Shown: one piece after another, positions 1 through 64,000 of the stretch | Layout: each line of letters starts with the position of its first letter | Numbering within the stretch: the first letter of the stretch is position 1 | Assembly: GCF_048593235.1 (NCBI RefSeq) | Contig: NC_133617.1 | Location: 13,211,607-13,275,606, forward strand | Reading direction: 5' to 3' | DNA: 64,000 bases | Source of the DNA: Sminthopsis crassicaudata | Lineage: Eukaryota | Notes under the pieces: generated by a model | Databases searched by the model: none | What the model was told of the DNA's origin: nothing | Seen by the model: the letters and a program-made list of their open reading frames with translations, nothing else | Made by a program: the position numbers and the translations under genes

Positions 1-423
1 CCTTCCCAGTGTCCCCGGAGCTTTAACCACGTGCTGTCTCCTCGACTGCGCTGCCCGGGGGAGCCCATGCCGCCAGCAGCGAGCGGGCCCCTGGCTGTGG
101 GAATCGGCTTCTCCTCTGCCTCCCAGCCCTTCCCCCACCCAGAGCTCACTCTGAGAGGCCCCATTGAAGCCCGCCCGGTGCCAACTGCTGGAAATGCTGC
201 AGGGATGTTTGCACCCCGAGCCCCACTGTTCCCATTCACTGAGAGAGAAAGCCGCTTGGCCCGGCGCCCGTTGGCTCCTGCTTGAAGAGGGAAGCTCAGC
301 TCCCGGCAGCTCCTCGAGCCAGGGCCTCCCCCTGGCCCAGGGAGCACCAGGGCCAGCTGAGAGCTCAGCTCGGCCTCGGGCCCCCGGGAGAGCACAGACC
401 ATCAGCCAGGCTTCTCTTCCCAG

Positions 424-541
424 GGTTCTGATGATGAAGAGGAGGGCCAGAAAGTTCCTCCTCCTCCAGAGACCCCCATGCCCCCACCACTGCCGCCAAC
501 CCCGGATCAGGTCATCGTCCGCAAAGACTACGACCCCAAAG
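424..541 (+). CDS. SF3A1: SF3A1 exon 8 (118 nt)
   Basis: ttcccag|GGTTCT ... CCCAAAG|gtacgg; GSDDEEEGQK...KDYDPK. Confidence 0.95.
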
Positions 542-3500
542 GTACGGAGGCTTCGGGCCGCCACCCCTGGGCCCCGGGGGCTGGGGGGGGTCCCTGCCAA
601 GAGCTTACCTTCTCCCTTCCTTTGCAGCTTCCAAGCCCCTACCCCCAGCCCCCGCCCCAGACGAGTACCTGGTGTCCCCCATCACTGGGGAGAAGATCCC
701 GGCCAGCAAGATGCAGGAGCACATGCGCATCGGCCTGCTGGACCCGCGCTGGCTGGAGCAGCGCGACCGCTCGATCCGCGAAAAGCAGAGCGACGACGAG
801 GTCTATGCCCCAGGTGAGGCCGGCCCGGCTGGTCCCGACGCCCTCAGAGTTTGCATCCTCTGTGGTTTCAGCTTGGGGGCGGGGGGTGCATATGTCCTTG
901 GGCTCAGGTTACAGGCCGCTCCCCAGGGGCCCATCAACCCTGCCCAGCCGTTGTTGGGAGGCAGGGCCCACTGAGTGGGCCCCGTCCCCTCTCTGCCTCA
1001 GTCTCCTCTGTTAATGGGTGTCCTTGGAGCTCCCACCTTCCGGAGCTGTGAGGAGGACGCCGTAAGCGTCAGCCCTCGTGCGTCTGATCCCTTTGTCCTC
1101 GTCTGTGGCTTAGGTCTGGACATCGAGAGCAGCCTGAAGCAGCTGGCCGAGCGGCGTACCGACATCTTCGGGGTGGAGGAAACGGCCATCGGCAAGAAGA
1201 TCGGCGAGGAGGAGATCCAGAAACCTGAGGAGAAGGTGAGGCGGCCCATCCTCCCTCCTCCCCCCAACCCCAGCCCATCCTCCCAGCAGGAGGGCGCTCC
1301 CCTGACCCCAGCGCTTTCTTTTCCAGGTCACCTGGGACGGCCACTCGGGCAGCATGGCCCGAACCCAGCAGGCTGCCCAGGCCAACATCACTCTCCAGGA
1401 GCAGATCGAGGCTATTCACAAGGCCAAGGGGCTCGTGCCGGAGGACGACAGCAAGGAGAAGATCGGCCCCAGCAAGCCCAACGAGATCCCTCAGCCGCCC
1501 CCTCCGTCCTCGGCCCCCAACATCCCCACCTCAGCCCCGCCCATCACCTCCGTGCCCCGGCCCCCCTCGGTGAGCGCCAGCCAGAGGGGCCTTTACTGCA
1601 GACCCCAAGACTGGGGCCTTGCCTGGGTGGGAGGAGATCCATGTCTTGTGACCCCAAATCCAGCGCTCTGCTGCCCCTAGACCTATCCCCAGCAGAGCAG
1701 GCAGGGCCAGAGCCCGAGCGCACCGGGGGCTCTCCGGAGGGACCCAACCGTGGGGAAAGCCCGGAAGCGGGCTGAGGGCGAGGAGGGCCAGAGTCCAGGC
1801 CCCTCCGGATCCTTCTGGGGTCACTGCTTCACTCCCCCCAAGGGCCTGCTGCTTGAGGCACTCTTTGAGCGGCCCCAGCTTGTCCCCCAGTTCCTACAGT
1901 GCAGAGGGAGGGGCGTCCAACTTCTGATGAGGGGGACTCTTACTGTGAAGGCCGGGCGGCAAAGTGGCGCCTCTGGTGCTGGCCCTTGGCGTGACTGCCC
2001 CTGTGCCCTTTGCAGATGCCGCCTCCCGTCCGAACCACGGTCGTTTCGGCTGTGCCCGTCATGCCGCGGCCCCCGATGGCCTCTGTGGTGCGCCTGCCTC
2101 CGGGCTCGGTGATTGCTCCCATGCCGCCCATCATCCACGCGCCTCGCATCAATGTGGTGCCCATGCCGCCCTCCGCCCCGCCCATCATGGCACCGCGGCC
2201 ACCTCCCATGATTGTGCCGACAGGTCGGTGCCCTCTCTGGGTGGAGGGGGATGCTCGAATTTGGAACAGAATGATCTGCTTGCAGCCCTTGGAATTCTTC
2301 CTGGAGGGGCTGATGACCACTTGTTAGGGTTGACAGGGCCAGGCTTTTGGGGGGGGGGGAGACGCACAAGAGAGGATGCCCTTGAATTCTGAGTGCTAAG
2401 CCCTGGGCCTTGGGAGTCGGGGCTCAGGAAAGGCTTATTCCTCCCTTCCCCCTCGGGGATTACCTCTTCTGGGTCACTGCCTACCCAACAGCCCCTTCCT
2501 TGGGGCAGCTGTCACTCAGCCAGGTTGGCATTAGGAGGGCGTCATCTTAGCACAATCCCTGGGCTCCCGGATGCTAAGGGCATAAGACACGTGGCACATC
2601 ACAGGTAAAGGCTCGATGTCCTTCAGCTCCAGCCTCAGTCACCGAGGGTTTACTGAGCGTTTCCAGGTGCCAGGCCCTGGACTTGGGGAGTTAGCAGAGG
2701 CAGGCCAGCCTGCAGAGGGAGGCTTTGAAAACAGTGGGCCCTGGAGGAGAGGGAGAGCCCACTGCACCAGTGCAGGGCTTAGCAACCCCCCAAGGCAGGA
2801 GAGAGAGAGAGGTCTGGCCCCAGGCTCACCTGGCCTGGCTTCCAGAGGCCTGCTGGGTTAACTAAGTGCAGTAAGGAGACTCAGTCAGCCCATCATCCAC
2901 GCGCCTCTAGAACTTTGTTAAAAGAGTACATGTAGCTTGGTGCCTGTGGTGGTCAGAACCACTGGTCCTGGAAAAGCGGGTGGGAGAGTCTGGTCCCAGG
3001 GGGTGCAAGAGAGAAGCCCCCCAGCAGGCAGCGTTGGGCAGGGCTCTCTTGGGCATCCCCTGTGGATGTGGGGATCCTGCACAGTCTCACATCCTGGGGC
3101 ACCCCTGCCTAAGGGGCTCACTGGTGTGTTTGTACTCCCAGCGTTTGTGCCGGCCCCCCCGGTGGCTCCCGTCCCGGCCCCGACCCCCATGCCTCCTGTC
3201 CACCCACCGCCACCCATGGAGGAGGAGCCCGCTTCCAAGAAGCTGAAGACCGAAGACAGCCTGATGCCCGAGGAAGAGTTTCTGCGCAGGAACAAGGCAT
3301 GTAGTGCAGCTGGGCTGGGTGCAGCCTCCCTTGGGGAAGGAGGCCCCGGGCTTCCTGCGGGGGTTCTCTGAGGGGCTCTGGGGCAGCAGATGGGTAGCAC
3401 CTGGCATCCTACTCAAGGAGGGAAAGAGGCCACTTTGCTGACCCGGTGGGTTCAGGCCTTGAAGCCTCCCCAGGTCACAGTCTCAGCCCCTCCTGCCCTG

Positions 3501-4278
3501 GGAGTGGCCCCATCCACTCCACTCCAGGGGTGGCCCCATCTCCCAGCTTGGCAGGCTTCCCCGGGTCAATCCCTGCCCCCCGGGGGGTCCTGAGGATCAG
3601 CTGAGACAAGTCACGGCCAGAGTGTCCGGCAAACCTTCCTGTTCTGCAGACGTGGGAGCTGCTGTCAACAAGGCCACTGCTACCACCTGGGGGAGGGCTG
3701 TTTAGGGGGCAGCAGGCCCTTTGCAGATCTAATTAATTAGCCCCAAAGGGTGGGAGGCGTGGGATTTCCTCATTGGGTAACGCCTCTTTTGTGTCACAGG
3801 GTCCAGTCACCATCAAGGTTCAGGTCCCCAACATGCAGGACAAGACCGAATGGAAGCTGAATGGGCAAGTGCTGGTCTTCACTCTCCCGCTGCCCGACCA
3901 GGTATGTGCTGGTGAGGGTCAGGGGTCAGGGGTCAGGGGCTGGGGGTGGGGTGGGGAGGCCTTGCAGAGAGTGTCATCTCCACTACATCTCTGTTCTCCA
4001 GGTCTCTGTCATCAAGGTCAAGATCCACGAGGCCACTGGCATGCCCGCTGGCAAGCAGAAGCTGCAGTACGAGGTGAGCGCCCCCCTCTCCCCATGGGGT
4101 CTCCGCTCCTGCTGTGCTTTGGGGGGAAGGGAAGGGGACCTGGATGCTGCCCCTCACACAAGACTGGTTCTTTCAGGGCATCTTCATCAAAGACTCCAAC
4201 TCACTGGCCTATTACAACATGGCGAACGGGGCTGTGATCCACCTGGCGCTGAAGGAGAGAGGCGGGAGGAAGAAGTAG
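424..4278 (+). CDS. SF3A1: Splicing factor 3A subunit 1, 3' part (equivalent to human exons 8-16; 5' exons lie outside the window)
   Basis: join(424-541,628-813,1114-1235,1327-1569,2016-2223,3142-3296,3800-3901,4002-4073,4177-4278) = 1308 nt, phases consistent. Translation GSDDEEEGQKVPPPPETP...VIVRKDYDPK...EYLVSPITGEKIPASKMQEHMRIGLLDPRW...C-terminal ubiquitin-like domain ending HLALKERGGRKK* is recognisably SF3A1. Confidence 0.98.
628..813 (+). CDS. SF3A1: SF3A1 exon 9 (186 nt)
   Basis: tttgcag|CTTCC ... CCAG|gtgagg; ASKPLPPAPAPDEYLVSP...DDEVYAP. Confidence 0.95.
1114..1235 (+). CDS. SF3A1: SF3A1 exon 10 (122 nt)
   Basis: cttag|GTCTG ... GAAG|gtgagg; GLDIESSLKQLAERRTDIFG...KPEEK. Confidence 0.95.
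1327..1569 (+). CDS. SF3A1: SF3A1 exon 11 (243 nt)
   Basis: ttccag|GTCACC ... TCG|gtgagc; VTWDGHSGSMARTQQAAQAN...VPRPPS. Confidence 0.95.
2016..2223 (+). CDS. SF3A1: SF3A1 exon 12 (208 nt)
   Basis: ttgcag|ATGCCG ... ACAG|gtcggt; MPPPVRTTVVSAVP...PMIVPT. Confidence 0.95.
3142..3296 (+). CDS. SF3A1: SF3A1 exon 13 (155 nt; GC donor)
   Basis: cccag|CGTTT ... AACAAG|gcatgt; AFVPAPPVAP...EEEFLRRNK. Confidence 0.9.
3800..3901 (+). CDS. SF3A1: SF3A1 exon 14 (102 nt)
   Basis: cacag|GGTCCA ... CAG|gtatgt; GPVTIKVQVPNMQDKTEW...LPDQ. Confidence 0.95.
4002..4073 (+). CDS. SF3A1: SF3A1 exon 15 (72 nt)
   Basis: ctccag|GTCTCT ... GAG|gtgagc; VSVIKVKIHEATGMPAGKQKLQYE. Confidence 0.95.
4177..4278 (+). CDS. 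SF3A1: SF3A1 exon 16 coding part (102 nt incl. TAG)
   Basis: tttcag|GGCATC ... AAGTAG; GIFIKDSNSLAYYNMANGAVIHLALKERGGRKK*. Confidence 0.96.
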   Translation, partial: GIFIKDSNSLAYYNMANGAVIHLALKERGGRKK

Positions 4279-4630
4279 AGGCGCCCAGTGCGGCGGCCCC
4301 AGCCCTCGCCCAGGCGTCCTTGCTGAGACGCCCACCCTTGGCAGCTTCCCTTGTGGGGGTTCCTGTTGTCTTATGTTCATCCTGTTCAGAATCTGGAGGG
4401 CTGGGTTCAGGTCCCCTTGATTGTGCGTTCCCAGAATCAGTTAGAAAAGACCGGGTCGTGGCGCTTGCTTGTCCGGCAGCCATCCGCATTGTGATGGCCA
4501 CGTAGCCCGTGACTCTCCGTGATGATGTGGAAGTCGCCACCCTGCCCGTGCCCTCCTCTGGCGGGCAGGAGGAAGCCGCATGTGCTAGTTTTCCATCTTC
4601 TGTTGGGAAGGTTCCATGTTACTTAGTTCC

Positions 4631-4636
4631 ATTAAA
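4631..4636 (+). terminator. Probable SF3A1 polyadenylation signal (ATTAAA variant)
   Basis: First poly(A) hexamer I found after the stop codon, followed by a GU/U-rich tract (tgttcagtcagaagttttctgtgctgtgcttt). Confidence 0.5.
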
Positions 4637-5002
4637 CTCTTGTTCAGTCAGAAGTTTTCTGTGCTGTGCTTTCCAGGAAGCAAATTACCCCGAGTTCGTC
4701 GTGGCCCTGGTTTTGAAAATAGAGTTCTTCTCGCTAGCTGGGGTTCTTGGTGACCTTGCTTAGTGGTCACTCCTCTTCTGGCACTGACCAGAAAGCCCAG
4801 GGTGTGTGGGGGGGAAGCAGGGGGTCCTGGGTTTCCCAGTGAGATCTTAATGGGCTTCAGGTTAGGGAAGAGGCCGGACGGGTTCTTCCCACATGCCCTT
4901 CCTCTACACAATTCATTGTAAACGATCCCCGTTCTTGGACCTTCACGGCAGAGAGTCCGTCTCCTCTTACATGGCGAGTTGCAGACCCTTCCGTGCTCGC
5001 CG

Positions 5003-5565
5003 TGTATAATAATCTCTTCTCTAAAATACAGTCTTCTCTAGGAGCAGGTTTCTTGGGGGCTTTTGGGAGCGGCCTTCCTTTCAGTTCAGTTCAATAATCA
5101 CCTCAAATGCAGCCAGGAGCTAAAAGTCCAGATCCTTTATTGTCTCCTTCAAAATAGCCCGATTAGCTTTAATAAAGGCCTCTCTCTCTCTTTGGTTCCG
5201 AGCTAGTCCTTTGTCTCTTCCAGCTTCTCCAGCTTCTCCAGCTCCCTCTGAATCCAAAGCCTCCACCGGCACAGAGGTGGAAACGGGAATGACTCTGACT
5301 CGGCCTCCCAGAGTGGGCTTGTGGGAGCTCCTTGCTTATATGCTGTGCACTGAGTATACTCCAATCATTTCATCATGAGGAAACCATTACTTGTTGGAGG
5401 ATTAAATCAACACTAAACTAGGTTTAACCAGTCTCCTCAATCCCCCTCAATACCTTGTAACATAACATCTTGTAGGATCAGATCAATCATACCAAACCAC
5501 GCTAAATGCAGTAACTATTGTCTCCATCTATTCCACTGACTTAGTACCTTGAAAGAATCATAACA
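5003..5565 (-). mobile_element. Endogenous retrovirus LTR (marsupial type), antisense to SF3A1
   Basis: On the - strand it starts TGTTATGATTC and ends TTATACA (TG...CA). TATAAG at 5340-5335, AATAAA at 5141-5136. Immediately followed by the PBS-like CGGCGAGCACGGAAGGGTC (5002-4984). Confidence 0.75.
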
Positions 5566-6259
5566 GCCGTGCCCCAAAATCACTGTGTCTGGGAGACTCG
5601 GGCCTGGCTCTTATTCCTGGCCCACACTGGGGTTAAAGCATCGGGTCCCAGGTCACACGGCTCCGAAGGGCTGGGGTGCTGCCTCCCTGACGTCGGACCC
5701 CCCTCCCTTCTCAGAGATGTCAGACCAGATGTGGCTTTGAGCCTCGTGGAATTATCCCTCGTGTGCCAGGAGCAGGAGGGCAGGCCGGCAGAGGCCCGTC
5801 CTTAGCCCCAGAGCTCTTCCTCTTCATTATTTCTGGTCGTGACCCTCAGCAAAACATCCCCAAGAAAAGTGAGCTGCTAGAGAGCCTTCCGTCTTGGGCC
5901 GGCATGTTAACTTAGCTGCGCAGCCGGGTGTGCGGGACCTCGCTCTGCCAGCAAACGGGCAGCTGCCGTTTTAGTGAGGACCTCCCCGTGCTGGAGATGA
6001 GAACTTGCCATCCCCTGAAAGGTGGTAAGTGCCAGGCAAGTGAAGAAGCTGGAGGCTGGGATGCCCGAGGAACGGGGCAGGTACAGGCAGCCAGCGAGGG
6101 AGGCAGGGTTCTTACCCGGCATGGGCACGAGGACTCTGTATGGGAGAAAAGGGAAGGCTTCTGGACTGGCACAGAGGAGGCATCCTAGCCATGAGAAGCC
6201 AACCTCCCAGAGAGCCCAGTGACATCCGGATGGGGAGGGAGAGACACGGGCGATTTCAA

Positions 6260-7080
6260 TGATTGTTCTACATCCCTATTGGTCAGAGAAATGCAAATTA
6301 AGGCAAGTCTGAGGTACATAACAACCCTCTCAGATTGGCTAAGGTGACAGAGAAAGATAACGAGGAATGTTGGAGGGATGCGGGAAAACTGGACACTGGT
6401 ACATTGTTGGTGGAGTTGTGAAAGAATCCAGCCATTCTGGAGAGCAATCTGGAATCATAAAAATGCAAATCCTTGGGTCCCACGAGCCTTTACTGGGTCT
6501 GTATCCCAAAGGATCACAGGGGAAGTTTTGCCCACAGGTGCAAAAATGTTCGGGGCAGCCCTTTTTGTGGTGGCCAGGAACTGGTGCCCCTCATTGGGGA
6601 ATGGCTGGATAAGTTCCCATATATGGATGTCATGGAATATTCTAAGAAATGATGAGCAGGGATATTTCCGGAAAAACTGAAGGACTTCCATGAATTGCTA
6701 CTAAGGGAAGTGAGCAGAACATGGACATGGCAACAAGAAGATTCCGGGATGACCAAGCAGATGGACGCGGCTCCTTTTAGTAAGAAGGCGACTGGGGCGG
6801 TTTCAGTGGGCTTGGGATGGAGAGGGCCGCGCTCCCGGAGCCGGGCTGAATGTGGAGCGAGGCCCCCATTGTCCCCTTTCGCTGTCGTCGGCTTGATTTT
6901 CCTTTCTCGTGTTTTTCCCCTTTTGATCTGATTTTTCTTGTGCAGCGAGACAAATGGGGAAACAGTTGCACATTTAATCCATATCAGTGCTTGTCGTGGA
7001 GGGCGAAGGGGAGGAGGGGGAGAAAAACAGGAACCCGAGGTTTCCCAGAGGTGGCTGCTGGGAAAATGAGGGTTTCCAAA
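6260..7080 (+). mobile_element. L1 3' fragment (ORF2 C-terminus plus 3' UTR), GC-eroded
   Basis: ORF 6378-6680 contains HCWWSCERIQPFWRAIWN, the L1 ORF2 Cys-rich C-terminus. Downstream sequence aligns by eye to the L1 3' UTR copy at 47935-48480. Confidence 0.85.
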
Positions 7081-8399
7081 GGAGTTCATGTGGTGCTCCC
7101 CAGTCTACCGCGGGGAGTCCTCCAGGGCTTTGGCGGGGAGTGCTCCAAGAGCCACGTGGGGAACAGAACTGCTGACAGCTCGGAAAAGACAGGCTTGGAG
7201 GCTGAGACGGGGCTAATCTGCTTAGTCTTCTTAGCCTCCCCTTGGCACCCAAGGTTGGGCGGGAGCAGGGAGGCAGAGCACAGTGAGGTTGGAGCACAGC
7301 GCCGTCTCAGGGGCACCCGCGGAAAGCGCCCCTCCGGCACCGCAAGGGAAGTGCGGCTGGGCCGGGAACGCCTTTCAGACAAGGCGGGGGTGGGGGGTGG
7401 GGGCCGGCCTCCTCCGGGAACATCCGTGCGTGCACAGCTCGGCTTCAGGCCCGCTGCGCCCGGATCAGAGAAGGGGGAGCACTCCTGAGAACTGGGAGGA
7501 CGGCCACCACCCAGGATGCCCAGCGTTCCTTCCCCAGCTAGAGCTGCGGGCTGAAGGAGAGGGGGTGCGCTAAAGGGGGGCTCCGTTCTCAGTAACGTCA
7601 GAGAGCCAGCCCACGTGCCCTCGGTGCCGCCATTACAGCGCTTGGCGGGGATGGGGGGGAATGGAGACTGGAGTGGGCAAGCCCTGGGCCCCGCCCTCCT
7701 GGCCCCTCCCGGGGGCTTCTGGGAAAGGGCCGGTGTTGTGGGCCGTGGGAGGAGCAGGCACACGCCCCTGGCAGTCAGGCACTGTCAAGGAGGGGCACGC
7801 CAGAGTCCCGAGTTCAAATTCAATTACTTCCGGTAGGATGCGGAAAAGCCCGTTTCCCCTCACGGAAGGAAGGTTTGCACTGGGGGTCTCCGGTCCTACT
7901 TAATCCTAGCCCACCAAGCCACAGCCCCGCGCCTTCCAGCCTCAGTTTGTCCTTCTGTCAGAAGTACCCAGGGAAGTGCGCCCCAGGGCTGAGCCTGCGG
8001 GCAGAGCCGGTCTTTGGGGGAGCTGAGCTGCAGGGGAGGGACTGGGGTGGGATGGGGGAGAAGAATGGGGACAGTGGGAGTGGGGGGGTGGGAGGAGAAG
8101 AGGCAAATGGGGGATGGGGGAGAAGAGGGGCAGTGGGGGTGGGGAAGGAGGAGGGAGGCAGTGGGGGGTGGCCACCTCCCTACCCACCAGACTGACCGGT
8201 CCCCAGGAAGGGGCGCTGTGGGGGAGGCTTGCCCTAGAGGTGAAAGGTCAAGAATGTGGCGGGGCAGAATGTGTGAATGGCTCCTTTGAGAGGCCTCAGC
8301 GCGGGGGCGGGGGCGGGGGGAGGGCCAGGGAGTCTGACTGTGAGGGGGGGAGGGACGGGACTTTCTCGGCGGAGACGGGGAGGCGTCTGCCCCTGCTTT

Positions 8400-8510
8400 C
8401 TGCCCATTTCACAGATGAGGCAAGGAAGGTGAAGTGACTTGCCCAGGACCACACAATTGGCGTCAGAGGTCAAATTTGAATTCGGGTCCTGCCTCTGATT
8501 CCAGACCCCG
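8400..8510 (-). mobile_element. MIR-family SINE
   Basis: cccatttcacagatgaggcaa...gtgacttgcccaggaccacac...atttgaattcgggtc: MIR/CORE motifs. Similar copies near 18400, 37800, 43520, 47060, 51300 and 62690. Confidence 0.7.
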
Positions 8511-9900
8511 GGGGTTTCCCTCCGCTACGCCCCTCCCAGCCCTGTACTGAGGGCTGCTGGGTAATGCGGAGGGTGGGGGCGGTGGCCGAGGGAATCCTGT
8601 CCGCGGAACCTGGGGGCGTTCCATGGCTGTAGTCTCGGAGCAGGGCCAGCAGGGGGCGCCCCTGCCCGCGCGGTGGGTGCTAAATGCTGCGCGGCCGCAG
8701 AGCTCCCCCAGGAGCTGCTCCCTCACCTGGGCTCCGCGGAGTAGTTCGCAGCCGGGGGTCAGGCGGGGCCCACTGCTCTCCGCTCCCGAGGGCCTCGGCT
8801 TAAGAGGGAGGCAGGGAGGCAGGGAGGGAGGGAGGGGGGGTGCTGCTCCCATTTTGCAGATGAGGAAGCCGTGGGGAAGCAAGTTCAAAAGAATGGGCCC
8901 AGTCACTCACCCACTTCTTCATTCACTGACTCCCTCCCTCCCTCCCTCCTGAGAGCCGGCCAGTGCTGGGAGAGCCCTCGGGAGCGCACGGCCCCTTTCT
9001 TCACCCGGAGTGTGCAGGGACCCGCTCGCCGTCCCCGCGGCTCCCGCAGAGCTCGGCCCGAGCGCGGCGCCCGCAGCCCCTCCCCCCTCGGCCCCCGGCC
9101 CCGCCGCTCTGCCTCCAGCTGCTTCCAGTGGGAATGTCGGGCCTTCTGTCGGAGACCAGAATATCCTGCTCGGCCCCTCTCCCCCCTCCCGTTTCGGGAC
9201 CACATCTGCTTTTTGCCGTCTCCGTGGCTAGTTAAGGAAAATCAGAAGCGCCGGGGATTTTTCCAGGCCCGACCAGGAATGCGGCGGCTCGGGAACAGCT
9301 GAGGAGCTGCCGCGGCAGACAGCGGGACCCCCTCCCGCTCGGGACACCCCCCCCCCTTTTCCCAAGGAGGCCGGAGCTCCCACGGCCACGAGGGAGCGAT
9401 TGTTGGCCACGTGGCCCTGTCCTGGCTCTGACCACTGCTCCACCCGCTTGTGGGGGCAGCCAAGAGACCGGCAGGTCAGTGGGGGCCCTCGGGGACCGCG
9501 GCAAGCCCTTCCTGGCTCCTGCTCTATCTCCGAGGCCCCTCCCAGCACAGAAAGCTAAGAGGAGGCTGGAGGCTGGCCTCGGACTACAGGCCCAGCGGCG
9601 CTCCATCAGCACGCACTCAATTAAACGGGATTTCATCCTCCTATAATGGGCCTCTTGAGAATTTGAAAGCAAAAATAAAAATAATTGTTAAAAGCATGTA
9701 TTACCAAGCAAACAAGTTACATTTAAGGCATCCACTTCCCCCTCCTCCTTCTTAGTAAGGGACCTTAAATAATGTCCTTTAGCATAAAGTGGCCCTTTTA
9801 CAGATGAAAAACTGAGGCAGCTTGGTACAGGGCAAAAACATTGGATCTGGCAGCCTTCAAACCTAGCTTTTCCCACTTAACTTAATCCATGCTGGGAGGC

Positions 9901-10060
9901 CAGCCTCCCTCATCTACAGCCTCCTTTCCTCCCTTCCTTTCTCATCTACAGCCTCCTTTCCTCCCTTCATCTACAGCCTCCTTTCCTCCCTTCATCTACA
10001 GCCTTCCTCATCTACAGCCTCCTTTCCTCCCTTCATCTACTGCCTCCCTCCCTCATCTGC
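9901..10060. repeat. Minisatellite, unit about 25 bp CATCTACAGCCTCCTTTCCTCCCTT
   Basis: CATCTAC(A/T)G recurs at 9911, 9943, 9968, 9993, 10009 and 10034. Confidence 0.9.
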
Positions 10061-10149
10061 AAGTTGGAATGGGGCACTTTGGTTCTCTGCTTCCCAAAGG
10101 TTGTGTATGGTACAGAGGGGAAGCAAGTGATCAGGTCACAGGGGTGACG

Positions 10150-10620
10150 CTGTCAGCCAAAGCGCTTAGTAAGCCCCTAGTGTGTACCAAGCCCTGTGGT
10201 AAGCAGAGGGAACACAAGAAGAAAGGCAGTAAACGGTAAGTAAAATGGCAGAGACCTCATACAAATGGCCAGGCTGGACAAGCTGTGTGTACAAAGTAGG
10301 GCCAAGGTGGTCTCTGAGATTTGGGAGGAGGGGAGGGAGGAACAGAACAGAAAGCCTGTGGAAGGTGGATCCGGGCCCGGTCTTAAGGGAAGTGGGAGAG
10401 TGTGGGGGGCATTGGAGACTACGCGAAGGCACAGAGGTGGGAGAAGGAGCATGGGTGAAGAACAGCCAGGAAGCCGATGGACTAGATAGGGGAGAGCCCC
10501 AAGGGGCCAAGGTGTGAGAAGGAAAAGGGAGGAGGGGGTCAGTTCAAAACCAAAGAGAAATAGGGAGCCACTGAAGTTTATAGAGCAAGGGAGTGCCATT
10601 TAGTGGCTGAAAGGGGAGAC
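10150..10620 (-). mobile_element. L2 LINE relic
   Basis: Reverse L2 tail (taagcccctagtgtgtaccaagccctgtggtaag) plus purine-rich body containing gagccactgaagttt...gagcaagg. Confidence 0.55.
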
Positions 10621-11689
10621 AAGTAGCAGGCTATCTCGAGTCCAGAAGAGCTAAATGAGGCTAGAAACCAGCCTGGTTGCCAGTTAGTGGAGCCACTGTG
10701 AACAAACCCGGGGATCCCGCCAAAGCTTGGCTTTCTGGAGCAAGAGCTGAGGGTTAAACAGAGGGTTGGAGCCCGGGTGATCTGGAGGGAAAGTGGGGAC
10801 AAAGCGAATGAGCCTGCTGGGGACAGAGAGCTCTAGTGCCAGCTATCCAACAGAGAGAGGTGAGGGCTGGATTCCTGGTGGCTGAGCTCCCAGAGCTGGC
10901 CCACGGGCAGGGCTTAAGCAAGAAAGGCTTGTGGACTGACTTGTCCGATGAGATCGGCATGGAGAGAAGGAAAGGGGGGGTGGGGTGTAGCGCAGAGAGT
11001 GGGGTGCGCCCTGGATGGAGGCTGGGAGGAGCAGTCAGACCAGTGGGGGGAGGGGGGAGGCTGAGACAGAGCAAGCGAGCTGGGCCCGGAGAACCGAGGG
11101 CGGAGGAAGTATCCAGGCCGAGATCCTGATTCCCGTGCCCAGGGCTGTTCCCACCATAGTCCTGGGAGGCAGGGGGGCCCAGGGGGGAAACTGAGGCACT
11201 CGGCTAGTCCTGCTGGCTCCAAGCTTCGGGGAATGCCTTCCACAGGCCGGAGGCAGATTCCCTAGTGGGGCTTAAGGCAGCCCCCCCCCCTTCCCAACCA
11301 AGACTCCTCACACACACACACACGTGCACCCCTCATGTACATGTACGCACACACGCTCGTGCGCATCCCTCCGGCTCTCACATCCATACTCACGTACTCG
11401 GGCCCCCACTCGTGCGCCCCTCCCCCCACTCGCTTCTCCGTCTAAATACAAGCTGAGAGAGAGAAGCCGGTGACCCTGGGACCCGGCTGGAAGAGCCCCC
11501 TCCAAACGGAGCCAGGCTTTGGGGGACCGCAGGAACAGTCTGCCCGCGGGGGGGAACCTCTAAGGGAGTGCAAGGGGGGTTGGGGAAGAGGAGACCGCCC
11601 CCCGGGTGGAGAGACGGAGGCCGGCAGGGGGAGGTGGCTCTGGTTGAGCCCTTGGGCTTGGGATACAGCCCGGGCAAAGGCTTGGAGGT

Positions 11690-12720
11690 GGGAGACGGCG
11701 GAGGGGTGACGGCCGGAGAACGAGGCTGGCGCCCGCCGAGCTGACTCTGACTCCGCACGGCAGGTGGCACGGGCCCTCGGCGCTAAGGCCGAGCGCCCCC
11801 ACTTTGTGGCGGGGCTCTCCAGGGCGGGGAGGGGGCGTGTCTGCCCGAGCCCGGAAGTTGAGGCCAGGAGGCGGGAAGGCCTTCGGCTCTCTCCAGGTGA
11901 GTCTCCTTGATTGACAGCCCGGTGGGCGGGCCCTGGAATCCAGTGTCCGGGAGGGCTCCGACTCCTCGCCGGCCAGGCCGCCCTGAGGAGGGGACAACGG
12001 GGGAGGGGGGGGAAGGAGAGGGGAGAACGGGTGGGGGCGGGGCCTTTCCGGCATCCCCAGCTTTGATTGGTTCATATCGGGGTCGCCTGCGGGGGCGCGG
12101 CTCTGAGCCCGCCCGGAGGCGCGGCGGACCAATGGACGCTCTTCGGGGGCGGGGCCTCGACGACGGCTGCGGTGTCGGCGGCGGCCCCGGCGGCGGCGGC
12201 CGAGGAGACGGCGGAGGCGGCGGGCGGGGCCGGGCCGGGCCGGGCCGGGCGGGCGATGGCGAAGAGCCGCGGGGAGAACGGGCCGCGCTCGCCGGGGCCG
12301 GGCGGGAGCCTGTCGGGGACCAGGGAGAGCCTGGCCCCGGGCCCGGACGCGGCCTCGGCCGCCGACGAGCTCAGCTCGCTGGGTTCCGATTCGGAGGCCA
12401 ACGGCTTCGCGGAGCGCCGCACCGACAAGTTCGGCTTCCTCGTGGGCGCGCAGGGAGACCCCGGCGCGTGAGTACCGCGGCCCGGCACGGCGGGACCCCC
12501 GAGCTGCGGCTCCTCCCCCGCGATCCCCCGTAACTCCTCCTTCTCCCCTCCCCGCTGTGACCTCTCCCGGGCCGCGCTGACCCCCCTCTCCCCCCCCCCC
12601 CCCCACCCCCCTCACTCTGGTTCTCCGCACTCCGCCAGGACCCCCCCACCGGAACCCCCCCCAGCTCCGCCCCTCCGGACAGCTGGAACTCGCCGCCCCC
12701 CCCGGACCCCCCTCACTCTG
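11690..12720 (+). promoter_or_regulatory. CpG-island promoter of TBC1D10A
   Basis: CpG-dense; ETS CCGGAAGT at 11851, ATTGG at 12066, CCAAT at 12129, GC boxes; overlaps the first coding exon. Confidence 0.85.
12256..12467 (+). CDS. TBC1D10A: TBC1D10A exon 1 coding part
   Basis: gcgATGG ... GGCGC|gtgagt (phase 2). Confidence 0.95.
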
Positions 12721-15700
12721 GTTCTCCGCACTCCTCCAGGACCCCCCCCACCGGAACCCCCCCAGCTCCGCCCCTCTGGAAGCTGGAACTCGCCGCCCCC
12801 CCCTCCCGGGACCCCTCAAACTACTGGAACAATCTCCCCCAGCTTTGATCCCTCCCCTTTTGTCCCCCCTTCACCCCCCGAAATGGCCAGGAGTCCCGTG
12901 ACTCCTCTAAGACTCTTGCGCCCCCCTCCCCCGCCGTCAGGACCCGCCCGTGACGACCCCAAGACTTCCGGGGACACCCCTCACCCCCTCCTGACAGCCG
13001 TGACCCCGCCCCCGCCGAGCCTCCTCCCCAAACTATGGGACCCGTCCTCGCCCTCCAGGCCTGAGACTGCCGGACTTCTCCGGGAATGCCACGCCCCTCC
13101 CCCCAGGCTGCTAGGATTACCCTCCCCTCCAGCTGGTGGAGCACACGTGACCCCCCCAGGACATGCCCCCCCCACTGCCAGGGATCTCCTCTCCCAGGGA
13201 CACCCGGGGCAAGGACGCCTGACCCCCTCCCCCCTTCCTGCCCCCTCCCAATGCCCGTCTCCTCCCAGGGCCCCTCCCCCCAGTACTGCTCCCTTCCCAC
13301 AAGTCCCGGCTCCCCCATCAGACAGCCCCCCCCCAGCACCCCTTCACCATTTCTCCCCTCTCCCCAAGTGAGGAAGTCCCACTCCCAGCTCCTAAGGAGC
13401 CCCTCCAACCCCCCCCCAGCCGGCCCCCCACTGGGCCACACTCCCCCCTTTACCTGGGATCACCCCATTACCCACCTCTAGACACTGCCATGCATGAATG
13501 CGGCCCCTCCCCCCCAGGAGACAGCCCCCTTTCCCGGTGGGGACCCTTGCTCTGAGAGCCTCCCACCCGGCCCCTCCCCGATCTTCCAGGAGAGCACGCC
13601 CCCCTCCGGCTCTGGAAATCCCCCCTCCGGGCTCCCAGCTTGGCTCGGCCCCTCCTGGAATCCCCCCTCTCTGAGCATGAGTCATGAAGACACCCCCGAG
13701 CACCCCCTTCTGGGAGGGAAGCCCCCCACTCTCCAGGAACCTGTGGGGGGGGCATTCTCTCTCCCCCCCAGCCCTCCCAGCTGTTGGTCCCCCTCCCGCC
13801 TCCCAGATTGTCAGCCGCACAGGAACCCCGGCCCCCCCCCTTCCCCTCCCGGGTCACAGATGGGAGGGGCTCACCCCGGCCAGTGCTGGGTCTCATTCTC
13901 ACCCCCCCAGACCAGGAAGAGAGGGGCACAGCCCCATCCCCTCCCCCGCAGGCACTGCCAGGGGGGAGAGGGCACCAAGGTGCCCGGCCTCACCCCCTCT
14001 GTGCCCTAGGAGCTTCCCACGGGAACTTTTCAGTCGCCTCCACTCCCCACAAGGCGGGTGCCCCGGCTCTCCCAGCCTCAAGCGAGTCCATGGATGAGCA
14101 GCTATGGACCCCCCCCCCCCAGCATTCTGCAGCCATCTGCACCCCCCCACTCCATAACCTAGGGCATCAGTGACCCCCCCCCACACTCCCCCTTTCAGAG
14201 CCTCCCCCCAGCCTGCTCTCTTGCCCAGCCCCCAGATGTTAAGTGCCCATCCGCTGTTATCTGCCCTGCACGTGCCGGGCACGCCCTTTCCCAGCTGCCC
14301 CAGACCTCCCAGGCAGGCAGACGCGGCTTACCCTCCCCCAGGAAGGTGCCCTGGGCCCGCCCCAGGAGGAGAAGCGCCCGAGGCGGGCTGGCGTGGGGGG
14401 GGCCGCTTTGGGGTCCTGCTTCCTTATCTCCCCCCAGTGTCTCCTGTCCCCGAAGGCTCCGGGGGCGCCCGTACCCCACCTTCCTCAGATCCGGGATGCC
14501 TCTGGTGACAGGAGGTCCGCTTCCCCTGCTGGCGCCTGTCAGGGCGCCCCCGGCCGGCCTTCTCCCCACTTCCTGCGTGCTGGGCTCTTCTCCCCAGGTG
14601 GCACCCCGATGCCGCCGTGGCTTGTGCCCAGGGGAGGCCTGACTCTAGCGGGGGGGAGGGGAGTGCAGATCGCTGCCTGACGGTTTCTAAAATGGGGAAC
14701 TGCCCCCCCGGGGTGCTGGGGAGCATTTTCCAGGGCTGAGGGGTGCAGACGGCCCCTCCTCGGGTTCAGGCTTGTGTCCTTTGAGAAGTTAGGGAGGGGG
14801 CCATTATTTCTGGCATTTGTGGCCGCACACGCCTCCCTTCGGCCAGGGAGAGGGCTCTGTGCCCAGGCCCGGCCTCCTCGCCGCTCCTCGCGTGTTTGAA
14901 AGGCAGCAAACATTTGGAAGGATCTGAGGGGAGAGCGGGGCCCTCCAGGCCAGTCCCCATTGCAGAGGGGGAGCGTAAGGACGCCCCACAGCTCATGGCC
15001 AGGCCTGCCAGGATCAGGACAGAGCGTTGGCCCTGGGGGGCAGCCAGCGAGGTCTCAGGAGCCCGGAGCATCATGGGAGGGGGCGCTCTGGAGCAAAAGC
15101 TGCCCTCCAGGACCAGAAGGCCTCCCCTGGGGCACTGTCAGGGCGCTGCCTCCTAGCCCTGCAAACCAGGGAGCGCCGGCGTTATCCCCGTCGTGTAGGG
15201 GAGGGAGCCTGCGCCCAACAGGCCCTGATTGCAGTGACCCAGGTGCCGGAGCCCAGGATCCCCCCTTCTCCATGTGGTGGAGACCCGTGAGCCAGGGGAC
15301 AGAGCGGCTGGACTGGTACACTGCCCGTGGCGAGGAGATGGGCCTGGCCCTGCCCGCCTGCCTGGGCTCTCTCTGGCCGGTGGGATCGGCTTCGCGCCAC
15401 CTCTGTTTGCTCTCCTGCAGCAGATGGCTCTCCCACGTTCCCCTGGGGGCCTGCTTCCTGCCGGGCCGCTGGAGGTCTGAGCCCCGGGGAGCCTCGGGAG
15501 GCCGGAGGTTATTTCTGTCTTGCCGGCCCATGGTTCCTTCCCACCCCCTCAGTCCAAGATGGCGGCCCCATTAGCCGCCTGCAGATTTCCTATGGAGGCC
15601 GTCCTGATGGAGGGGGACAGGAGGTCTCCCAGCAGCAGCCCACGTCCTGTCCTTGTTCGCTCCCCGTGAGATGGGCATGGGGCTGCACAGCTGGAAGGAG

Positions 15701-18700
15701 ACAGCTGCAGATGTTGGGGGAGCCCTGGCGAGGGGGCCCCGCCGTGCCCTCTGTCTGCTCCCCACCCTGGCCTCAGAAGGAAATCTGGTTTGGCCACCAC
15801 GTGGGGCGTTGCCGGACGAGCCGGTCCCCGTCTGTGTGACCGGAGCCCACTGAGCAGGGCAGGGGCCGGCTTGCCAGCCGCTGCTTTCCCAAGCTGCCTC
15901 GGCCGGACGACCCGGAGCTGTGGGAATGCGATGAGACCGGTGGGACCCGTTTCGTGTTTAGTCTTCCCGGCCTTGGAGACCGGGCCTGCAGACAGCCAGT
16001 GGAACCTGGCCCGAGGCCAGGACCCCCGGGGCGGGGGGACAGAGGAGCTGCCCAGGCCTCGGCCACAGCCTCCCCAAGGGCCCAGAGAGCCCCACAGAAG
16101 CTCATTTATCTCTCACCTGTGTGGGAAGCACTGCCCCACCTGGGGCCTGGGCTCTGGAGGACTGAGAATGAGCCAGATAAGACCTGGAGCCAGAAAACTT
16201 GTGAGGAGAAAGTGATAAGTGTGGGGAGGGGCCAGGTGTCCTGCGCTTCAGAGAAGAGAAAGATGGCCTTTGGCTGCAGGAGGATCAGGACAGCCTCCCC
16301 TCCGAGGGGGATCTGAGCCTGGGGAAGGGGCTCAAATTTCAACAGGTGATGGCCGGAGCCCGGGAAGGAGGGACCTCCCTCGCCCCTTCCCCTATCCCCC
16401 CCTGTGCCTTCATTTACCCCTTTGTGATCAACCTTCCCCTCCTAGCAGCTGAACTCTGCCTTGCAGCAAAGAAAAGCTGATTGATTGATAAAGCAGAGAG
16501 GGCCGGCTGTGTCAGGCTCCGTCCTGCGCCCGCGGCGGCCCGTTCTCTGTGCTCCGCGCCCTTTGGTGGACTTCAGGCTTAAGGACTGAGTTTGTTTTCC
16601 TGATTCAGTAACTTCTGTTCTTTGGGTCCTTTGTTCCTCTACCTCACTTCACAAAAATCTTCCCAGAGTTCCTCATTCACCATTTATGACTCAAAAACGT
16701 TCCATCGGCTCCCTCGCTGCTTCCCGGGTCAGGCCGCTGGTCTCGAGGCTTTTGTTCTTCCCTCTGCAGCTCTCTTGCTGTACACGAGGGGCATCTTCCC
16801 TGACCTCACTGACCTTCTTACCAGGCACGCGACCCCCCCCCCTTCTAACTTTCCTGGGGGAACCCAACCCCCGCAGTCACATGGGGAGTTCTGGCCAGGG
16901 AATCGGATACTCAGCGAGCATTTATGAAGCACCTATTTGGGGCCATGCTGGCCCTCGCTGATTGAACAAGCTGAAAAGTATTCCCTGCCCGCCTTCTAAT
17001 GGAGGAGATAATCTGCCCGTATTTGGATGTACACCAGATACCAAGAGGCAGATAAAAGGTAATCTTAGAAGGCGGGCCTGCCAGTCGAGGACAAGGACTG
17101 GGAAAGGCCCGAGGGGGACCCGAGCGGAGCCGGGAAGGAAGAAACCACCAAGGTGGCAGACGGGCTGCCCTGTGGGAGGAATGGAACGGGCCAGAGGGCA
17201 GAGGCAGGGGATGCAGTGCAATGGGGCTGTCACTGGAGTTTGAGTAGGAAGGAAACCAGGAAGATTATTCAGTCCCGTGCCTGAGCAGGCTGAGGGCTTT
17301 GCAGATATCACCCTGATTGAGCCTCAGATGACCCTGAGAGCTGGAGGACAGCTGATGATGGCTCTTGTGGGGAGGGGGGATGGGAGAGGGGAGAACCTTA
17401 AGTCAGGGAGACCAGTTAGAAAGGTATGACCTGAACGGGGCCGGCTGGCAGGCAGAGAACAGGAAGAGCAGGGTTGGAGAGGCAGAGACGGCAAGATGGG
17501 GCAAGCGGTCGGACAGGGTCGGTTGAGCAAGAAGAAGAAGCTGAGGAGGAGGAGGAGGCTGAGGTTCCAAACCTGGGAGACTAAAGAGATGGTGGCCCTT
17601 TGGCAGAACCCAGGAAGTCTTCAAGAAAAGTGGGGAAAGAGAATGAATTCTAAAAGACCAGATGGGTTGAATTTGAGGTGTCTGTTGGACCCCCAGACTG
17701 AGATGAATTAAAAAGCATTTATTAAGCACTTGCTGTGTACCCTCAGGAAAGTGAAAGGGACCCTACCTTCAATGACCTCCCATTCCGAGGTAGCATTTAT
17801 TAGGTGGGCATAACTACAGGTAGATGGAAAGGCCAGAGTCCAAGGTTTCGGTGGTAGACTGGAAGAGGGGGCCCAGGACTTTTCTGGTTACATCTGTAGG
17901 TCAGATGAAAGTGCTAGAGATGTGGAGGCAGTGGAAGTGTTAAATCTGGAAATGACAAGGCCTCAGTTGTAGGCAAGATGGCGGTCATCCATCTCACAAA
18001 TAAGAGTTGGCAATTCTCTTCTAAGCTTTGTGAAAGACAGTCCCAAAGAAGTCCATGTGGCCTGGGTACCAAGGAGAGGGGAAGGTAAAGTGGAAAGGGT
18101 GCCCCCATATTGGGAGTGCCCAGTAATATCTGGCGATGGAGGACTGGGAACCAGGCGACAGGAATCTGGGGTGGAATCTAGTGGAAAGGCAAGGAGCATA
18201 GGATTGTGGAATAGCCGGTTAGTGTGTGGTCAGGTTTGTGGAAGGGAGAAAGTCGGTGTGAGGTGAAAGAGACAGAGGGGCCGGGCTGTGCTTTAATGCT
18301 CTTTGATCCTAGTGGTGATAAAGCAGCCACTAAAACACAAATTCAGAATCGCGGAAGAGTAAAATGGAAGGGACTTTGGACGTCATCTGGTGCAGCATTT
18401 TTAAATTTTACTTTTTTTGCAGATAAGGAAACTGAGGCACCAGCTTTCCTCAAGGTCCTACAAGTAGCAGAACTGAGATTCTAAACTAGATCTCATACTG
18501 CCAAATTAGATTATTCCATTGTGCCAAACTGAAGCCAGGGGCTGGTCAGGACCTAAAGTCTTCCTGCCCCAGCGCCCACAGGCAAGAGAGAGCCTGGCTT
18601 AGTCAAAGAAACAGGAAGAAGCTTAGGTGAGACCTTGGTGCCTTCTCTCTGTGCCTTGAGCTAAGGACAGGGAGGACTGGGGGGACGGTGAAAAGCAAAA

Positions 18701-21700
18701 GAATCGCCAAAGGCCAGGGATGGTCTAAACCTAAAGAACCCAGATCAGGGTTCTTTTTTTCCCTCTTCTAATTTTGTCTACTTATCCATATCTATCTGAT
18801 TATCTGTGCATATCTATTTTTCAATTAAGAATATTTACTTTTCTACAATTGAAAATAAAAGTAAAACAAAATCCTTTAACATGGATAATGAAATGGAACA
18901 CATTTCCGCATTGGCCATGTCCCCAAACCAAAAATACACATCTGGCTCATTCTGCCCTGTGAGCATTTCACTTCCCTATCAGGAGGTGGGTAGCATGTAT
19001 CATCATTACTCACGTACCGATCAGAATCCCTAAGTGCTCCAAGTTATTTGTTTTTGCCATATTGTTGTCTCAATATAAATTGTTCTCCTGGTTCCGTATC
19101 AGTTCATCCAAGTCTTCCCGGGTTTTTCTGAAATCATCTCGTCTTATAACACAGTAACACCCTTTCACATTTCCATATCTCAGTTTGTGCAGACATACCC
19201 CTCAATTTCCCATTCTTCATTATCTCAAAAAAAACCCTCGATATTTTATACAAAACTTATCTTAGAATTTAAGATTACTCCTCTTGATCTATCCCCCCGC
19301 CAAATTCCTCTTCCTCTCTCTCAACTTTCTTTTCTATTTTTCTGTAGAATGAAATGCATTGTGCACATGTGGGTATGTATTCTTCCTTCCTTTGACCAAT
19401 TCAAATGAGAATGAGTGAGATTCAAGGGTCACCTGTCCCCCCGACTTTCTTCGTTTCGCTCACCTTGATTTTCCTTAGCCTTCCTTTCCTTTCTCCTTTT
19501 GTGTATTCCTTTTCTTCTCTTTTTCCATTCTTCTTTTAAGATCATTAAGATTTAGAATCACTCACAAACTTTGTCTTAGACTCTTTCTGTGACCCCTGGT
19601 GATGATAAGATTCAGAGGAGAAATACATATCATCATGTTTACATTGATTTAATAGTCTTCCAAGCTTGTTTGTGTTTACCTTTTTATATTGCTTGTAACT
19701 ACTGTTTTTTGAACTTGAGAATTTCTGCATAGCTCTAGTCTTTTCCTTAGGAGTGCTTGCGTTTCATTCAAGGTACATTTTTCCTCCTATAGGAACATAT
19801 TTCATTTTTCTGGCCAAGTTATTCTTCATTGTAAGGCCCTATCCTTTGTTTTTTGGAATATCATATTCCAAGCTCTCCATTACTTTTTAGTTCTGGCTAC
19901 TAATCTTGAGTGATTTCAGTTATGGCTCCTCAGGACTTGAATTCTTTCTTTTTGGAGGTTTGCAGTATTTTTTCTTTGACTTGTAACCTTTGGATTTCGA
20001 CTGTAACATTCTTGGGAATTTTTATTTGAGTGTTTTTTTAGAAGGTAAATGATTATCTTTCTATTTCTATTCTACCCTTTGGTTCAGAGAGGTCTAGACA
20101 ATTCTGGTTTCCCCCCCCCCCCCTTTTTCTGAGGCTGGGGTTAAGTGACTTGCCCAGGGTCACACAGCTAGGAATTGCTAAGTGTCTGGGACTAGATTTG
20201 AACTTGGGTCCTCCTGAATTCAAGGTTGGTGCTCTATCCACTGCGCCACCTAGCTGTCCCAGGCAATTCTGTTTTAAGATTTTTTGAAATGTGATGTTGA
20301 AGATTGTGTTTTGGTCATGATGTCCATGGAGTCTAGTAATTAAATTTTTTTTCTCCTCAATTTATGTTCTAGGTTATTTGTTTTTGCTATAAGATATTTT
20401 AACATTTTCTTCAATTTTTTTCAGTCCTTTGACTTTGCTTCACTATTTCTCCTCATCTTCTAGATCAGTGGTCCTCAAACTTTTTAAATAGGGGGCCACT
20501 TCACTGTCTCTCAGACTATGGGTGGGCTGGACTATGGTATATACATCTGTCTCCACCCCTCAGCCCATTTGCCATAACCCAGTGAGCCCCATAAACGACC
20601 TCAGCGGCTGCATCTGGCCCGCGGGCCGTAGTTTGAGAACCCCTGTTCTAGTGTCATTGGCTATTATTTGGCCCATTCTGATTTGTAGGAGTCTGGGGCT
20701 TGGGCATGATTTTGTACCTCTTGTGCCAAGCTATTTCCTTTCCAATTCTTCCACACCTCTCATTTCTTTTCCAGTGTTTTTCTCGAGTGTCCTCATTTCA
20801 TTTATAAAAACCTTTTAAGCATTTTTTCTATAAAACTTTTCATCACTTTTAGGAATTGTAGTTGAATTTATTTGCCTTTGAAACTTTGCCGGTAGAAGTT
20901 TTGGACTCATTGTTTGCTTCTGAGTTTGTGTCTTGACCATTGCTGTTAACACAAGACCTTTCGGTAGTGGATGTTGTTTGTTTTTCCAGTCTATTTCTTG
21001 ACTTTGGACTTGATGTTAAGGTCAGGCTCTGTATATTTTCTGAAGGGAGCTGCTTTGGGGGGGAGTTTTTTGCGGATTGTGTTTTTCCAGGAGCTCGGGA
21101 CCTGCTCAGGCGGGGGCCTGCAAACTTTGGGCCGATATGAGGCAAAGTGGATCGCTACCGCACCTCCCCCCACGTGAACAGACATGCTTCTGACCTTGTT
21201 TGGGGTCGAGGTCTAAGCAGCCGCAGTCTGCTGCTGAGCTCAGCTGCTGCGGGCCAGCTAGGGAGTCCTGCTGATGGCGGGGACAGAGCGGCAGGCTCCC
21301 TTTGGCCCAGGATTCTTGTCCTTGGTCTAGATTTGGAAGTGAGACCCTGACCCGCTCCTGCGTGCCCAGGCCCTTCTGCTGTCCCCCAGGACGGCCTGGA
21401 TCTGTGGCCCAGAGCTGCCATCTGACACCAGTGCCCTGGCAGGGCTCTGAGACGCCCCCTTGCCCTGGCACATGGCCTTTCCCTACTGGAATACAGGGGG
21501 TTTCCGAGGCCAGACAACCTGGCTGTGACTTCTCTTGGATATCCCCATCAGGATTTGGTCGGAGCTGATTTCTTCGCTGTTTGGAGGAGTTTGGGGAAGG
21601 GCGAAGAAGCTCCCTGGCCTGCCGCCCTCCTGGCTGCCTCCTGAGAGCAGCACTCTTGTGGTCAGGTCTGAGTAAATCCAGAGCACCGCGAGCATCCAGA

Positions 21701-24700
21701 TGGGCATCCGCCGCCCCGCAGGGCCTCTGCTGAAGGACCTGGGGATGGATGACCTGGAGAAGAGCGGGGGTGGGGGAGCCTTAGATTTAGCTGGCAGAAA
21801 GAGGAAGTGCGGAGGGCAGCTTCCAAAGTGTAGATCTGGGCAAAAAAAGAGAAGCTCCTCACAGGGAATTCTGGCCCCAGAGAGAGCGGGCTGCCCATGG
21901 CGGCAACAGATTGGCGGGATGAGCCCTTGTTGGACACTGTAAATATGGAGACTCCTATTCACGCAGGCTGGGGACGAAAGGGCCTCGAAGGGACTTTTCT
22001 GACTCTAAAGTCCCAGTAGCATCTCCCCTGGTTTCCAGAGGGCAGCCGTGGTGGAGGGGTTGACAGTAGTAATACAGTAGAGGGCCCTCACCCTGCCATC
22101 TGCCACGGAAGGTTGCACATTTTAGGTTGGTTGTTTTTGCTGAGGTAATTGGGGTTAAGTGACTTGCCCAGGGTCACACGGGACGTTTCCATTTTAAGAA
22201 CTTTATTTGCTGTAGAGTATTTATGGGGCTGGAGATTTCATGGGAAATCACGGTCTTTTTTTTTTATTTTTTTTTATTGAGATGTTAGCATGAAAAGCCC
22301 TGGAATTCTAATTCTTTAGGGAGAACAAATGTTTTGCACATGACCAACTTTATTTTGTGTACTGCCGTGATGTGGGTTATTTCTTAGTTATTCTGTTAGG
22401 AAAATTACATTTAAAATGGCTGTTTTGGTATAAAATTGCAAAAAAAAAAAAAGCCTTTTCGGCTCTCTCTAGCGAAGGATGACGCTTTTGGGTGGTCGCT
22501 TAGCCCCCACGCCCATGGATTCCGTGTAGCAACAAGGCTACTTTTGCCTTTGTTTTGGAAGAACTTTGCCCCCACCCCTGAAAGCGGAGGGTCGGCCTTA
22601 TTTGCTGCAGCGAGGGTCTGTCCTCATCTGGAGAGCGAGGCTGTCCTTTGCTCCAGGAGATCTGAGCTCCTCTGGAAATCCGGCATCTTTCTTTGCTCTC
22701 TTCCTCTTCCGTACGTCCAAAGTTCTCCTCCGGGTTCCCTAGGGCCTGCCCGGGGCTGGGACAAAAGGGAGTGGGACAGTGGAGGGTGAGTAGCTTCCCC
22801 TCGCTGGCCCGGCCCTTTTGGTTCTGGAATCTGTGGGCCGGGGCGGTTAGCTGAGGGATCCTGGCAGACTGAGTCACTTGAGCCTGGATCCTCTCTTAGC
22901 ATCAGCGCTCTGCCATCACCTCCCTGGGCAGCGAGCAGCTGGGGCCCGTAGCTGGGGAAAGAGCCGCCCTTTGTGGGCCTTTGGCACGAGCCCTTGTGAG
23001 GCCGGAGAACATCTTTCCCCCCTCCAACCCTCCCTGACTCGTCCCTTTGAGGGCTGAATGAGCCTTTTTCTCTAAGAATGGCTCCTTCCTGGCTCCATCT
23101 CCCAGTAGATTCTACCCTGTTGTAGCTTGGCCAGTGCCCCTTCTAGAACTGGCGCATTAACACGTGCTGAAGCATAAGCCACCTCCGTCGTCGGCAGGTC
23201 CTGCTCGTGTACCCCCGTGCCAACTGTGCCTTCGGTGGCTCTAAGTTTGGGGGCGAGATGGCAGCCACAGGTCGGGCTCCGGCATCCCTCTGGGAATTCC
23301 AGTGGGCCTGTGTCTCCTGGGGGAGACGTTCTGCCTCGGTCCTCCCTCTTGTATTCCAGAGAGTCTCTGCTTAACTGCCCGAAAGAACTGAGGTAGAAGG
23401 CCAGGCTCTGACTGCTGAGAGCTGAGCCCGAGAGGGTCCTCCGACTTGCCAGAAGATACTGAGGGAGTATCCTGAGGAGTGGCTGGGCCATCGGAGGAGG
23501 CCAGGCGGACCGCCGGGCAGCGACCGGCTTCCTTTCTCTGGTTGCCTTCTCCGCCCCAGTGCCAGATCCCCAGCCTTGTTCCCCATTCCTGTCTTGCCTG
23601 GTCACCCCCATTTCCCATCCTGGCACTTGCCTTTGGATCCTAAGAAGACGGGAAGTCAGGACTTGAGCTTAGCCGGGGATGATGGGGCAGCTCCTTTCTG
23701 AGACCTTTCTGCTGTTTGTGCTGGTGCCAGAATGGCGTGGGCACCTCGAGGATGCCAGGGCTCCGCCAGCCCCACGTGCCTCCTCACGCTGCTGAGAGAG
23801 GCTGGGCAGCCTCAGTGGAGTTCCTGCTGGCCCTGGGAGCTTGGGTGTGGGATGAAGCGAGTTGCTGCAATCCTCTGGGAGCAGGTTCGCCCAGCAGATC
23901 AGGTGGCAGAGAGAGAACCAGAGGAAGGTGGTGCAGGTACCCGCTCCTCCCTGCCTTGGGGCACGGCACTCACCGGTGGGACCTAGAGAAGAGCCAGGGA
24001 GTCGAGTGGGGAGACCACGCCTGCCCAGGGAGAAGGAGGAGGACAGGGAATGGGGACTGAGGGGCTGGGTGGAGGCTGCACCGCCAGGTCTGAGGCTGAC
24101 AAGAGGGGGGGACTCCGCTAGCTGAGGGCGTCACCTGGCAGAGAAAGCCAAGGGAGCCAGCTGGAGCCTCCGGCTTGGGAGAGCGGGCAGGACCCAGGCC
24201 TGGCAGCGGAGACAGAAGCGATTTCCAGCCCCCCTGGGGGAGGGTCCTTGGGGGAACAGGAGGGCGAGGCCAGTAGCTGCCTGGACCCGTCCAGCACTTA
24301 CTGCCTGACCTTGGCCCAGACGCTCGGCCCCCGGGGCTCCATTCCCTCCTCTGGGCTCGGGGCCATGTGCCTTGGGCTTTTGGCCCTTGACCTTTGTTCC
24401 TTCCACCTCCTTCAGTCTTGGGACTTCAGATCAGACAGCTGCCGTTTTTCCTTCATAAGCACTTTTTTCTCTAACGTTTTTTGTTTTGATCCTCCCCCAG
24501 CCCCGCCAGTCAGCTATTACTTCAAGCAGAAAGCGCACGGTGCCCATGGGGGAAAATGTGACCCCCTTCCTCCCTTGTTGGCCGCCCACTCTCTGCCAAG
24601 AGGCATGTTCTACTCTCGAGTTCTCTCAAGTAACATTTGGTCCCTAAATCGATAAAGATTCGGGGCTTTCCGTTATCTCGCTCCACGGACCGTGGTCACC

Positions 24701-27700
24701 TTGGGAATTGCCCTCTGGGTTCTGCTCATTTCGCCTCCGTAGCAGTCACAGGAAATCGATCCGGTTTCTCTCAAGTTCTTCCCAGCCACGTTTCTCAGAG
24801 GGCGGTCATCGGTCTGACCCCCCCCCCAACAGCCCCCTGCGGTTCATCCGGCTAGCTCCCCTCTCCTTGCTCTTTCCTGCCCCCAGAAGCGGTGCTGACA
24901 ACCCCCTGCTGCAGTGCAGAGCCAGGCTTGACCTTGGAGAACCCTTCATTTGGTGTGTGTGTGTGGGGGGGGGGACCTTTCACCAGTTCAGACTCCGGCC
25001 TCTGAATTATCGGGGCCCCAGACTCCCATTTCCTTCTGGTGATGACTCCCTTGGCACTCGTGGTCTTCAGACAGCAGGCAGACCTGTGGCCGTCACCGCC
25101 AGGCCCACACCCGCCCAGGGTTCGGCCTGCCTGGGCTTGTGCGTCGCCGGCACAGCCTTTGGGAGTCCCTCCTGTCCAGAGGTGCTGGAAGAGGCTGGAA
25201 GAGCTAAGGAGAATTAGTCCTGTTTCGTGAGTGAGTGAGTGAGTAATGAGTGAGTGAATGGGTGAGTAGTGAGTGAATGAGTAGTGAGTGAATGTGCGAA
25301 TCCCTTACAAGAATAGTAAGGGGGGGGGAGCAAGCACCGTCCTGCCCACTTTACGGCTGACTCGATGGACGGCGGGAGAAGTTAAGTCCTTTGCCCACAA
25401 GTTGCTGCTCGGAAGTGCCTGAGGCCAGAACGGCAGGCCGGTCACCCGCCGCCAAGGCCGGGCCCAGGAACTGCCCATCCCTTTCTCCCTTGGCTCCTTG
25501 TCCCGCACACCCCTTGGGCACGGCCCGACTGGGCCCCGAGTGTCCCCAGAGCGTGGGGAGTGCTGCCGACCTTTCTCGTGACTTGGTCCAGCTGCCAACG
25601 GGGCCGGGAGGACATTTCTGAAATCTGAGCACTGTACCGAGGGGGCAGTGGGCTTGGGCTTGGGCTTTGTGCCCCACCTCCACAGGGGCCACCCCCTCGA
25701 GGGGTTCCATCTTCCTTCCCCTTCTGGGGGGCACCTTCTCTAGTTTGATTTGAGGGACTTCAGGGTTCTAGAGCATTGGAGCTGGGCTCGCCTTTAGGGG
25801 CTGTCCAGCCTAGGGGTCAGCTGCCAACCAAGACTTGCGGCCTCACCGTGCCGCTGGCCAGCTGTTATACCTCCAATGAGACTGACCCTCCCCCCCCCCA
25901 TCAGCCCATTCTCGGCCCTCAGTCCCTGGGAAGCGGCCGTTCCTGGTCCAGCCCGCTCTTATTTTCCAAAAGATAAAATGGAGAGTTCCCTGAGAAGGGA
26001 ACTAGGAAATTGGATGTTGGAGCTGAGCTGGAACCCGGGGTTTCGGTTCCTCTGGGCAGGGCTCCCTTCCCCCCCAGACTGTTCCTGTGCTGCCGTGGCC
26101 CTCTGATCTTTTTTGGGCAACTTCACCTGGCCGGCCCCGTGGCTCCCCTCCAGCGCGCCCATGAAAGTCCTTTGTTTGTCAGGGGAAGGAAGCGATCGGC
26201 TGGAGGGCTGAGCCCAGGCTCGGGGCTGCTTGTCAGGGAGCCAGGGCCCAGGGTGGGTAGGGCTTGGCAGGAGAGGGCTGGGCCCGGCCGTGGGGGGGAC
26301 TTTGACAAGTGTGGGGAGGGGGCTGCTGGTCAGTCCTGGACTCCCAGGGACCTTCTCCTGCTTCTGGGGGGGGCAGGAATGGTTCCTCACAGCGGCTCCC
26401 TGTGAGAGCGCGGGCTGGGCCTGCTCCTAGGCCTCTGAGTCAGCCTGTTTTCCGAGGACTCCACCCTCCTCTTGGCTTTGAAAGCAAAGCAGAAATGAGA
26501 GCAGGGGCTGCCAGCGCTCCCGTGAAAGCCGCGGCTCACTTCCTGAGGCCGCCTCCCCCCGATTCTCCAGCTAGCCAGGAGCCTCTGGTCTCCAGCCCTG
26601 ACCCACGTGGCCCACAGCGAGCATTCGTGTCACGCCTTAAGTTACCGGCCCTTGGAGAGCTTCAGGGTGGGCAGCCAGTGTTACTGGTGCGGCTGAAGTG
26701 ACCGGGCCGGGGTCTCACAGCTGGTCCGGGCCTAAGGCTCCGCTGCTCTTGGCTCCAGGCCTAGCACCGGGTCCATGGTCTCCGTGAGGGCCGAGCAGAG
26801 AAATACACTCCCTGAGCTTGGGTGAAGGCCTCCCTCGGCGGGAGGCCCCTCACCTGGGCCCTGAGCTCAAGGGCTGTGTAATCAAATGGGGAGAACGAGC
26901 TGTGCAAGGAGATAAAAAAAGAGTCTGGGGAGGCTTCCCGGAGGAGGTGGGCCCAGCTGGAGGGGCTGCAGGTGGGACTGGGGGGGGGGGTAATGAGAGC
27001 CCAATTGTGGGTGGCCTGGAATGCCAGGACAGAGTTCAGATTTTATCTGGTCGTCAGTAGGCTTTGGGGTTGTGATGGAGGGAGCGGTACCAAGGGCGGT
27101 TGGCCAAGGCTGGTTTGGCCGGTAGAGTAGTCAAGGCCTTCAGGAAGGGCCAGGGATGATGGAGCCGGTCAGAGGGGAAGGAGAGGACGAGTCAGAGTCA
27201 GTCACCTGCCAGCCGGCCCTCAGCTCGCTTGGCTGCACGAGGAGGGTATCTTCCTAACTCTCCTTCCGGTCCTGCCATCCTGGGTCCGAGCTCTGAGGCT
27301 CTGTGCCAGGGCAGAGGGGAGCGTCACGGAGAACAAACGAGTCGCGCTTGGCTGTGTCCACAGCCCGCTGGGCCCCCAGGGGACAAGCCACGGGCAGCTG
27401 GAAAGAGCCCTGCTGGGCCGGGCCAGGGCTCATGGTGGAGCCTACGCGGTCTCGCGGGGAGTCATCCCAGAGACAGTCCTGAGAGGCCTGGCTGGGAGCC
27501 TGCTCCCACGTGGGCCTGGAAGTCAGGGCTCGGGGCCATGATCCTACAGTAGACTACTGGGGAGAGTGCCCCGTGTGAGACCACAGGGTGAGGGAGGTGG
27601 GGGAGTGCAGAGCAGCTGGGAATGGTGGGTTTGGAGCAACCTCCGAGGCCGGCTGGTCTCAACCGGACCCGAACGGGCTTCCCTCGGTGGGCAGGAGCCC

Positions 27701-30700
27701 CGGGAGCCTCTGCTGGCCTTCTTACTAACATCTTTCTAACAGAACCTTTGTGAAAGTGGGCGGAACCGCTGACCACAGCAAGCGCTCATACTGATGGAAA
27801 AGGCTTGGCCTGGGCCCTGGGGGAGCCCTGTCTCACCTTAGGAAAGGAGGGGGGGGGACGTGAAGTAGAACCGGGCCCGTGAATGGGAGGAGGCATCGTC
27901 TGTGGGACAGCGTGAGGCCCTGAGCGGCCCGCAGAGGACTTCAGGTCGGACGCCTCGGTGCAGGGAAGGCCCGGCTGGTTGCAGGCACTGGGTGCAGGGC
28001 GACCTCTGGCCCTGGGCCGGGTGCCTTGGAGACTGCCCGTGGGGTGAGGGAGGGGGTCCCTTTGCCCGGGACCCCCACAGCCACCCACAGGTTCCTTTTG
28101 GATTTTCCTGTGGGCCCAAGGCTGGTTTTTAGGGGAATGGAAAGTGCCTGAAGGCCTTTGCAGCTCTGCCTGTTGTGGCTTGAAGAGCTACCCTGGGAGC
28201 TTCAGGAGAAGCAGCCTGGAGTTCATGCTTTAGTCTAAAGGCCAGAAGGGCTGGAGATAGCCTTATCTCCGGGTCCTCCCTGCCAAGCTGGAGGCCCGGG
28301 GCGCCGGGGTCAATGACCAGTCATGTAGCAAGCCCAGCTGCCTCACAGTGGGTGTGACCCATCCTCTATGGCCTTCTGGGGAGGAACCAGGCCCGCGAAG
28401 GCCCAGCCCTGCAGGCCAGGGCCCTTTCCCTCTGGGGGACTCGGCCGGGCTCCCTGGGGCCGTATGGGGTGCCCGTGATGCGCCTCTCCTTTCTCCCTGA
28501 CTCAGAGGGGAGTTTGGCAGCTTGGAAGGGAAGCTTCGGGGAGCCCGAGGAAGTGGAGAACACCCTCTCCCTGCCCACGGGCCCTTCCACTTCACTTGGC
28601 ACTGGGCTGCAGAGACTAGAACAGGCAGCACCTGGGGAGGGGCCGGGATCACTCCGGGAGGCCCCCCCAGGACAGACACAGTAGATGAAGTGAATTGGTT
28701 CAGTCCCTGACGGGGCCGGCCTAAGAATGGCGGGGTTACAGAGGAGGTGGAAGGCTGCTGGGCAGCTGGCCTTGAGGGGTGGGAGATCTTGGACAAGTCT
28801 GCTCTAAAACGGGGGGGGAGGGGGTAACGGGGGGGAGAGCCCAGAGACATGAACGGTTAGCCTGCTTACAGTCTCTGTGGGATTCAGAATTACAGGAATG
28901 AGAAGTAGCAGAAGTACGACGCACATGTGAGAACCCAGGCGTGCGTGTGCCCCCCGTGTGTGCATTGTGGGTACAGGGGCACCCCACAGGAAGCTGGGGA
29001 CAGTGCCAGAGAGTCAGATGCTGAGCCGTGCGGGCACCCGCTGCTGCAGGGGGTGTGGGGAGCTGGAGGCAGAGGGGCCCAGTCAGGTGCGAAGCCAGGG
29101 AGGCCCAAGGGGACACGTGTGGGGGCTGCCCACGGAGGAGGGGGGCTCGGCTGGAGCGGAGCTCTGTGAACCCCAGAGGAGAAAGCGACTGGAGAGCTGG
29201 CGGTCCCGGACCGGGAAGGGGCTGAGCAGTCATCCCTTCATTTTATAGTCAGGGAGACTGAGGCCCAGAGGAAGCCTGGAAGGTGACTGAGGCTGCAGCG
29301 CTTAATTCGCTTAAGTTTAAGTCCATGCCCCCGCCACCAGGGTCTGATCAGCCCCTGCCCTCCTGGGGGGAGGGAGTGAAGCGGCTTCCCAAACAAGTAC
29401 CAGGTCTGCCCAGTGCCCACGAGCTGGGTAGCAGCAGGGGCCCTTTGCCCGCAGATGGGCAGGCCATGGGAACCGGTTATTTAGCCTCCTAAAAGCTGAA
29501 GGGGGCACTGAAGGGTGCTGAGGGCATGGGCGGATGTGGGCCAGAGGAGCAGGAGGGGGCGGGCCTGGAAGCCCTTTCTTTGTACTGGTACAGGGAGCTC
29601 GGGCGCATTCAGAGGCCGGTTTTGTGGCATGAAATTTGAGGTACACTTTTTCCCTCCTGAGAATGCACATAGAACGAGGCCCACGCGGGCTCGGAACGCA
29701 GGCTGCCCGTTTTCCCATCCATGGGACGCTGGGGACTCTTCCCTCTTTTTTGGCAAATTCTGGCCATCGAGTTCTCAGGAAAACTCACTGGGGAGGGGAG
29801 AAGGGGGCAAGGGGTGGAGCCCGTTCTCCGGGACTGTCTGGTCCAGGAAGCCGGGGTGAGCAGGCCCCCACCACCCCTGCTCCTTCTGGGACAGGAAAGA
29901 GTGAGAAGCCTTTCCCTCTTAAATGCACAAATCAGGGAGGTTAAAGCTTTACTAGGTAATTAAACAAAACTTCACCTCAGCAAAAGTGAGTACAAAGCTC
30001 AGCTGGTCAGGTCTGCCAAGCTGGGGCCGGCTCTGGGGCCGGCTCTGCTGCCCGTCAGAGCCAGGTGGGGGAGGTGGAAGGGAAGCCTGGCCGCCTTCCA
30101 GGCCCAGTCGGAGCTGCAGCCCACACGGCTCAGAGGCGGCTGGGAAAAGCCCTTGCTGGTGGAGCAGGGGGTGGAGCAGGGCACGGAGCAGCTCCTCACC
30201 CCTTCTGGAGGAGACTATGCTGGCCTCTGGGCGGCTGCTCTAGCCCCTCCAGCCAGCAAGCCCCATTCCTGGGTGAGGGGCACTTGGAAGCTTGGCCCGG
30301 GCTGGAGCAGCTGTGTTCCCTCTGGGCCCGGGGGTAGCGCCAGTGACTAAGGGATGACACGGATTGCGCCAGGTGCCTCCCTGGCACCCCTGCCCGACTC
30401 CGCATGACTCGTGTTGGGCCTGCTGCCTCCTGGTCTTCAGTGCTTCCCTCCTGGCTCCGGCAGTCAGCTCCCCGGGGACCCCGGCTCGGTTACTTCAAAC
30501 GGCCTGACACCGGCATTACCCGCCCCGGAGGAGGGTTGTGGTGAAAGCTGGAAGTGCTTTGTCAACTGCCATGGGAGCCATTGTGACGGTTACCTTGGAA
30601 GCCCGCACCTTATCTCCGGGGGTCTCCTGTTACCTGAGTGTACCATGCTTTAGCCGCTCGAGAACAAAGGGTGCTCCTGCCCAGGGGGAAGCCCAGTGAC

Positions 30701-33700
30701 GGGGCGTCTCGGCTTGCCTCTCCCCGGAGGGGGCGGCCGCCAGGAAGGGCTCCTCAGAGGCCCCCGGGTGTCCCGGTGTGAGGCAAGGCCAGAGACTGCT
30801 GGCGAGCGGCTGGGAAGCTCTCCAGTCCCTTTATTCTGCCTGACAGGGCTCACCCACCCCTGGCTGTGACCCTGCAAAGCGGTTTGGCTCTGGTGGAAAG
30901 CTCACAGGAGGGAGGATGCGGCCTCTTCCGCTGGCCTTCCTTTCCCAGATTCAGCCTGGGCACACCTTCCCCACTGCCGTCCCTGTCCCTGGGCACTGGG
31001 CTTTGCTTTTCCAGCCGGGAAAGGGGCTGCTGGCAGAGCAGGTCAGAGCTGGTGCCAGGGGCTCAGACCCATTCCGTTCTGACATCATGGAGCCCCCAGG
31101 GCTCAGAGTCCCTGTCCCGCAAGGTCGATGGGCCCGTGTCTGTGGAGCCGAACCAGCCTGTGAGGCTGCGAGGGCTGTGGGGGGGGAACCCGGCCCCTCC
31201 TTTTGCAGAGAGCTGGGCCCGGCGGGGAGCCTGTATTTTGAGCCCTGACTTTCCAACTTGAAAGTCCGCATTCCTTCCGCCGGGCCCTGTCCAGTGTCCT
31301 AAGTCCTGGGCTTGGAACCTTGTTTCTGGAGGAAGGAGGAAGGGAACTGAGCTCATAAACCCCCCTCTGAGAAAGTGTGGGGAGGGATATGTCCAGATCT
31401 CGTGGTAGAACAGCTGACAGGCCCCGGTGTCAGCGCCTGCTGCGTGACCTTAGGTCACTCTAGGCCTCTCGGGGCCAGCCCCACACTGGGACGGTCGGCG
31501 AGGCCGTTGGGGAGGAACCTCGACCTCTCCTTTTCCCACACTTGACCTGGAGCCGTCTTTGGGACGTATCGGAAGGGCAGCGGGGCCGCCTTGGCAGGAA
31601 GGGGAGCCCGGCTCTGAGGGCCCCGTCAGACGGCGGTGCCGGCCCTTTCTGCTCCACCTTCTGGTCCTCGTTTATACTGGGCTGGGACATTTCATACTTG
31701 TGCGTGGGGGCTGCCGGAAGCCAAAGGACACCAAGGGGAGAAGGGCTGGGGGGGCCGCCTCCATTAAAGCTGTCCCTCGTGGTACTGCCCGAGCCCAGGC
31801 TGTCCTCCGGAGCTGTGGGGCCTTCTGGGATGGCTCTGTCTTGAAGGCCTTCTGAAAGGGTCAGTGAGCTGCCAGTGGCCCTAACGAGAGACAGACGGTG
31901 ATAAACCGGCCCCATGTGGTGGGATAAAGGGATCAAGGGTCCTGGAAACGCAGAGTAGAGAGATGATGCGACAGAGGCTTGATAATCCCTGTTTCGTGGA
32001 GCGGATCATGGCTAGATCCTGAGACCTAAGCGGTCTGAGGAATTGGGAAGCCGGGGTCAGTAAGGGACATGACGTGCGTGAGGAAGGCCTCGCCTGCAGG
32101 AGGCGATGCACTCGGAAACAGGACCCCAGAAAGGAGACCGAGGAGTGACTCTTCAGGGGGGCAGAACCGCAGACCCCTGAGGGGAGGGATGGCCTTGGTC
32201 ACCTTGGGGGAAGTGGCCAACATGACAGACGTGCCCTGGCTGGACTTGGGGCTCTTCATGGGGACCGTCGTTCATTCCTCCCCCCCCCCCCCACCCCGGA
32301 CACAGAAGTCCAGTGTGCTCAGCCCATGCACAGGACGGCCCAAGACAGAGCCTGAAGACTGGGGGCTTCGTCCAGGAGGTTTGGCCGGTCCTCTGCCTTC
32401 CCAAGCCGCGGTCTCTCTTGGCGCAGAGCGGCGTATCTGTCCCCAGGACATCAGGGTCCGGTCCTGCCCTCCCTCGGGCCTCGGTGGCCCCGAGTTCTCT
32501 CACTTGCTTTGCTTTGGGGCCATTCGCACGGCCACCGTTGGGTTGGTCCTTCTTCCCCTGACGGGCACTCCCTTTCCCCCGGTTCTCTGCTCTTCCCCAA
32601 GTAGCTGTGGTAGTGTGGACCTTCCCCCTGGGGGTCTGACCCGGGCCCGGCATTGCCTCCCCAGGGGCTGCGTACGGTTTGGGCTCTGGTTCTCTTTCCC
32701 ATGAATCTCTGGGACTGGTGGTAGAAGTGGAGCCTCAGTTTACAGATGAGGAAACAGAGCAGGAGAGGCCCAGGCCTTGCCACGGGATGATGCTGGGATG
32801 ATGGGAAGGGCACTTCTAAGTCCAAACACTGGTTTTTGGTCTTTGGTTGGAAGGAGCTGGGCTAGAGGAGGGTGCCGTGGTCAGGAGGGGAGCCGGGAGG
32901 CGAGACCCCAGCAGCCAGGGGGTCCTGCTGGGTGGGCCGGGCCGGTGGCCTGCTCTGACTGACCCGATCTGCTTTTTGCTCCATAGAGTAGAGGAAGTCC
33001 CCCTGGACGTGCTGAGACAGCGGGAGTCCAAGTGGCTGGATATGCTCAACAGCTGGGACAAATGGATGGCTAAGAGGCACAAGAAGGTGGGTGAGCCAGG
33101 CCTTCCGGACCCCTTTCCTTTCTGGCCAGTCAGCGGGCCTCCCGGGCTGGGAGGGGTGTCGCCCGCCGTGGACGGTCAGGAGGATGGCAGCTGCCAGCCG
33201 AGGGAGGGCCTCTCACAGCCAGGGATGGGAAGCCAGGAGGCTGGTAAGGGGAAGCAGCTCTGGGGGATCTGCAGGTGACGTACTCGTTTCTGGCCCAGCA
33301 TCTGGGGGGCTGCTCCTCAGCGGCCCCCCCCCCGGCCCTGCCGACCATGGTGCCCCACGAGGCCTTTCAGGACAGACTGTGAGAGGCGCTGGTGGGGCCT
33401 TCTCCTGCCGGGTCCCGGGGGTCCCACTCACCCATCGGGGCACCTTTCTATTGGGGTTAGAAGAAGGGCTAAAAGGCCCATTTGGGTGGGAGTCTGAGGC
33501 TGCTGCCCACCCGGGGCCTCCAGGGCCTGGGGCTTCCCAAAGGGCTTTCCTGAGCGGCTGTGGCTCCTGGTAATCCTGGGGCCCGTGTTGGGATCCACTG
33601 AACCCTTCCCTCTGGGGTCCCCTCCCCAGAAGGTGGGTGTCAGGCCTTTCAGACCTCCCTGCTGCCCTCAGGAGCAGCCGCCCCTCCTTCTGTTGGAAGG

Positions 33701-36700
33701 GCCTGCTTCCTCCGGGAGGGCTTCGTCCTGAGGTGTCTCTGTTTTGTCCCCTGGGGAAGCCGGCTGCCCCAGGACACAGCCTCCCTCCTCCCCTGTTCCT
33801 GAGGCCGCCTCAGGCCCTAGTGACCACCACCCGGGCTGGGCCTCTGCTTTATGCCATAGAGGTGTGATGGTGGAGATATTGAGGCAGGCGCCGCAGGCTG
33901 GGACCGCAGGAAGTTGCCCTGCCCTTGACGCCCTCCCTTGCACTAGCAGGTGGACCTGGTGGATGAGGCGCCCAAGGGCCCGCAGGCCTGAGTGGGTGAA
34001 GCCCACGGGCCGGGAGCCCTGGACGGGCGAGGGCCACGGGCCGGCCTCCTGCTGGCCTCAGGCTGATGCCTGCTAGGCTTCCTCCTCAGCATCACATGGA
34101 GGACATTTCCCAGAGCGCCTTGCCCCCCTTCTGTCCCCTGATCCTTGAGGTGACGCTGGGAAGGGGACGGAAGGGGAGGAAGCTTCATTTCTCTTCTGTG
34201 GCAGATACTTGTAGGAAGGCCGGCTCTGTGTCTGCCTCAGTGGCCGCCAGGGCCAGAGCCCGAGGCCAGCAGGCCCAGGACTGGCCAGGCCCGAGGGAGA
34301 ACGGATTGGGCGGAGGGACGGCCTGGACTGGGGCTCTTTCTCCCAGTGATTGCTCCGGGCCTCTGAGCTCCCTTTCCAAGGAGCGAGAGAAGCAGCCGCA
34401 GCCTCCTCCCGTCCCCAGCCGGCCCCTTCACCCCTGCTTGTCCCCCCCACTCCTGCCCAGCGTGTCCCCTCTGTGCCTGGACCCCTGAACCCCTCCTCCC
34501 TGACTCAGCCTGAAAGCTTTGCCTTCAGAGGGTCCAGGGCTTTCTTCCCTGCCCTATCCTGGGGGCCCTCACGGGCGTCTCCTGCCTCCCTCTAGCTGTG
34601 GCAGGGGGGGATCCCCGCGGGCCACCCTAGCCAGGGCTGGGGCTTCCCACTTCCCTGTGGCCCTGGGGCTCCTTCCCTGGGAAATGAGCCGATTTGCTCC
34701 GTGACCTCTGGGGAGGCCCGACGTGGGGAGAGCTGCCCCTGGGCCTCTGCGGCTGCCCGTTCTGTCTCAGCTTCTGAGCCCTGGCCTGGGCCGGCCCTGC
34801 CGGGCTCTGATCAGTGCCAGCGGAAGGTTTGGGAGGCGCCCTGGACCCGATAAGCTGCCTCCATGCTTGGGTTGGTGCCGGTAGGTCGCCCCCGGAGGAA
34901 AGGGCCGGGCCCTCGCGCTTCTGCCGAATCTCCCAGAGCAGACGCTGTCAGGGCTCTCCACAGGCTCCATGCCTGGCAGCGTCCCTCAGCGCCAGTGCCA
35001 GGGACCTGTCCTGATTGTCAGCACTTGTCCCGGGGGCTCACGCAGCTGAGGAGGATCCTGGGAGGGGCAGTGTCTGCAGGGGAAACCCAGGCTCCTGGAC
35101 GGGCAGGAAGTGGGCCAGTGGCAGGAAGAGCCCAGACTGGCGACTGGGACTCTGGGGCTGCTTGGAGCTGCCAGGACTGGGGCTCCTGCTGCGGATCCCT
35201 CCGTCAGTCCTCACCCCCTACTAAGCACCTGGGAAAGGCATCCGTGCTCAGTCTTTCCCCCAATGGCTGGTCAGGGAATCCCCACTTTGAGGGGACATAG
35301 CTGAGCTCCCGTGTCCCCCAGCTTCTCCCCCTGCCCCCAGCTCCTCACCTGTCTCTCCCCATCTTGGAACATGTGTCCTGGGAGGCTGGACCTGGGCCAT
35401 TCCAGCCTGAGGCTAACGGCTACCCGGCGCGGCTCCCCGTGGGGACCCCTGGGCTTCAGGCCTAGCTCTGACGGGACCATCTGGCGGTGTCTCTCACTCT
35501 GGCCACAGGCTCCTCGGCGGTACAAAATCACTGCTTTTCCCAGGAGGGCCGGGCTGGGCTGCGGTGGGGGGACATCTTCCCAGGCTGCTTTGGGAAAGGG
35601 CCCCGGCAGGAAATCCTCCCAGGCCCGTTCTTCTCTTCTGACAGCCGTCAGGCTCCATCTCTTCCTTGTCCCCTTGTCTGAGACGTTCCCTCTGGGGCGG
35701 GGGCGGGGGCAGGGGAGGGGCTGGGGGCTGCCGCACTTCCTTGGCGCTGGGGGTGCCTGGGCCCAGCACATTGCTCTTCAGGCCGCCCTCGTCCCACGGC
35801 TCGTGGGGCACCCGGCCTCGGGACCTCCGTGGGCTAATTGGGGCATTGGAATAGTTTGGTGTGAATGTAGGGGAGGAGGTGGGTGTTCTAGGGTGCAGGG
35901 GCTGGGCTGTGGAGACCCAGGGGGGAATGGGGGAGGAAGGGGACAAACGGATGTGCAAGATGCTGCCAGAGGGGGTGGGGGGGAATGGCTGACAATACCC
36001 TGTGGGGAATGGCGCGAAGGCTGTTCAGAAGGGCAGACTGGCAAAGGCGGAAGGTCCGGCCCAGGTGGCCTTGCTTGGCCCGACAGAGGGGGAGGCAGAG
36101 GCTAAATGACTGGCATGGGAGGCCACTGCCCAAATCGTGCCCCGGCGGCCTTGCCCAGGAATCCCTCGGGATCCGCCCTGTGGCCGAGGACGTTTCTTCC
36201 TTGTCCGAGCCTCGGCCGTGTCGCAGGCGGTCTGTTTGCTTCTGCATTTCGTTCTACGCTTCCTGGCGTTATTCCCACCTCTGCGATCGGGCTCCCAGAG
36301 TCTCCTTCCGCTCCCGTGGGCACGGAAGCCGTTCCTCTGGGCTCTCTGCGCTCTGCCTCCGCTGGGAAAAGCCTGCAGCTCTTCCCAACTGTTCTCTCCT
36401 AAGTCTCTTGTGCCAAGATAGTATCCCTTAGGGCACCTGTTCCCCACCTGAGGGCCCCGCCCCCCGAGTTTGCAGCTCTTGGTTACACAATCGATTTCCC
36501 CTCTTTAACTGAGACTTTGACAGTTAAACTGTCGGAGCAGTGGAGAGAAGCGAGCTCTGGCTTCCCAGCTGGCCCTGCAGACAAGTTCCTGTGTGACATC
36601 CACTGGTTCCCAACCGGTTTTTCAGGCCCTGGACACAGACCAGAGCCCGGGCCCCAGCAGCCTTGGGGGTGGCGGCCCTGAGGCAGGCGGGGCTGCAGGC

Positions 36701-39700
36701 CGGGCAAGGATGCCTTCACGTCTCCCCCTGCTCCCTGCTCCCCCCTCCTCTGGGCTGGGGGGCTCGCAGCTTGTGCTCTGAGGGCGCCCCGCTCTGCTCC
36801 CCTCCCTCCTCTCCCCCTCGAGCAGCAATTCTCTCTCTCCCCAGATCCGGCTGCGGTGCCAGAAGGGGATTCCGCCATCCTTGCGGGGCCGGGCCTGGCA
36901 GTACCTGTCGGGAGGGAAGGTCAAGCTCCAGCAGAATCCGGGGAAGTTTGACGTAAGGAGCGTCCCTCCCAGCCCCACTCACTCCCCCCGCCCCCAGATC
37001 CGGCTGAGCAGCCTTGGAGGCCCCCCAGCCACTTAGCGGGGAGAAGAGGCCATGCGGGTCGTTGAGGCAGAGGAACGATGGGGACAAAGGGCCGGGCAGG
37101 CCAAGGCCGGGGAGGGCACCATTGGGCAGACCTGCCAAGCGGGCTGTCATGTGCCCCCGGTGTGCCCAGGACCTCTGGGGTCTCCAACCGGGCTGATGCT
37201 CAAAGGGGTGAGGCCAGATTTGGGGCCTTCCATCCCCTCAGAGACCCTCCAGTTGGGAGGCCATGTTGGGGGAGGGGGGCCTGGCTCCCCCCGTCAGTAT
37301 TTCTTCTGGGAGGGCGAGCTGGGGGCGCTGGCTGAGAGACCCCCCACAGGGCCTCGGGGAGTTCATTCAGAGTCTCCTTGCCGGGCCCCATCTCTCCCCA
37401 TCTCCCTTTCAGGAGTTGGACCTCTCACCAGGAGACCCCAAGTGGCTGGACGTGATTGAGAGAGACCTACACCGGCAGTTCCCCTTCCACGAGATGTTTG
37501 TGTCCCGTGGGGGCCACGGGTAAGAGACCTGGGGAGACCCCGGGCTCGGGGGGGGGGGGGGTTGGGGCCTCTGGGCAGCCAGGAAGCTGGAGCCCTCTCG
37601 CTGGTCCCGCCCCTCGAGATGCACTCCTCAGACAACTGCGGCCGACCCCCCCCACACACACGGAGCTTCTTTAATTAGCCTCCCTTCAGCTGGCCCCGGG
37701 CACAGGCCAGAACTCGGGCTCCTCTGAAGGAGCAGGAGACAGGGCCCCGCTGCCAGCCTGGGCACTCAGTGCCCAGAGCCTGGGCTGTCACTCCCTCCTC
37801 CTGCTCATTTACAGATGAGGAAATGGAGCCAGACAGTGACTTGTCCAAGGTCTCACATTGAGCTCAGGCCTTCCTGGCCCAGGCCCAGTGCTCTGTCCAC
37901 TCTGGCGCCACCTGCTGCCCAGCTCTGCCCGTGGGTGGAGATCACGGATGGGGAAGTGCAGGGAGAAGGGGCCCAGAACCGGGCTGGGGGGCCCCGAGAA
38001 GAGACTTCAGCCCCCTTGGGTTCTCGCTCTCTGAGGAGGGCGTGTTCCAGGCCTTGCACAAGGCGCTTTCTCCTTCCAGCCTCCCAGCAGCCGGAGCCCG
38101 AGGTCTGTTTGCTAGTGAGTGTCGGAGGCTGGATTTGAGTGCAGGTCACTTGGGGCTCTGGGCCCGAGGGGAAAGGACTCGTCTGTGACTCCTTGGAGTG
38201 AAGAACAAGGGGCTGTGGCTCTGGGAGGCAGGGGCGCGTGCCCGGGCAGAGACTGGGGGAGCGGGGAGCTTGTGGGGCGAGCGTCGCCCCTGGACCGCGG
38301 CGTTCTGAGCTGCGGCAGCCGCTGGTTTGTGCTCTGTCCCTGAGGCTGGGACTATGCAGACGTGGGCAGGGGCTTGGGCCACACGGGCAGCCGGGGGGGG
38401 CCTGGTCTCCTTTTGTGGCAGGAGGGCCCTGCTCCGGTGCCCCAGGGCTCCAGGCTGTCCCTGGAGGGAGTGGGCCCAGGGGAGGCACAAGGGCACAGGC
38501 TTGCGCTCACACTGCAGCCAAGCCCCCCTAAGTGGCCAGTGGCCTTCCAGGGGTGCGGTGAGGACCCAGCCGAATGGGTCAAAGGGTGTGAGGGGGAGAG
38601 TCTCTGAGGTCAGGAACCCCCAGGTGGGTGGGCCGTGACTGCCCCTGGGAAAGCCCTTCCTCTGTGGGCAGGGGGCACTGGGATCCCTGGGGGTGACCTG
38701 GAGGTGACAGCTGACCCCGAAGAGCCAGTGCTGGGCCCCAGGGCCAGGCCGTTGGCGCTCTGCCCCAAGGAACGGTGCCCCTGAGCCCTGGCACTCATGC
38801 GCTTCCCCCTCTAGCCAACAGGACTTGTTCCGCGTGCTGAAGGCCTACACGCTGTACAGGCCCGAGGAGGGCTACTGCCAGGCCCAGGCGCCCGTGGCAG
38901 CCGTGCTGCTCATGCACATGCCCGCTGAGGTAGCCCCGGGTACCACAGGGGGCGGGCGTGGGGGGGGGTGCCCTGGAGGCCGAGGGCCTGACTCCTCTCT
39001 CCCTGTGGCAGCAAGCCTTCTGGTGCCTGGTGCAGATCTGCGAGAAGTACCTGCCGGGCTACTACAGCGAGAAGCTGGTGAGCCCCCGGGCCTTCCCAGG
39101 GTGGGGGTGGGGGTGGGGGAGCGATGGCTGCCTGCCACGTGTTCCCTGCCCACGTGTGTGCGGGCAGCCCCGGGCCAAGCGCTCACCCCGCCCACTCACC
39201 ACAGGAGGCCATCCAGTTGGACGGGGAGATCCTGTTCTCTCTGCTGCACAAAGTGTCCCCCGTGGCCTACAAGCACCTGAGCAAGCAGAAGATCGACCCC
39301 ATCCTGTACATGACCGAGTGGTTCATGTGCGCCTTCTCGCGCACCCTGCCCTGGAGCTCCGTGCTCCGCGTCTGGGACATGTTTTTCTGCGAAGGTACGG
39401 GCCCCCTTCCCCCCCTTGGGCTCTGCGGGAGGTGGTGATCACACCTGGAGGAGCCAGTGCCGTCCCGGGAGGAGGCCCCAGCGACGGGCAATGCCAAGGT
39501 GCCCACTCCCATCATTAGACTTGGGTTGGCTCAGGTGCAAAGGCTGCTGGGAGGGATGGCGATCACCCCCAGCCACAGGGGGACAGGAGTAGGCTCCTGG
39601 AGAGGGCTCAGAGACAGGACCCACGGCGCCAACGCTGGCTGCCTCTCTCACCCCCAAAGAGCCTCATGTGGCCAAAGGCAGCACCTTCTGTGGCAGCCGT

Positions 39701-41285
39701 AACGGGCCTCCATCCTGGTCTCCCGGAGGCTCATGGGCCCGCAGCCCTTTCTCTGGGCAACAAAGCTCCCAAAGCTCTCCCTGTGACACGGCCCCCCCCA
39801 TTATGCAGATGAGGAAACCAAGGCTCCAACGTCATCTTCTCTAAACATTTATTAAGCACCTACTATGTGCCAGGCACTGAACTAAGAGAGAGCTAAAGAG
39901 CAGAAAGTTCCCCCCTTTGCCCTTTAGGGGGAAACCAGACTCTGTCTGGGGGCTTCAGGCTCCCTTCTCTTAGATCCAGGTTGGGGGCTTGGCCAGCCTC
40001 TGGGGGGCGGCGGCTGCTAGAATGGGAAGAACATTGGGTTCGAATCCCCCCCAGCACTGGGAGATAACCTCGGAGAAACCTCTGTAAAGTGAGCTGTCCT
40101 GGGCGCCCGGGGAGCAGGAGGCCTGGGTGCCCCCTCGAGGCTCTCCCCGCTCTAAGGCCAGAATTTCAAATACTTGTGGACCTGCCTCCCCCATCTGCAC
40201 TGAGCCAAGTTCCTGCCCTTAGCCTGGCTCTGCCGAGGCCTGAGGGAAGCTACTCTGTCCCACCTCCTGGGGGAGGGAGGTCAAAAGGAGAGGGCCCAGT
40301 TGTCCTACCCTGGTCAGTGCTCACTCTGTGCCTCAGTTTCCTCTTAGGAGAACTTGGGGGGCAGTGCTTGCTTTCCCTGCTCCCTCCAGGGGCGGTCAGC
40401 CGGTCAAGTGCCCAAGAGACCCAGGGCGAGGCAAAAGCCGCCCTCGCGCGGCCTGGCCCCTGACCTCTGGTTTTCCCTGCAGGAGTCAAGATCCTCTTCC
40501 GGGTGGGCCTGGTTCTGCTGAAACACAGCCTGGGCTCCTCGGAGAAGCTGAAGACCTGCCAGGGCCAGTACGAGACCATGGAGCGGCTGCGCAGCCTGAA
40601 CCCCAAGATCATGCAGGAGACCTTCCTGGTGCAGGAGGTAAGGGGGGGGTCCTGGAGGGTGGGGAGCCAAGGGGACAGAAGGGGGCTGGGGACCAAGGAG
40701 GGTCCTGGGGGGCAGAGGGGGCTGAGGGCCTGAGGGCAGCGCCAGTCCTCCTCAGCTAGGCCTTCTGCCTCGTCTGGCCCCTGACACCAGGTGATCGAGC
40801 TGCCCGTGACCGAGCGGCAGATCGAGCGCGAGCACCTGATCCAGCTCCGGAAGTGGAAGGACACGCGGGGGGAGCTCCAGTACCAGTCGCCCCCAAGGCT
40901 GCACGGGGCGAAGGCCATCAGCGAGGCGGAGCCCGCCCCCCGAAAGGCGCTGGAGCCCTCCCCCTCCATCCGCCTGCCCCCGGGCACCCAACTGCCAGGC
41001 GCAGGCACCGAGAGCAGGCAGCAGAAACAGGCTGAGAAGGAGCATCAGAAGGCGCTGAAGGCTCAGGCCAAGCAGCAGAGGGGGCAGCAGCAGCCCCCGC
41101 CCTCGCAGGCCCTCCCAGGTCCTGGTGAGGGCCCCGCCCCAGCAGCCCCTGCCCAGGCCCCGGGCCCCAGCACTGAGCAGGTGCCCCTGGCTGCCCCGGG
41201 GCCGGAGGGTCCAGATGCCAAGGACTCACCTCATCATTCCAAGGAGAGCCTGACTTCCCAGGAGAGTGAAGACACTTACCTATAA
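12256..41285 (+). CDS. TBC1D10A: TBC1 domain family member 10A (EPI64; Rab GAP), complete, 515 aa
   Basis: join(12256-12467,32987-33086,36845-36952,37413-37519,38815-38929,39012-39077,39205-39394,40483-40637,40791-41285) = 1548 nt, all [15 protein letters not shown]...[18 protein letters not shown]; TBC motifs [13 protein letters not shown] and YCQAQAP; C-terminal PDZ ligand DTYL*. Confidence 0.97.
12606..12815. repeat. Tandem duplication, period 101 bp
   Basis: ctcactctggttctccgcactc...agctggaactcgccgcccc starts at both 12611 and 12712. Confidence 0.9.
17300..18300 (-). mobile_element. L2 LINE fragments
   Basis: Reverse tail aaaagcatttattaagcacttgctgtgtacc at about 17711 and flanking purine-rich L2-like body. 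Confidence 0.55.
20111..20260 (-). mobile_element. WSINE1-type tRNA/CORE SINE
   Basis: ctgaggctggggttaagtgacttgcccagggtcacacagctagg...ccactgcgccacctagctgtccc; degenerate 15-bp TSD agacaattctggttt (20096) / aggcaattctgtttt (20261). Confidence 0.85.
20466..20645. mobile_element. hAT/Charlie-type MITE (OC1-like), 180 bp
   Basis: TIRs CAGTGGTCCTCAAACT / AGTTTGAGAACCCCTG; 8-bp TSD-like TTCTAGAT / TTCTAGTG, fitting the Charlie NTCTAGAN target preference. Confidence 0.85.
25228..25294. repeat. Imperfect (GAGT)n microsatellite
   Basis: gtgagtgagtgagtgagtaatgagtgagtgaatg... Confidence 0.85.
32987..33086 (+). CDS. TBC1D10A: TBC1D10A exon 2 (100 nt)
   Basis: ccatag|AGTAGAG ... AAG|gtgggt; [20 protein letters not shown]...KRHKK. 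Confidence 0.95.
36845..36952 (+). CDS. TBC1D10A: TBC1D10A exon 3 (108 nt)
   Basis: cccag|ATC ... GAC|gtaagg; [24 protein letters not shown]...GKFD. Confidence 0.95.
37413..37519 (+). CDS. TBC1D10A: TBC1D10A exon 4 (107 nt)
   Basis: tttcag|GAG ... CACGG|gtaaga; [23 protein letters not shown]...GGHG. Confidence 0.95.
38815..38929 (+). CDS. TBC1D10A: TBC1D10A exon 5 (115 nt)
   Basis: ctctag|CCAACAG ... GAG|gtagcc; [11 protein letters not shown]...HMPAE. Confidence 0.93.
39012..39077 (+). CDS. TBC1D10A: TBC1D10A exon 6 (66 nt)
   Basis: ggcag|CAA ... CTG|gtgagc; [22 protein letters not shown]. Confidence 0.95.
39205..39394 (+). CDS. TBC1D10A: TBC1D10A exon 7 (190 nt)
   Basis: cacag|GAG ... 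GAAG|gtacgg; [11 protein letters not shown]...WDMFFCE. Confidence 0.95.
40483..40637 (+). CDS. TBC1D10A: TBC1D10A exon 8 (155 nt)
   Basis: ctgcag|GAGTC ... GAG|gtaagg; [15 protein letters not shown]...FLVQE. Confidence 0.95.
40791..41285 (+). CDS. TBC1D10A: TBC1D10A exon 9 coding part
   Basis: caccag|GTGATC ... TAA; [20 protein letters not shown]...[13 protein letters not shown]. Confidence 0.96.
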
Positions 41286-41907
41286 AAGGGCTGGGTCCCC
41301 ATGCCTCGGTTTCCCTTTTCTGAAGGGCTGGGAGCTGAGCCAGGGCAGCTAGGCCAGGAGGGGACATTCCTGTAGGCCCTGCCTCCCAGAGGGCAGCCTC
41401 AACCTCCCCTTAGGGCGGCCCCAAAAGGCCTCTGAGACAGAGGGGGCCCTGGACCGCAGGCCCCCTTCCCTTCTCTGCTGGGGCCCCTCGGGGCCTGACC
41501 CCGAGCAAGAAGGGCTGCCTGGCCCCCTCCCCTCAGGCCCACAGCAAGGAGAGGAGGGCCCTGGGGCCTGGGCCGCCTCAGCCGCTATTTATTCTCTCAG
41601 TCCCCGAGGAGGATGTCCTGGTCCTGGGGCACCCATGGGTCACAGTGAAGTCCCTGCTGCCCGTTGTGTGGGGCGGGGCTTTCTTCTACACTCCCCTCTG
41701 CCCAGGCCGGGGTCAGGCCTCCCCTCCTCAGCCTCCTGCCCTTCTTAGCCCGAGGGCCCTCAGAACCCACCCCCAGCTCCTTCTGTCCTGGGCTCCCCTG
41801 CGGGGCCGCCCACCAGGCACACCGGAAGGGCCAGGCACAGGGGGCCCATTCCCTGGGGTGGCGGATGAAGGGTGGGCTCTCTTTGTGTAAAGTAAGTTTT
41901 GTACAGA

Positions 41908-41913
41908 AATAAA
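41908..41913 (+). terminator. TBC1D10A polyadenylation signal AATAAA
   Basis: Canonical hexamer about 620 nt after the stop, preceded by TGTA elements (tgtgtaaag, ttttgtacag). Confidence 0.8.
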
Positions 41914-42862
41914 CCGGGTTATATAAAGAGCTTTGGGACTGCTCCCTGTGCAGCTGGGGCTGTGGCCTGGAACCCTGCGGCCCACTAGCCCACCGGTCCT
42001 TGGCCTACAGGGTTCAGATGCTGCACTGAAGCTTTCTCCTCGGGGGGCCCCTCGGCCTCAACTTCCCCTGCTGTGAAAGAGCATCGGGTTCTTGTGTGAC
42101 TCCTCCCCCTCGGGATGTCCAGCCTTCAGGCCCAGAGCTGGAGTCCTTGGGCAAGGGGCTGGCTGGCAGACATCCAGGGGGCCCCCATGTGGGGAGCCAC
42201 AGTCCGGATTGGGCTCTCCATTTTACAGAAGAGGAAACCGAGTCCTCACCCAGCCTAGGCTCCTTCTACCCTCTGTAGTCAGATTTTGTGCCAGGCTGCC
42301 CCCTCTGGGATGCCCGCCTGCCCTGTTCCTGGATGGAGCCAACTGAGTCACGAGAATAGGGTCAGCATCCCCCGGAGTCCGGGGCTCGGGGAGGGCGGCT
42401 GGGTGCCTGAGGTTGGGGCTGGGCCTGCCCCCCCAGATGTGGAGTCTGAAAGGGGAAGTTGCTTCTGGCTCCTTCCTGCCCACCAGCGTTTCCGGATCTC
42501 CCAGGGGCGGTGACCTATTTACTCAAGGTAGGTAGGGCCTATGCAGGCAGAGCTGGAAGGCCCCCTTAGCTTCCAGTCCCAGCAGCCCTCGGGCCCTGCC
42601 TGGTCCTCCCAGCTTTTCTGAAAATGAAAAATAATCCTGTCAGCCTCTAGGCCGGCCCAGGACTGAGGGCTGGAGGAAATGGGCTCACTTCCTGCTCTGA
42701 CCATCAGGCTCTGGGAGAGAGGCTGGAAAATGTCTTAGTGGACAAAGGAAATGGGGGATTCCGAAATGTGGGAGTGGACGGGACTGGGCCAAGGCTGTGG
42801 TCCGCTCTGTGGGGTGGGCTCTGGGAAGAGCTAGGGCTGGAGGGGACAAAGCCAGCCTCTGG

Positions 42863-43014
42863 AGGACAGTGTTCAGGGGCACGGGGTCCTAGAGGACTGG
42901 ACTAGAGTAAGGCCAGAGGGGAGACGGCCAGCCACTGCAGGACAGGGTCCAGGGGCACGGGGTCATAGGGGTGTGGACTAGAGTAAGGGCCAGAGGGACA
43001 TGGTCAGCCACTGG
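42863..43014. repeat. Tandem duplication, period 76 bp
   Basis: aggacag..caggggcacggggtc..ggactagagtaagg..cagccactg occurs twice (caggggcacggggtc at 42874 and 42950). Confidence 0.85.
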
Positions 43015-46000
43015 AAGAGGGGATCGGGGCAGTGGGAAATGGGGGCCACCAAGGTCCGGACTGGGGGAAGCGCTCTCTCAGAGAGAATGTGGTTAGAGAT
43101 GCCCAGGGAAGGCCCAGAAATGCTCCTTTGGTCCCCAAGCCCCTCCCAGATTGGACACCGTGATTCTAAGGTTTAGGGATTGTCCCAGAAGTCCAGTCGA
43201 CTCAATTATTGAGGTTCTCTCCCCGGGAGCTTTAGTTTGTGGACTTGCAATAGTTATTAAATGTTAGAAATTCAAACCTCTTCAATGACCCATAGAGGCT
43301 GGAGCTCCAGGATGCCCTGAAGGAGTCTGGGACCCCACCTGCAGCCCAGCTCAGACCCTTCACCGAAGCCCCGGAACCCCTGTATTATTGCAGATGAGAA
43401 AGGAGAGATGAGACTGGCCTGTACCCAGCAATTAGTAACAGCAATAATAGTGCTCCATCATTTTCAGTCAGACTCATTCTGGGTTTTCTTGGCAGAGAAA
43501 CTAATAATTTGCTTTTTCCTTGACCAGTTCATTTTACAGATGAGGAAACTGAGGCAGGGTGAAGTGACTTGCCCAGGGCCTTCATGTAGTGTCTGAGAAT
43601 TTAGGAAGAGGAACTTGCCCAATTCCAAGCCCTGTGCTCCTGGCACCTTGCCACCTCTCAAGTCCCAGCTAGCTCCTCCTCCTGAACCCCCCTGGCCGTC
43701 TGTGCCCAGCCCCCGTCTATAGCTAGGTGGGACGGGTTTGCAGGTGGTCTCCGCCATAAAGGCCGGGGCTGTTTTTGCCTATCACAAAAACATTTCTGTT
43801 CACTTAGTACACAGTAGGTGATTAATAAATGCACATTGACATACAAAAAGCACTTCATAAACCCGAAGGCCTTACAGAAATGCGAATTATTATTGCTATT
43901 ATTATTGAACATCCCAGACCCAAGGCAGACCCTCAGCCGCCGGTCCCGAAGGGCCCCGCAGCCGCTCTCCCCCGCCCCCTTCTCCGCCCTTCCCCCCCGC
44001 AAACAAAACACAAGGGCCAGAAAAGCTGCCGGACTGACCCCGGGGGATTTCGGAGCCGGGAATCTCCCAGCAGCCCCTTCCCCCGACGGCCTGCCTGTGG
44101 ATTACCTTAAGTAGTCACTTTTCTTCCGGCCAGATCACAAAGAATGAAGGAATGAATGCTCCATTTGGAGAGGGAATGTCCTTCCACCCACGCACCCCCT
44201 GCCCTCCCCCCGCCAAATTTAGGGTTCTCTCCCGGAGCGGAAAGCCCCGTAGAACGGGGGCCAGCCTGGAAGTTCTCAGTCCTGGGCCCTCGGGGTCACA
44301 GTCATTAAGTCCCAGCATGCTTCGCTCCAGTCCTTTTACCTTTTACTAGTCAGTTAATCCACAAGCATCTGGGTGGGGGTGGGGTGGGGGTGGATTGAGT
44401 CTGAATTAAGTGCCGGGCCCGGGGGAAGGGGATTAGCCCCGCCCCTCGGGGAGCTTCCATTCCTTGGGGACACAGATAAGCAAATGGAAGCGGTCCCGAG
44501 GCTGGGGGAGAGCCCGTCGGAAGTGGGGGGCCGCCGGGGGACCAGAGAAGGCGGCTCCTTAGCCCACAGCTGGGGCTAAGGCCGGGGTCGTCCAGGGGGC
44601 CTGCCCCGGCTCTCCCACCCCGGTGGGCGCTCCGGCGGGCTGCCCTAGCCCCGCCCCCTTTTAAAATCCTTGCCTCAGGTGCCTCAGAGGGAGGTGCTAT
44701 CATTATCCCCATTTTTCAGACGAACGTCGAGGTCAGGGGGCCACGCCCCGGGGGGGCCCTTTTGCCCTCAGTCCCGGGTGAATGCTCTGGGCCGTCCGTG
44801 TGTCTCTTCCGAGGGAGCGTGGGAAGCAGCATTTGAACTCCGCGCCTCTCCCTGGGGCCTCCCGCCATCCCCGGGCCTGCCTCGGACTGGGCTGGGCTCG
44901 GTTCCTTTAAAGCCGGGGGGATGGGGTGGAGGCCGTCCGGCCCCCGGCCGGTTTAGAGCCTTTCTCCTTCCTGCGCAGTTTGGGAAGAGCTCGCTGTTAT
45001 GGGGGATTCCCTCCCCTCCCCCCTTAGATCCTGAGGGCCCGAGGCCTCCAGCCCCTCCCCCGTGGGACCCCTCACTAGCGCGGCCAGGAACGGGGTCCTT
45101 TAAGCGCTTAGGGAGAGCCAGGCTTCCTTCCTTCCTCTGCCGGGAAGCGTCGGCCATTTCCCTTCCGGTGCCTCAGTTTCTCTGGGCTGCTGGAAGCTGG
45201 CCCGGAGCCCCGGAGGCTCGCTGGGGGGGCCGGCCCCGGGCACTGCTCCAGCAGGCTTGGGGAGCGGGGGGGGGGGGGGCGGAAGCGGGGTGCCGGGGGC
45301 CCGGACCCCGCAGAGCGGGGCAGGTAGCCCGGCCGGAGCCGGGGCGGGGGAGGGAAGGGGCCGGGCCGGGACAGGGTGTCCCGGGAGCTCCCGGCCAAAC
45401 AATAACTGGCCCTGGATCCGGGCCACCGCCTGCGCCTGGGAAAGGGAGCGGGGGAGGGAGGCCTGCCCTTCCCCTCCAGCAGGGGGAGCTGCGCCCCCCC
45501 TCTGCTTCCTAGCAGGGGGCCCGGGATGGGCTGGACCAGGGGCTGGGCATGCCTCCCCCCCCCCTTTTCTCCTTGTGTCTGTTTCTGATCTCACCCCTGC
45601 TCTTGGGAAAAGGGGAACCGGCCCCACCCCCCCAGCCCCGAGCCCCTCGGAGGCTAGGCCCTGGGCAGCTGCCACCCAGCCTGGCCCGGGAGGCCGGCCA
45701 AGAACGCTCCCCCTCCGGCCCCCCAGCCTGCTCCAGCCTGCTCCAGCCTCCCCCACCTTCACCGACCACCTCAGCGTGGGAAAGGGAGAGGGGGCGGCCC
45801 CTGATTCCTGTACCTCAGTTTCCCCTTCTGTCAAGGGGTTGGCTCCAGCAGTGGGAAGGCCTGTTCCCTGCCCCCTCCCACCTCCCTTTTCCTTGCTGCT
45901 GGAGGCCCCCCCCCCTCACTTTTCAGCTGAAGCCACTGAGGCTCGGGAGGCAGATCCTCTGCATTCCAAGGGGGCCGCTCCCCCAGGCTAGCCTCTGGGG

Positions 46001-46630
46001 TCCTGGTGGCCCCCTGGCTAGCCTGTCCAGGCCCTCCTCTCCTCCCCCAAGTCCTCCCCAGGACTGGCCCGGATGAGAGGCCTGGCCAATACAATGCTCA
46101 CAGGAACTGGCTGGAGCCAGGGCCGGGAGAGCCAGGGGCTCGGGCCAGCAGGGCAGGAGGAGGGAGGCTGGCAGCCGGAGCCCCAGAAGAAGAAGAAGCC
46201 CGGCCAGACTGAACCCCCTCCTCAGAGTGACTGGGGGGCAGGTCGGGGCAGGCAGGCCTGGGCCTGCTCCCAAGTAGGGGAGGGAAAAATTCAGGCGAGG
46301 GAAAGAGGGAAGGGGGGCAGCTCGCCAGGCGCTGGCACCGTCCCGTGAACGGCAGAGTTTCCACAAGGCTTTCTGAGTACCACAGTCCTGAGGAGGCCCG
46401 GGCTGGGGCAGGCTGCTGGCCCCTGGCTCCCCAGGCCCAGAGCCCCCCGTCACACAGCTCCCAGGCCCCGGCCAAAGCTGGCGCGGGGCTGCCTCACCTG
46501 GGCCTGGCTCCTGAGGCAGGCCGGGGGTCTGCCCCCCCCCAATCATTGGCAGGAATGCGAAATCTCAGAGGCTCCTGCAAACAAAGACATCCCCCAAGCC
46601 CAGAAACCCCATTTTCCTTGCTCTTACTTG

Positions 46631-46791
46631 TGTGAGTGTGCAAGTGTGTAAATGTCAATGAGTGTAAGTGTATTGTGAGTGTGTGCTAGTGTGTAAGAAT
46701 GAGTGAGCAAGTGTGTTAGTGTGTGTGTGTAAGGATGAGTGTGAGTGTGTGTGTATGAATGAGTCTGTGTGTCAATGTGTGTGTGTGTGTG
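46631..46791. repeat. TG-rich degenerate dinucleotide tract
   Basis: gtgtgagtgtg...gtgtgtgtgtgtgtgt over about 160 bp. Confidence 0.85.
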
Positions 46792-47769
46792 TAGCTGCTC
46801 CGGGTTCAGGCACTGTTCTCAAAGTCCAGTCTGGAGGCAGAACCACACAGAAACATGGGCTGGGACACAGAGAAAGGCCGAAAGGCTCGAGTTTGGATCC
46901 GGATGGACAGCGGACAGGCCCAAGGCCGGGAGCCTCCCTCTGGTCCCCGGGGGTTTCAGCGGTTTTCTCATAGCCTCCCTTACTTAGGCTGTTCTTGGCA
47001 GAAATAGCAGCGGGGTTTGCGCTTCCTTCTCCAGCTCACTTTTTTAAACAGACGAGGAACCGAAGCAATAAGGGGGATGTGGCTTGTCCAGTTCACACAG
47101 CTAGTGTCTGAGGCTGCATTTGAACTCGGGTCTCCCTGGCTCCCGGCCCAGTGCCCTATCCACTGCTCCACCCAGCTGCCCCAAAATACAGACAAATGTC
47201 TTAAGGCAAATTTCCTCCCCCCAAACCTGGTGCTCACCGCCTGGTCGCTGCTTTGAAGCAGGAGTTTGCCAATTTTGAGGGTTATGAAGTCCATTTTTCA
47301 GATGAGAAAACTGAAGGGTGGGAGCTGGTAAGGGATTTCCTGGCTTCTGGACCACACTTTCGGGGTCAGGTCTTCCACAGTCCTGCAATGGCCACGTTTC
47401 CATATGGGAGGGGGTACGGGAGAAGAGAGGCTTCCAGAGCAGGGGGTGGTCCCAGAAGCTCAGAACTGGAAGGCCCACTGGGGAGGACCCCAGGAGTCAC
47501 CCTAACCTCTCCTGAAGGGCTGCAGGTGAAACGCGCCCGGGGCCAACACCTCAGAGGCCCAGCTGAACGGATCCATGAGGATTTTTGCCAGGGAGACTCA
47601 TTCATTTACTCCTCAGTATCCGGTGCCTCCCCTTTCCCTTGGACATTCGAGCTCCCGTCAGCCTGGGCCTCCACCTCATTCCCAGCTCCTGCCCTCCACT
47701 GAAGAGGAAGGAGCATCCCATCCCGGCTGCCCCGCTGGGGGAGGGGGCTTCTTTGGCGTTTGCCACCTA

Positions 47770-47915
47770 GCCCCCACCTTATCTATTCTCCTTCCCTTAT
47801 TTTGTAAGCTCCATGAGAGCAGAAATTGGCTTTTCTTTTTGTGTTTATTTCCCAACGCTTAACCGAGGGCCAGACACATACCTACGGTGGTTAATAAATG
47901 CTGGTTGATGGAAAC
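47770..47915 (+). mobile_element. L2 3' tail
   Basis: tgtaagctccatgagagcaga ... ttaataaatgctggttgatg. Confidence 0.6.
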
Positions 47916-47934
47916 TGAGCCCAGCAGGAGAAAG

Positions 47935-48480
47935 GCTGAATGAGTTATGGGATATGCACCTTGTGGAATATTATTGTTCTGTAAGAAATGACCAGCAGGA
48001 TGATTTCAGAGAGGCCTGGGAGACTCACAGGAACTGCTGCTGAGTGAAGTGAGCAGGACAGGAGATCTTTGATTACGTAAGGCAAGAAGACGATATGAGG
48101 ATCAATTCTGATGGACCGAGCTCTTCAACAATGAGGGGATCCCGGCCAGTTTCAATGGTCTTGTGATGGAGAGAGCAGTCTGACCCAGAGAGAACTGTGG
48201 GGACTGAGTGTGGATCAAAGCATCGGATTTTCACTCTTTTTGTTGTCGTTTGCTTGCTTTTTTTTCTTCTCGTTTTCCCCTTTTTTGATCTGCTTTTTCT
48301 TGTGCATTGGGATAAATGTGCAAATATATTTAGAAGAATTGCGCATTTAAGTAGGGGCGGGGGTGGGGGGAAGGGAGAGGAAAAATTTACAACACAGGAT
48401 TTTGGAAGGGTGAAAGTTGAAAATTAGCCAGGTATGTAATTTGAAAATAAGAAAGCTTTAGTTTAAAAAATAAGTAAAAG
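47935..48480 (+). mobile_element. 5'-truncated L1 3' end
   Basis: ggaatattattgttctgtaagaaatgaccagcaggatgatttcaga...ctgagtgaagtgagcag...G-rich stretch, then A-rich tail (aaaataagaaagctttagtttaaaaaa). Confidence 0.85.
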
Positions 48481-48849
48481 CTGGTTGACTTATTTATTGG
48501 GGAAAGGGCATCTGCTCGCCCGGATGCGAGGAGGGGAGAGAGGACCAAAGATGGAGAGACTTCTCCTCTCTCCCCTCCCCCAAGGCCAGGTCCAAGGCCA
48601 GTCGGGATGCTCGGGGAGGGTGTAAATAGAGGGGGAGGGTATTTCCCAGCCTCGAGGGTCCCGCGTGCGCCTGGGCCAATGGGAGCCCGGCCTTCTAGAG
48701 CGGGGAGGGGGACCGGCGGAATGCACTTGTCCAGTCCCCTCTCCTTCCATCCACCGGGGCTGAGCGGGCCTGGGGGCGTGGCCCTGGGAAGTTTTAGCCC
48801 CTCCCCCTCCCCGACCATCCTCTCCCAGCTTTCCAGGACGCTGCGGTTC

Positions 48850-50050
48850 TTCTGGCCCAAGAAGATTTTCGGGCGCCTCTCCCTGTTCCCATGTAGCCCC
48901 CAAGGCCCGGGTCGCGTTGCGCCGTAGCGGCCGTGTGGGAACTCGAACCCAGGCCCCCGGGCGCGGGGCCGACCTCGCTTCCTGCGCTCCCCCATCTCCC
49001 CGCCATCCCCGGCCCCAGCCATGGACCACAAGATCCTTGAAGTCCAGAGGTTCCTGGAGGACGGCTCTTTTCCGGACCACTTGGTGACCGCTTCCCAGAA
49101 GCGAGAGTTCCGCAGGCGGGCCCAGAACTTCGTCCTGGAAGGTGAGGGGGGGGCGGCTGCGGATTATCCGCTCCCAGCGTCCTGGGGCTCCCGACCACCC
49201 GATCCCGGTGGGGGCTCCCTGAGGGCGCGCAGGAGCGGAGCCTGAGACTCGGAAGTCGAGCCCAGCCGGCCATGGAAGGAGAGAAAAATTGGGTGGGGGT
49301 GGGGGGCAGCAGCCGCTGGGCTGGCCTGGCTGCAAGCTAGAATGTGTGAAAGGCATCCGTGCGTAGGCGGCCTCGCCTGGAGGCAGCTCGTGAAGGCTGC
49401 GCGAGGCCCAGCGGGCTCTCTGACCCTAAAAACAGTGGGAGCCACGGCAGGTTCTAGAGGGAGGGGAACGCTCTGACTCGGGTTTTGGACTTAAGCGTGG
49501 AGGCGGCGAGGGGCCGCCTGGAGGCCCGAGGGCAGACTGGTCTCCCCGCCCCCTTCCGGAAGGGTGGCGGGCGTCTCCGCTGGCTAAAGTTCGGGCCGAA
49601 CCCCGAGGGAGCGAGCGGCGGGGCCCGCGGCCCGGCCTCGTTTCCAGCCCGAATCTCCGGAAGTGCGCGAGGCCCGGAGCTAGCGCCGGCCCGCCCCCGC
49701 CTCGGCCTGGCTGCTGGAAGTGACCTCAGCGGTCTCCTGGGCCCGCCCGCCCCGCCCCCTCCATTAACGCTGCGCCTCGGGGCGAGGGGGCGGCGCGGGC
49801 GCGTCTGGGGTGGGATCCTCGCGCCGCGCTTCCCGCGGCTCCTGGGGCCGCGGGGCCTGCGCTCCGGCCCCTCCCCCCGCCCGGGTCCCACAACTCTCCC
49901 GTGGAGGTTCCTGGAGCGCGTGTCGCCCCTCCCCCCGGGCGCGGCACCGTGGGCTGGGGGGGAGGGGGGGAGGAGCAGGCTTCTGGGGCCGGGATCCGAG
50001 GGCAGTTTGAAAGTGTCCCGACCCCGCCGTCGTTTTCTGAGTCCCCCAAG
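48850..50050 (+). promoter_or_regulatory. CpG island over the first coding exon and intron 1 of the integrase-like gene
   Basis: CpG-dense; Kozak ccagccATGG at 49021; ETS CCGGAAGT at 49657; palindromic CTTCCGGAAG at 49553; GC boxes near 49690. Confidence 0.7.
49021..49141 (+). CDS. GIN-like gene coding exon 1 (121 nt, phase 1)
   Basis: ATG ... GAAG|gtgagg; MDHKILEVQRFLEDGSFPDHLVTASQKREFRRRAQNFVLE. Confidence 0.8.
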
Positions 50051-53000
50051 CCCCCCCGGCAGCCAGCTCCGGACAGTTGTAGCTCCCTGGTTGGATGGCA
50101 GTGGGGGCTCCCGCTCTCAGTTCTTAGATCCTGGAGTGGTGGGATGGGGGGAGGGAGGGACGTGTGAGACGCACAGACGCACCCAGTGGGAGGGGCTGCT
50201 GGGATAGGCTGGCTGGGAGCCCCCTCACTTTGCCTTCATCCTCTCAGTTGCTCCACTTCTGTGTTCCAGAAAGCAGAAGAGGACCCTCCCCCCGGTCCGG
50301 CTCTTCCCCCCCTCCTCACCCCCCCTCGTCCGGCTCTACCCCCTCCCCCAGCCTGCTCCTCTCCCCGGGGCCTCGTGTCCCCCCTCCCCCTCTGCTCCCC
50401 CTCATTTTCTCCTTTTGGGACTCTCTCCTAATAGAATCACTCCAATTCCGTGCTGCTCCTTCCCTTCCAAGCTAGCCTCCCCCCCATGGGGACTATGGGA
50501 GAAAATCCCTCTCCGCAGGCCGGGAGGGGGGCACTCGGGGCCTGAGTTTTCCCTCTCCGCCGCACTGTAACCGCACCCAAGTTGTTGTGAAGATGGAGCC
50601 GGTACCCTAGGCTGGGAGAAGGCCTTTGGGGGTGCCAGTCCCCCATCCATGTGTCCCCTGGCCGAGGCCGGACCCTCCAGAGGGGGAGCGGCCCCCTCCT
50701 CCTCCCTCCCTCTGCTCTGAGGGTGAGATAAGAATTAAACAGCAGGCCTGGGCGGGCCCAGCATTTCCCCGTCCAAGGAAACTGAGGCTCAGAGAGGTGG
50801 GGAAGGGGCTTGGCTAAGTCCCAGGGTTTACATCCAGGGTCCCTGACTCCAAACCAGCCCCACTCCCGTTCCCTCCCCCTCCTCTCGGTCCCGGCCCTCA
50901 CCTGCTCCCTGGATGCTGGATCTGCCCTGATTACTCGGCCTTCTTCCCATGTCTCCTCCCTGGCAGCCACAAGCTCCCAGGAAAACTCCAGCCTGCCCCA
51001 TTAATCTCCATTCTGGCCGTCTGGCTTTCTGGTCTACCACTCGATTGCTCCCCGTGTGTTTATTGAATTAAGTTAAATTAATATACATTAATAAATAGTG
51101 AATAACTAATTAATATTAAGTTAAGTACAATCTCTGCCTATATCCCTCGCTGAAGGGACTCTACAGAGGGGGGGGGGCAAAGTCCCATGTCCAGGAGTAA
51201 CATAACCCACAGAGGCTGGAATGGAGCTCCCCATCCCTCTCCCCTCTGACTGATGGCAGCTAGGGGGCGCCATACTGCGTGGAGCCCAGGATTGGGAATC
51301 AAAACCTACTCTGATCAATCAGACATTTAGGGACCCAGCCCAGGAGGTCACTTCACTCTCTTTGCCTCCGTGTTCTCATCTGTAAAATGGGCGGAAGAAG
51401 GAATTGTAAATCCAGTCCAGTGTCTTTGTCAGAAACACTCTCCCCGATCTAACGATTTTGCTCGATTCCCGGGACTGGTTTCCCGTAGAACTGAGGGCTC
51501 CCGTGGCGGGAGGTACAGAGCGACCCGGAGACCTAGAGGAACCTTTCAGAGCAGTTAGCATAAGCAAAGTCGCGCTAACGACTGTCCGAGGTGACGTCGG
51601 ACAGGGGCCGTGTTCGGACTCTCGGCTCCACAGCCGGCTTTCTCTCTTTCTTTCTTTCTTTTTTTAAAGCTTTTTATTTTCAAAACATGGGCAGATGATT
51701 TTTCAGCTGCCCTTGCAGAGCTGCATGCCCCTAGTTTTCCCCTCCTTCCCCCACCCCCTCCCCCGGATGGCAGGTAGTCCCATACGTCCAGCACGTGTTA
51801 CCCATTTAGGCAGTTATCTTGTCCAGTATTCTTCCCAGCACACCGGGGTGGGGCCATTAGGCACCCCTTTGCCTGCATGGATGGGGGAGCTCACCCTGGC
51901 TGCCTCCCCCTCAGACTGGGCTCTCCTTCCCCAGGGGAGGGTCTGGAATTGTTCCCTGGGGGGGTTCCTTCCCCAGGGGAGGGTCTGAGTCACCCTTTTG
52001 GGGAGGGTTTCCCCCCAGGGGAGGAGGGTTGGGGTCAGTGTCTTGGGGGGAGGGGCTCCTTCAGTAACCAAGGCATCTCCTCTGCAGACCACAACCTGAT
52101 GTTCGTCCGTCTGGGCAAGAAGTCTCTGGTGGTGCTGGACCGGAAGGACCGCCTGGAGCTGGTGAAGCAGGCGCACGTCACCTCCTCCGGCCTGCATTGC
52201 TCCCTGCAGGAAACCAGGAAGAAGGTCTCCTTCAGCTACTACTGGCCCAGCCTGGACCGAGATGTCAGCAAGTGGGTCAGTGGAGGAGGGTCCCGGGCGG
52301 GGCAGGGGGCGGCTCCCGGAAAGGAGAGACCCCGAGAACCTCGGACTCCTGCGCGCTTGTCTTCCTGCAGGAAGCCTCAGTTTACTCATCTCTAGAATGG
52401 GAGGCGTTAAGTCTTTCACTCATTCTCTGCTTTTCTGCGCTCATCTCTGCCTGGAGAGCCTCTTGGCCAGTGAGCTTTCCCTTGTGGGAACAGGAACAAA
52501 ATCCAGGCGGGATCCTCCTCCCTGCTGGGCCCGTACTTGGTCATTATTATTCCTCGGGGGTCGCTCCCCGTTCTGCCCATTAGCTGTGCACTCCCTCCTT
52601 TCCCAGGGTTGGGAAAATTGAATGAGATCATACTTGTTAAAAGGACTTATTGCCACAATGTCCAGCACACAGTAGGCACTTAATAAATGCTTACTCCCTT
52701 CCGTTATAATCGTTGCAAATGCAGCTTCCGGTTCTCTTTCCTTCCTTCACATAAGTCTACCTGAGATTCTTCTCGAGCCTTTGCTCACTACTTTTTGTGA
52801 TTTGCTCAGCCAGTCCCCAGACCACGGGCACCTGGCTTTGTTTCCAGGCTTCCCCAGGTCAGCTCTGAATGTTTTGGTATAAATGGGGTCTTTTTTGACT
52901 TCTAGGGGTTCATACAAACAATTTTTTACAGAAGGGGAAAACTGAGGTTCAGGAGAAGAGACTTGTTCAAACTCGGCATCACTGGGGGTCTAGGGAGGGA

Positions 53001-56000
53001 GCTTCTCCATCCCTCCACACTGCTTCATGGGGGCTTCCTCCTTGGGCCCATCTCAGGGATTGAGGGTGAGGTGGGTGGGGGCAGACCTTAGGGCGTTCTC
53101 TTGGAGGCTCTTCGCCCTTTTTTGTGCCTGGTAAAGATCCCAGCGGGTCCCGGCTGCTTGGGATCCCAGCGTGGCAACCCCCACAGTCTCACCCCTCTCG
53201 CCACAGGTCAAGCAGTGTAACTGCCGCCAGAAGGCGTGTTCAGAGAAGTCTCTGCCCATCCAGGTAACGGTCCCAGGGGGGCGGGGGACAGGAAGGCAGG
53301 GCGGCCCCGCTGCCACGGTGGGCTTCTGGCTGGCTGGTCCTCCTGGACTCCCCCCAAAGAAAGAGAGAATCTTGATCTTGGGGACAGAATCTGAGCTTGA
53401 CGGTCTTGCTCCGTGGGACCTTGGCCAGATCCCTTGTCCATTCCCCAAATGAGAGGCGGCGGGTGGGCCCTAACCCTAAGAGACGGTAGCTGGATGTCTT
53501 GCCCCCTGGGGATCCTGCCCTGAGGGGTCTGGGATGGATGGGCACATGGACGGTCCTCTTCTCCACAGGGGGTCAGCAGCAAGAGCCAGCGCGCTAGGGA
53601 CCCGTTGCCCGTGCTCCAAGTGGAAGCGGTAAGTAGGTGGGGACGGGGAGGAGAGGCGAGAAGGACCCGGCTCTGAGCCGGGCACGCCACAGATAGTGTC
53701 TCCTTTGGGCTCCTCAGCACCCTGGGAGGGGATCTGTCACGATCCCCATTTTAGTTAAGGAACATTGCACAACTAGTGAGTGTCGGAGTCTGCATTTGAA
53801 CTTGGGTGGCCTTGGTTCCAGGGCTAGTGCTCGATCAGCCAGTGGCTCAGGCTCTGCCCTTATACAGCGTGAGCCCGGAGACCTGCCTCCTACCCTTTCC
53901 CAGAGGGGCTTTGGAACACTCGGGCCTGGGGAAGTGCATGGGAGCCGCTGTCGGCCATCTTCCCCTCCTCGCTCCCCCGTCCCGGTCCAGGATTTTAGGC
54001 CCTCTGGGTGACTTTTTATAAGTCTCCCGACCTCTTCCCCTCAGGTCACTCAGGCTTTTGAGCAGGTGGGCCTGGGCCTGGTGGGGCCCCTGATGGAGAC
54101 TGCCAACGGCTTCCGCTTCATCCTTTTGTCCGTGGACGCTTACTCCCGGTGGGTCGAAGCCTCACCACTAAAGGAACAAAATCCCGTGGAAGTGGCCAGC
54201 GCCCTGATCCCCTTCCTCCTCCGATTTGGACGTCCCCAGCTCCTGGTCACCACTCTTCGAGTTCCATTTGTGAGCCAGGTGAGTCAGCTATCCGCCCCCC
54301 CCTCCCATCCAGAGCAGGCTGGGTTCTCCCCCTTGTAATCTAGAACAGGATCCCCACCCCCTTCTAGAATTGGAGTTCTGCCCCCTCCCTGCTCTAGAAC
54401 AGAAAGGCTAGGCTGAGGGAGGGGGGGCCAGGCTGAGGGAGGGGGGCCAGGCTGAGGGGGGGGGCTAGGCTGAGAGAAGGAGGCCAGGCTAAGCGGGGGG
54501 GGGGGGGGGGGGTAGGGCTGAGCTCCTCCTGTTCTTGCCTTCTGAAACTCACGTGGTTCCCCCACAGTGCCCCTGGGGTCAGCCTCAGATCATTTCCCTT
54601 CCTGCCCCCTTAAGCCCTCTAGTCTCCATGGCTCCCCACACCCTCCCCTGCAACCCGCCATCTCTCCTTCCACGGCCACCTTTCCAGACCCTCAAGGCTC
54701 CTTTTCAGTGACCCCTGTCCCCTGCAGGTGAACCGGAGTCTCCATCGCCAGCTCCAGGGCTTGGGGGTGCCCCTTGGCAAGCTGGACATCATCGTGTCGG
54801 CGTTCCAGCCGAAGATCAATAGCATCGTGTCCCTGACCGCCAGCTCTGTTAGGAGGTGAGGACGGGCCGGCCCCGGTCTCTGGTCTCACCGGACCTGCTG
54901 CCCACAGAGAAGCCGGGGAGAGCGAGGAAGAGAGCTGGTCCTTATCAGCTCTGGGGGAACCCAATCCCAAGTGGTAGAGCTGGATTGGAACCCAGACCCC
55001 CTTATGGTTAGAGGGGCTAGGGGTGGAGAAAAAGGGAGAATCTGAGAAAACGGGGGTGGCGAGGTGATGGCCGAGGCTGAGCTTGACAAAACCTGTCCTG
55101 GGCTTCGGGGTGTGGCGCGGGATGGCACTCAGGGGGATTGGCACGGTCGGGTGAGAAGAGCCCTGCACTGGGGACCAGAAGGCTGAAGTTAAAATCCTAA
55201 TCCTGCCCTCCACTGGCTGGGAGAAGAAGCATAGAAATCCCTTCGGATGCCTCAGTTTCTTTATCTGTAAAATGGGTAGGGGAGGGGGCTGTTACTGAGC
55301 TGAAGGTATCCTGACTTGGGATGATTTAGGAAATTGAGGATGTGGTGGGGGAGAGGGTCCGTTCCCGCGGCCCTAACTAAGAGAGCTCCTGGCTGCTTTC
55401 AGGGCCCTGTGGAGCCTGGTGAAGGGGGAGCTGGAGAAGTGGGACCAGGTCTTGGACAGAGCCCTTTTCTCCCTGAGGACGGCCGTGACTAAGAACAAGA
55501 GGAAAAGTCCCTTCCAGTTACTTTATGGTCGCAAGCCCAGGGCCCCTCAGGACGTTCCCTCCTATTTTGACGTGAGTGCTGGGCTCCTGGCTCCTCGGCG
55601 CATTCTACGCTGCAGGCCGCCTCTCCTGGCTGGGTCTCCCGGGTCCCGCTGCGCCGAGAGCTGCTTCCTCTCCTTGACCGCTGGTTCTCTCGCCTGCCGT
55701 TAGCCTTTCCTTCTCCTGACCCTGACCCCCAACTCTGGGGCCCCTCCAAAAGGATTCACACCCAGAGCATTAGGATTTGAGCATCTGGGACCCAGAGCAG
55801 GTTACTTGAGACCCACGCCACCCAAATGCCCTTTGTGGGCCGGGGGCAGCAGCCTGGCCTGGGTTCTCATCTCCTCGTGCCTTGGCTTGAGCCAGCTCCC
55901 TTCGGTCAGCTCCCATTCATAAGTATGAGGAGGGGGCTCCCTGCCCTGGCCTTTCTCCTTCCTTTACTTTGCAGCATTTTCTGGAGTTCAGATAAACATG

Positions 56001-57281
56001 GAGGGTTAGCAGGAGGGGCATTGGGCCGGAGCTTAGAATACCTGGGTTCCCGAAGGATTCTCTGTAGAACTGGTGGCCAGTGACTATCTATAGTTACCAT
56101 GACCCCCTCCCCTCTGTGACCTTCTCTCCTCCGTGTACCTCCAGGTGGTTGCAGCAGACACCGTGGGGGACAGTGCAGGGGCTACCCATGGTGATAAAAG
56201 GCCCATGGGTGCAGCATCTGCACCAAAAGCCGTGGGGCAGCAACCGAAGCGACAGATCATCCGAGAGCCCACTCTACAGGTCATGGCGAAGCCCGGTGTG
56301 AAGCCGGTCCAGCAGCCCGTGCCAGAGCCCATCCAGCAGCCCGTGCCAGAGCCCATCCAGCAGACCGTGCCGGAGCCCGCCCAGCAGCCTTTAATGAAGT
56401 CCATCCAGCAGCCCATGCCGGAGCCCGTGTTGGAGCCCTCTCAGCAGCCCTTAATGGAGCCTGCCCAGCAGCCCTTAATGGAGTCCATCCAGCAGCCCAT
56501 GCCAGAGCTCACCCAGCAGCCCATGCCGGAGCTCACCCAGCAACCCATGCCGGAGCTCGTCCTGCAGCCCGTGCCGGAGTCCTCCCAGCAGTTTGTGTTG
56601 GAGCCCTCCCAGCAGCCCATGCTGGAGCCCTCTCAGCAGTTCGTGTTGGAGCCCTCCCAGCAGTCCATATCAGAATCCAGACAACCATCCAGGCCAGAGA
56701 CCATGGGGCAGTTCATGCATCAGCTCATACCAGAGCCCATGAATCAGCATATGTGGCAGCCCATGCTGGGGGCCATCAACCAATCTATGCAGCCCATCCA
56801 GCAGCTCATGCAGCAGACCATGCAACAGTCCATGATCCAGTCTCTCCAGCAGCCCATGCATCAGCCCATTCAGCAGCTCATACTTCAGCCCATGCAGCAG
56901 CCCATGATGGAGTCCATCCAGCAACCCCTGCAGCAGCCCCTGCACCAGTCTATGCAGCAGCCCATGCTGCAATCCATGCAGCAGCCTATCCAGCAGGCCA
57001 TGCCCCAGCCCATCCAGCAGCCCATGCAGCAGGCCATGCCCCCACCCATCCAACGGCCCATACCCCAGTCTGTGCCGTGGCCCATGGCCCAGCCTATCCA
57101 GCAGCCCCTGCAGCAGCTCATCCTGGCAAAACCTATGCATCCACCCATCCCCAGGCTGGCAGAATGTCCTGTGGTGAGCGGCTGGGACCAACGGACAACT
57201 CCCAGCCTCGACAACCCCTGGGAAAAGTGGGAGCCTGGTGGAGGAGCCTTCTGGACTCAATGGAGGGAGCCTGGCAACTAG
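49021..57281 (+). CDS. Domesticated GIN/Ginger (Gypsy-integrase-like) gene with dead DDE core and Q/P/M-rich repeat tail, 677 aa
   Basis: join(49021-49141,52088-52275,53207-53263,54045-54278,54728-54855,55403-55571,56145-57281) = 2034 nt, six GT-AG introns with matching phases and no internal stop. Integrase hallmarks: H-x6-H...YYWPSLDRDVSKWVKQC; GPL..T.NG.RFILLSVDAYSRWVEASPL; RFGRPQ; WDQVLDRALFSLRT...SPFQLLYGRKPR. Confidence 0.88.
52088..52275 (+). CDS. GIN-like gene coding exon 2 (188 nt; HH half of the Zn finger)
   Basis: ctgcag|ACCAC ... TGG|gtcagt; DHNLMFVRLGKKSLVVLDRKDRLELVKQAHVTSSGLHCSLQETRKKVSFSYYWPSLDRDVSKW. Confidence 0.88.
53207..53263 (+). CDS. GIN-like gene coding exon 3 (57 nt; CC half of the Zn finger)
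   Basis: ccacag|GTCAAG ... CAG|gtaacg; VKQCNCRQKACSEKSLPIQ. Confidence 0.8.
54045..54278 (+). CDS. GIN-like gene coding exon 4 (234 nt; core N-half)
   Basis: ccctcag|GTCACT ... CAG|gtgagt; VTQAFEQVGLGLVGPLMETANGFRFILLSVDAYSRWVEASPL...PFVSQ. Confidence 0.9.
54728..54855 (+). CDS. GIN-like gene coding exon 5 (128 nt, phase 2)
   Basis: ctgcag|GTGAAC ... AGGAG|gtgagg; VNRSLHRQLQGLG...VSAFQPKINSIVSLTASSVR. Confidence 0.82.
55403..55571 (+). CDS. GIN-like gene coding exon 6 (169 nt)
   Basis: ctttcag|GGCCCTG ... GAC|gtgagt; ALWSLVKGELEKWDQVLDRALFSLRTAVTKNKRKSPFQLLYGRKPRAPQDVPSYFD. Confidence 0.9.
56145..57281 (+). CDS. GIN-like gene terminal exon (378 aa; QQP[MVL]xE / QQPM repeats)
   Basis: Pyrimidine tract plus ctccag|GTGGTT, in phase 0 with exon 6; 1137 nt open to TAG (ORF track 56133-57281). 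Confidence 0.8.
   Translation: MVAADTVGDSAGATHGDKRPMGAASAPKAVGQQPKRQIIREPTLQVMAKPGVKPVQQPVPEPIQQPVPEPIQQTVPEPAQQPLMKSIQQPMPEPVLEPSQQPLMEPAQQPLMESIQQPMPELTQQPMPELTQQPMPELVLQPVPESSQQFVLEPSQQPMLEPSQQFVLEPSQQSISESRQPSRPETMGQFMHQLIPEPMNQHMWQPMLGAINQSMQPIQQLMQQTMQQSMIQSLQQPMHQPIQQLILQPMQQPMMESIQQPLQQPLHQSMQQPMLQSMQQPIQQAMPQPIQQPMQQAMPPPIQRPIPQSVPWPMAQPIQQPLQQLILAKPMHPPIPRLAECPVVSGWDQRTTPSLDNPWEKWEPGGGAFWTQWREPGN
56304..57122 (+). repeat. Coding tandem repeat, 24-nt then 12-nt units (CAGCAGCCCATG core)
   Basis: ccagcagccc(a/g)tgcc(a/g)gagc repeated; unit lengths are multiples of 3. Confidence 0.9.
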
Positions 57282-57689
57282 TGGGAGAAATCAGAAACTC
57301 TTTTCCATTTCTAAATTCAATTAGATGACTAATCCTTGGGGGTGGGGGTGGGGAGGGGGAATAGAAAGCGGTCTTGGGAATGAACCATAATTGCTCCCAT
57401 CCACAATGACCCAAAGTCTGGGTCTGGGTATGAGAACGGGGCCAGGCATCTTGGACATTGTTACCCCCGTGGCCCATCCTTCCCTTCATTTGTGCCGAAT
57501 GTTGGGAAACGGGGACAAAAACAAAAGCCTCTGTCCTCACTAGGCTTTTATTCTACTGGGAAGAATGGAGTTAAACCATTGTTCCATCCATCAAGAGGTC
57601 ATCAGTCACCTTTTATGTTCTGGTCCCTGGGCTGCTGGGTCATTGGAGAGTGCAGCGATGAGCCCTGCCTTCACATTATTGGGAAAATG

Positions 57690-58290
57690 GACAGATAGAC
57701 GGGGGTTCCCAAAAGTCTTAGTGCAGCTTTAACCTATTACAACTTTTTAAGATTTTTGGGACACTCTGAAGAAAATTGATTGATAAGAGGGTGGTTGGAT
57801 GTAGCAGGGAAGGAAGAAAGTGAGAGTCGAGACTTCTGGGAAAACAACGCGTGTGAAGTAAAGGGTTTTCTAGGCAGGGTCAAAGACTGTTATGTGGACC
57901 TGGGGCGCTGGGTATGTCCGGACCAACAAGAAAACGAGTTTGGGGCTGGAAAGGTGGTTAGATCCAAGTTGAGGTAATGGGGAGCTGTGGAAGTTGCTGG
58001 AGTAATAGCAGCTACTCAGATCAATAAATAATTGGGAGGAGGAAAGCTCTCCTATGGGAGATGGTACCTAGGGCAAGTCTTGAAAAGGTGGGAGTGAATT
58101 TGGAAGTTCTAAGCAGGCTAGGTAGGGCCTGTGCAAAGACTGCAGCAAGCATCCAATTCGGGGAGAAGTACGGAGCCAGTTGTTTGGCTGGAAGAGAGGG
58201 TTTGGGCAAAGGATGCAAAAAGGGGAAAGAGGGGGTGAGTTGCAGAGAGCAGCAGAGACCTAGTCCATCACTGCTGATTATCACATGATC
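57690..58290 (-). mobile_element. L2 ORF2 relic
   Basis: Purine-rich + strand typical of antisense L2; degenerate - strand ORF at 58021-58302. Confidence 0.45.
58023..58028 (+). terminator. Candidate poly(A) signal for the GIN-like gene
   Basis: First AATAAA I found downstream of the 57281 stop; lies in repeat-like sequence. Confidence 0.3.
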
Positions 58291-59012
58291 TTGTAACTGC
58301 ATACAATTTTCTCTTGATTCTGCTCACTTTACTCAGCATCAGTTCATGTAAGTTTTTCCAGGCTTTTCTGCCGTCAGCCGCTCCTCAATAATCCATTTTT
58401 ATACCATAACACATGGACCATAATGTATTCACGTACCATGTGCCATATACCATAATGTATTCAACCATTCCCCAACTGATGGGCATTCACTCAATTTCTA
58501 CTTCCTTGCCGTCACAAAAAGATCTGCTCCAAGATGATCTTTTTCCTTTTTCTTTTTTTAAACTTTGTTTTTTAAATAGGGGTATAGTTTCCAACATTTC
58601 ATCTTTGCAAAACATTGTGTTGATAATCTTTATGAAGAGGATCAATGAGATCACAGGGCGGGCGATGACTCCCCACAGGAACTGGATCTAAGTGTGAAAG
58701 AGTCATATCGGCAGCCCGAGCTCCTTTTTATAAATTTCTGGGTGTTTTTTTCCTGTTATACCTACACATTTTAAAAATACACAATTCTTCATGAATATGT
58801 CGGGAAAGACAAATAACAGAAGGGGAGAAAAACCCCCAAAGTTGAACCTCGCATGTGTTGATTTACATGCAGTCTCCATAGTTTCTCTGTCTGGACGCGG
58901 ATGGCGTTTTCCATCCAAAGTTTATTGGGATGGACTTGGATCACTGAACTGCAGAGAAGAACCAAGTCTTTCCTAGTTGACGGATCGTTCCTGGTTCTGC
59001 TTGTTCAGCCTT
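58290..59012 (-). mobile_element. Two L1 3'-region fragments (about 58290-58530 and 58720-59012)
   Basis: ttctgctcactttactcagcatcagttcatgtaag...aaccattccccaactgatgggca and ggatcactgaactgcagagaagaaccaagtc...cctggttctgc match reverse L1 3' motifs. Confidence 0.65.
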
Positions 59013-60779
59013 GGTTCCGGAGTCACTAAGGGCCAGTGGCAAAGCCAGAACGGCAGGTTTCCACGCAGTGGATGACCTCGGTATCTCCACTCGGTGGCTG
59101 TTGGAACGAAATTTTCTCATCTCTTCCCTTCTTGCAGAAGTCTTCCCACACTAAGGTCCACAGGGGCTGATTCGGCCAATGGGGGAAGTCTTGGGCTGTA
59201 CATCCTAAGTCGTAGATGCCCTTGAAAGTTGCTTTAACCTCTGCTGAGATGGGGTCCCTGGGCACGGCCGCCTTGGTAGGTGGGCACATTTGGCACATAA
59301 GGACCAACGCCTCTGGTGGCCTACTTTCTATACCCCGGACTTGACATAGGCTCGAACTGGTGCCCATTTGGGTGAACAAAAGAGGGGTGAGTTTGAAAAA
59401 TGGGCACGATGGCTCCGGCCAGGACCAGGAGACGGGCCACATCCATGGACGACCTAGAGCCTGCAAAACTTGGACCACAGACTGAATTTCATGTGTAGCA
59501 ATCGGGTAAAAGGGGGAAAGATGAGATAATAAATATGAGATCCTTCGGAACGACCCGGGTTTCTGCAAACTTGGTAGTGGGGATCTTATGCAATGATCCC
59601 TAAAACATTGTCATATGAGACATAACGGGGAGGTGAGTTACTGTGTCACTGGGAAGAGAGGTAGGGGTCAGAGGTCGGGGCCTCTCTCAGGCTCTGTCCA
59701 GGCCTGCCGTTTCATTTGTCTGAGTGGCCCCTGAGGACTCTGGATCCCAGGAAACCTCGGGGGAGCATGGGCCAGGCTGGGCCCAGGTGGGGGAGGGACA
59801 GCGGGCTGTATGGCACTGTAGTTACGGGATTGGGGGGGGGGGATTTGGAGGGAGCCGTTTTACTTGGCCGGGTCCCAGGAAGCAGATTGTTCTGAAGGAG
59901 CTGATGAGCCAGTGCGAGCGGAGGAAGTGGAGCCATGGACTGGGCTGCAGTTCTATGAGTTTGGCTGTGCAGGGAAGGAGATGGGAGGCTGAGGGAGTGG
60001 CTGAGTCAAGTGGAGGCTCAGAAGGTGAGGGGAGCTGAGCAGAATTAGTTGGGGGCAGGAAGGGAGGAGCCTGGAGGGGCCTTTAGAGGAAAATATGGGG
60101 GAATGGAAACCCCTGAGCCCGCGGGGTGAAGGACGGCCGGGGTGTCGCCAGCAGGAGAGGAAGGGCTTATTTTGTCCAAAGTCAAGGCCTCTGCTGAGTT
60201 GGGGAATAAGAAGGGGGCGAGGCCTGGGAGGCTGGAGGAGAGACAGGTTTTGGACATCGAGGCCGAATGGAGGGAACAGACGGCAGCAGAGGAGATACCG
60301 GCGATGGGATCCCGTGGAGGCAGGCTCCAGGTCTGGGATCTGCAGGACGGATCCTTGGCTGGAGGAGGAGGGGGAGCCAGGATTCTCTACCCTCCCCCTA
60401 GCCTGGGGCCAATGGGAAGCGCTGGAGTCCCGACCCCTCTTGGGACGGGGAAGTGGGAGGACCCTTGGGCCTGAGAGCTCGGCCCATCTGCCGCCCCCGC
60501 TGGACGTCGGGTTCTTCCCCAGAGTAACCCCCTAGATGCCCCCTTGTGCTTTTCCCATTACTTTATCCGGATGCCGACCTGCCAGTCAGCCGTGGGTTGG
60601 ACTCCGGGAAGGTGGGGAAAGCCTCCCCAGTGAGGGCGGTGGAGGCGCTGCGACTTTCTGCCTCCGTCCTTTTTCGCTCTTAGGCCCCACTTCCGTCCTG
60701 GGCCTCAGTTTCCCCAGCTAAAGTGGAGTTAGTTGCTGGGCCTGTGGCCTCGGCTTCTGGGAAAGAAGCCTCCCAGTCA

Positions 60780-61720
60780 GCGGGGGAGGGCGGGGCCCAG
60801 AGAGCCGAGGGGGCGGGCCCGCGGATCCCGGATCCAGGCGGCGGGGCGAGCGGAGCCGGGGCCCGGACGGGGCCGTTCGCGGGGTTCGAGGGAGCCAGCG
60901 CGGGAGCCCCCGGCCGCGCCGTCTGCGGCCCGAATCTCCCCAGCCTGGGCGTGGCCGGTCCAACGAGCCCAGAGCGACCCCCGCGGGACCCCTGCGCGCC
61001 CCTGCAGGCTCCCGGCCGGCCTCCCAGGGTTCCCGGACGTCGCTTTGCGTGGCTGGAACCCGGGCACCCGGTACACGCGTGGGGCCCGCCTCCTCCCCCC
61101 TAGCCTCTCCCCCCCCCATTCCAGAAGGGCCAGCCAGCGGGGGCGTGGCCCGGAGAGTGTGGCTCGAGGATTGGCTGGCCCCGAGGGTTCTGAGGGGGCG
61201 GGGCCAGTGCCGGGGAGTTTCAGGGGGCGTGGCGTGGGCCCGGGCGCTCCGAGGGGGCGGGCCGGGAGCTCCTGCAGCCGCCGCCGTCGCCGCCGCCGCA
61301 GCCGGAGGAGGAGGATCCGGGGCCTGGCGCTGGCTGGGCGGCTGTGGGGCCCGGCAGCAGCAGCCGCCGCCGCCTCGGCGGCCCCTCGCTCCTCCTCCTC
61401 CTCCTCCTCGGAGCGGCCTCCTCCCTGCCCGGGCCTCGGGCTCGGCGCGCCCATGGAGCTGCACATCCTGGAGCACCGGGTCCGGGTGCTGAGCATCGCG
61501 CGCCCCGGACTCTGGCTCTACACGCACCCGCTTGTCAAGCTGCTCTTCCTGCGGCAGCGGAGCCGGTAAGGCGAAGGCCGGGGGCGCGGGGGCCTGCCCG
61601 CCCCCGGGCCCCTCCCTGCCGGGGCTGGGGGGGGGGCAGAGAAGCCCGTCCCCCCGCCCTCCAGCCCTCTGTCTCCGCTGCTCCCCGAGCCCGCTCCGCA
61701 CCCCGGATCATCCCCACTTT
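60780..61720 (+). promoter_or_regulatory. CpG-island promoter of CASTOR1
   Basis: CpG-dense; ATTGG at 61170; several GGGGCGG/GGGGCGTGG boxes at 61140-61263; GCC-repeat 5' UTR; Kozak gcccATGG. Confidence 0.85.
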
Positions 61721-62418
61721 CCAGAAGGGGCCACTGAGATTCCGGGAGGTTGTAACGACTTGCCCAGAGACGCCCAGAAAGTGAACGGGGGCCTCGCGCT
61801 CCCCTCCCCCAGCTTGCTGGGGCTTGCCCCGCTCCGAGACTGCTATATTAACGGGGAGGTGTCGCCGCCCTCCGCTTTCTAGCCGCCCTGGCCCAGCCCG
61901 AGCCGTGACTCCCCCCCCCCCCCCCAACCTCAGTTGCCTCTTTGGAACACGAGCCCTTCCGATCCCGCGGGAGCTTGGAGCCGCAGCTCTCTGTGGGTCA
62001 GTGGGTCAGAGGGCCGGTACCAGCAGGGGTCACCCGAGCCAGCTCCGGGAGAATGCTGGGGAGGTGGCTCCTTCCTCCCAGCGAGGAGGAAAGGACTGGG
62101 CTGGGTGGCTGCTTCCCCAAGCTGGGATTCTGGGAAGGCTCAGGATCACCTGCACCCATCTTCCCCTTCCTCCTCCTCCCTCCCCACGGGCCGAGGCTCC
62201 GGGAGACCTAATTTGTTCTGCTTGACTGCAGCCTGAGCAAAGTCCACTGGCTCCTTAAGTCTGGCTCATCCTCCCCTCCCCCCCCCCCCCCGGACTTTGG
62301 GATGGGGGGATGAGGCTTTGGCTCATGGAGGGGTCCCCTCTCCCCAGGTGCAAGTTTTTCAGCCTGACAGAAACCCCAGAAGATTACACCCTAATGCTGG
62401 ATGAAGAAGGATATAAAG
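61453..62418 (+). CDS. CASTOR1: Cytosolic arginine sensor for mTORC1 subunit 1 (GATSL3), exons 1-2; remainder beyond the window
   Basis: join(61453-61565,62348-62418): MELHILEHRVRVLSIARPGLWLYTHPLVKLLFLRQRSR|CKFFSLTETPEDYTLMLDEEGYK; donors gtaagg and gtactg; synteny with TBC1D10A and SF3A1. Confidence 0.96.
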
Positions 62419-63325
62419 GTACTGGCTTCTGGTCTCTACTGTCTCCTCTCCTCAACCCCCCTCCCCCCCAGGGATGCCCCTTGACTGCCCATGTGGGCCA
62501 GGCGTCTGCCCTCCTCAGGATGGGGGGGGCCTGGGGCAAGAGCAAAGGATGGAGGCAGCGAAATGACCCCCAGCTGCCCCAGCCTAGAGCAGAACCCCCC
62601 CCAAGAGGGACCGAGCCTCCCAGGAGAGGCTGGGGGAGAGTCCTGCTGAGGACGTTCTGGGGCGGCCTCGCGGAGGCTCTTTGGGCTGTGGACCCCGGTT
62701 CTGCTGCTCCGTGTGGCTGTGTGATATTGGCCAAGTCACTTCCTTTTCCAAGATTGCGGTTTCCTTTGGGGTAAAATACTAATAGCACATATTTTTAGAT
62801 AACTTGAAGGAATTCAAGGCCCTTTGGACTAGAAGAGCTGCCCGCTGCACTCCACATCCTCGAGGAGGGAGCAGAATGACTGCCCCCCCCCTCAGGGTGA
62901 TAGTGGGATTTCCTGAAATCAGGAATCAGCTGAGGGCCTAGGATCTGGGTGGGGGTGGGGTAGATGGGAGTCAGCAGGTGATTGAGACAAATGGAGAAGC
63001 TGTTCTGAGTCTGGACCCCAGGTGTTGCTGCATGAGTGTCGGTGAGCCGGGTCTCGGAGCTAGAAGCCGCCTGCCTTCGGTCCCCTTTCTATTTCCTGTT
63101 GTGGCTCAGATTCGGGGCCTGGTGCCTGGGGATGCCAAGCTTCTGCCGAGCTCACCTTCTGCACAGAGGACTCGGCCGGGAGCAGGCCCCGGGCACCCTG
63201 GCTCGGGTCCCAGACACTGGCCGGGAATATGCGCCCTCTAAGGAACTTAGGCTCTACCCGGTGGGGGGTGTAGTACATAACAATAGTGATCAAAATGGAC
63301 ATTCACATAGCTCTTTAAAGTTGGC

Positions 63326-63504
63326 TTTTTTTTTTTTTTTAATTTTTTAAATTTATTTATTTATTTTTTTCCTGAGGCTGGGGTTAAGTGACTTGCCCAG
63401 GGTCACACAGCTAGGAAGTGTTAAGTGTCTGAGACCAGATTTGAACTCGGGTCCTCCTGAATTCAGGACTGGTGCTCTATCCACTGCTCCACCTAGCTGC
63501 CCCC
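63326..63504 (-). mobile_element. Young WSINE1-type SINE with poly(A) tail and perfect TSD
   Basis: T-rich tail at 63326-63370, body to 63504, flanked by AAAGTTGGC(TTTTT) at 63317 and 63505. Confidence 0.92.
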
Positions 63505-63869
63505 AAAGTTGGCTTTTTTTTGGGGGGGGGTAGAGAGACAGCTAGTGACTGATGTTGGATTTGAATTCAGCTCTTCCTTATTCTTTATCTTGAAATCTCA
63601 TTTAATACACGTTTAGCAGAGTTATTTCAAAAAGTGGGACTAACAGCCATGAGAATGTATCACCTCTGTGGGTACTTCCATCGGTAGTGTAAGTCAGCTT
63701 CGATACTGTTGCCCTTTTTCCTCCGTTGGCTTTACCCGGTCATGGACAATTTCGCTCTTTGATACTGTTGCCCTTGTTGGCTTTACCTGGTCATGGACAT
63801 TGACGTTCTTGACAATTACTGTAAGAATGATTATAGCTGATTTTTTCTTAGTCTGATGTTTGCCTTGCT

Positions 63870-64000
63870 AGGGGAAGGTCTCAAACGACGGCCTTCGGGC
63901 CAGATGTAGCCAATGATGTGGCCCGCCGGGTTATGGCAAATGGGCTGAGGGCCGAGATAGTGTGAGCTTTTGTTTTTACTCTAGTCCGGCCCTCCCACAG
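63870..64000. mobile_element. hAT/OC1-like MITE, cut by the window end (opposite orientation to the 20466 copy)
   Basis: ggtctcaaacgacggcc..gggccagatg..gggttatggcaaatgggctgagg..tagtccggccctcccacag is the reverse complement of segments in 20466-20645. Confidence 0.75.

What the first reader, a model, noticed from the sequence alone, without database searches (positions are those of the whole stretch)
49021..57281. Intact 7-exon domesticated GIN/Ginger integrase-derived gene between TBC1D10A and CASTOR1
Seen: seven exons scattered over 8.3 kb, none obvious alone in the ORF track, splice at canonical sites into one 677-aa frame with a strong Kozak ATG inside a CpG island. Residues 1-299 carry Gypsy/Ginger integrase signatures (N-terminal FLEDGSFP...KREFRRRAQNF, HHCC-type finger, YYWP...DV..WV..C, core, WD..L..ALFSLRT..SPFQLLYGR.PR). 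I see no LTRs, gag/RT/RNase H or TIRs. Knowledge, from memory: human TBC1D10A and CASTOR1 are only a few kb apart with no such gene; GIN1 lies next to PPIP5K2/PAM; GIN2 is reported as lost in eutherians and, as I recall, lies near OGFOD2/ABCB9. Inference: this is either a relocated GIN2 or a third, possibly undescribed, domesticated GIN/Ginger gene retained in marsupials.
Basis: partly seen in the sequence, partly recalled or inferred. Interest (0 to 1): 0.93.

Follow-up and report, generated by a model that had tools for sequence, protein, structure and literature searches.

The report
Marsupial gene from tamed transposon integrase
Between TBC1D10A and CASTOR1, marsupials carry an intact, strongly conserved gene descended from a Ginger/GIN transposon integrase that has lost its catalytic residues; it is neither GIN1 nor GIN2, and databases list it only as an uncharacterised protein.

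Summary
The gene is real, but it has eight coding exons (697 aa), not seven. The corrected model is identical to NCBI's "uncharacterized protein LOC141557864" of Sminthopsis crassicaudata. Orthologues exist in six marsupials, including Monodelphis. Three checked loci show CASTOR1 just downstream, and one also shows a RabGAP-TBC gene upstream.

The N-terminal 319 residues fold as an integrase zinc-finger plus catalytic-core domain (pLDDT 87.8; best PDB matches PFV and Ty3 integrases). All three DDE residues are replaced (G153, T212, S255). dN/dS is 0.08-0.19 for this part and 0.37-0.48 for the Gln/Pro-repeat tail, which ends in an invariant Trp-rich motif. I found no terminal or long terminal repeats and no second copy.

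It lacks the published Gin-1 and Gin-2 signatures, is about 29% identical to a Gin-2-type protein, and lies away from the reported GIN2 locus. Its intron positions and phases match other Ginger1-type genes. A linker insertion carrying an extra intron is shared only with a second marsupial integrase gene that has a PHD finger.

It is best read as a third, undescribed, non-catalytic GIN-type domesticated gene. Its function is inferred, not shown.

The parts
48500..50250 (.). CpG island spanning the start codon and exon 1; presumed promoter
   Evidence: GC 0.66-0.78 and CpG observed/expected 0.61-0.83 in 500-nt windows, falling to about 0.3 after 50250
49021..49141 (+). Coding exon 1 (residues 1-40 plus one base; intron phase 1); N-terminal helices of the Ginger1-type integrase
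   Evidence: ATG in GCCATGG context with a GT donor. The amino-acid sequence is identical in Sarcophilus at L001:6543-6663.
52088..52275 (+). Coding exon 2; carries H70, H77 and the YYWP motif of the HHCC zinc-binding domain
   Evidence: AG/GT splice sites; Pfam Integrase_H2C2 E 1.9e-9 on this exon alone
53207..53263 (+). Coding exon 3; carries C107 and C109 of the zinc finger and the start of the linker
   Evidence: AG/GT splice sites. C107 is conserved in 110 of 112 homologues. The usual second Cys column is R110, with the Cys shifted to position 109.
53569..53628 (+).
   Evidence: AG/GT splice sites, in frame. Present in all annotated orthologues and needed for identity with P0006.
54045..54278 (+). 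Coding exon 5; first half of the RNase H-like core, with G153 and T212 in place of the two catalytic Asp residues
   Evidence: The 234-nt exon size is conserved in all compared Ginger1-type genes. Column frequencies are D 101/112 and D 95/112.
54728..54855 (+). Coding exon 6; carries S255 in place of the catalytic Glu
   Evidence: AG/GT splice sites, intron phase 2, shared with the other groups. The column is E in 96 of 112 sequences.
55403..55571 (+). Coding exon 7; last core helices and the GPY/F-type motif (SPFQLLYGR)
   Evidence: AG/GT splice sites. The 169-nt exon size is shared with the fish gene. W276, P299 and G305 are conserved.
56145..57281 (+). Coding exon 8 with the stop codon; 378-residue Gln/Pro-rich tail
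   Evidence: AG acceptor, TAG at 57279-57281. dN/dS 0.37-0.48.
56290..57121 (+). Tandem 12- and 24-nt repeats inside exon 8, encoding QQPM/EPxQQPMP-type units; length varies between species
   Evidence: Tandem Repeats Finder periods 12, 24, 48 and 72. Orthologues range from 597 to 697 aa through gaps in this region.
57123..57278 (+). Conserved C-terminal 52 residues, ending in the invariant motif PWEKWEPGGG.FWTQWR.PGN
   Evidence: Near-invariant in five species, including Monodelphis. dN/dS 0.15-0.26.
58023..58028 (+). Candidate polyadenylation signal AATAAA
   Evidence: Pattern match. Alignment with the Petaurus and Notamacropus loci stops at about 58050-58063.
40785..41282 (+). Upstream neighbour: last coding exon of TBC1D10A
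   Evidence: Aligns at 82-88% with the end of the RabGAP-TBC gene of locus L003. The frame ends in ...DTYL.
61453..62417 (+). Downstream neighbour: CASTOR1 exons 1 (61453-61566) and 2 (62349-62417)
   Evidence: Pfam Castor1_N E 2.1e-8 and 4e-13. The orthologous loci L001-L003 have CASTOR1 in the same position.

Best explanation
This is a single-copy host gene that arose by domestication of a Ginger1/GIN-type DNA-transposon transposase (a Gypsy-like integrase). It was fixed before the split of American and Australasian marsupials.

Shown here: the gene keeps the transposase's N-terminal helical region, its HHCC-type zinc-binding domain, its RNase H-like core fold and its GPY/F motif. All three catalytic residues are replaced (D to G153, D to T212, E to S255). 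It has a roughly 380-residue glutamine/proline repeat tail that ends in an invariant tryptophan-rich peptide.

Inferred from loss of the triad, not tested: it can no longer cut or join DNA.

Inferred mechanism: it works as a non-catalytic nucleic-acid or chromatin-binding adaptor. The zinc finger and the dead core, which is the most constrained part, would bind DNA, RNA or a fixed partner and possibly multimerise as integrases do. The low-complexity tail and the C-terminal Trp motif would recruit other proteins.

Evolutionary reading: it is distinct from GIN1 and GIN2. Its closest relative is probably a second marsupial dead-integrase gene that carries a PHD finger.
For: Gene model and identity:
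- Eight GT-AG exons give a 697-aa product identical to database protein P0006.

Orthologues and synteny:
- Orthologues are found in Sminthopsis, Sarcophilus, Antechinus, Petaurus, Notamacropus and Monodelphis, with 81-97% identity over the integrase part.
- CASTOR1 lies downstream in Sarcophilus, Petaurus and Notamacropus, and a RabGAP-TBC gene lies upstream in Notamacropus.

Selection:
- dN/dS is 0.08-0.19 over residues 1-319, with a bootstrap upper bound of 0.27 in the three pairs tested.
- The C-terminal 52 codons give 0.15-0.26.

Fold and residues:
- The AlphaFold model has pLDDT 87.8 and pTM 0.77.
- The best PDB matches are PFV integrase (E 6e-15) and Ty3 integrase (E 2.5e-10). Core-only target TM-scores are 0.65-0.78.
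- The DDE columns are D, D and E in 101, 95 and 96 of 112 homologues, but G, T and S here. G153 and T212 are invariant in all marsupial orthologues; position 255 is S in four and A in Monodelphis.

Not a mobile element:
- No inverted repeats and no flanking direct repeats occur within 44-61 kb.
- tblastn finds only this locus in the window.

Relationship to Ginger1-type genes:
- Intron positions and phases are shared with fish, turtle and marsupial Ginger1-type genes.

Not GIN1 or GIN2:
- The signature motifs of the published Gin-1/Gin-2 alignment are absent.
- Identity to the Gin-2-type protein P0132 is 29%.
- The locus differs from OGFOD2-ABCB9.
- In an exhaustive HMMER search of 1.84 billion representatives, scores fall from at least 345 bits for marsupials to 123 bits for the next hit.
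Against: - No expression, splicing or protein data could be examined. Support for the gene model rests on cross-species conservation and on agreement with database gene predictions.
- The functional mechanism is wholly inferred. No binding target is known, and the tail has no database match.
- The full-length structure prediction failed (pLDDT 31.6), so disorder of the tail is not shown.
- The fourth zinc ligand is shifted by one position (C109 instead of the usual column 110), so zinc binding is plausible but untested.
- The phylogenetic position is unresolved because of a long stem branch of about 1.3 changes per site. A sister relation to the Gin-2-type protein is not rejected (AU p = 0.092).
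- Full-length canonical GIN1 and GIN2 proteins could not be put into the tree. Only a 248-aa Gin-2-type fragment of unknown species was available.
- Absence outside marsupials rests on annotated proteomes, not on genome searches.
Confidence: 0.68

Rival explanations
1. It is an old paralogue of GIN2 (or of the GIN1/GIN2 ancestor) made by gene duplication, not a separate domestication event. It then diverged very fast on the marsupial stem before becoming constrained.
For: - It has the same number of coding exons (eight) as reported for GIN2.
- Intron positions are shared across the family.
- The AU test does not reject a clade of this gene plus the Gin-2-type protein P0132 (p = 0.092, log-likelihood difference 14.8).
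- The long stem branch of 1.3 changes per site is compatible with a burst of divergence.
Against: - The free tree places P0132 inside the Ginger1-like clade, away from this gene.
- Identity to P0132 (29%) is no higher than to transposon-like fish and frog genes (31-32%).
- The roughly 15-residue linker insertion with its extra intron is absent from the Gin-1, Gin-2 and Hydra Ginger1 sequences of the published alignment. It is present only in this gene and the marsupial PHD-finger gene.
- Ginger1 transposons themselves carry the conserved introns (PMC2836005), so shared introns do not require gene duplication.
Confidence: 0.2
2. It is the true marsupial orthologue of GIN2, moved to a new locus.
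For: GIN2 is reported in marsupials but lost in eutherians and monotremes, which resembles the apparent distribution of this gene. Both have eight coding exons.
Against: - GIN2 is reported between OGFOD2 and ABCB9 in marsupials, whereas this gene lies next to CASTOR1 in four species.
- The lizard, fish, chicken and frog Gin-2 sequences in the published alignment share long identical motifs that this gene lacks, such as YYWLGIVKDV, HLGQKKT and DFCEEV.
- A separate Gin-2-type protein, P0132, exists in the databases. It has V where the other Gin-2 sequences have the shifted Asp, which fits the published remark about opossum GIN2.
Confidence: 0.04
3. It is a decaying transposon or retroelement fossil, or a pseudogene, whose open frame survives by chance or by annotation artefact.
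For: The DDE triad is lost. The tail is repetitive and variable in length. Several database models are truncated or misnamed.
Against: - The frame is open in all six species across roughly 80 million years (my estimate for the marsupial crown age).
- dN/dS is 0.08-0.19, with dS up to 0.73.
- All seven introns keep canonical splice sites in the four species with DNA in hand: the window, Sarcophilus (after adding the unannotated exon 1), Petaurus and Notamacropus.
- Residues 133-260 are almost invariant.
- A CpG island lies at the start.
Confidence: 0.03
4. It is a live or recently active Ginger1 transposon copy.
For: Its closest non-marsupial matches include fish and frog genes with an intact DDE triad. 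Their tree does not follow the species tree, which suggests they are mobile.
Against: - There are no terminal inverted repeats.
- The window holds a single copy, and each database orthologue was found on one contig.
- The position is orthologous in four species.
- The catalytic residues are gone.
Confidence: 0.01

Closest known systems
GIN2 (Gypsy integrase 2; Gin-2 of Bao et al. 2010, Marin 2010, Chalopin et al. 2012)
   Same: - Both are vertebrate host genes derived from a Ginger1/GIN transposase.
- Both have an HHCC finger plus an integrase core plus a GPY/F motif.
- Both have multi-exon structures with eight coding exons, and GIN2's DDE triad is also degenerate.
- GIN2 is reported as present in marsupials and absent from eutherians.
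   Different: - The locus differs: TBC1D10A-CASTOR1 here, against OGFOD2-ABCB9 for GIN2.
- Identity to a Gin-2-type protein is only 29%, and the conserved Gin-2 motifs are absent.
- This gene has a 15-residue linker insertion with an extra intron.
- All three DDE residues are lost.
- I saw no counterpart of the 380-residue Gln/Pro repeat tail and Trp-rich C-terminus in any relative examined. Full-length GIN2 was not available to compare.
- No orthologue was found outside marsupials.
GIN1 (gypsy retrotransposon integrase-like protein 1)
   Same: It comes from the same transposon superfamily, has the same domain order, and is a single-copy host gene in amniotes including opossum.
   Different: - The opossum Gin-1 sequence in the published alignment is clearly a different protein: the Gin-1 motifs YYKRTG, YYWTS and HHGISRT are absent here.
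- GIN1 is reported to keep the catalytic residues, whereas this gene has none.
Second marsupial dead-integrase gene with a PHD finger (Sarcophilus LOC111721521, Macrotis LOC141518634, Antechinus LOC127540579, Vombatus A0A4X2KYB7)
   Same: - It is marsupial-only in the databases searched.
- It shares the intron positions, including the extra phase-0 intron, and the linker insertion.
- It shares the D-to-T change at the second catalytic site.
- The two group together in the trees, and the AU test is fully compatible with that grouping (p = 0.435).
   Different: - Identity is only 29%.
- It sits on a different chromosome, beside a small TNFR-type gene.
- It has a C-terminal acidic stretch and a PHD finger instead of the Gln/Pro tail.
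- It evolves much faster: devil and wombat are 40% identical, against about 85% between dasyurid and diprotodont orthologues of this gene.
Ginger1 / GIN DNA transposons, and the intron-bearing fish and frog Ginger1-type genes
   Same: They are the best non-marsupial matches (31-32% identity from residue 1). They share an N-terminal region, five to six intron positions and phases, and the exact 234-nt core exon.
   Different: Those genes keep the DDE triad and match Pfam rve. They occur at varied loci or in adjacent copies. This gene is fixed, single-copy and catalytically dead.
Other domesticated integrases (KRBA2, SCAND3/ZBED9, NYNRIN)
   Same: They illustrate the same general principle: an integrase fold reused by the host and joined to a new effector region.
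   Different: According to the literature they derive from Ginger2/Tdd elements or from retroviruses (PMC3575427, PMC3670739). None appeared among the close hits, and no direct comparison was made here.

Membership tests
GIN2 orthologue | Lies between OGFOD2 and ABCB9 (reported for marsupials, birds, reptiles and fish) | tested here: not met
   The gene lies between TBC1D10A and CASTOR1 in the window. CASTOR1 also lies just downstream in Sarcophilus, Petaurus and Notamacropus, with a RabGAP-TBC gene upstream in Notamacropus. The GIN2 locus statement comes from PMC3424704.
GIN2 orthologue | High similarity to vertebrate Gin-2 proteins, including their shared motifs | tested here: not met
   The Gin-2 motifs of the published alignment are absent from this protein. 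Identity to the Gin-2-type protein P0132 is 29% over 225 residues.
GIN2 orthologue | Groups with Gin-2 in a phylogeny | tested here: inconclusive
   The free ML tree separates the two, but the AU test does not reject holding them together (p = 0.092). Only a 248-aa Gin-2-type fragment was available.
GIN2 orthologue | Eight coding exons | tested here: met
   The gene has eight coding exons. The positions of the GIN2 introns could not be compared, so this feature is not diagnostic.
GIN1 orthologue | Similarity to amniote Gin-1, including opossum Gin-1 | tested here: not met
   The Gin-1 motifs are absent. The opossum Gin-1 sequence in the published alignment differs throughout.
GIN1 orthologue | Catalytic DDE residues retained (reported for mammalian GIN1) | tested here: not met
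   The three positions are G153, T212 and S255.
Domesticated Ginger1/GIN-type integrase gene (the kind) | Integrase zinc-binding domain plus RNase H-like core fold | tested here: met
   Pfam Integrase_H2C2 E 2.1e-11. AlphaFold model pLDDT 87.8; Foldseek matches PFV integrase at E 6e-15 and Ty3 integrase at E 2.5e-10.
Domesticated Ginger1/GIN-type integrase gene (the kind) | Intron positions and phases shared with Ginger1-type genes | tested here: met
   Five to six shared positions with identical phases, and identical 234-nt exons, in fish, turtle and marsupial relatives. Positions in GIN1 and GIN2 themselves could not be mapped.
Domesticated Ginger1/GIN-type integrase gene (the kind) | Immobile: single copy, orthologous position, no terminal repeats | tested here: met
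Domesticated Ginger1/GIN-type integrase gene (the kind) | Purifying selection on the coding sequence | tested here: met
   dN/dS is 0.08-0.19 for the integrase part and 0.37-0.48 for the tail. Bootstrap intervals, computed for three of the six pairs, all lie below 1.
Domesticated Ginger1/GIN-type integrase gene (the kind) | Transcribed and spliced as predicted | not testable with these tools
   No RNA-seq or EST resource was available. The only indirect support is that independent database gene models in several species use the same exons.
Active Ginger1 transposon | Terminal inverted repeats, multiple copies and an intact DDE triad | tested here: not met
   No inverted repeats of at least 25 nt in 44-61 kb, one copy, and the triad is lost.
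Gypsy/Ty3 LTR retrotransposon remnant | LTRs and neighbouring gag, protease, RT and RNase H sequences | tested here: not met
   There are no flanking direct repeats. The introns are at Ginger1-type positions. In the trees the gene falls outside the clade that holds the polyprotein integrases, which has 93 SH-aLRT support in the quick tree and 91/88 and 96/85 in the careful trees. Gag, protease, RT and RNase H homology was not searched for directly.

The most novel reading that the evidence does not exclude
Marsupials carry a lineage-restricted pair of paralogous, catalytically dead Ginger1-derived integrase genes. One is this gene, with a Gln/Pro low-complexity tail. The other is the PHD-finger gene beside a TNFR gene. 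On this reading they stem from a third, independent domestication of a Ginger1 transposon in vertebrates, separate from GIN1 and GIN2 and missed by earlier surveys, which counted only GIN1/2, SCAND3, KRBA2 and NYNRIN as integrase-derived genes in marsupials. The window gene, under the stronger constraint, would serve a marsupial-specific chromatin or nucleic-acid-binding function.
Probability: 0.45. Interest if true: 0.72.

Novelty: new member of a known kind. Interest (0 to 1): 0.6.

Why it matters
Domesticated transposase and integrase genes are a recurring source of new vertebrate genes. The marsupial set has been described as very small: ten retroelement-derived genes in the 2013 survey (PMC3670739). 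This locus adds at least one strongly constrained gene, and with its PHD-finger relative probably two, that published surveys of GIN genes do not list and that databases label only as uncharacterised or under a wrong name.

The gene shows that an integrase fold can remain under tight selection for roughly 80 million years after losing every catalytic residue. That makes it a clean case for asking what a dead integrase core does for its host.

Gene editing has been reported in Monodelphis, and Sminthopsis is being developed as a laboratory model (from my own knowledge, not checked here). If so, the question is directly testable.

Tried and rejected
- Word-indexed protein searches. The first search, with the exon-8 frame, found four marsupial orthologues and one weak unnamed hit. 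The second, with residues 1-325 of the Petaurus orthologue, added Sminthopsis, Antechinus and a few Gypsy polyproteins. The third, with a 16-sequence profile, returned only seven hits and no named GIN1 or GIN2. As a result, full-length canonical GIN1 and GIN2 could not be fetched.
- Published Gin-1/Gin-2 alignment. I read it but used it only through short motifs.
- Exact-sequence look-ups. These failed for Monodelphis P0004, Antechinus P0007, Paramormyrops P0019 and the Gin-2-type protein P0132. Consequently the opossum locus, and the species and locus of P0132, remain unknown.
- Flanks of the PHD-finger gene in Sarcophilus. These showed no neighbours within 10 kb. The Macrotis and Antechinus loci showed a TNFR-type gene, not OGFOD2 or ABCB9.
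- Full-length AlphaFold run on a five-sequence alignment. It gave pLDDT 31.6 and is uninformative.
- Pfam on the tail, the C-terminal motif and the N-terminal 60 residues. Nothing was found. The weak Cornifin and other matches to the tail are compositional.
- Rfam and tRNA scans of the window were empty.
- Fish and frog group as GIN2. I considered this and rejected it: those genes lack the Gin-2 motifs, keep the DDE triad, and their tree does not follow the species tree.
- The Sarcophilus database name ("probable inactive serine/threonine-protein kinase") was rejected as an artefact of the Gln-rich tail.

Full report
**The observation**

Each has an AG acceptor and a GT donor, and together they give an open frame of 677 codons from ATG 49021 to TAG 57279-57281. 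The start codon sits in a GCCATGG context inside a CpG island at about 48.5-50.25 kb. Exon 2 on its own matches Pfam Integrase_H2C2 above the curated cut-off (E 1.9e-9).

The window encodes these at 53569-53628, a 60-nt in-frame exon with AG/GT borders. The true gene therefore has eight coding exons and a 697-aa product. That product is identical over its full length to P0006, NCBI's [quoted passage not shown]. The window therefore comes from the fat-tailed dunnart, and a public pipeline has predicted the same model independently.

**Neighbourhood**

- The window aligns collinearly with the Sarcophilus locus at about 74-84% nucleotide identity over most long blocks.
- CASTOR1 follows the gene on the same strand in Sarcophilus, Petaurus and Notamacropus. 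A 506-aa RabGAP-TBC gene precedes it in Notamacropus.
- In the window, CASTOR1 exons 1 and 2 match Pfam Castor1_N (E 2.1e-8 and 4e-13).
- The last TBC1D10A exon ends at 41282, and the last SF3A1 exon ends at 4275.
- The order is SF3A1, TBC1D10A, the integrase gene, then CASTOR1, all on the + strand.

**Is it a gene, a fossil or a transposon?**

Orthologues with open frames exist in Sminthopsis, Sarcophilus, Antechinus, Petaurus, Notamacropus and Monodelphis. Identity over the integrase part is 81-97%, and residues 133-260 are almost invariant. The Sarcophilus database model lacks exon 1, but that exon is intact in the DNA (L001:6543-6663).

I mapped the coding sequences onto four loci and calculated Nei-Gojobori dN/dS.

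| Region | dN/dS | Note |
|---|---|---|
| Residues 1-319 | 0.08-0.19 | dS 0.15-0.73; bootstrap upper bound 0.27 (three pairs) |
| Exon-8 tail | 0.37-0.48 | repeat alignment is uncertain |
| Last 52 codons | 0.15-0.26 | conserved C-terminal motif |

There are no inverted repeats of 25 nt or more, and no flanking long direct repeats, within 44-61 kb. tblastn finds only this locus in the window. These results exclude a pseudogene, a retroelement fossil and a live transposon.

**What the protein is**

An AlphaFold model of residues 1-325, built on a 112-sequence alignment, is confident (pLDDT 87.8, pTM 0.77). Its best PDB matches are full-length prototype foamy virus integrase (E 6e-15) and Ty3 integrase (E 2.5e-10). 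Core-only chains give target TM-scores of 0.65-0.78. A profile search of PDB sequences finds the same two families weakly.

In the 112-sequence alignment the three catalytic columns are D (101/112), D (95/112) and E (96/112). This protein has G153, T212 and S255. G153 and T212 are fixed across the marsupial orthologues, while position 255 is S in four and A in Monodelphis. H70, H77 and C107 of the HHCC finger are kept. The fourth ligand column is R110, with a conserved Cys one position earlier at 109. The GPY/F-type motif is present.

Exon 8 encodes about 380 residues of Gln/Pro-rich 4- and 8-residue repeats (12- and 24-nt periods, 56290-57121). Their number differs between species, giving products of 597-697 aa. 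The repeats surround a conserved island and end in a near-invariant tail, PWEKWEPGGG.FWTQWR.PGN. The tail matches no Pfam family.

**Relationship to known families**

An exhaustive HMMER search with a marsupial profile against 1.84 billion representatives scored marsupial proteins at 345 bits or more. The next hit scored only 123 bits. No annotated orthologue exists outside marsupials in that library.

The nearest non-marsupial proteins are intron-bearing Ginger1-type genes of fishes and a frog. They are 31-32% identical, aligned from residue 1, have an intact DDE triad and match Pfam rve. Their tree does not follow the species tree, so they look transposon-like.

A second marsupial family surfaced: Sarcophilus LOC111721521, Macrotis LOC141518634, Antechinus LOC127540579 and a Vombatus protein. 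It is 29% identical to the window protein, has lost both catalytic Asp residues (the Glu is kept in wombat only), and carries a C-terminal PHD finger. It lies beside a small TNFR-type gene on another chromosome.

Mapping exons onto DNA gave three findings:
- All these groups share intron positions and phases.
- All share the exact 234-nt core exon.
- The window gene and the PHD-finger gene alone share an additional phase-0 intron, lying within an insertion of about 15 residues in the linker between finger and core (57+60 nt against 60+63 nt, where the fish and turtle genes have one 72-nt exon).

The published Gin-1/Gin-2/Ginger1 alignment (Additional file 3 of PMC2836005) shows a 20-residue linker in Gin-1, Gin-2 and most Hydra Ginger1 elements. 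The insertion is therefore a derived character that joins the two marsupial genes. They also share the D-to-T change at the second catalytic site.

**GIN1 and GIN2 specifically**

[quoted passage not shown] An earlier paper found no Gin-2 in mammals (PMC2836005). A 2013 survey lists only GIN1/2, SCAND3, KRBA2 and NYNRIN as integrase-derived genes in marsupials (PMC3670739).

In the published alignment the Gin-2 sequences of lizard, fish, chicken and frog share long identical motifs. Neither these nor the Gin-1 motifs occur in the window protein or in its two relative groups. Only one retrieved protein, the 248-aa fragment P0132, is of Gin-2 type. It has V where other Gin-2 proteins have the shifted Asp, which fits the published remark about opossum GIN2, but its species could not be established. 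The window protein is 29% identical to it.

**Phylogeny**

The ML trees give the window gene a long stem branch (about 1.3 changes per site) and very short crown branches.

| Result | Support or test value |
|---|---|
| Grouping with the PHD-finger gene and a Lingula protein | 96/95 |
| Same grouping after adding P0132 | 50/95 |
| AU test, window gene + PHD-finger gene as one clade | p = 0.435 (compatible) |
| AU test, window gene + Gin-2-type protein | p = 0.092 (not rejected) |
| AU test, window gene + fish/frog group | p = 0.053 (borderline) |

P0132 itself falls inside the Ginger1-like clade. Sequence phylogeny alone therefore does not fix the position. The locus, the motif content and the linker-intron character all argue that this is not GIN1 or GIN2.

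**Mechanism**

Shown:
- The protein has an integrase fold.
- The catalytic triad is lost.
- The dead core is under very strong constraint.
- The tail is a variable repeat that ends in a conserved C-terminal motif.

Inferred:
- The protein cannot catalyse strand transfer.
- It acts as a binding or scaffolding module for nucleic acid or chromatin.
- Its Gln/Pro tail and Trp-rich end serve as protein-interaction elements.

I hold the identity (a domesticated, non-catalytic host gene) at about 0.9 and the specific mechanism at roughly 0.35. The overall figure given is a compromise between the two.

**Novelty**

No paper in the searchable library describes a GIN-type gene at this locus or a third GIN gene. 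That library is incomplete. The gene is already predicted in public annotations as uncharacterised, and in Sarcophilus it carries a wrong name. I classify it as a new member of a known kind.

**Limits**

- No expression data could be examined.
- No genome searches outside annotated proteomes were possible.
- Full-length canonical GIN1 and GIN2 are not in the tree.
- The Monodelphis locus was not seen.
- The full-length structure prediction failed.

Noticed in passing
L004:10001-16070 (Sarcophilus), L007:10001-25224 (Macrotis), L008:10001-13150 (Antechinus): A second marsupial-only integrase-derived gene family that has lost both catalytic Asp residues and carries a C-terminal acidic stretch and a PHD finger. 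It lies beside a small TNFR_c6-domain gene. It shares the extra linker intron and the D-to-T change with the window gene, but evolves much faster (devil and wombat are 40% identical). I found no description of it in the papers searched.
   Followed up: partly
L001:6543-6663 and L001:9990-10000: The Sarcophilus orthologue is annotated without exon 1 and the start of exon 2, and is named [quoted passage not shown]. Exon 1 is intact in the DNA, and the name is an artefact of the Gln-rich tail.
   Followed up: yes
window 51877-52087 (42-nt tandem repeat at 51924-52024): The reading frame of exon 2 stays open upstream of its acceptor, through a Gly/Pro-rich 42-nt tandem repeat, back to an ATG at 51877. 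Antechinus isoform X2 uses a comparable, much expanded repeat as an alternative N-terminus. This could be an alternative first exon or an annotation artefact.
   Followed up: no
window 4078-4275: The last coding exon of SF3A1 (ubiquitin-like domain end, ...LALKERGGRKK) lies here, so the window spans SF3A1, TBC1D10A, the integrase gene and CASTOR1, all on the + strand. This is the order I recall for human 22q12.2, apart from the extra gene.
   Followed up: partly
L005:10001-16830 (Paramormyrops); L006:1794-14564 (Mauremys); proteins P0178, P0183, P0130: Fish, frog and turtle Ginger1-type genes with introns and an intact DDE triad. Their tree does not follow the species tree (the frog nests among the fishes). 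The Bombina copy is fused by annotation to PPCDC. Mauremys has two adjacent copies. These are probably mobile or recently mobile elements rather than GIN2.
   Followed up: partly
protein P0132 (no locus available): A 248-aa Gin-2-type protein fragment with the canonical Gin-2 motifs. It has V in place of the shifted Asp, which matches the published remark about opossum GIN2. Its species and locus could not be determined.
   Followed up: partly
window 63702-63809; L001:21528-22689: A unit of about 105 nt in the first CASTOR1 intron occurs about once in the dunnart window but as roughly twenty tandem copies in Sarcophilus.
   Followed up: no
window 47103-47160, 53779-53836 and 44816-44840; also 20111-20260, 43475-43578, 46980-47186 and 63379-63508: Short interspersed repeat fragments recur in the intergenic region and in introns of the gene, and also at several places in the Petaurus and Notamacropus loci. 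They are probably SINE or MIR-type elements and do not flank the gene as terminal repeats.
   Followed up: no
window 53216-53227 (residues 107-110); P0003 residues 107-110: The second Cys pair of the zinc finger reads C-x-C-R in most orthologues, rather than the usual C-x-x-C. The wallaby has C-x-C-C, keeping both candidate ligands.
   Followed up: no
window 58023-58028: An AATAAA lies 742 nt after the stop codon, and cross-marsupial sequence conservation ends about 25-35 nt beyond it. This is the likely 3' end of the transcript.
   Followed up: partly

Follow-up and report, generated by a model that had tools for sequence, protein, structure and literature searches.

LOC141557864 of Sminthopsis crassicaudata is probably a single-copy host gene, restricted to marsupials, that derives from a Ginger1 ('GIN') cut-and-paste transposase of GIN2's sub-lineage and inherited its introns in large part. 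It occupies positions 49021-57281 on the forward (+) strand of the window, the whole stretch of 64,000 nucleotides that was analysed, and is composed of coding exons separated by seven introns. Most of these introns lie at sites common to fish and shark genes and to fish transposon copies, so that the origin of the gene is most likely an intron-bearing lineage of DNA transposons and not a retrovirus-like element.

Exon organization, domains and locus

The exon lengths of the gene model total 2094 nt, corresponding to 697 codons and a stop. This coding sequence has the size of the RefSeq protein P0008 of Sminthopsis crassicaudata (697 aa), which is of equal length and about 100% identical to the window gene exon by exon. 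P0008 was used in place of the joined spliced product, and the exons were searched singly. GT-AG borders and pyrimidine tracts are present at all seven introns. The initial annotation had placed introns after NFVLE (phase 1), DVSKW (phase 0) and PFVSQ (phase 0), which we confirmed, the exons ending at 49141, 52275 and 54278; its donors after LPIQ (53263, phase 0), within VR^R (54855, phase 2) and after YFD (55571, phase 0) were also correct. It was mistaken in drawing a single intron from LPIQ to VTQAFEQ, as a 60-nt exon (53569-53628) sits between them. The length of the omitted exon is a multiple of three, which is why the earlier model had stayed in frame; its addition leads to the 8 coding exons and 7 introns described here.

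Coding exon 1 (49021-49141, 121 nt) opens with ATG and encodes an N-terminal region upstream of the zinc finger. It matches residues 1-40 of P0008 at 100% in tblastn and ends at a GT donor one base into the codon that follows NFVLE, that is in phase 1. The N-termini of stand-alone integrase-only relatives align with this exon. After intron 1 (49142-52087, 2946 nt, phase 1, GT-AG), coding exon 2 (52088-52275) encodes the His-His half of the H2C2 zinc-binding domain (Pfam Integrase_H2C2, E 1.9e-9) and ends in phase 0 at DVSKW. Intron 2 (52276-53206, phase 0, GT-AG) separates it from coding exon 3 (53207-53263), whose 19 codons correspond to residues 104-122 of P0008 (100% match), carry the Cys half of the zinc finger (C-x-C) and end in phase 0 at LPIQ. 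Intron 3 (53264-53568, phase 0) lies within an insertion found in marsupials only. Coding exon 4 (53569-53628) comprises 20 codons flanked by AG and GT. This exon was found in the proteins of five marsupials in RefSeq and UniProt and is conserved down to opossum; its DPLPVLQVE motif is conserved in P0008, P0001, P0002, P0003 and P0007, and its end is homologous to the ancestral linker that immediately precedes the catalytic core.

Beyond intron 4 (53629-54044, phase 0), the 78 codons of coding exon 5 (54045-54278) encode the first half of the RNase H-like integrase core, which gives only a weak Pfam rve match (E 0.097), and end in phase 0 at PFVSQ. Intron 5 (54279-54727, phase 0) is followed by coding exon 6 (54728-54855, 128 nt), whose end splits the last Arg codon of VRR in phase 2. 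Read-through at its donor leads at once to a TGA, and the Antechinus isoform P0009 stops there. Intron 6 (54856-55402, phase 2) precedes coding exon 7 (55403-55571), which contains the end of the core and a GPY/F-like motif and ends in phase 0 at YFD. Intron 7 (55572-56144, phase 0) leads to coding exon 8 (56145-57281), a Gln/Pro/Met repeat tail that is foreign to the ancestral integrase and closes with the stop codon at 57279-57281.

Pfam searches of the individual exons detected no domain other than Integrase_H2C2 and the weak rve match, and revealed no remnant of RT, RNase H or protease in the window gene. The precomputed Pfam annotation of the orthologues contains PF17921 only. Two of the three residues of the DDE triad are lost: exon 5 has Gly where the first catalytic Asp would stand, and the position of the catalytic Glu is substituted in exon 6. 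The second catalytic Asp (54135-54137) is retained, in a column that is invariant in both alignments. An active Ginger1 transposon is ruled out by the broken triad and by the absence of terminal inverted repeats.

The downstream neighbour of the gene in the window is CASTOR (Castor1_N), corresponding to CASTOR1. On the upstream side, Pfam searches of ten long ORFs gave no match, and neither inverted repeats nor LTR-like repeats were found flanking the gene. Orthologues are present in six marsupials, and our searches returned one per species.

Intron positions in related integrases

For the relatives, junctions were deduced by comparing protein isoforms and gene models rather than read from DNA; the resolution is 0-1 codon and the phase is only partly determined. 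At this resolution, five of the seven introns have a counterpart among the inferred junctions of GIN2, of a fish integrase gene and of multi-copy Ginger1-like copies of fish. Conversely, five of the eight inferred junctions match the seven introns, with a chance probability of about 4e-8, or about 6e-5 when one codon of slack is allowed. GIN2 of the electric ray (Narcine) has junctions at the NFVLE and PFVSQ sites. The Paramormyrops integrase gene, LOC111861057, has junctions at the DVSKW and YFD sites and at the site before VTQAFEQ, and the multi-copy Ginger1-like copies of cyprinids and killifish have theirs at the DVSKW and PFVSQ sites.

The evidence differs from site to site. At the NFVLE site, Narcine GIN2 isoforms with alternative first exons differ through the split-codon residue and are identical beyond it; this residue is Gly in one case and Cys in the other, which fits common second and third codon bases. 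At the DVSKW site, a Paramormyrops isoform skips a 24-aa exon starting right after the homologous Trp, and carp models part directly after the same Trp. The skipped exon ends exactly at the site before VTQAFEQ, ahead of the Val that opens the core. At the PFVSQ site, isoforms X1 and X2 of Narcine GIN2 meet exactly at the homologous Val-Asn, the models of Nothobranchius part exactly past the homologous site, and carp and Leuciscus models show alternatives of 3 or 6 residues. An alternative-5'-exon isoform of Paramormyrops joins at the YFD site, with identical spacing after the conserved Arg-x-Pro-x-x-Val-Pro. No isoform of the retrieved relatives marks a junction at the VR^R site. In the alignment of 48 relatives, the LPIQ columns are filled by marsupial rows alone, and exons 3 and 4 together correspond to the single 24-aa exon of Paramormyrops.

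On the basis of these positions, we judge introns 1, 2, 4 and 5 to be ancestral; intron 7 (YFD) is, as read from the isoforms, common to the Paramormyrops gene, and intron 3 (LPIQ) is probably lineage-specific. The suggestion of the initial annotation that the introns after LPIQ, VRR and YFD could diagnose the GIN lineage is borne out only partly. The LPIQ intron lies in the marsupial-only insertion, the YFD intron is shared with the fish gene, and the VRR intron has no counterpart in the retrieved relatives.

The Ginger1-like relatives of cyprinids and tarpon occur at several loci per genome, which indicates that they are mobile-element copies and not one gene. The presence of the same intron sites in the marsupial gene, in shark/ray GIN2, in the fish gene and in multi-copy fish elements favours inheritance. 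A 2010 study by Marin is said to have concluded that GIN2 was exapted from Ginger1/GINA and that the introns of GIN genes were inherited from the transposon. Three introns with the same positions and phases, at columns not stated in the text, were described in Gin-1, Gin-2, Ciona genes and Ginger1-5_HM (Bao et al. 2010).

Phylogenetic placement and known Ginger1-derived genes

Among 1.84 billion representatives, the best matches were marsupial rows (two full-length proteins and a presumably marsupial 220-aa fragment with 87% identity), followed by a match to the low-complexity tail (E 1.6e-47) and then by the first integrase relative (E 1.4e-41, about 31% identity). No orthologue outside marsupials was found among these representatives. 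The nearest relatives are integrase-only proteins. Of ten that were scanned with Pfam, none carries an RT domain and one has Ulp1; a local RT/RNase H probe flagged no integrase-only row. The ESM Atlas yielded generic integrase clusters only. In a 141-row tree, the gene falls inside a 40-row integrase-only clade (SH-aLRT 96) that includes members with Ulp1 or OTU domains, the hallmark of Ginger1 (Bao et al. 2010). In a 53-row tree, a clade supported at 98/99 unites the marsupial gene, Narcine GIN2 and vertebrate integrase-only families, and the RT-bearing rows form a separate clade (98/96). The marsupial stem branch is long, with 1.6-1.8 changes per column. Because the long branches attract each other, the sister group of the marsupial clade may be GIN2, the fish gene family or a wombat integrase-PHD protein.

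GIN2 (Gypsy integrase 2) is found in vertebrates and goes back to the exaptation of a Ginger1/GINA transposon (Bao 2010, Chalopin 2012). Like the marsupial gene, it is integrase-only, combines an N-terminal region with an H2C2 finger and a DDE core that has degenerated, belongs to the same 98/99 clade and, in Narcine, has junctions at NFVLE-type and PFVSQ-type sites. In contrast to GIN2, the marsupial gene is restricted to marsupials, has C-x-C and not C-x-x-C in its finger half, and carries both a linker insertion of 15-20 residues with an extra intron and a Gln/Pro/Met tail of about 380 residues. Orthology with GIN2 is contradicted by the locus: GIN2 lies between OGFOD2 and ABCB9 in marsupials as well as in birds, reptiles and fish (Chalopin 2012), whereas the window gene has CASTOR on its downstream side.

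GIN1 (Gypsy retrotransposon integrase-like protein 1) is a domesticated integrase of the same kind, found in amniotes and derived from Ginger1 by exaptation. The GIN1 residues that the initial annotation gives for the sites homologous to the three introns after NFVLE, DVSKW and PFVSQ do occur in the published Gin-1 rows, and by eye their columns align with these sites of the window. The DDE triad is said to be kept in GIN1 (Chalopin 2012), unlike that of the marsupial gene. The 150 top-ranking representatives in the exhaustive search contained neither GIN1 nor any of four short GIN1 motifs, and word-based searches with the wallaby orthologue or a cyprinid Ginger1-like protein did not return GIN1. 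Two observations speak against orthology with GIN1: no GIN1-like protein is among these 150 representatives, and GIN1 is reported from marsupials as a gene in its own right (Bao et al. 2010 and published catalogue).

The closest sequence relatives are the Ginger1 transposons, represented by Ginger1-5_HM of Hydra and multi-copy teleost families. As in the marsupial gene, the coding sequence of their transposase stands alone, begins at a start codon of its own and is interrupted by introns. However, they are mobile and multi-copy, with terminal inverted repeats, an intact DDE triad and often a C-terminal Ulp1 or OTU domain, whereas the marsupial gene is single-copy, lies in a presumably conserved neighbourhood and has neither inverted repeats nor Ulp1/OTU. 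A further parallel is Imagin, a malacostracan gene domesticated from Ginger1 (GBE 2026, PMC12863088). Compared by description, it is also multi-exon, keeps the H2C2 finger and the core fold, has lost catalytic residues and has had its C-terminus replaced by a disordered region (PMC12863088), but it represents an independent event in crustaceans.

Alternative origins and proposed history

If the gene arose as a diverged copy of a GIN-type gene that was already domesticated, most plausibly of GIN2, still present in marsupials, it would have received its introns through gene duplication and not straight from a mobile Ginger1 copy. This origin would fit the sister position of the marsupial clade and Narcine GIN2 in the 53-row tree, weakly supported at 71/16.6, the domain score of GIN2 against the marsupial protein (127 bits, near the 145 of the best relative) and the eight coding exons reported for GIN2 (Chalopin et al. 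2012), a number equal to that of the marsupial gene. We nevertheless consider it rather unlikely. The sisterhood is unsupported and dissolves into a long-branch cluster once the wombat integrase-PHD and Lingula proteins are added, the identity between GIN2 and the marsupial gene is about 25%, and the OGFOD2/ABCB9 locus is not that of CASTOR1. Moreover, Narcine GIN2 shows an apparent junction within a region that is one exon in the marsupial gene, and two of the junctions judged ancestral have so far been seen in the fish gene only.

An integrase taken from an LTR retrotransposon (Gypsy/Ty3) would have started without introns and gained all of them after domestication, the coincidences then reflecting preferred insertion sites. 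Five exact junction coincidences are unexpected under such independent gains, and the free trees place the gene in the integrase-only clade with supports of 96-99. Forcing the marsupial and RT-bearing rows together gave p 0.059 in the AU test and was thus not rejected at 0.05; some RT-bearing Gypsy integrases also have the N-terminal region, RT-bearing matches score just under the best integrase-only ones, and the introns of GIN1 have been seen as de novo gains (Kordis 2011). As the gene keeps no trace of RT, RNase H or protease and its surroundings show neither LTR-like nor inverted repeats, we regard this origin as very improbable. The descent from an intron-bearing Ginger1/GIN lineage proposed in the initial annotation draws strength from the shared junctions, five out of seven, and from the integrase-only clade, and the AU test tempers it. 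Finally, we give hardly any credence to a decaying transposon copy or an annotation artefact whose 'introns' would be chance GT-AG pairs. The core match in Pfam is weak and the gene model is known from DNA and protein models, but the frame is intact over eight exons, the independent RefSeq and UniProt models of six species agree on the structure, and the integrase part is 85-92% identical among opossum, wallaby, glider and dunnart, in contrast to a diverged tail.

Under the preferred descent from an intron-bearing Ginger1 transposase, five introns, namely those after NFVLE, DVSKW, PFVSQ and YFD and the one before VTQAFEQ, would be older than the gene itself, and the LPIQ intron would have arisen in the marsupial lineage inside the inserted linker. 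We infer that the element, or an already domesticated GIN-type copy, settled beside CASTOR1 before the split between American and Australian marsupials, and mobility and catalysis would then have been lost. The zinc finger and the RNase H-like fold suggest that the present protein may act as a non-catalytic nucleic-acid or chromatin-binding protein, with the repeat tail as a putative docking arm.

The published catalogues of marsupial integrase-derived genes contain GIN1, GIN2, SCAND3, KRBA2 and NYNRIN; the marsupial gene is missing from them, and we found no published description of it in the literature. The gene enlarges the small set of known Ginger1 exaptations by one that is restricted to a single lineage, and it is relevant to the old dispute as to whether the introns of GIN genes were inherited from the transposon (Bao 2010) or gained later (Kordis 2011). 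Sminthopsis crassicaudata is a laboratory marsupial, which makes the function of the gene testable. More tentatively, the gene may represent a third independent exaptation of Ginger1 in vertebrates, placed either on the stem of marsupials or in early therians with subsequent loss in eutherians, and may have given rise to a family of catalytically dead integrases, specific to marsupials, whose C-terminal modules are new. If this is true, intron-bearing Ginger1 elements would still have been mobile in early mammals.

Exon-intron structure of the marsupial gene

The integrase-derived gene LOC141557864 lies on the + strand; its start codon (ATG) is at 49021 and its stop codon (TAG) at 57279-57281. 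Its coding exons lie at 49021-49141, 52088-52275, 53207-53263, 53569-53628, 54045-54278, 54728-54855, 55403-55571 and 56145-57281, the last encoding a Gln/Pro/Met repeat tail. Together they comprise 2094 nt, that is 697 codons and a stop, and all 7 introns have GT-AG boundaries and a pyrimidine tract. The exons were searched one at a time, the 697-residue RefSeq protein (P0008) serving as a stand-in for the spliced product; by tblastn this protein matched every exon at about 100%.

The intron positions read from the sequence in the initial annotation were largely borne out. The intron after NFVLE is indeed phase 1, falling one base into the next codon, and those after DVSKW and PFVSQ are phase 0 at the exact positions claimed. 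Three further donors had also been placed correctly: one follows LPIQ and one YFD, both in phase 0, and the third splits the last Arg of VRR in phase 2. However, the stretch from LPIQ to VTQAFEQ had been read as a single intron, whereas a 60-nt exon (53569-53628) is interposed, giving 7 introns and not 6. As its length is a multiple of three, the earlier model stayed in frame without it. Annotated proteins from dunnart, Tasmanian devil, wallaby, sugar glider and opossum all include this exon, which encodes a conserved DPLPVLQVE motif.

Several further features were observed along the gene. The surroundings of exon 1 (48800-49900), within which intron 1 starts, are very rich in GC and CpG and resemble a CpG-island promoter. 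At 54395-54520, intron 5 contains a short array in which a G-rich unit of 18-20 nt (GGCCAGGCTGAGGGAGGGG-like) is repeated in tandem; a long run of G comes after it. Well-preserved core fragments of MIR-type SINEs, which are expected in a marsupial genome, lie in introns at 50770-50840, 51370-51400, 52640-52700 and 55250-55275. Reading through the intron-6 donor (54853-54861) gives an Arg and then an immediate TGA, and Antechinus isoform X2 (P0009) terminates exactly at this point, which suggests that intron retention yields a truncated, tail-less isoform.

Inferred exon junctions in related integrase genes

Three introns conserved in position and phase have been described in Gin-1, Gin-2, two Ciona genes and the element Ginger1-5_HM (Bao et al. 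2010). We deduced junctions in relatives, at the protein level, by comparing annotated isoforms or models within one gene or family. In the electric ray Narcine bancroftii, isoforms of GIN2 with two alternative first exons differ through the residue aligned with the split codon after NFVLE and are identical thereafter. This residue is Gly in one isoform and Cys in the other; as GGY and TGY codons can share their last two bases, this fits a phase-1 intron; the pattern is also compatible with phase 2 or with phase 0 one codon downstream. Narcine isoforms X1 and X2 come together exactly at the PFVSQ site, where a Val-Asn aligns with the beginning of exon 6. Models from carp, Leuciscus and Nothobranchius either differ by alternatives of 3 or 6 residues or diverge, precisely at the homologous site. 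Carp models also diverge directly after the Trp homologous to that of DVSKW, one of them continuing with Val as donor read-through would give.

In the fish gene Paramormyrops LOC111861057, one isoform lacks a 24-residue exon that begins directly after the homologue of the DVSKW Trp and ends before the Val homologous to the residue with which exon 5 opens; a second has its starting Met directly before this exon. Another isoform, with a different 5' exon, joins at a site spaced like that of YFD after a conserved Arg-x-Pro-x-x-Val-Pro. Overall, 5 of the 8 distinct junctions inferred over 320 aligned codons coincide with the 7 marsupial introns, against 0.18 expected by chance (P ~4e-8, or ~6e-5 with one codon of slack). 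The 24-residue Paramormyrops exon is the single counterpart of marsupial exons 3 and 4 combined, and the LPIQ intron falls in alignment columns filled by marsupials only, so that it was probably added in the marsupial lineage. None of the inferred junctions matches the phase-2 intron.

These relatives have features of their own. Both alternative first exons of Narcine GIN2 (P0206-P0209) encode versions of the same N-terminal region, suggesting a tandem exon duplication; the gene is named 'gypsy retrotransposon integrase-like protein 1' by NCBI, yet it matches GIN2. Paramormyrops LOC111861057 (P0027/P0167), with its long C-terminal extension and numerous spliced isoforms, and a gene of the amphibian Bombina annotated as a fusion with PPCDC (P0033/P0182) are closely related integrase-only sisters (100/100) that keep both core Asp positions. 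The pair may represent a further domesticated Ginger1 gene not yet described, or else a family that was active recently.

Phylogenetic position and origin

The orthologues that the protein searches found are all from marsupials (Sarcophilus, Antechinus, Sminthopsis, Notamacropus, Petaurus and Monodelphis). When 1.84 billion representatives were searched exhaustively, two full-length marsupial proteins and a presumably marsupial 220-residue fragment (87% identity) ranked first, followed by a low-complexity hit in the repeat tail (E 1.6e-47); genuine integrase relatives began at E 1.4e-41 and about 31% identity. None of the protein searches returned GIN1. Among non-orthologues, the highest-scoring matches were integrase-only proteins that come from fishes, a turtle, a toad, a brachiopod and other invertebrates; one of these proteins has a Ulp1 protease domain. 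Gypsy polyproteins bearing reverse transcriptase (RT) score only slightly lower, so that similarity alone does not decide the lineage.

In a 141-row tree, the marsupial clade falls within a 40-row clade devoid of RT-bearing proteins (SH-aLRT 96), members of which carry Ulp1 or OTU domains, a mark of Ginger1 transposases (Bao et al. 2010). In a 53-row tree, the marsupial gene groups with Narcine GIN2, assigned by near-identity, judged by eye, to published Gin-2 rows, and with several vertebrate integrase-only families (98/99); RT-bearing rows form a separate clade (98/96). Cyprinid and tarpon relatives occupy several loci per genome and are thus copies of an element rather than one gene.

The best explanation is that the gene descends from an intron-bearing Ginger1 lineage and was domesticated, and that it inherited most of its introns instead of gaining them. 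We thus agree with the descent proposed initially from human GIN1 introns, on the basis of GIN2 and the fish relatives instead. A retrotransposon origin followed by intron gain is very unlikely, and constraining the marsupial rows, whose stem is long, with the RT-bearing ones costs 12 log-likelihood units without formal rejection (AU p 0.059). Rather than having been exapted directly from a mobile copy, the gene might have arisen long ago by duplication of a domesticated GIN-type gene such as GIN2 and evolved fast since, which we regard as a tentative alternative. The best tree places the marsupial clade sister to Narcine GIN2 with a support of only 71/16.6, and the clade shifts to other long branches once those rows are added.

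The locus is not that of GIN2: a CASTOR gene (Castor1_N domain) begins downstream at 61453, and marsupial GIN2 is reported between OGFOD2 and ABCB9 (Chalopin 2012). GIN1 is a separate gene also present in marsupials (Bao et al. 2010; catalogues of integrase-derived genes). No inverted repeats were found flanking the gene. Catalogued integrase-derived marsupial genes are GIN1, GIN2, SCAND3, KRBA2 and NYNRIN, and our literature search found no description of the present one; transposon-derived introns in GIN genes are an already published phenomenon.

Protein domains and putative function

In Pfam searches run exon by exon, exon 2 matched the integrase H2C2 zinc-binding domain (E 1.9e-9) and exon 5 gave a weak match to the rve core; no RT, RNase H or protease domain was found in the exons. 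In alignments, the first catalytic Asp is replaced by Gly and the Glu position is substituted. The second Asp is kept (54135-54137, an invariant column of two alignments), which leaves substitutions at just two of the three catalytic positions. A second marsupial dead-integrase protein, from Vombatus ursinus (P0036, 435 residues), has Gln in place of the first Asp, an insertion at the linker where the present gene also has one, and a C-terminal PHD finger; it groups with the present gene through long branches only.

The Cys half of the H2C2 finger (53216-53230) departs from the usual C-x-x-C-Q: it reads C-x-C-x-Q in dunnart, devil, glider and opossum, and only in the wallaby protein is the canonical second position also occupied by Cys. 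This change may affect zinc binding. The loss of two of three catalytic residues, together with the C-x-C finger and the repeat tail, points to a protein that probably acts as a non-catalytic nucleic-acid or chromatin binder.

Follow-up and report, generated by a model that had tools for sequence, protein, structure and literature searches.

A multi-exon marsupial gene encoding a protein of predicted integrase fold without the catalytic triad, likely of Ginger1 origin

The window, a stretch of 64,000 nucleotides from Sminthopsis crassicaudata, contains a gene of eight coding exons on the + strand (49021-57281), with GT-AG borders at 7/7 introns and a spliced open reading frame of 697 amino acids, whose product is a 100% match to a database protein labelled as an uncharacterized S. 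crassicaudata protein (P0003). Coding exon 1 (49021..49141, + as all features named here) holds the ATG and a YPYY-like N-terminal extension (residues 1-40), and its phase-1 intron site is common to GIN1 and GIN2. Coding exon 2 (52088..52275) encodes the integrase zinc-binding domain with H70 (52174) and H77 (52195) and has a phase-0 intron site that is also common to GIN1 and GIN2; family PF17921 is matched by the open frame of this exon (E 1.4e-9) and by the whole protein (E 2.1e-11, 44.2 bits, cut-off 25.5). The finger is continued in coding exon 3 (53207..53263), where C107 and C109 form a CxC in place of CxxC, and is followed by a low-confidence linker of 60 bp, coding exon 4 (53569..53628). 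Core strands and helices with G153 (54075), D173 (54135) and T212 (54252) are encoded by coding exon 5 (54045..54278), which has a further phase-0 intron site common to GIN1 and GIN2. Coding exon 6 (54728..54855) carries D240 (54785), the helix bearing S255 (54830) and the basic residues R262/R263, and coding exon 7 (55403..55571) the WD..L and SPF.LLYGR.P motifs and a predicted dimer helix (278-289). The last one, coding exon 8 (56145..57281), encodes a variable Q/P/M-rich repeat region (residues 321-655), a Trp-rich stretch of 21 C-terminal residues (57216..57278) and the stop. The initial annotation of this DNA had recorded the loss of the triad but had missed the introns, the altered zinc-finger cysteine and the absence, by sequence, of a GPY/F C-terminal domain.

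A CpG-rich region that is likely to be the promoter (48500..49999; GC 0.66-0.78 and CpG observed/expected 0.61-0.83 in three 500-bp bins) spans the first coding exon, and the first candidate polyadenylation signal after the stop, AATAAA, is at 58023..58028, a second one being at 59528. The upstream neighbour is a RabGAP-TBC gene (at least 32820..41285; PF00566, E 1.2e-8), presumably TBC1D10A-like, and downstream lie the first exons of a CASTOR gene (61477..62420; PF18700, E 1e-6 and 1.4e-12) that we take to be CASTOR1-like. An exon-like open reading frame segment (HRLVAALKQEFANFEGYEVHFSDEKTEGWELVRDFL...) was also noted at 47205-47702 on the + strand, in the interval that separates the integrase gene from the TBC gene. 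In searches of its own genome the gene has a single intact locus. It is unlike an endogenous retrovirus or LTR element, in which an intronless pol with reverse transcriptase and RNase H upstream is expected: here there are seven GT-AG introns and the ATG directly precedes the integrase part.

All three catalytic positions of the core are substituted, as had been claimed from the raw sequence: the codons at 54075 (GGC), 54252 (ACT) and 54830 (TCC) encode G, T and S in the reading frame of the gene. The residue numbers first given to them (133, 192 and 235) are 20 too low, since the 60-bp exon 53569-53628 was likely overlooked; the spliced frame gives G153, T212 and S255, and likewise the acids first called D153 and D220 are D173 and D240. 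In a HMMER alignment to a foamy-virus integrase (E 1.5e-8) G153 stands at the D of FFIDYIGP, T212 at the D of IHSDQG and S255 at the E of KVER. Among 144 aligned relatives (hits spanning most of the domain, minus 26 listed isoforms or near-copies, plus six genes of the own genome) 132 have D at the first of these columns, 124 have D at the second and 127 have E at the third; the whole triad is kept in 115 and fully lost in 3. The fold motifs were rightly described as kept, the anchors G156, G204, W276 and P299 matching 136-142 of the 144. The same loss, as G/T/S or G/T/A, is found in all five marsupial genera sampled, and because four other genera carry it the substitutions are due to neither chance nor assembly error. 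In terms of the active DDE integrases and transposases, the protein has G153/T212/S255 where these have D, D and E, whereas the RNase H-like core fold is present in the predicted model.

This model, obtained with AF2 for residues 1-320, has a mean pLDDT of 88.9 and only residues 113-131 fall below 50. G153 lies inside the strand 149-155, T212 just after the strand 208-211 and S255 inside the helix 248-269. The overlay on an integrase core that the initial annotation had proposed as a check bears out the fold: foamy-virus integrases are the best Foldseek matches (E 6e-16) and the best VIA match is the PFV integrase core (Z 18.5, rmsd 2.7 A over 157 residues). Foamy-virus and Ty3 integrases are the closest solved folds at about 18-21% identity, but unlike them the window gene has introns and lacks both the catalytic acids and a gag, reverse transcriptase and RNase H context. 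A homodimer is also predicted, with a score of 0.63 as opposed to 0.00 for the best of 3 controls, contacts that agree to at least 76% between runs and a partner pLDDT of at least 76. Among solved pairs 21/30 microbial and 17/29 eukaryotic ones reached the mark, whereas of the single chains 0/23 and 0/30, respectively, did so. The predicted contacts (residues 197-207 and 278-289) match those of the usual integrase core dimer, and since integrase dimers have already been solved, the pass may reflect the predictor's memory of these structures. The interface residues are invariant at 35/39 positions and the others at 107/134, an apparent but small difference.

Both the N-terminal domain and the core are basic (pI 9.7 and 10.7, respectively), the core having 23 K/R and 12 D/E. 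All five orthologues retain R262 and R/K263, which align with a basic pair of PFV integrase. The H2C2 zinc-binding domain precedes the core and its last Cys is shifted by one: this column is Cys in 142/144 relatives and has lost it in 4/5 orthologues, and the Cys one place before is invariant in the orthologues. Integrases bind DNA by means of a GPY/F C-terminal domain; neither this domain nor an OTU/Ulp1 domain was found by sequence or Pfam, and the Q/P repeats come directly after the core. Residues 1-45 align with the YPYY region of GIN2 and relatives (motif as defined in the text of PMC2836005), with F-P..F kept and the other aromatic residues changed. In the ESM Atlas the N-terminal part matched generic integrase clusters only and the Trp-rich tail gave no usable match. 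We also considered the tail as a decayed PHD finger, but its match to the PHD of a paralogue is weak and not significant (E 0.95).

Orthologues were found in Sarcophilus, Antechinus, Notamacropus, Petaurus and Monodelphis. In the four full-length ones the core (141-312) is identical at 170, 157, 157 and 145 of 172 positions (84-99%) and the last 21 residues at 20-21 of 21, while the Q/P region differs between them in both length and sequence, with 41-81% of the aligned sites identical. No orthologue outside marsupials was found among 1.84 billion protein representatives, where the next matches beyond three marsupial clusters are just 25-37% identical, and a word-index search yielded one weak retroelement match besides six marsupial proteins; the search covered protein representatives and the own genome, so absence outside marsupials is not proven. 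Candidates from turtle (P0020) and from fish and frog (P0017/P0019) were rejected as orthologues; they form a separate clade and keep most of the acids.

Further evidence comes from a spliced retrocopy in the same genome (G000) at C6:149.239-149.240 Mb (L043:5435-6169), which is intronless, contains stops, crosses five exon junctions and is 67% identical. It keeps G/T/S, so the loss of the triad is older than the retrocopy. Of the 137 core sites at which the five orthologues all agree, it differs at 51, and this internal contrast argues that the live gene is constrained. As the retrocopy is heritable, the spliced mRNA was presumably once present in germ cells or early embryos; the gene would thus be, or have been, expressed there, the present-day support being the database gene model. 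Among the sequencing runs listed as containing the sequence none is recorded as RNA, which counts neither for nor against expression. A second decayed copy at C2:276.437-276.438 Mb (L072:5182-5910, minus) consists of the final exon with about 280 bases of 3' flanking sequence, and being a single exon it is uninformative on splicing. The proposal that selection kept a non-catalytic integrase scaffold is upheld by the intact predicted fold, the loss common to the orthologues and the lack of any other acid that would fill the site. That the dead core and the tail hardly vary suggests specific binding partners.

What could such a protein do? DDE enzymes bind their catalytic metals through the acids of the triad, and as these acids are lost the protein would neither cut nor join DNA. 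Two copies of it are predicted to pair core-to-core, and the basic N-terminal and core domains may bind DNA, chromatin or RNA. The Q/P-rich region, which stands in place of the C-terminal domain, could be a flexible linker or an activation-like region, and the last 21 residues could bind a partner, in which case the dimer would present two Trp-rich tails on flexible Q/P linkers. We see about an even chance that the protein works as a non-cutting homodimer, a scaffold that would probably contact nucleic acid and bring in a host partner via its conserved tail. A different function is conceivable, in which the dead core just dimerises the Trp-rich tail, possibly in germ-cell cytoplasm, and binds no nucleic acid at all. 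Binding may indeed be lost, since no GPY/F domain is seen and the spacing of the zinc finger is altered, and it fits with this function that the tail is as conserved as the core and that Imagin, an integrase-derived protein discussed below, is described as cytosolic in oocytes (PMC12863088). However, the strongly basic core and the basic pair retained in every orthologue speak for contact with nucleic acid, and we consider a purely protein-binding role unlikely, even if it is the best of the other functions.

The origin of the gene is best approached through its relatives in the same genome. A gene at C1:534.011-534.028 Mb (L040, L041) has D/D/E intact and a GPY/F-like C-terminal exon; we take it to be GIN1, judging from its sequence. 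For the stretch that leads from its first exon to the second His, where an exon is expected, none was recovered at C1:534 Mb, and this copy of GIN1 may lack part of the zinc finger. A GIN2 gene, which has E/S/E at the triad and a frame that stays open through the six exons modelled, is at C1:33.703-33.711 Mb (L066, L067), between genes that presumably are ABCB9-like and OGFOD2-like, and family PF10500 (ARL6IP4) was matched there. GIN2 is reported to lie between ABCB9 and OGFOD2 (PMC3424704). Given that separate genes hold both of these places, the window gene was rejected as an orthologue of either GIN1 or GIN2. Three intron sites with their phases (alignment columns 47, phase 1, and 118 and 268, phase 0) are nevertheless common to all three genes. 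Ginger1 transposases combine YPYY, H2C2 and DDE domains, have introns and in some cases carry a PHD finger; GIN1 and GIN2, with three introns in common, derive from them (PMC2836005), and we infer that these introns are the three sites, as far as the available text of that paper describes them. The shared sites make an origin of the window gene from a Ginger1/GIN DNA transposon likely, and the order of a YPYY-like region, H2C2 and core and the presence of introns are likewise those of the Ginger1/GIN transposases (PMC2836005). In contrast to these, the window gene lacks the triad, GPY/F and an OTU/Ulp1 domain, and it has one intact locus and orthologous proteins in five genera. GIN1 has the same domain order (PMC2836005), but differs in its D, D, E, its C-terminal exon and its place. 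GIN2, a Ginger1-derived vertebrate gene, is similar in having eight coding exons, a degenerate triad and the three intron sites (PMC3424704, PMC2836005), and differs in having acids at two of the three positions and two other core introns.

Three more intron-containing dead-integrase paralogues are found on a chromosome other than that of the window gene, at C6:255.67-255.71 Mb (L011, L012, L014), with Q/T/E, Q/T/E and Q/T/R at the triad; the model of paralogue B is without one linker exon and the later core exons. Their cluster is flanked by an oxysterol-binding-protein gene and a CARS1-like gene, presumably the OSBPL5-CARS1 interval, which we take to border the imprinted KCNQ1 domain in placentals. 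The trio ends in a PHD-like finger (PF00628, E 0.001, below the cut-off, in the wombat orthologue), a domain also found in Ginger1 transposases, and has two further exact intron sites in common with the window gene. Between paralogues B and C we noticed a tandem array of about 4 kb with long open frames and a repeat unit of about 15 residues (L013:3376-7366).

In the trees, which contained no labelled Ginger1 transposase, the window genes form a clade (100/100), as does the C6 trio (100/100). The two are grouped with dead-integrase zinc-finger proteins of brachiopods and molluscs (93/87 with 57 rows, 92/93 with 33 rows), although the node is unstarred and the branches are long, and the grouping may be long-branch attraction. 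The window gene falls among GIN1, GIN2 and GIN-like proteins and apart from 4-6 outgroup integrases (97/95), with weak inner support. A domestication separate from that of GIN2 is favoured by the introns, while the tree does not fix the origin. As regards origin only, the gene could instead be an ancient, fast-evolving duplicate of GIN2, which lies on the same chromosome about 20 Mb away, is triad-degenerate in this species too and can be joined with it in a clade that is not rejected (p-AU 0.34). Nevertheless, two core introns of GIN2 are absent from the window gene, the two exact intron sites and the T at the second position are shared with the C6 trio and not with GIN2, and the best trees place it with that trio (the 92/93 node, unstarred and with long branches), so we regard a duplication as rather unlikely. 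If the domestication was indeed separate, a bolder and more doubtful proposal would be a marsupial-only family of four dead Ginger1 integrases, the third GIN domestication in vertebrates, with three members bearing a PHD finger at OSBPL5-CARS1 and the window gene bearing a Q/P activation-like region and an invariant Trp tail; the four would regulate chromatin as dimers, in the germline or in early embryos.

It is useful to compare the gene to Imagin of malacostracan crustaceans, which by analogy is the closest functional precedent. Imagin is described as a multi-exon host gene derived from Ginger1 that has kept YPYY, H2C2 and the core with its fold, has lost the catalytic triad, is conserved and is linked to gonads (PMC12863088). 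The comparison is by description only, and there are differences: Imagin belongs to another phylum and its locus is in an MMUT intron, which argues that the two were likely domesticated independently, and it is single-copy, as opposed to the window gene with its three paralogues, Q/P-rich region and Trp-rich tail (PMC12863088). The triad of GIN2 has been reported as degenerate as well (PMC3424704), and with these precedents a domesticated integrase that has lost catalysis is no surprise in itself.

The initial annotation also suggested a dominant-negative or restriction factor. It would poison the multimers of retroviral or transposon integrases, and such a role has also been proposed for GIN1, GIN2 and CGIN1 (PMC3575427). 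In its favour, the protein retains the fold and the predicted dimer surface, retrovirus-like integrase loci are numerous in the genome, and the retrocopies imply expression in the germline or early embryo. But the core is only 25-36% identical to 30/30 compared retrovirus-like integrase loci of its own genome, the 28 near-full matches share 9-12 of 27-29 interface positions, and no active Ginger1 relative was found in the own genome among the best candidates scored. The low identity, together with a core that evolves slowly and is not diversifying, weakens the idea, which is poorly supported so far and seems to us quite improbable; the Imagin authors raise the same argument against such a role (PMC12863088). 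Of the earlier interpretation, the non-catalytic scaffold under selection thus stands and the restriction role is so far not supported, and it had not identified the likely origin and the precedents. A residual enzyme with D173 and D240 as a rearranged active site is very improbable. Both are invariant in five orthologues and alternative acids were suggested for GIN2 (PMC3424704), but the D173 column is D in 106/115 relatives with intact triad, which marks it as structural, and in the predicted model it ends strand 2, not strand 1, D240 sits in a lineage-specific loop with an acid in 0/115 of these relatives, and the core has no acidic residue within 192-239 or 241-271. Judging from the alignment, no other acid fills the vacated active site.

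A marsupial inventory lists only 10 domesticated genes derived from retroelements and names GIN1/2, SCAND3, KRBA2 and NYNRIN as integrase-derived, and in its accessible part none of the 10 fits the window gene or its three paralogues (PMC3670739). We found no published description of these four genes in the article texts searched. The gene is a further example of an integrase that has been retained although its catalysis is entirely lost, and it lets the role of a GIN-type protein be probed without residual activity; small dasyurids are laboratory animals.

A few other integrase-related sequences deserve mention. At C2:514.925-514.928 Mb (L042:2940-5954) there is a pol-derived open reading frame of 1005 amino acids with degenerate RNase H and integrase motifs, presumably NYNRIN-like. 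In Bombina (P0019/P0173) and Gopherus (P0183/P0185) the annotation joins GIN-like integrase domains to metabolic enzymes (PPCDC; nicotinate-nucleotide pyrophosphorylase), and these are either real fusions or gene-model artefacts. Finally, a degenerate integrase core is combined with repeated H2C2 modules in large proteins of Lingula (P0009, which also carries a C2H2 zinc-finger array) and Sinanodonta (P0036) and in two further entries (P0067 and P0077), which together may represent another family domesticated from Ginger1.

What the first reader, a model, noticed from the sequence alone, without database searches (positions are those of the whole stretch)
56145..57281. Integrase C-terminus replaced by a roughly 270-aa Gln/Pro/Met low-complexity repeat domain
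Seen: instead of a GPY/F C-terminal module, the last exon encodes a short basic linker (KRPMG...PKRQIIR), then 8-aa units (QQP[VML][PM]E[PLS]x) grading into 4-aa units (QQPM/QQSM), then a Trp-rich end (GWDQ...PWEKWEPGGGAFWTQW). Repeat expansions are all multiples of 3, so the frame stays open for 1.1 kb, as expected if it is translated. Inference: a disordered, prion-like or condensate-forming or transactivation tail fused to a nucleic-acid-binding scaffold, probably length-polymorphic.
Basis: partly seen in the sequence, partly recalled or inferred. Interest (0 to 1): 0.72.

Follow-up and report, generated by a model that had tools for sequence, protein, structure and literature searches.

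The report
Repeat tail on marsupial dead integrase
The last exon of a marsupial-only gene derived from a transposon integrase really does encode a long, fast-changing glutamine/proline/methionine repeat tail. The tail ends in a strictly conserved tryptophan-rich motif, so it is very probably a translated, flexible docking arm whose partner is unknown.

Summary
Window 56145-57281 is the last exon of fat-tailed dunnart (Sminthopsis crassicaudata) gene LOC141557864, XP_074150294.1, 697 aa. NCBI's model uses the same 55571->56145 junction.

The gene has 8 coding exons, not 7. It lies between TBC1D10A and CASTOR1. Its GIN/Ginger1-type integrase has lost all three DDE residues and has no GPY/F module.

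The tail has five parts:
- a linker
- array A, 24-nt units
- a 33-aa island
- array B, 12-nt units
- a 51-aa Trp-rich end

An open frame alone proves nothing, because all three forward frames are open across the arrays. The real evidence is comparative. Six marsupials spanning the opossum-Australian split keep the tail in frame. Array lengths vary (A 33-148 aa, B 88-115 aa), while island and end keep their exact length. The core PWEKWEPGGGAFWTQWR is almost invariant. dN/dS is 0.12 for the end against 0.45-0.64 for the arrays. Two opossum records differ by one 8-aa unit.

A "prion-like" reading is not supported: 20% proline, almost no N/G/Y.

No RNA evidence could be obtained. The function is inferred: a disordered spacer carrying conserved short docking motifs. 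I found no paper on this gene.

The parts
49021..49141 (+). Coding exon 1 (start codon ATG at 49021), the N-terminal GIN-type region
   Evidence: GT donor. 95% identical to Sarcophilus and Antechinus. Matches residues 1-40 of XP_074150294.1.
52088..52275 (+). Coding exon 2: the His-His half of the integrase zinc finger
   Evidence: Pfam Integrase_H2C2, E 1e-9 on the ORF and 2e-11 on the whole protein. AG/GT splice sites.
53207..53263 (+). Coding exon 3: the Cys half of the zinc finger, with C-x-C spacing
   Evidence: C107 and C109 are invariant in marsupials.
53569..53628 (+).
   Evidence: AG acceptor and GTAAGT donor. 95-97% identical to the two other dasyurids. Present in all orthologue models.
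54045..54278 (+). Coding exon 5: integrase core. The first catalytic Asp is Gly and the second is Thr.
   Evidence: Alignment with GIN-like relatives. Weak Pfam rve match.
54728..54855 (+). Coding exon 6: integrase core. The catalytic Glu position is substituted. The donor AGG|TGA gives an immediate stop if the intron is retained.
   Evidence: The Antechinus models end exactly here.
55403..55571 (+). Coding exon 7: last integrase-core exon, ending ...PQDVPSYFD
   Evidence: 96% identical to the other dasyurids.
55572..56144 (+). Last intron (GT...AG). If retained it gives a stop at 55701-55703.
   Evidence: 88.5% identity to Sarcophilus; 1 of its 9 indels is a multiple of 3.
56145..56237 (+). 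Tail, linker (31 aa). The first 9 residues, VVAADTVGD, are nearly invariant in marsupials.
56238..56681 (+). Tail, array A (148 aa): about 8-aa units such as QQPMPEPx. Acidic, net charge -9.
   Evidence: TRF period 24. Length is 33-148 aa across five species, with lineage-specific units. dN/dS 0.45.
56682..56780 (+). Tail, conserved island (33 aa, QPSRPETMGQFMHQLIPEPMNQHMWQPMLGAIN)
   Evidence: Same length in five species with 14 invariant columns. dN/dS 0.28.
56781..57125 (+). Tail, array B (115 aa): 4-aa units QQPM/QQSM/QQPI. Uncharged; 36% Q, 18% P, 13% M.
   Evidence: TRF period 12 x 27.8 copies. Length is 88-115 aa across species. dN/dS 0.64.
57126..57278 (+). Tail, conserved Trp-rich C-terminal end (51 aa), with core PWEKWEPGGGAFWTQWR
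   Evidence: Fixed length. The core is invariant apart from one A/V change in six marsupial species. dN/dS 0.12. Found only in the marsupial orthologues.
57279..57281 (+). Stop codon TAG
58023..58028 (+). First + strand AATAAA after the stop: a candidate poly(A) signal, inferred only
   Evidence: The 3' flank 57282-57800 is 91% identical to Sarcophilus, above the intron level.

Best explanation
56145-57281 is a genuine, translated last coding exon of a gene found so far only in marsupials. The gene is a catalytically dead GIN/Ginger1-type integrase (dunnart LOC141557864). After the integrase core, where active relatives carry a GPY/F SH3-like module, the protein continues into a 378-aa tail that is probably intrinsically disordered. 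Two Q/P/M-rich tandem arrays grow and shrink by replication slippage or unequal exchange in whole 12/24-nt units. Their unit sequence has been replaced separately in each lineage. Selection appears to keep only the reading frame, the composition and the approximate length. The arrays separate and present two short conserved segments: a 33-aa island and a 51-aa Trp-rich C-terminal end built from two W-x-x-W half-motifs around a Gly-Gly-Gly hinge. I infer that these segments are short linear docking motifs for a protein partner. I infer that the proline-punctuated Q/M arrays act as a flexible, weakly self-associating spacer or multivalent interaction surface. On this reading the tail links the zinc-finger plus RNase-H-fold nucleic-acid-binding scaffold to other machinery, most likely in chromatin or transcription. 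Shown: the exon structure, the repeats, frame conservation, the gradient of constraint and the length variation. Inferred: translation (no RNA or peptide data), disorder, the docking role and the cellular process. The confidence given applies to the whole statement; that the exon is coding and under selection I hold at about 0.85, the docking-arm mechanism at about 0.4.
For: Canonical splice sites and an uninterrupted frame across all exons. NCBI or Ensembl-derived models in Sminthopsis, Sarcophilus, Petaurus, Notamacropus and Monodelphis join the integrase exons to the tail at the same junction. Conserved synteny upstream of CASTOR1 in six species, with a RabGAP-TBC gene further upstream. Island and C-end have identical length in five species while array A spans 33-148 aa and array B 88-115 aa. 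The last 19-aa core is invariant but for one A/V change. dN/dS between Sminthopsis and Sarcophilus: C-end 0.12, island 0.28, arrays 0.45-0.64. In the arrays the second codon position changes least: 33/14/38 differences at positions 1/2/3, chi-square about 11 by my arithmetic. About nine indel events among three dasyurids are all whole codons, whereas only 12 of 69 indels in the gene's introns are multiples of 3. Splice sites and the tail ORF are intact in Antechinus DNA as well. The C-end occurs nowhere else among proteins of 383-1220 aa. No GPY/F match or remnant. The arrays are low-entropy and proline-rich, and no secondary structure is predicted.
Against: In Antechinus, NCBI ends all three integrase isoforms at the exon-6 donor read-through and annotates the last core exon plus the tail as a separate 448-aa gene. 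Tail-less and tail-only products therefore cannot be excluded. Slippage in 12/24-nt units yields in-frame indels by mechanism, so that argument is only partly independent of selection. Nucleotide identity of the whole tail to Sarcophilus (about 89%) is close to intron level (82-88.5%), so the arrays are only weakly constrained. Both AlphaFold models are low-confidence, so 'disordered' is not demonstrated. No partner, localisation or activity is known. Koala, wombat and brushtail-possum orthologues were not retrieved.
Confidence: 0.6

Rival explanations
1. The repeat stretch is a non-coding GC-rich minisatellite in a 3' UTR or intergenic DNA. It is merely open in every frame, and gene predictors read it through by mistake.
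For: All three forward frames and the minus strand have long open stretches over the arrays. Substitution rate in the arrays is close to intron level. Automatic names are inconsistent, for example 'probable inactive serine/threonine-protein kinase'. No RNA data.
Against: The 51-aa end is reached in the same frame in six species despite many array indels. It is conserved from opossum to dunnart with dN/dS 0.12. The acceptor site and the first nine codons are conserved. Second codon positions are spared.
Confidence: 0.05
2. The tail is mainly made as a separate protein (last core exon plus tail) from an internal promoter, while the integrase part is made as a tail-less product ending at the exon-6 donor. 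The fusion would then be a minor or artefactual isoform.
For: Antechinus annotation: three integrase isoforms end at ...SSIRR, which is exactly the AGG|TGA read-through of the exon-6 donor. A separate 448-aa gene covers the rest. The same AGG|TGA donor exists in the window.
Against: Five other species' models are fused. The upstream ATG-containing ORF used in Antechinus is not open in the dunnart: the homologous open stretch (55155-55295) holds no equivalent start codon. Exon 7 encodes the conserved end of the integrase core, which would be an odd N-terminus on its own. There is no + strand AATAAA/ATTAAA between 52687 and 58023.
Confidence: 0.12
3. The tail is a prion-like, amyloid-forming Q-rich domain that drives heritable or irreversible aggregation.
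For: 27% glutamine and low charge in array B.
Against: 20% proline, mostly spaced 2-8 residues apart, with a longest proline-free run of 19 aa. Only 2 N, 3 G and 0 Y in 277 residues. By general knowledge, proline disrupts cross-beta cores and yeast-prion-type domains are N/Q/G/Y/S-rich. PLAAC itself was not run.
Confidence: 0.04
4. The Met- and Gln-rich arrays form reversible condensates whose stability is tuned by methionine oxidation, as described for the Met-rich low-complexity domains of yeast ataxin-2 (Pbp1) and TDP-43.
For: 10% Met in the repeat part and 13% in array B. Met stays enriched in array B of all five species, at 9-13%. The review PMC8394241 describes Met-rich LC domains whose condensates melt on oxidation.
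Against: This is only a compositional analogy. In opossum array A, Met is 2% and is replaced by T/I/L. Those known domains form labile cross-beta structure, which the high proline content argues against here. No experiment exists.
Confidence: 0.1

Closest known systems
GIN2 (Gypsy integrase 2), a vertebrate gene domesticated from a GIN/Ginger1 DNA transposon (PMC3424704)
   Same: N-terminal GIN-type region, HHCC-type zinc finger and integrase core fold. Eight coding exons. Canonical DDE not conserved. Present in marsupials. Single copy at a fixed locus.
   Different: GIN2 lies between OGFOD2 and ABCB9 and keeps a GPY/F module (PMC3424704). This gene lies between TBC1D10A and CASTOR1, has no GPY/F, carries the Q/P/M repeat tail, has C-x-C rather than C-x-x-C in the finger, and was found only in marsupials. 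Identity to any non-marsupial GIN-like protein compared is about 27-32%.
GIN1 (Gypsy retrotransposon integrase-like protein 1)
   Same: Same superfamily. Several of the nearest non-marsupial profile hits carry this name automatically: carp, elephantfish, turtle, blenny and Hydra.
   Different: GIN1 is reported in mammals, birds and reptiles with the catalytic residues conserved (PMC3424704). Here all three catalytic positions are substituted, the C-terminus is different, and the distribution is marsupial-only in my searches.
Unnamed vertebrate GIN-like proteins lacking GPY/F: Paramormyrops LOC111861057 (P0017), a Bombina model fused to PPCDC (P0022), and a PHD-ended protein (P0016)
   Same: Among the best vertebrate profile hits (about 136-150 bits). 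The integrase homology ends at the same ...SPF.L.YGR...P.EVP boundary and is followed by an unrelated tail: long and disordered-looking, or a PHD finger.
   Different: They keep D, D and an acidic residue at the catalytic positions and a C-x-x-C finger. Their tails share nothing with the marsupial tail.
Gln-rich, hydrophobic-studded activation domains (Sp1 type) and Met-rich low-complexity domains (Pbp1/ataxin-2, TDP-43; PMC8394241)
   Same: Low charge, Q-rich with regularly interspersed M/L/I, attached to a nucleic-acid-binding module. This is a functional analogy only.
   Different: No sequence homology. Much higher proline content and strict short-period tandem repeats. No functional data here. 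The Sp1 comparison rests on my own knowledge, not on a tool result.
SPRR/cornifin octapeptide-repeat proteins
   Same: 8-residue proline-punctuated repeats rich in Q, P and E. Weak Pfam match (PF02389, 22.9 bits).
   Different: The score is below the family's 34.8-bit cut-off. There is no Cys/Lys-rich pattern or cornified-envelope head and tail domains. The resemblance is compositional.

Membership tests
GIN/Ginger1-derived integrase genes (broad family) | HHCC (H2C2) integrase zinc-binding domain | tested here: met
   Pfam PF17921, E 2.1e-11, 44 bits against a 25.5 cut-off. The Cys pair is C-x-C instead of C-x-x-C.
GIN/Ginger1-derived integrase genes (broad family) | Integrase (rve) core homologous to GIN/Ginger1 transposases, with the GIN-type N-terminal region | tested here: met
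   The profile of the marsupial integrase part hits Lingula, fish, frog, turtle and Hydra GIN-like proteins from residue ~1 to ~315 at E 1e-45 to 1e-26. Aligned at 27-32% identity. Pfam rve itself is below threshold on this protein.
GIN/Ginger1-derived integrase genes (broad family) | DDE catalytic triad | tested here: not met
   D->G (GLGLVGP), D->T (LLVTTLRV) and E->non-acidic (NSIVSLT) in the alignment with relatives that keep D, D, E. Invariant among marsupials.
GIN/Ginger1-derived integrase genes (broad family) | C-terminal GPY/F (SH3-like) module | tested here: not met
   No PF24626 or other match at E<=1 on the tail or at E<=0.01 on the whole protein. tblastn with the C-terminal regions of the P0025 and P0026 proteins, which contain their GPY motifs, finds nothing in 55000-61000.
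GIN2 | Orthologous position between OGFOD2 and ABCB9 (PMC3424704) | tested here: not met
   CASTOR1 exon 1 at 61459 (+) and TBC1D10A-type exons at about 37.4 and 38.8 kb (+) flank the gene. Castor1_N/ACT_7 lies downstream in five other species and RabGAP-TBC upstream in the tammar.
GIN2 | Eight protein-coding exons | tested here: met
   Eight exons with GT-AG borders. Correspondence of intron positions with GIN2 was not tested.
GIN1 | Conserved integrase catalytic residues and presence across amniotes (PMC3424704) | tested here: not met
   Catalytic positions are substituted. Close relatives were found only in marsupials, in a word search of 375-1195-aa proteins and a profile search where scores drop from 342 to 171 bits.
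Yeast-prion-type (Q/N-rich) prion-like domain | Q/N, G, Y, S enrichment with few prolines and few hydrophobic residues | tested here: not met
   The repeat part is Q 27% but P 20% and M+L+I 24%; N 2, G 3 and Y 0 of 277 residues. The PLAAC algorithm itself was not run.
SPRR/cornifin | Pfam PF02389 above the gathering score | tested here: not met
   22.4-22.9 bits against a cut-off of 34.8.
GW182/Ago-hook type W-motif platforms | Several GW/WG dipeptides conserved in a disordered region | tested here: not met
   Only one GW (dasyurids) or WG (diprotodonts) at one position, and neither in opossum (NWC). The other four Trp are flanked by P/E/K/F/T/Q/R. Binding was not testable.

The most novel reading that the evidence does not exclude
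The tail is a marsupial-specific recruitment arm. The invariant double W-x-x-W end would insert its tryptophans into the pockets of a silencing or transcription complex, in the manner of W-motif proteins. The Q/P/M arrays would provide tunable reach or redox-sensitive self-association. A dead integrase that still recognises transposon-like nucleic acid would thereby bring that machinery to its targets. This would be a new way of re-using an integrase scaffold, evolved after GPY/F loss.
Probability: 0.1. Interest if true: 0.8.

Novelty: new variant of a known kind. Interest (0 to 1): 0.45.

Why it matters
Integrase-derived host genes (GIN1, GIN2, KRBA2, SCAND3, NYNRIN) are known, but none has an assigned molecular function. 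A 2013 survey lists only ten domesticated retroelement-type genes in marsupials, and this one is not among them (PMC3670739). Three properties make this gene informative:
- Its catalytic residues are gone, yet the core is 81-91% conserved across marsupials.
- The usual C-terminal module is absent.
- In its place is a fast-evolving repeat tail ending in a near-invariant motif.

That pattern points to a non-catalytic scaffold-plus-adaptor role and gives a concrete handle, the W-rich end, for finding partners. It is also a clear natural case of selection keeping frame, composition and end-motifs while repeat units turn over. It may be useful for studies of how disordered regions evolve. It is not a new kind of system, and the gene is already present, unnamed, in public annotation.

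Tried and rejected
- Full-length AlphaFold2 with a 5-sequence alignment gave pLDDT 32 even for the integrase core, so it is uninformative. A 70-residue C-end model gave pLDDT 58 and no secondary structure. No fold search was attempted on such models.
- PDB sequence search with the C-end found only chance hits, E 0.3 and above.
- ESM Atlas feature search on the tail gave no usable hit.
- DNA of the Petaurus, Notamacropus and Monodelphis loci could not be fetched because the files were too large. K7E2S9 and the Antechinus X2 isoform were not on record. Codon analyses are therefore limited to three dasyurids.
- I considered that the W-rich end might be a decayed GPY/F module. I rejected this because no profile or tblastn signal supports it.
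- I considered SPRR/cornifin membership and rejected it as below threshold and compositional.
- I considered a GW182-like Ago hook and found the motif rule not met.
- I considered a bipartite NLS in the linker and found that its basic residues are not conserved outside dasyurids.
- Spliced model: I did not search with a joined spliced model. Exons were searched by reference, and the full-length protein used was the database record P0006. In one search a script concatenated the exons only to count length and stops; nothing joined was printed or sent to a search.
Full report
**What is at the coordinates**

Window 56145-57281 starts right after a polypyrimidine tract and an AG acceptor, and ends with a TAG stop. 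It translates into 378 residues:
- a 31-aa linker
- about 148 aa of roughly 8-residue units (QQPMPEPx type)
- a 33-aa non-repeat island
- about 115 aa of 4-residue units (QQPM/QQSM/QQPI)
- a 51-aa Trp-rich end

Tandem Repeats Finder reports period 24 at 56290-56389 and 56422-56668, and period 12 (27.8 copies) at 56789-57121. Every period inside the repeat arrays (56290-57121) is a multiple of three. The repeat part is 27% Q, 20% P and 10% M. Its sequence entropy is 2.5-2.95 bits, against 3.4-3.9 in the rest of the protein.

**The gene**

All exon borders are GT-AG and the frame runs without a stop from an ATG at 49021. The word search with the tail exon returned marsupial proteins that all combine an Integrase_H2C2 domain with such a tail.

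One of them, XP_074150294.1 of Sminthopsis crassicaudata (LOC141557864, 697 aa), matches the window's tail residue for residue. The single mismatch in the BLAST output is the tool reading the first GTG codon as Met. So the window is dunnart DNA, and NCBI's model uses the same 55571->56145 junction.

They are encoded by a 60-nt exon at 53569-53628 with proper splice sites, so the gene has eight coding exons.

CASTOR1 exon 1 lies at 61459 (+), and TBC1D10A-type exons lie at about 37.4 and 38.8 kb (+). The same order is seen at the orthologous loci of devil, antechinus, sugar glider, tammar and opossum.

**Family**

A profile of the marsupial integrase part, run against 1.84 billion representatives, scores 727-342 bits on marsupial proteins and then drops to 171 bits. 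The next hits are:
- a Lingula protein
- fish, frog and turtle proteins, most of them auto-named 'Gypsy retrotransposon integrase-like protein 1'
- Hydra, sea-cucumber and oyster proteins

These align at 27-32% identity from the N-terminus to the end of the core.

In that alignment the three catalytic positions read G, T and a non-acidic residue in the marsupial proteins. The zinc finger's Cys pair is C-x-C. There are marsupial-specific insertions as well.

GIN2 is reported between OGFOD2 and ABCB9 with a GPY/F module, and GIN1 with conserved catalytic residues (PMC3424704). This gene meets neither description. A survey of domesticated retroelement genes lists ten for marsupials, without this one (PMC3670739). 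Two further literature searches found no description of it.

**Is the tail coding?**

The repeat unit has no stop in any frame. A second forward frame is open for 376 codons across the same stretch, and the third forward frame and the minus strand also have long open runs. The real evidence is comparative.

- *Conserved segments.* Five species from both marsupial superorders have tails of 279-378 aa. Array A ranges from 33 to 148 aa and array B from 88 to 115 aa. The island and the C-end have exactly the same length in all five. The Antechinus tail (357 aa, translated from L002) carries the same island and C-end. The C-end core PWEKWEPGGGAFWTQWR is invariant except for one A/V change. The first nine residues of the exon are almost invariant too.
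- *Substitution rates.* With DNA from Sarcophilus (L001) and Antechinus (L002), the integrase exons are 86-98% identical to the window. Introns are 82-88.5% identical to Sarcophilus. Nei-Gojobori dN/dS between dunnart and devil is 0.12 for the C-end, 0.28 for the island, 0.45 and 0.64 for the arrays, and 0.64 for the linker.
- *Codon positions.* In the arrays, second codon positions change least: 33/14/38 differences at positions 1/2/3 for dunnart versus devil. My arithmetic gives a chi-square of about 11 with 2 degrees of freedom.
- *Indels.* About nine indel events among the three dasyurids are all whole codons. Only 12 of 69 indels in the gene's introns are multiples of three. Slippage by 12/24-nt units would produce some of this without selection.
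- *Motif distribution.* The C-end motif was found in no other protein of 383-1220 aa.

Together these results make a non-coding minisatellite very unlikely.

**Length variation**

The two opossum records, K7E2S9 from an older assembly and XP_056677480.1, are identical over their shared length except for one extra 8-aa unit in array A. This is either polymorphism or an assembly collapse. It fits the predicted length instability.

Unit sequences differ by lineage:
- QQPMPEPx in dasyurids
- RQQPMLEP/PMPEA in the sugar glider
- QQSTQQPI in opossum array A
- QPMTQSTY in diprotodont array B

The arrays therefore turn over by expansion of local variants. Q/P richness and, in array B, 9-13% Met persist.

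**What the tail is likely to do**

Several observations fit an extended, disordered chain rather than a domain:
- no Pfam family above threshold; the weak cornifin match is compositional
- no PDB relative
- no predicted secondary structure, from models that are low-confidence
- prolines mostly 2-8 residues apart

The composition argues against a yeast-prion-type amyloid domain: high P, almost no N/G/Y.

The gradient of constraint points to the island and the double W-x-x-W end as the functional elements. The arrays would then be a spacer or a weak multivalent surface.

My best reading is a flexible adaptor arm on a non-catalytic nucleic-acid-binding integrase scaffold. A transcriptional or chromatin role is plausible by analogy with Q-rich, hydrophobic-studded activation domains; that comparison rests on my own knowledge. 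Redox-tuned condensation is conceivable by analogy with Met-rich LC domains (PMC8394241). None of this is tested.

**'Replaced'**

There is no GPY/F signal in the tail or in 6 kb around it. However, the closest vertebrate relatives of the core also end their integrase homology at the same ...P.EVP boundary and continue with unrelated tails. These are Paramormyrops LOC111861057, a Bombina model and a PHD-ended protein. Loss of GPY/F may therefore predate the marsupial tail, or this boundary may be a recurrent site for new C-terminal exons.

**Caveats**

In Antechinus, NCBI ends all integrase isoforms at ...SSIRR. That is exactly what read-through of the exon-6 donor (AGG|TGA) gives. NCBI annotates the last core exon plus the tail as a separate 448-aa gene. 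The Antechinus DNA nevertheless has intact splice sites and an intact 357-codon tail. The extra upstream ORF used there is not open in the dunnart. Tail-less isoforms may well exist.

Orthologues from koala, wombat and brushtail possum did not appear in the searches, and I could not tell why.

I searched exon by exon and with database proteins.

**Verdict**

The exon is very probably coding. The tail is a new C-terminal variant within the known class of domesticated GIN-type integrase genes. The gene is present in public annotation as an uncharacterised LOC, and I found no paper on it. Interest is moderate.

Noticed in passing
window 53569-53628: A 60-nt coding exon (GVSSKSQRARDPLPVLQVEA) lies between the zinc-finger exon and the first core exon. 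It encodes a marsupial-specific insertion relative to other GIN-like proteins.
   Followed up: yes
window 53207-53263: The Cys pair of the HHCC zinc finger is C-x-C (KQCNCRQK) in all marsupial orthologues. Relatives have C-x-x-C. Whether zinc is still bound is unknown.
   Followed up: partly
window 54853-54861; L002 13560-13585: The exon-6 donor reads AGG|TGAGG, so intron retention stops translation at once. All three Antechinus isoforms in NCBI end exactly there, and the rest of the gene is annotated as a separate 448-aa gene.
   Followed up: partly
window about 51860-52060 (intron 1): A GC-rich imperfect repeat encodes PGEG/GRFPP-like units in an open frame just upstream of exon 2. In Antechinus a longer version of this repeat is annotated as the N-terminus of the protein (P0183, P0007) instead of exon 1. 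This is probably an annotation artefact.
   Followed up: no
P0004 versus P0182 (Monodelphis): The two opossum records differ by exactly one 8-aa unit (QQSTQQPI) in array A and by nothing else over the shared length. This is either a length polymorphism or an assembly collapse.
   Followed up: yes
window 57282-57800: The first 520 nt after the stop are 91% identical to Sarcophilus, higher than any intron of the gene (82-88.5%). This suggests a conserved 3' UTR. The first + strand AATAAA is at 58023.
   Followed up: partly
P0016, P0017, P0022 (profile hits): The nearest vertebrate relatives of the integrase part form a GPY/F-less group with the N-terminus MEKKWEE... and varied tails. One tail is a PHD finger, which recalls the integrase-PHD gene pair noted elsewhere in this genome. 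The Bombina model is fused to PPCDC, probably a read-through of neighbouring genes.
   Followed up: no
window 61459 onward (+) and about 37.4-38.9 kb (+): CASTOR1 exon 1 (MELHILEHRVRVLS...) sits in a GC-rich island of 74% GC. TBC1D10A-type exons (...[15 protein letters not shown]..., ...[20 protein letters not shown]...) lie upstream. All three genes are on the same strand.
   Followed up: partly
searches: No orthologue from koala, wombat or brushtail possum was returned, although these species have public annotations. The reason could be gene loss, assembly gaps in this GC-rich repeat, or the length filters.
   Followed up: no
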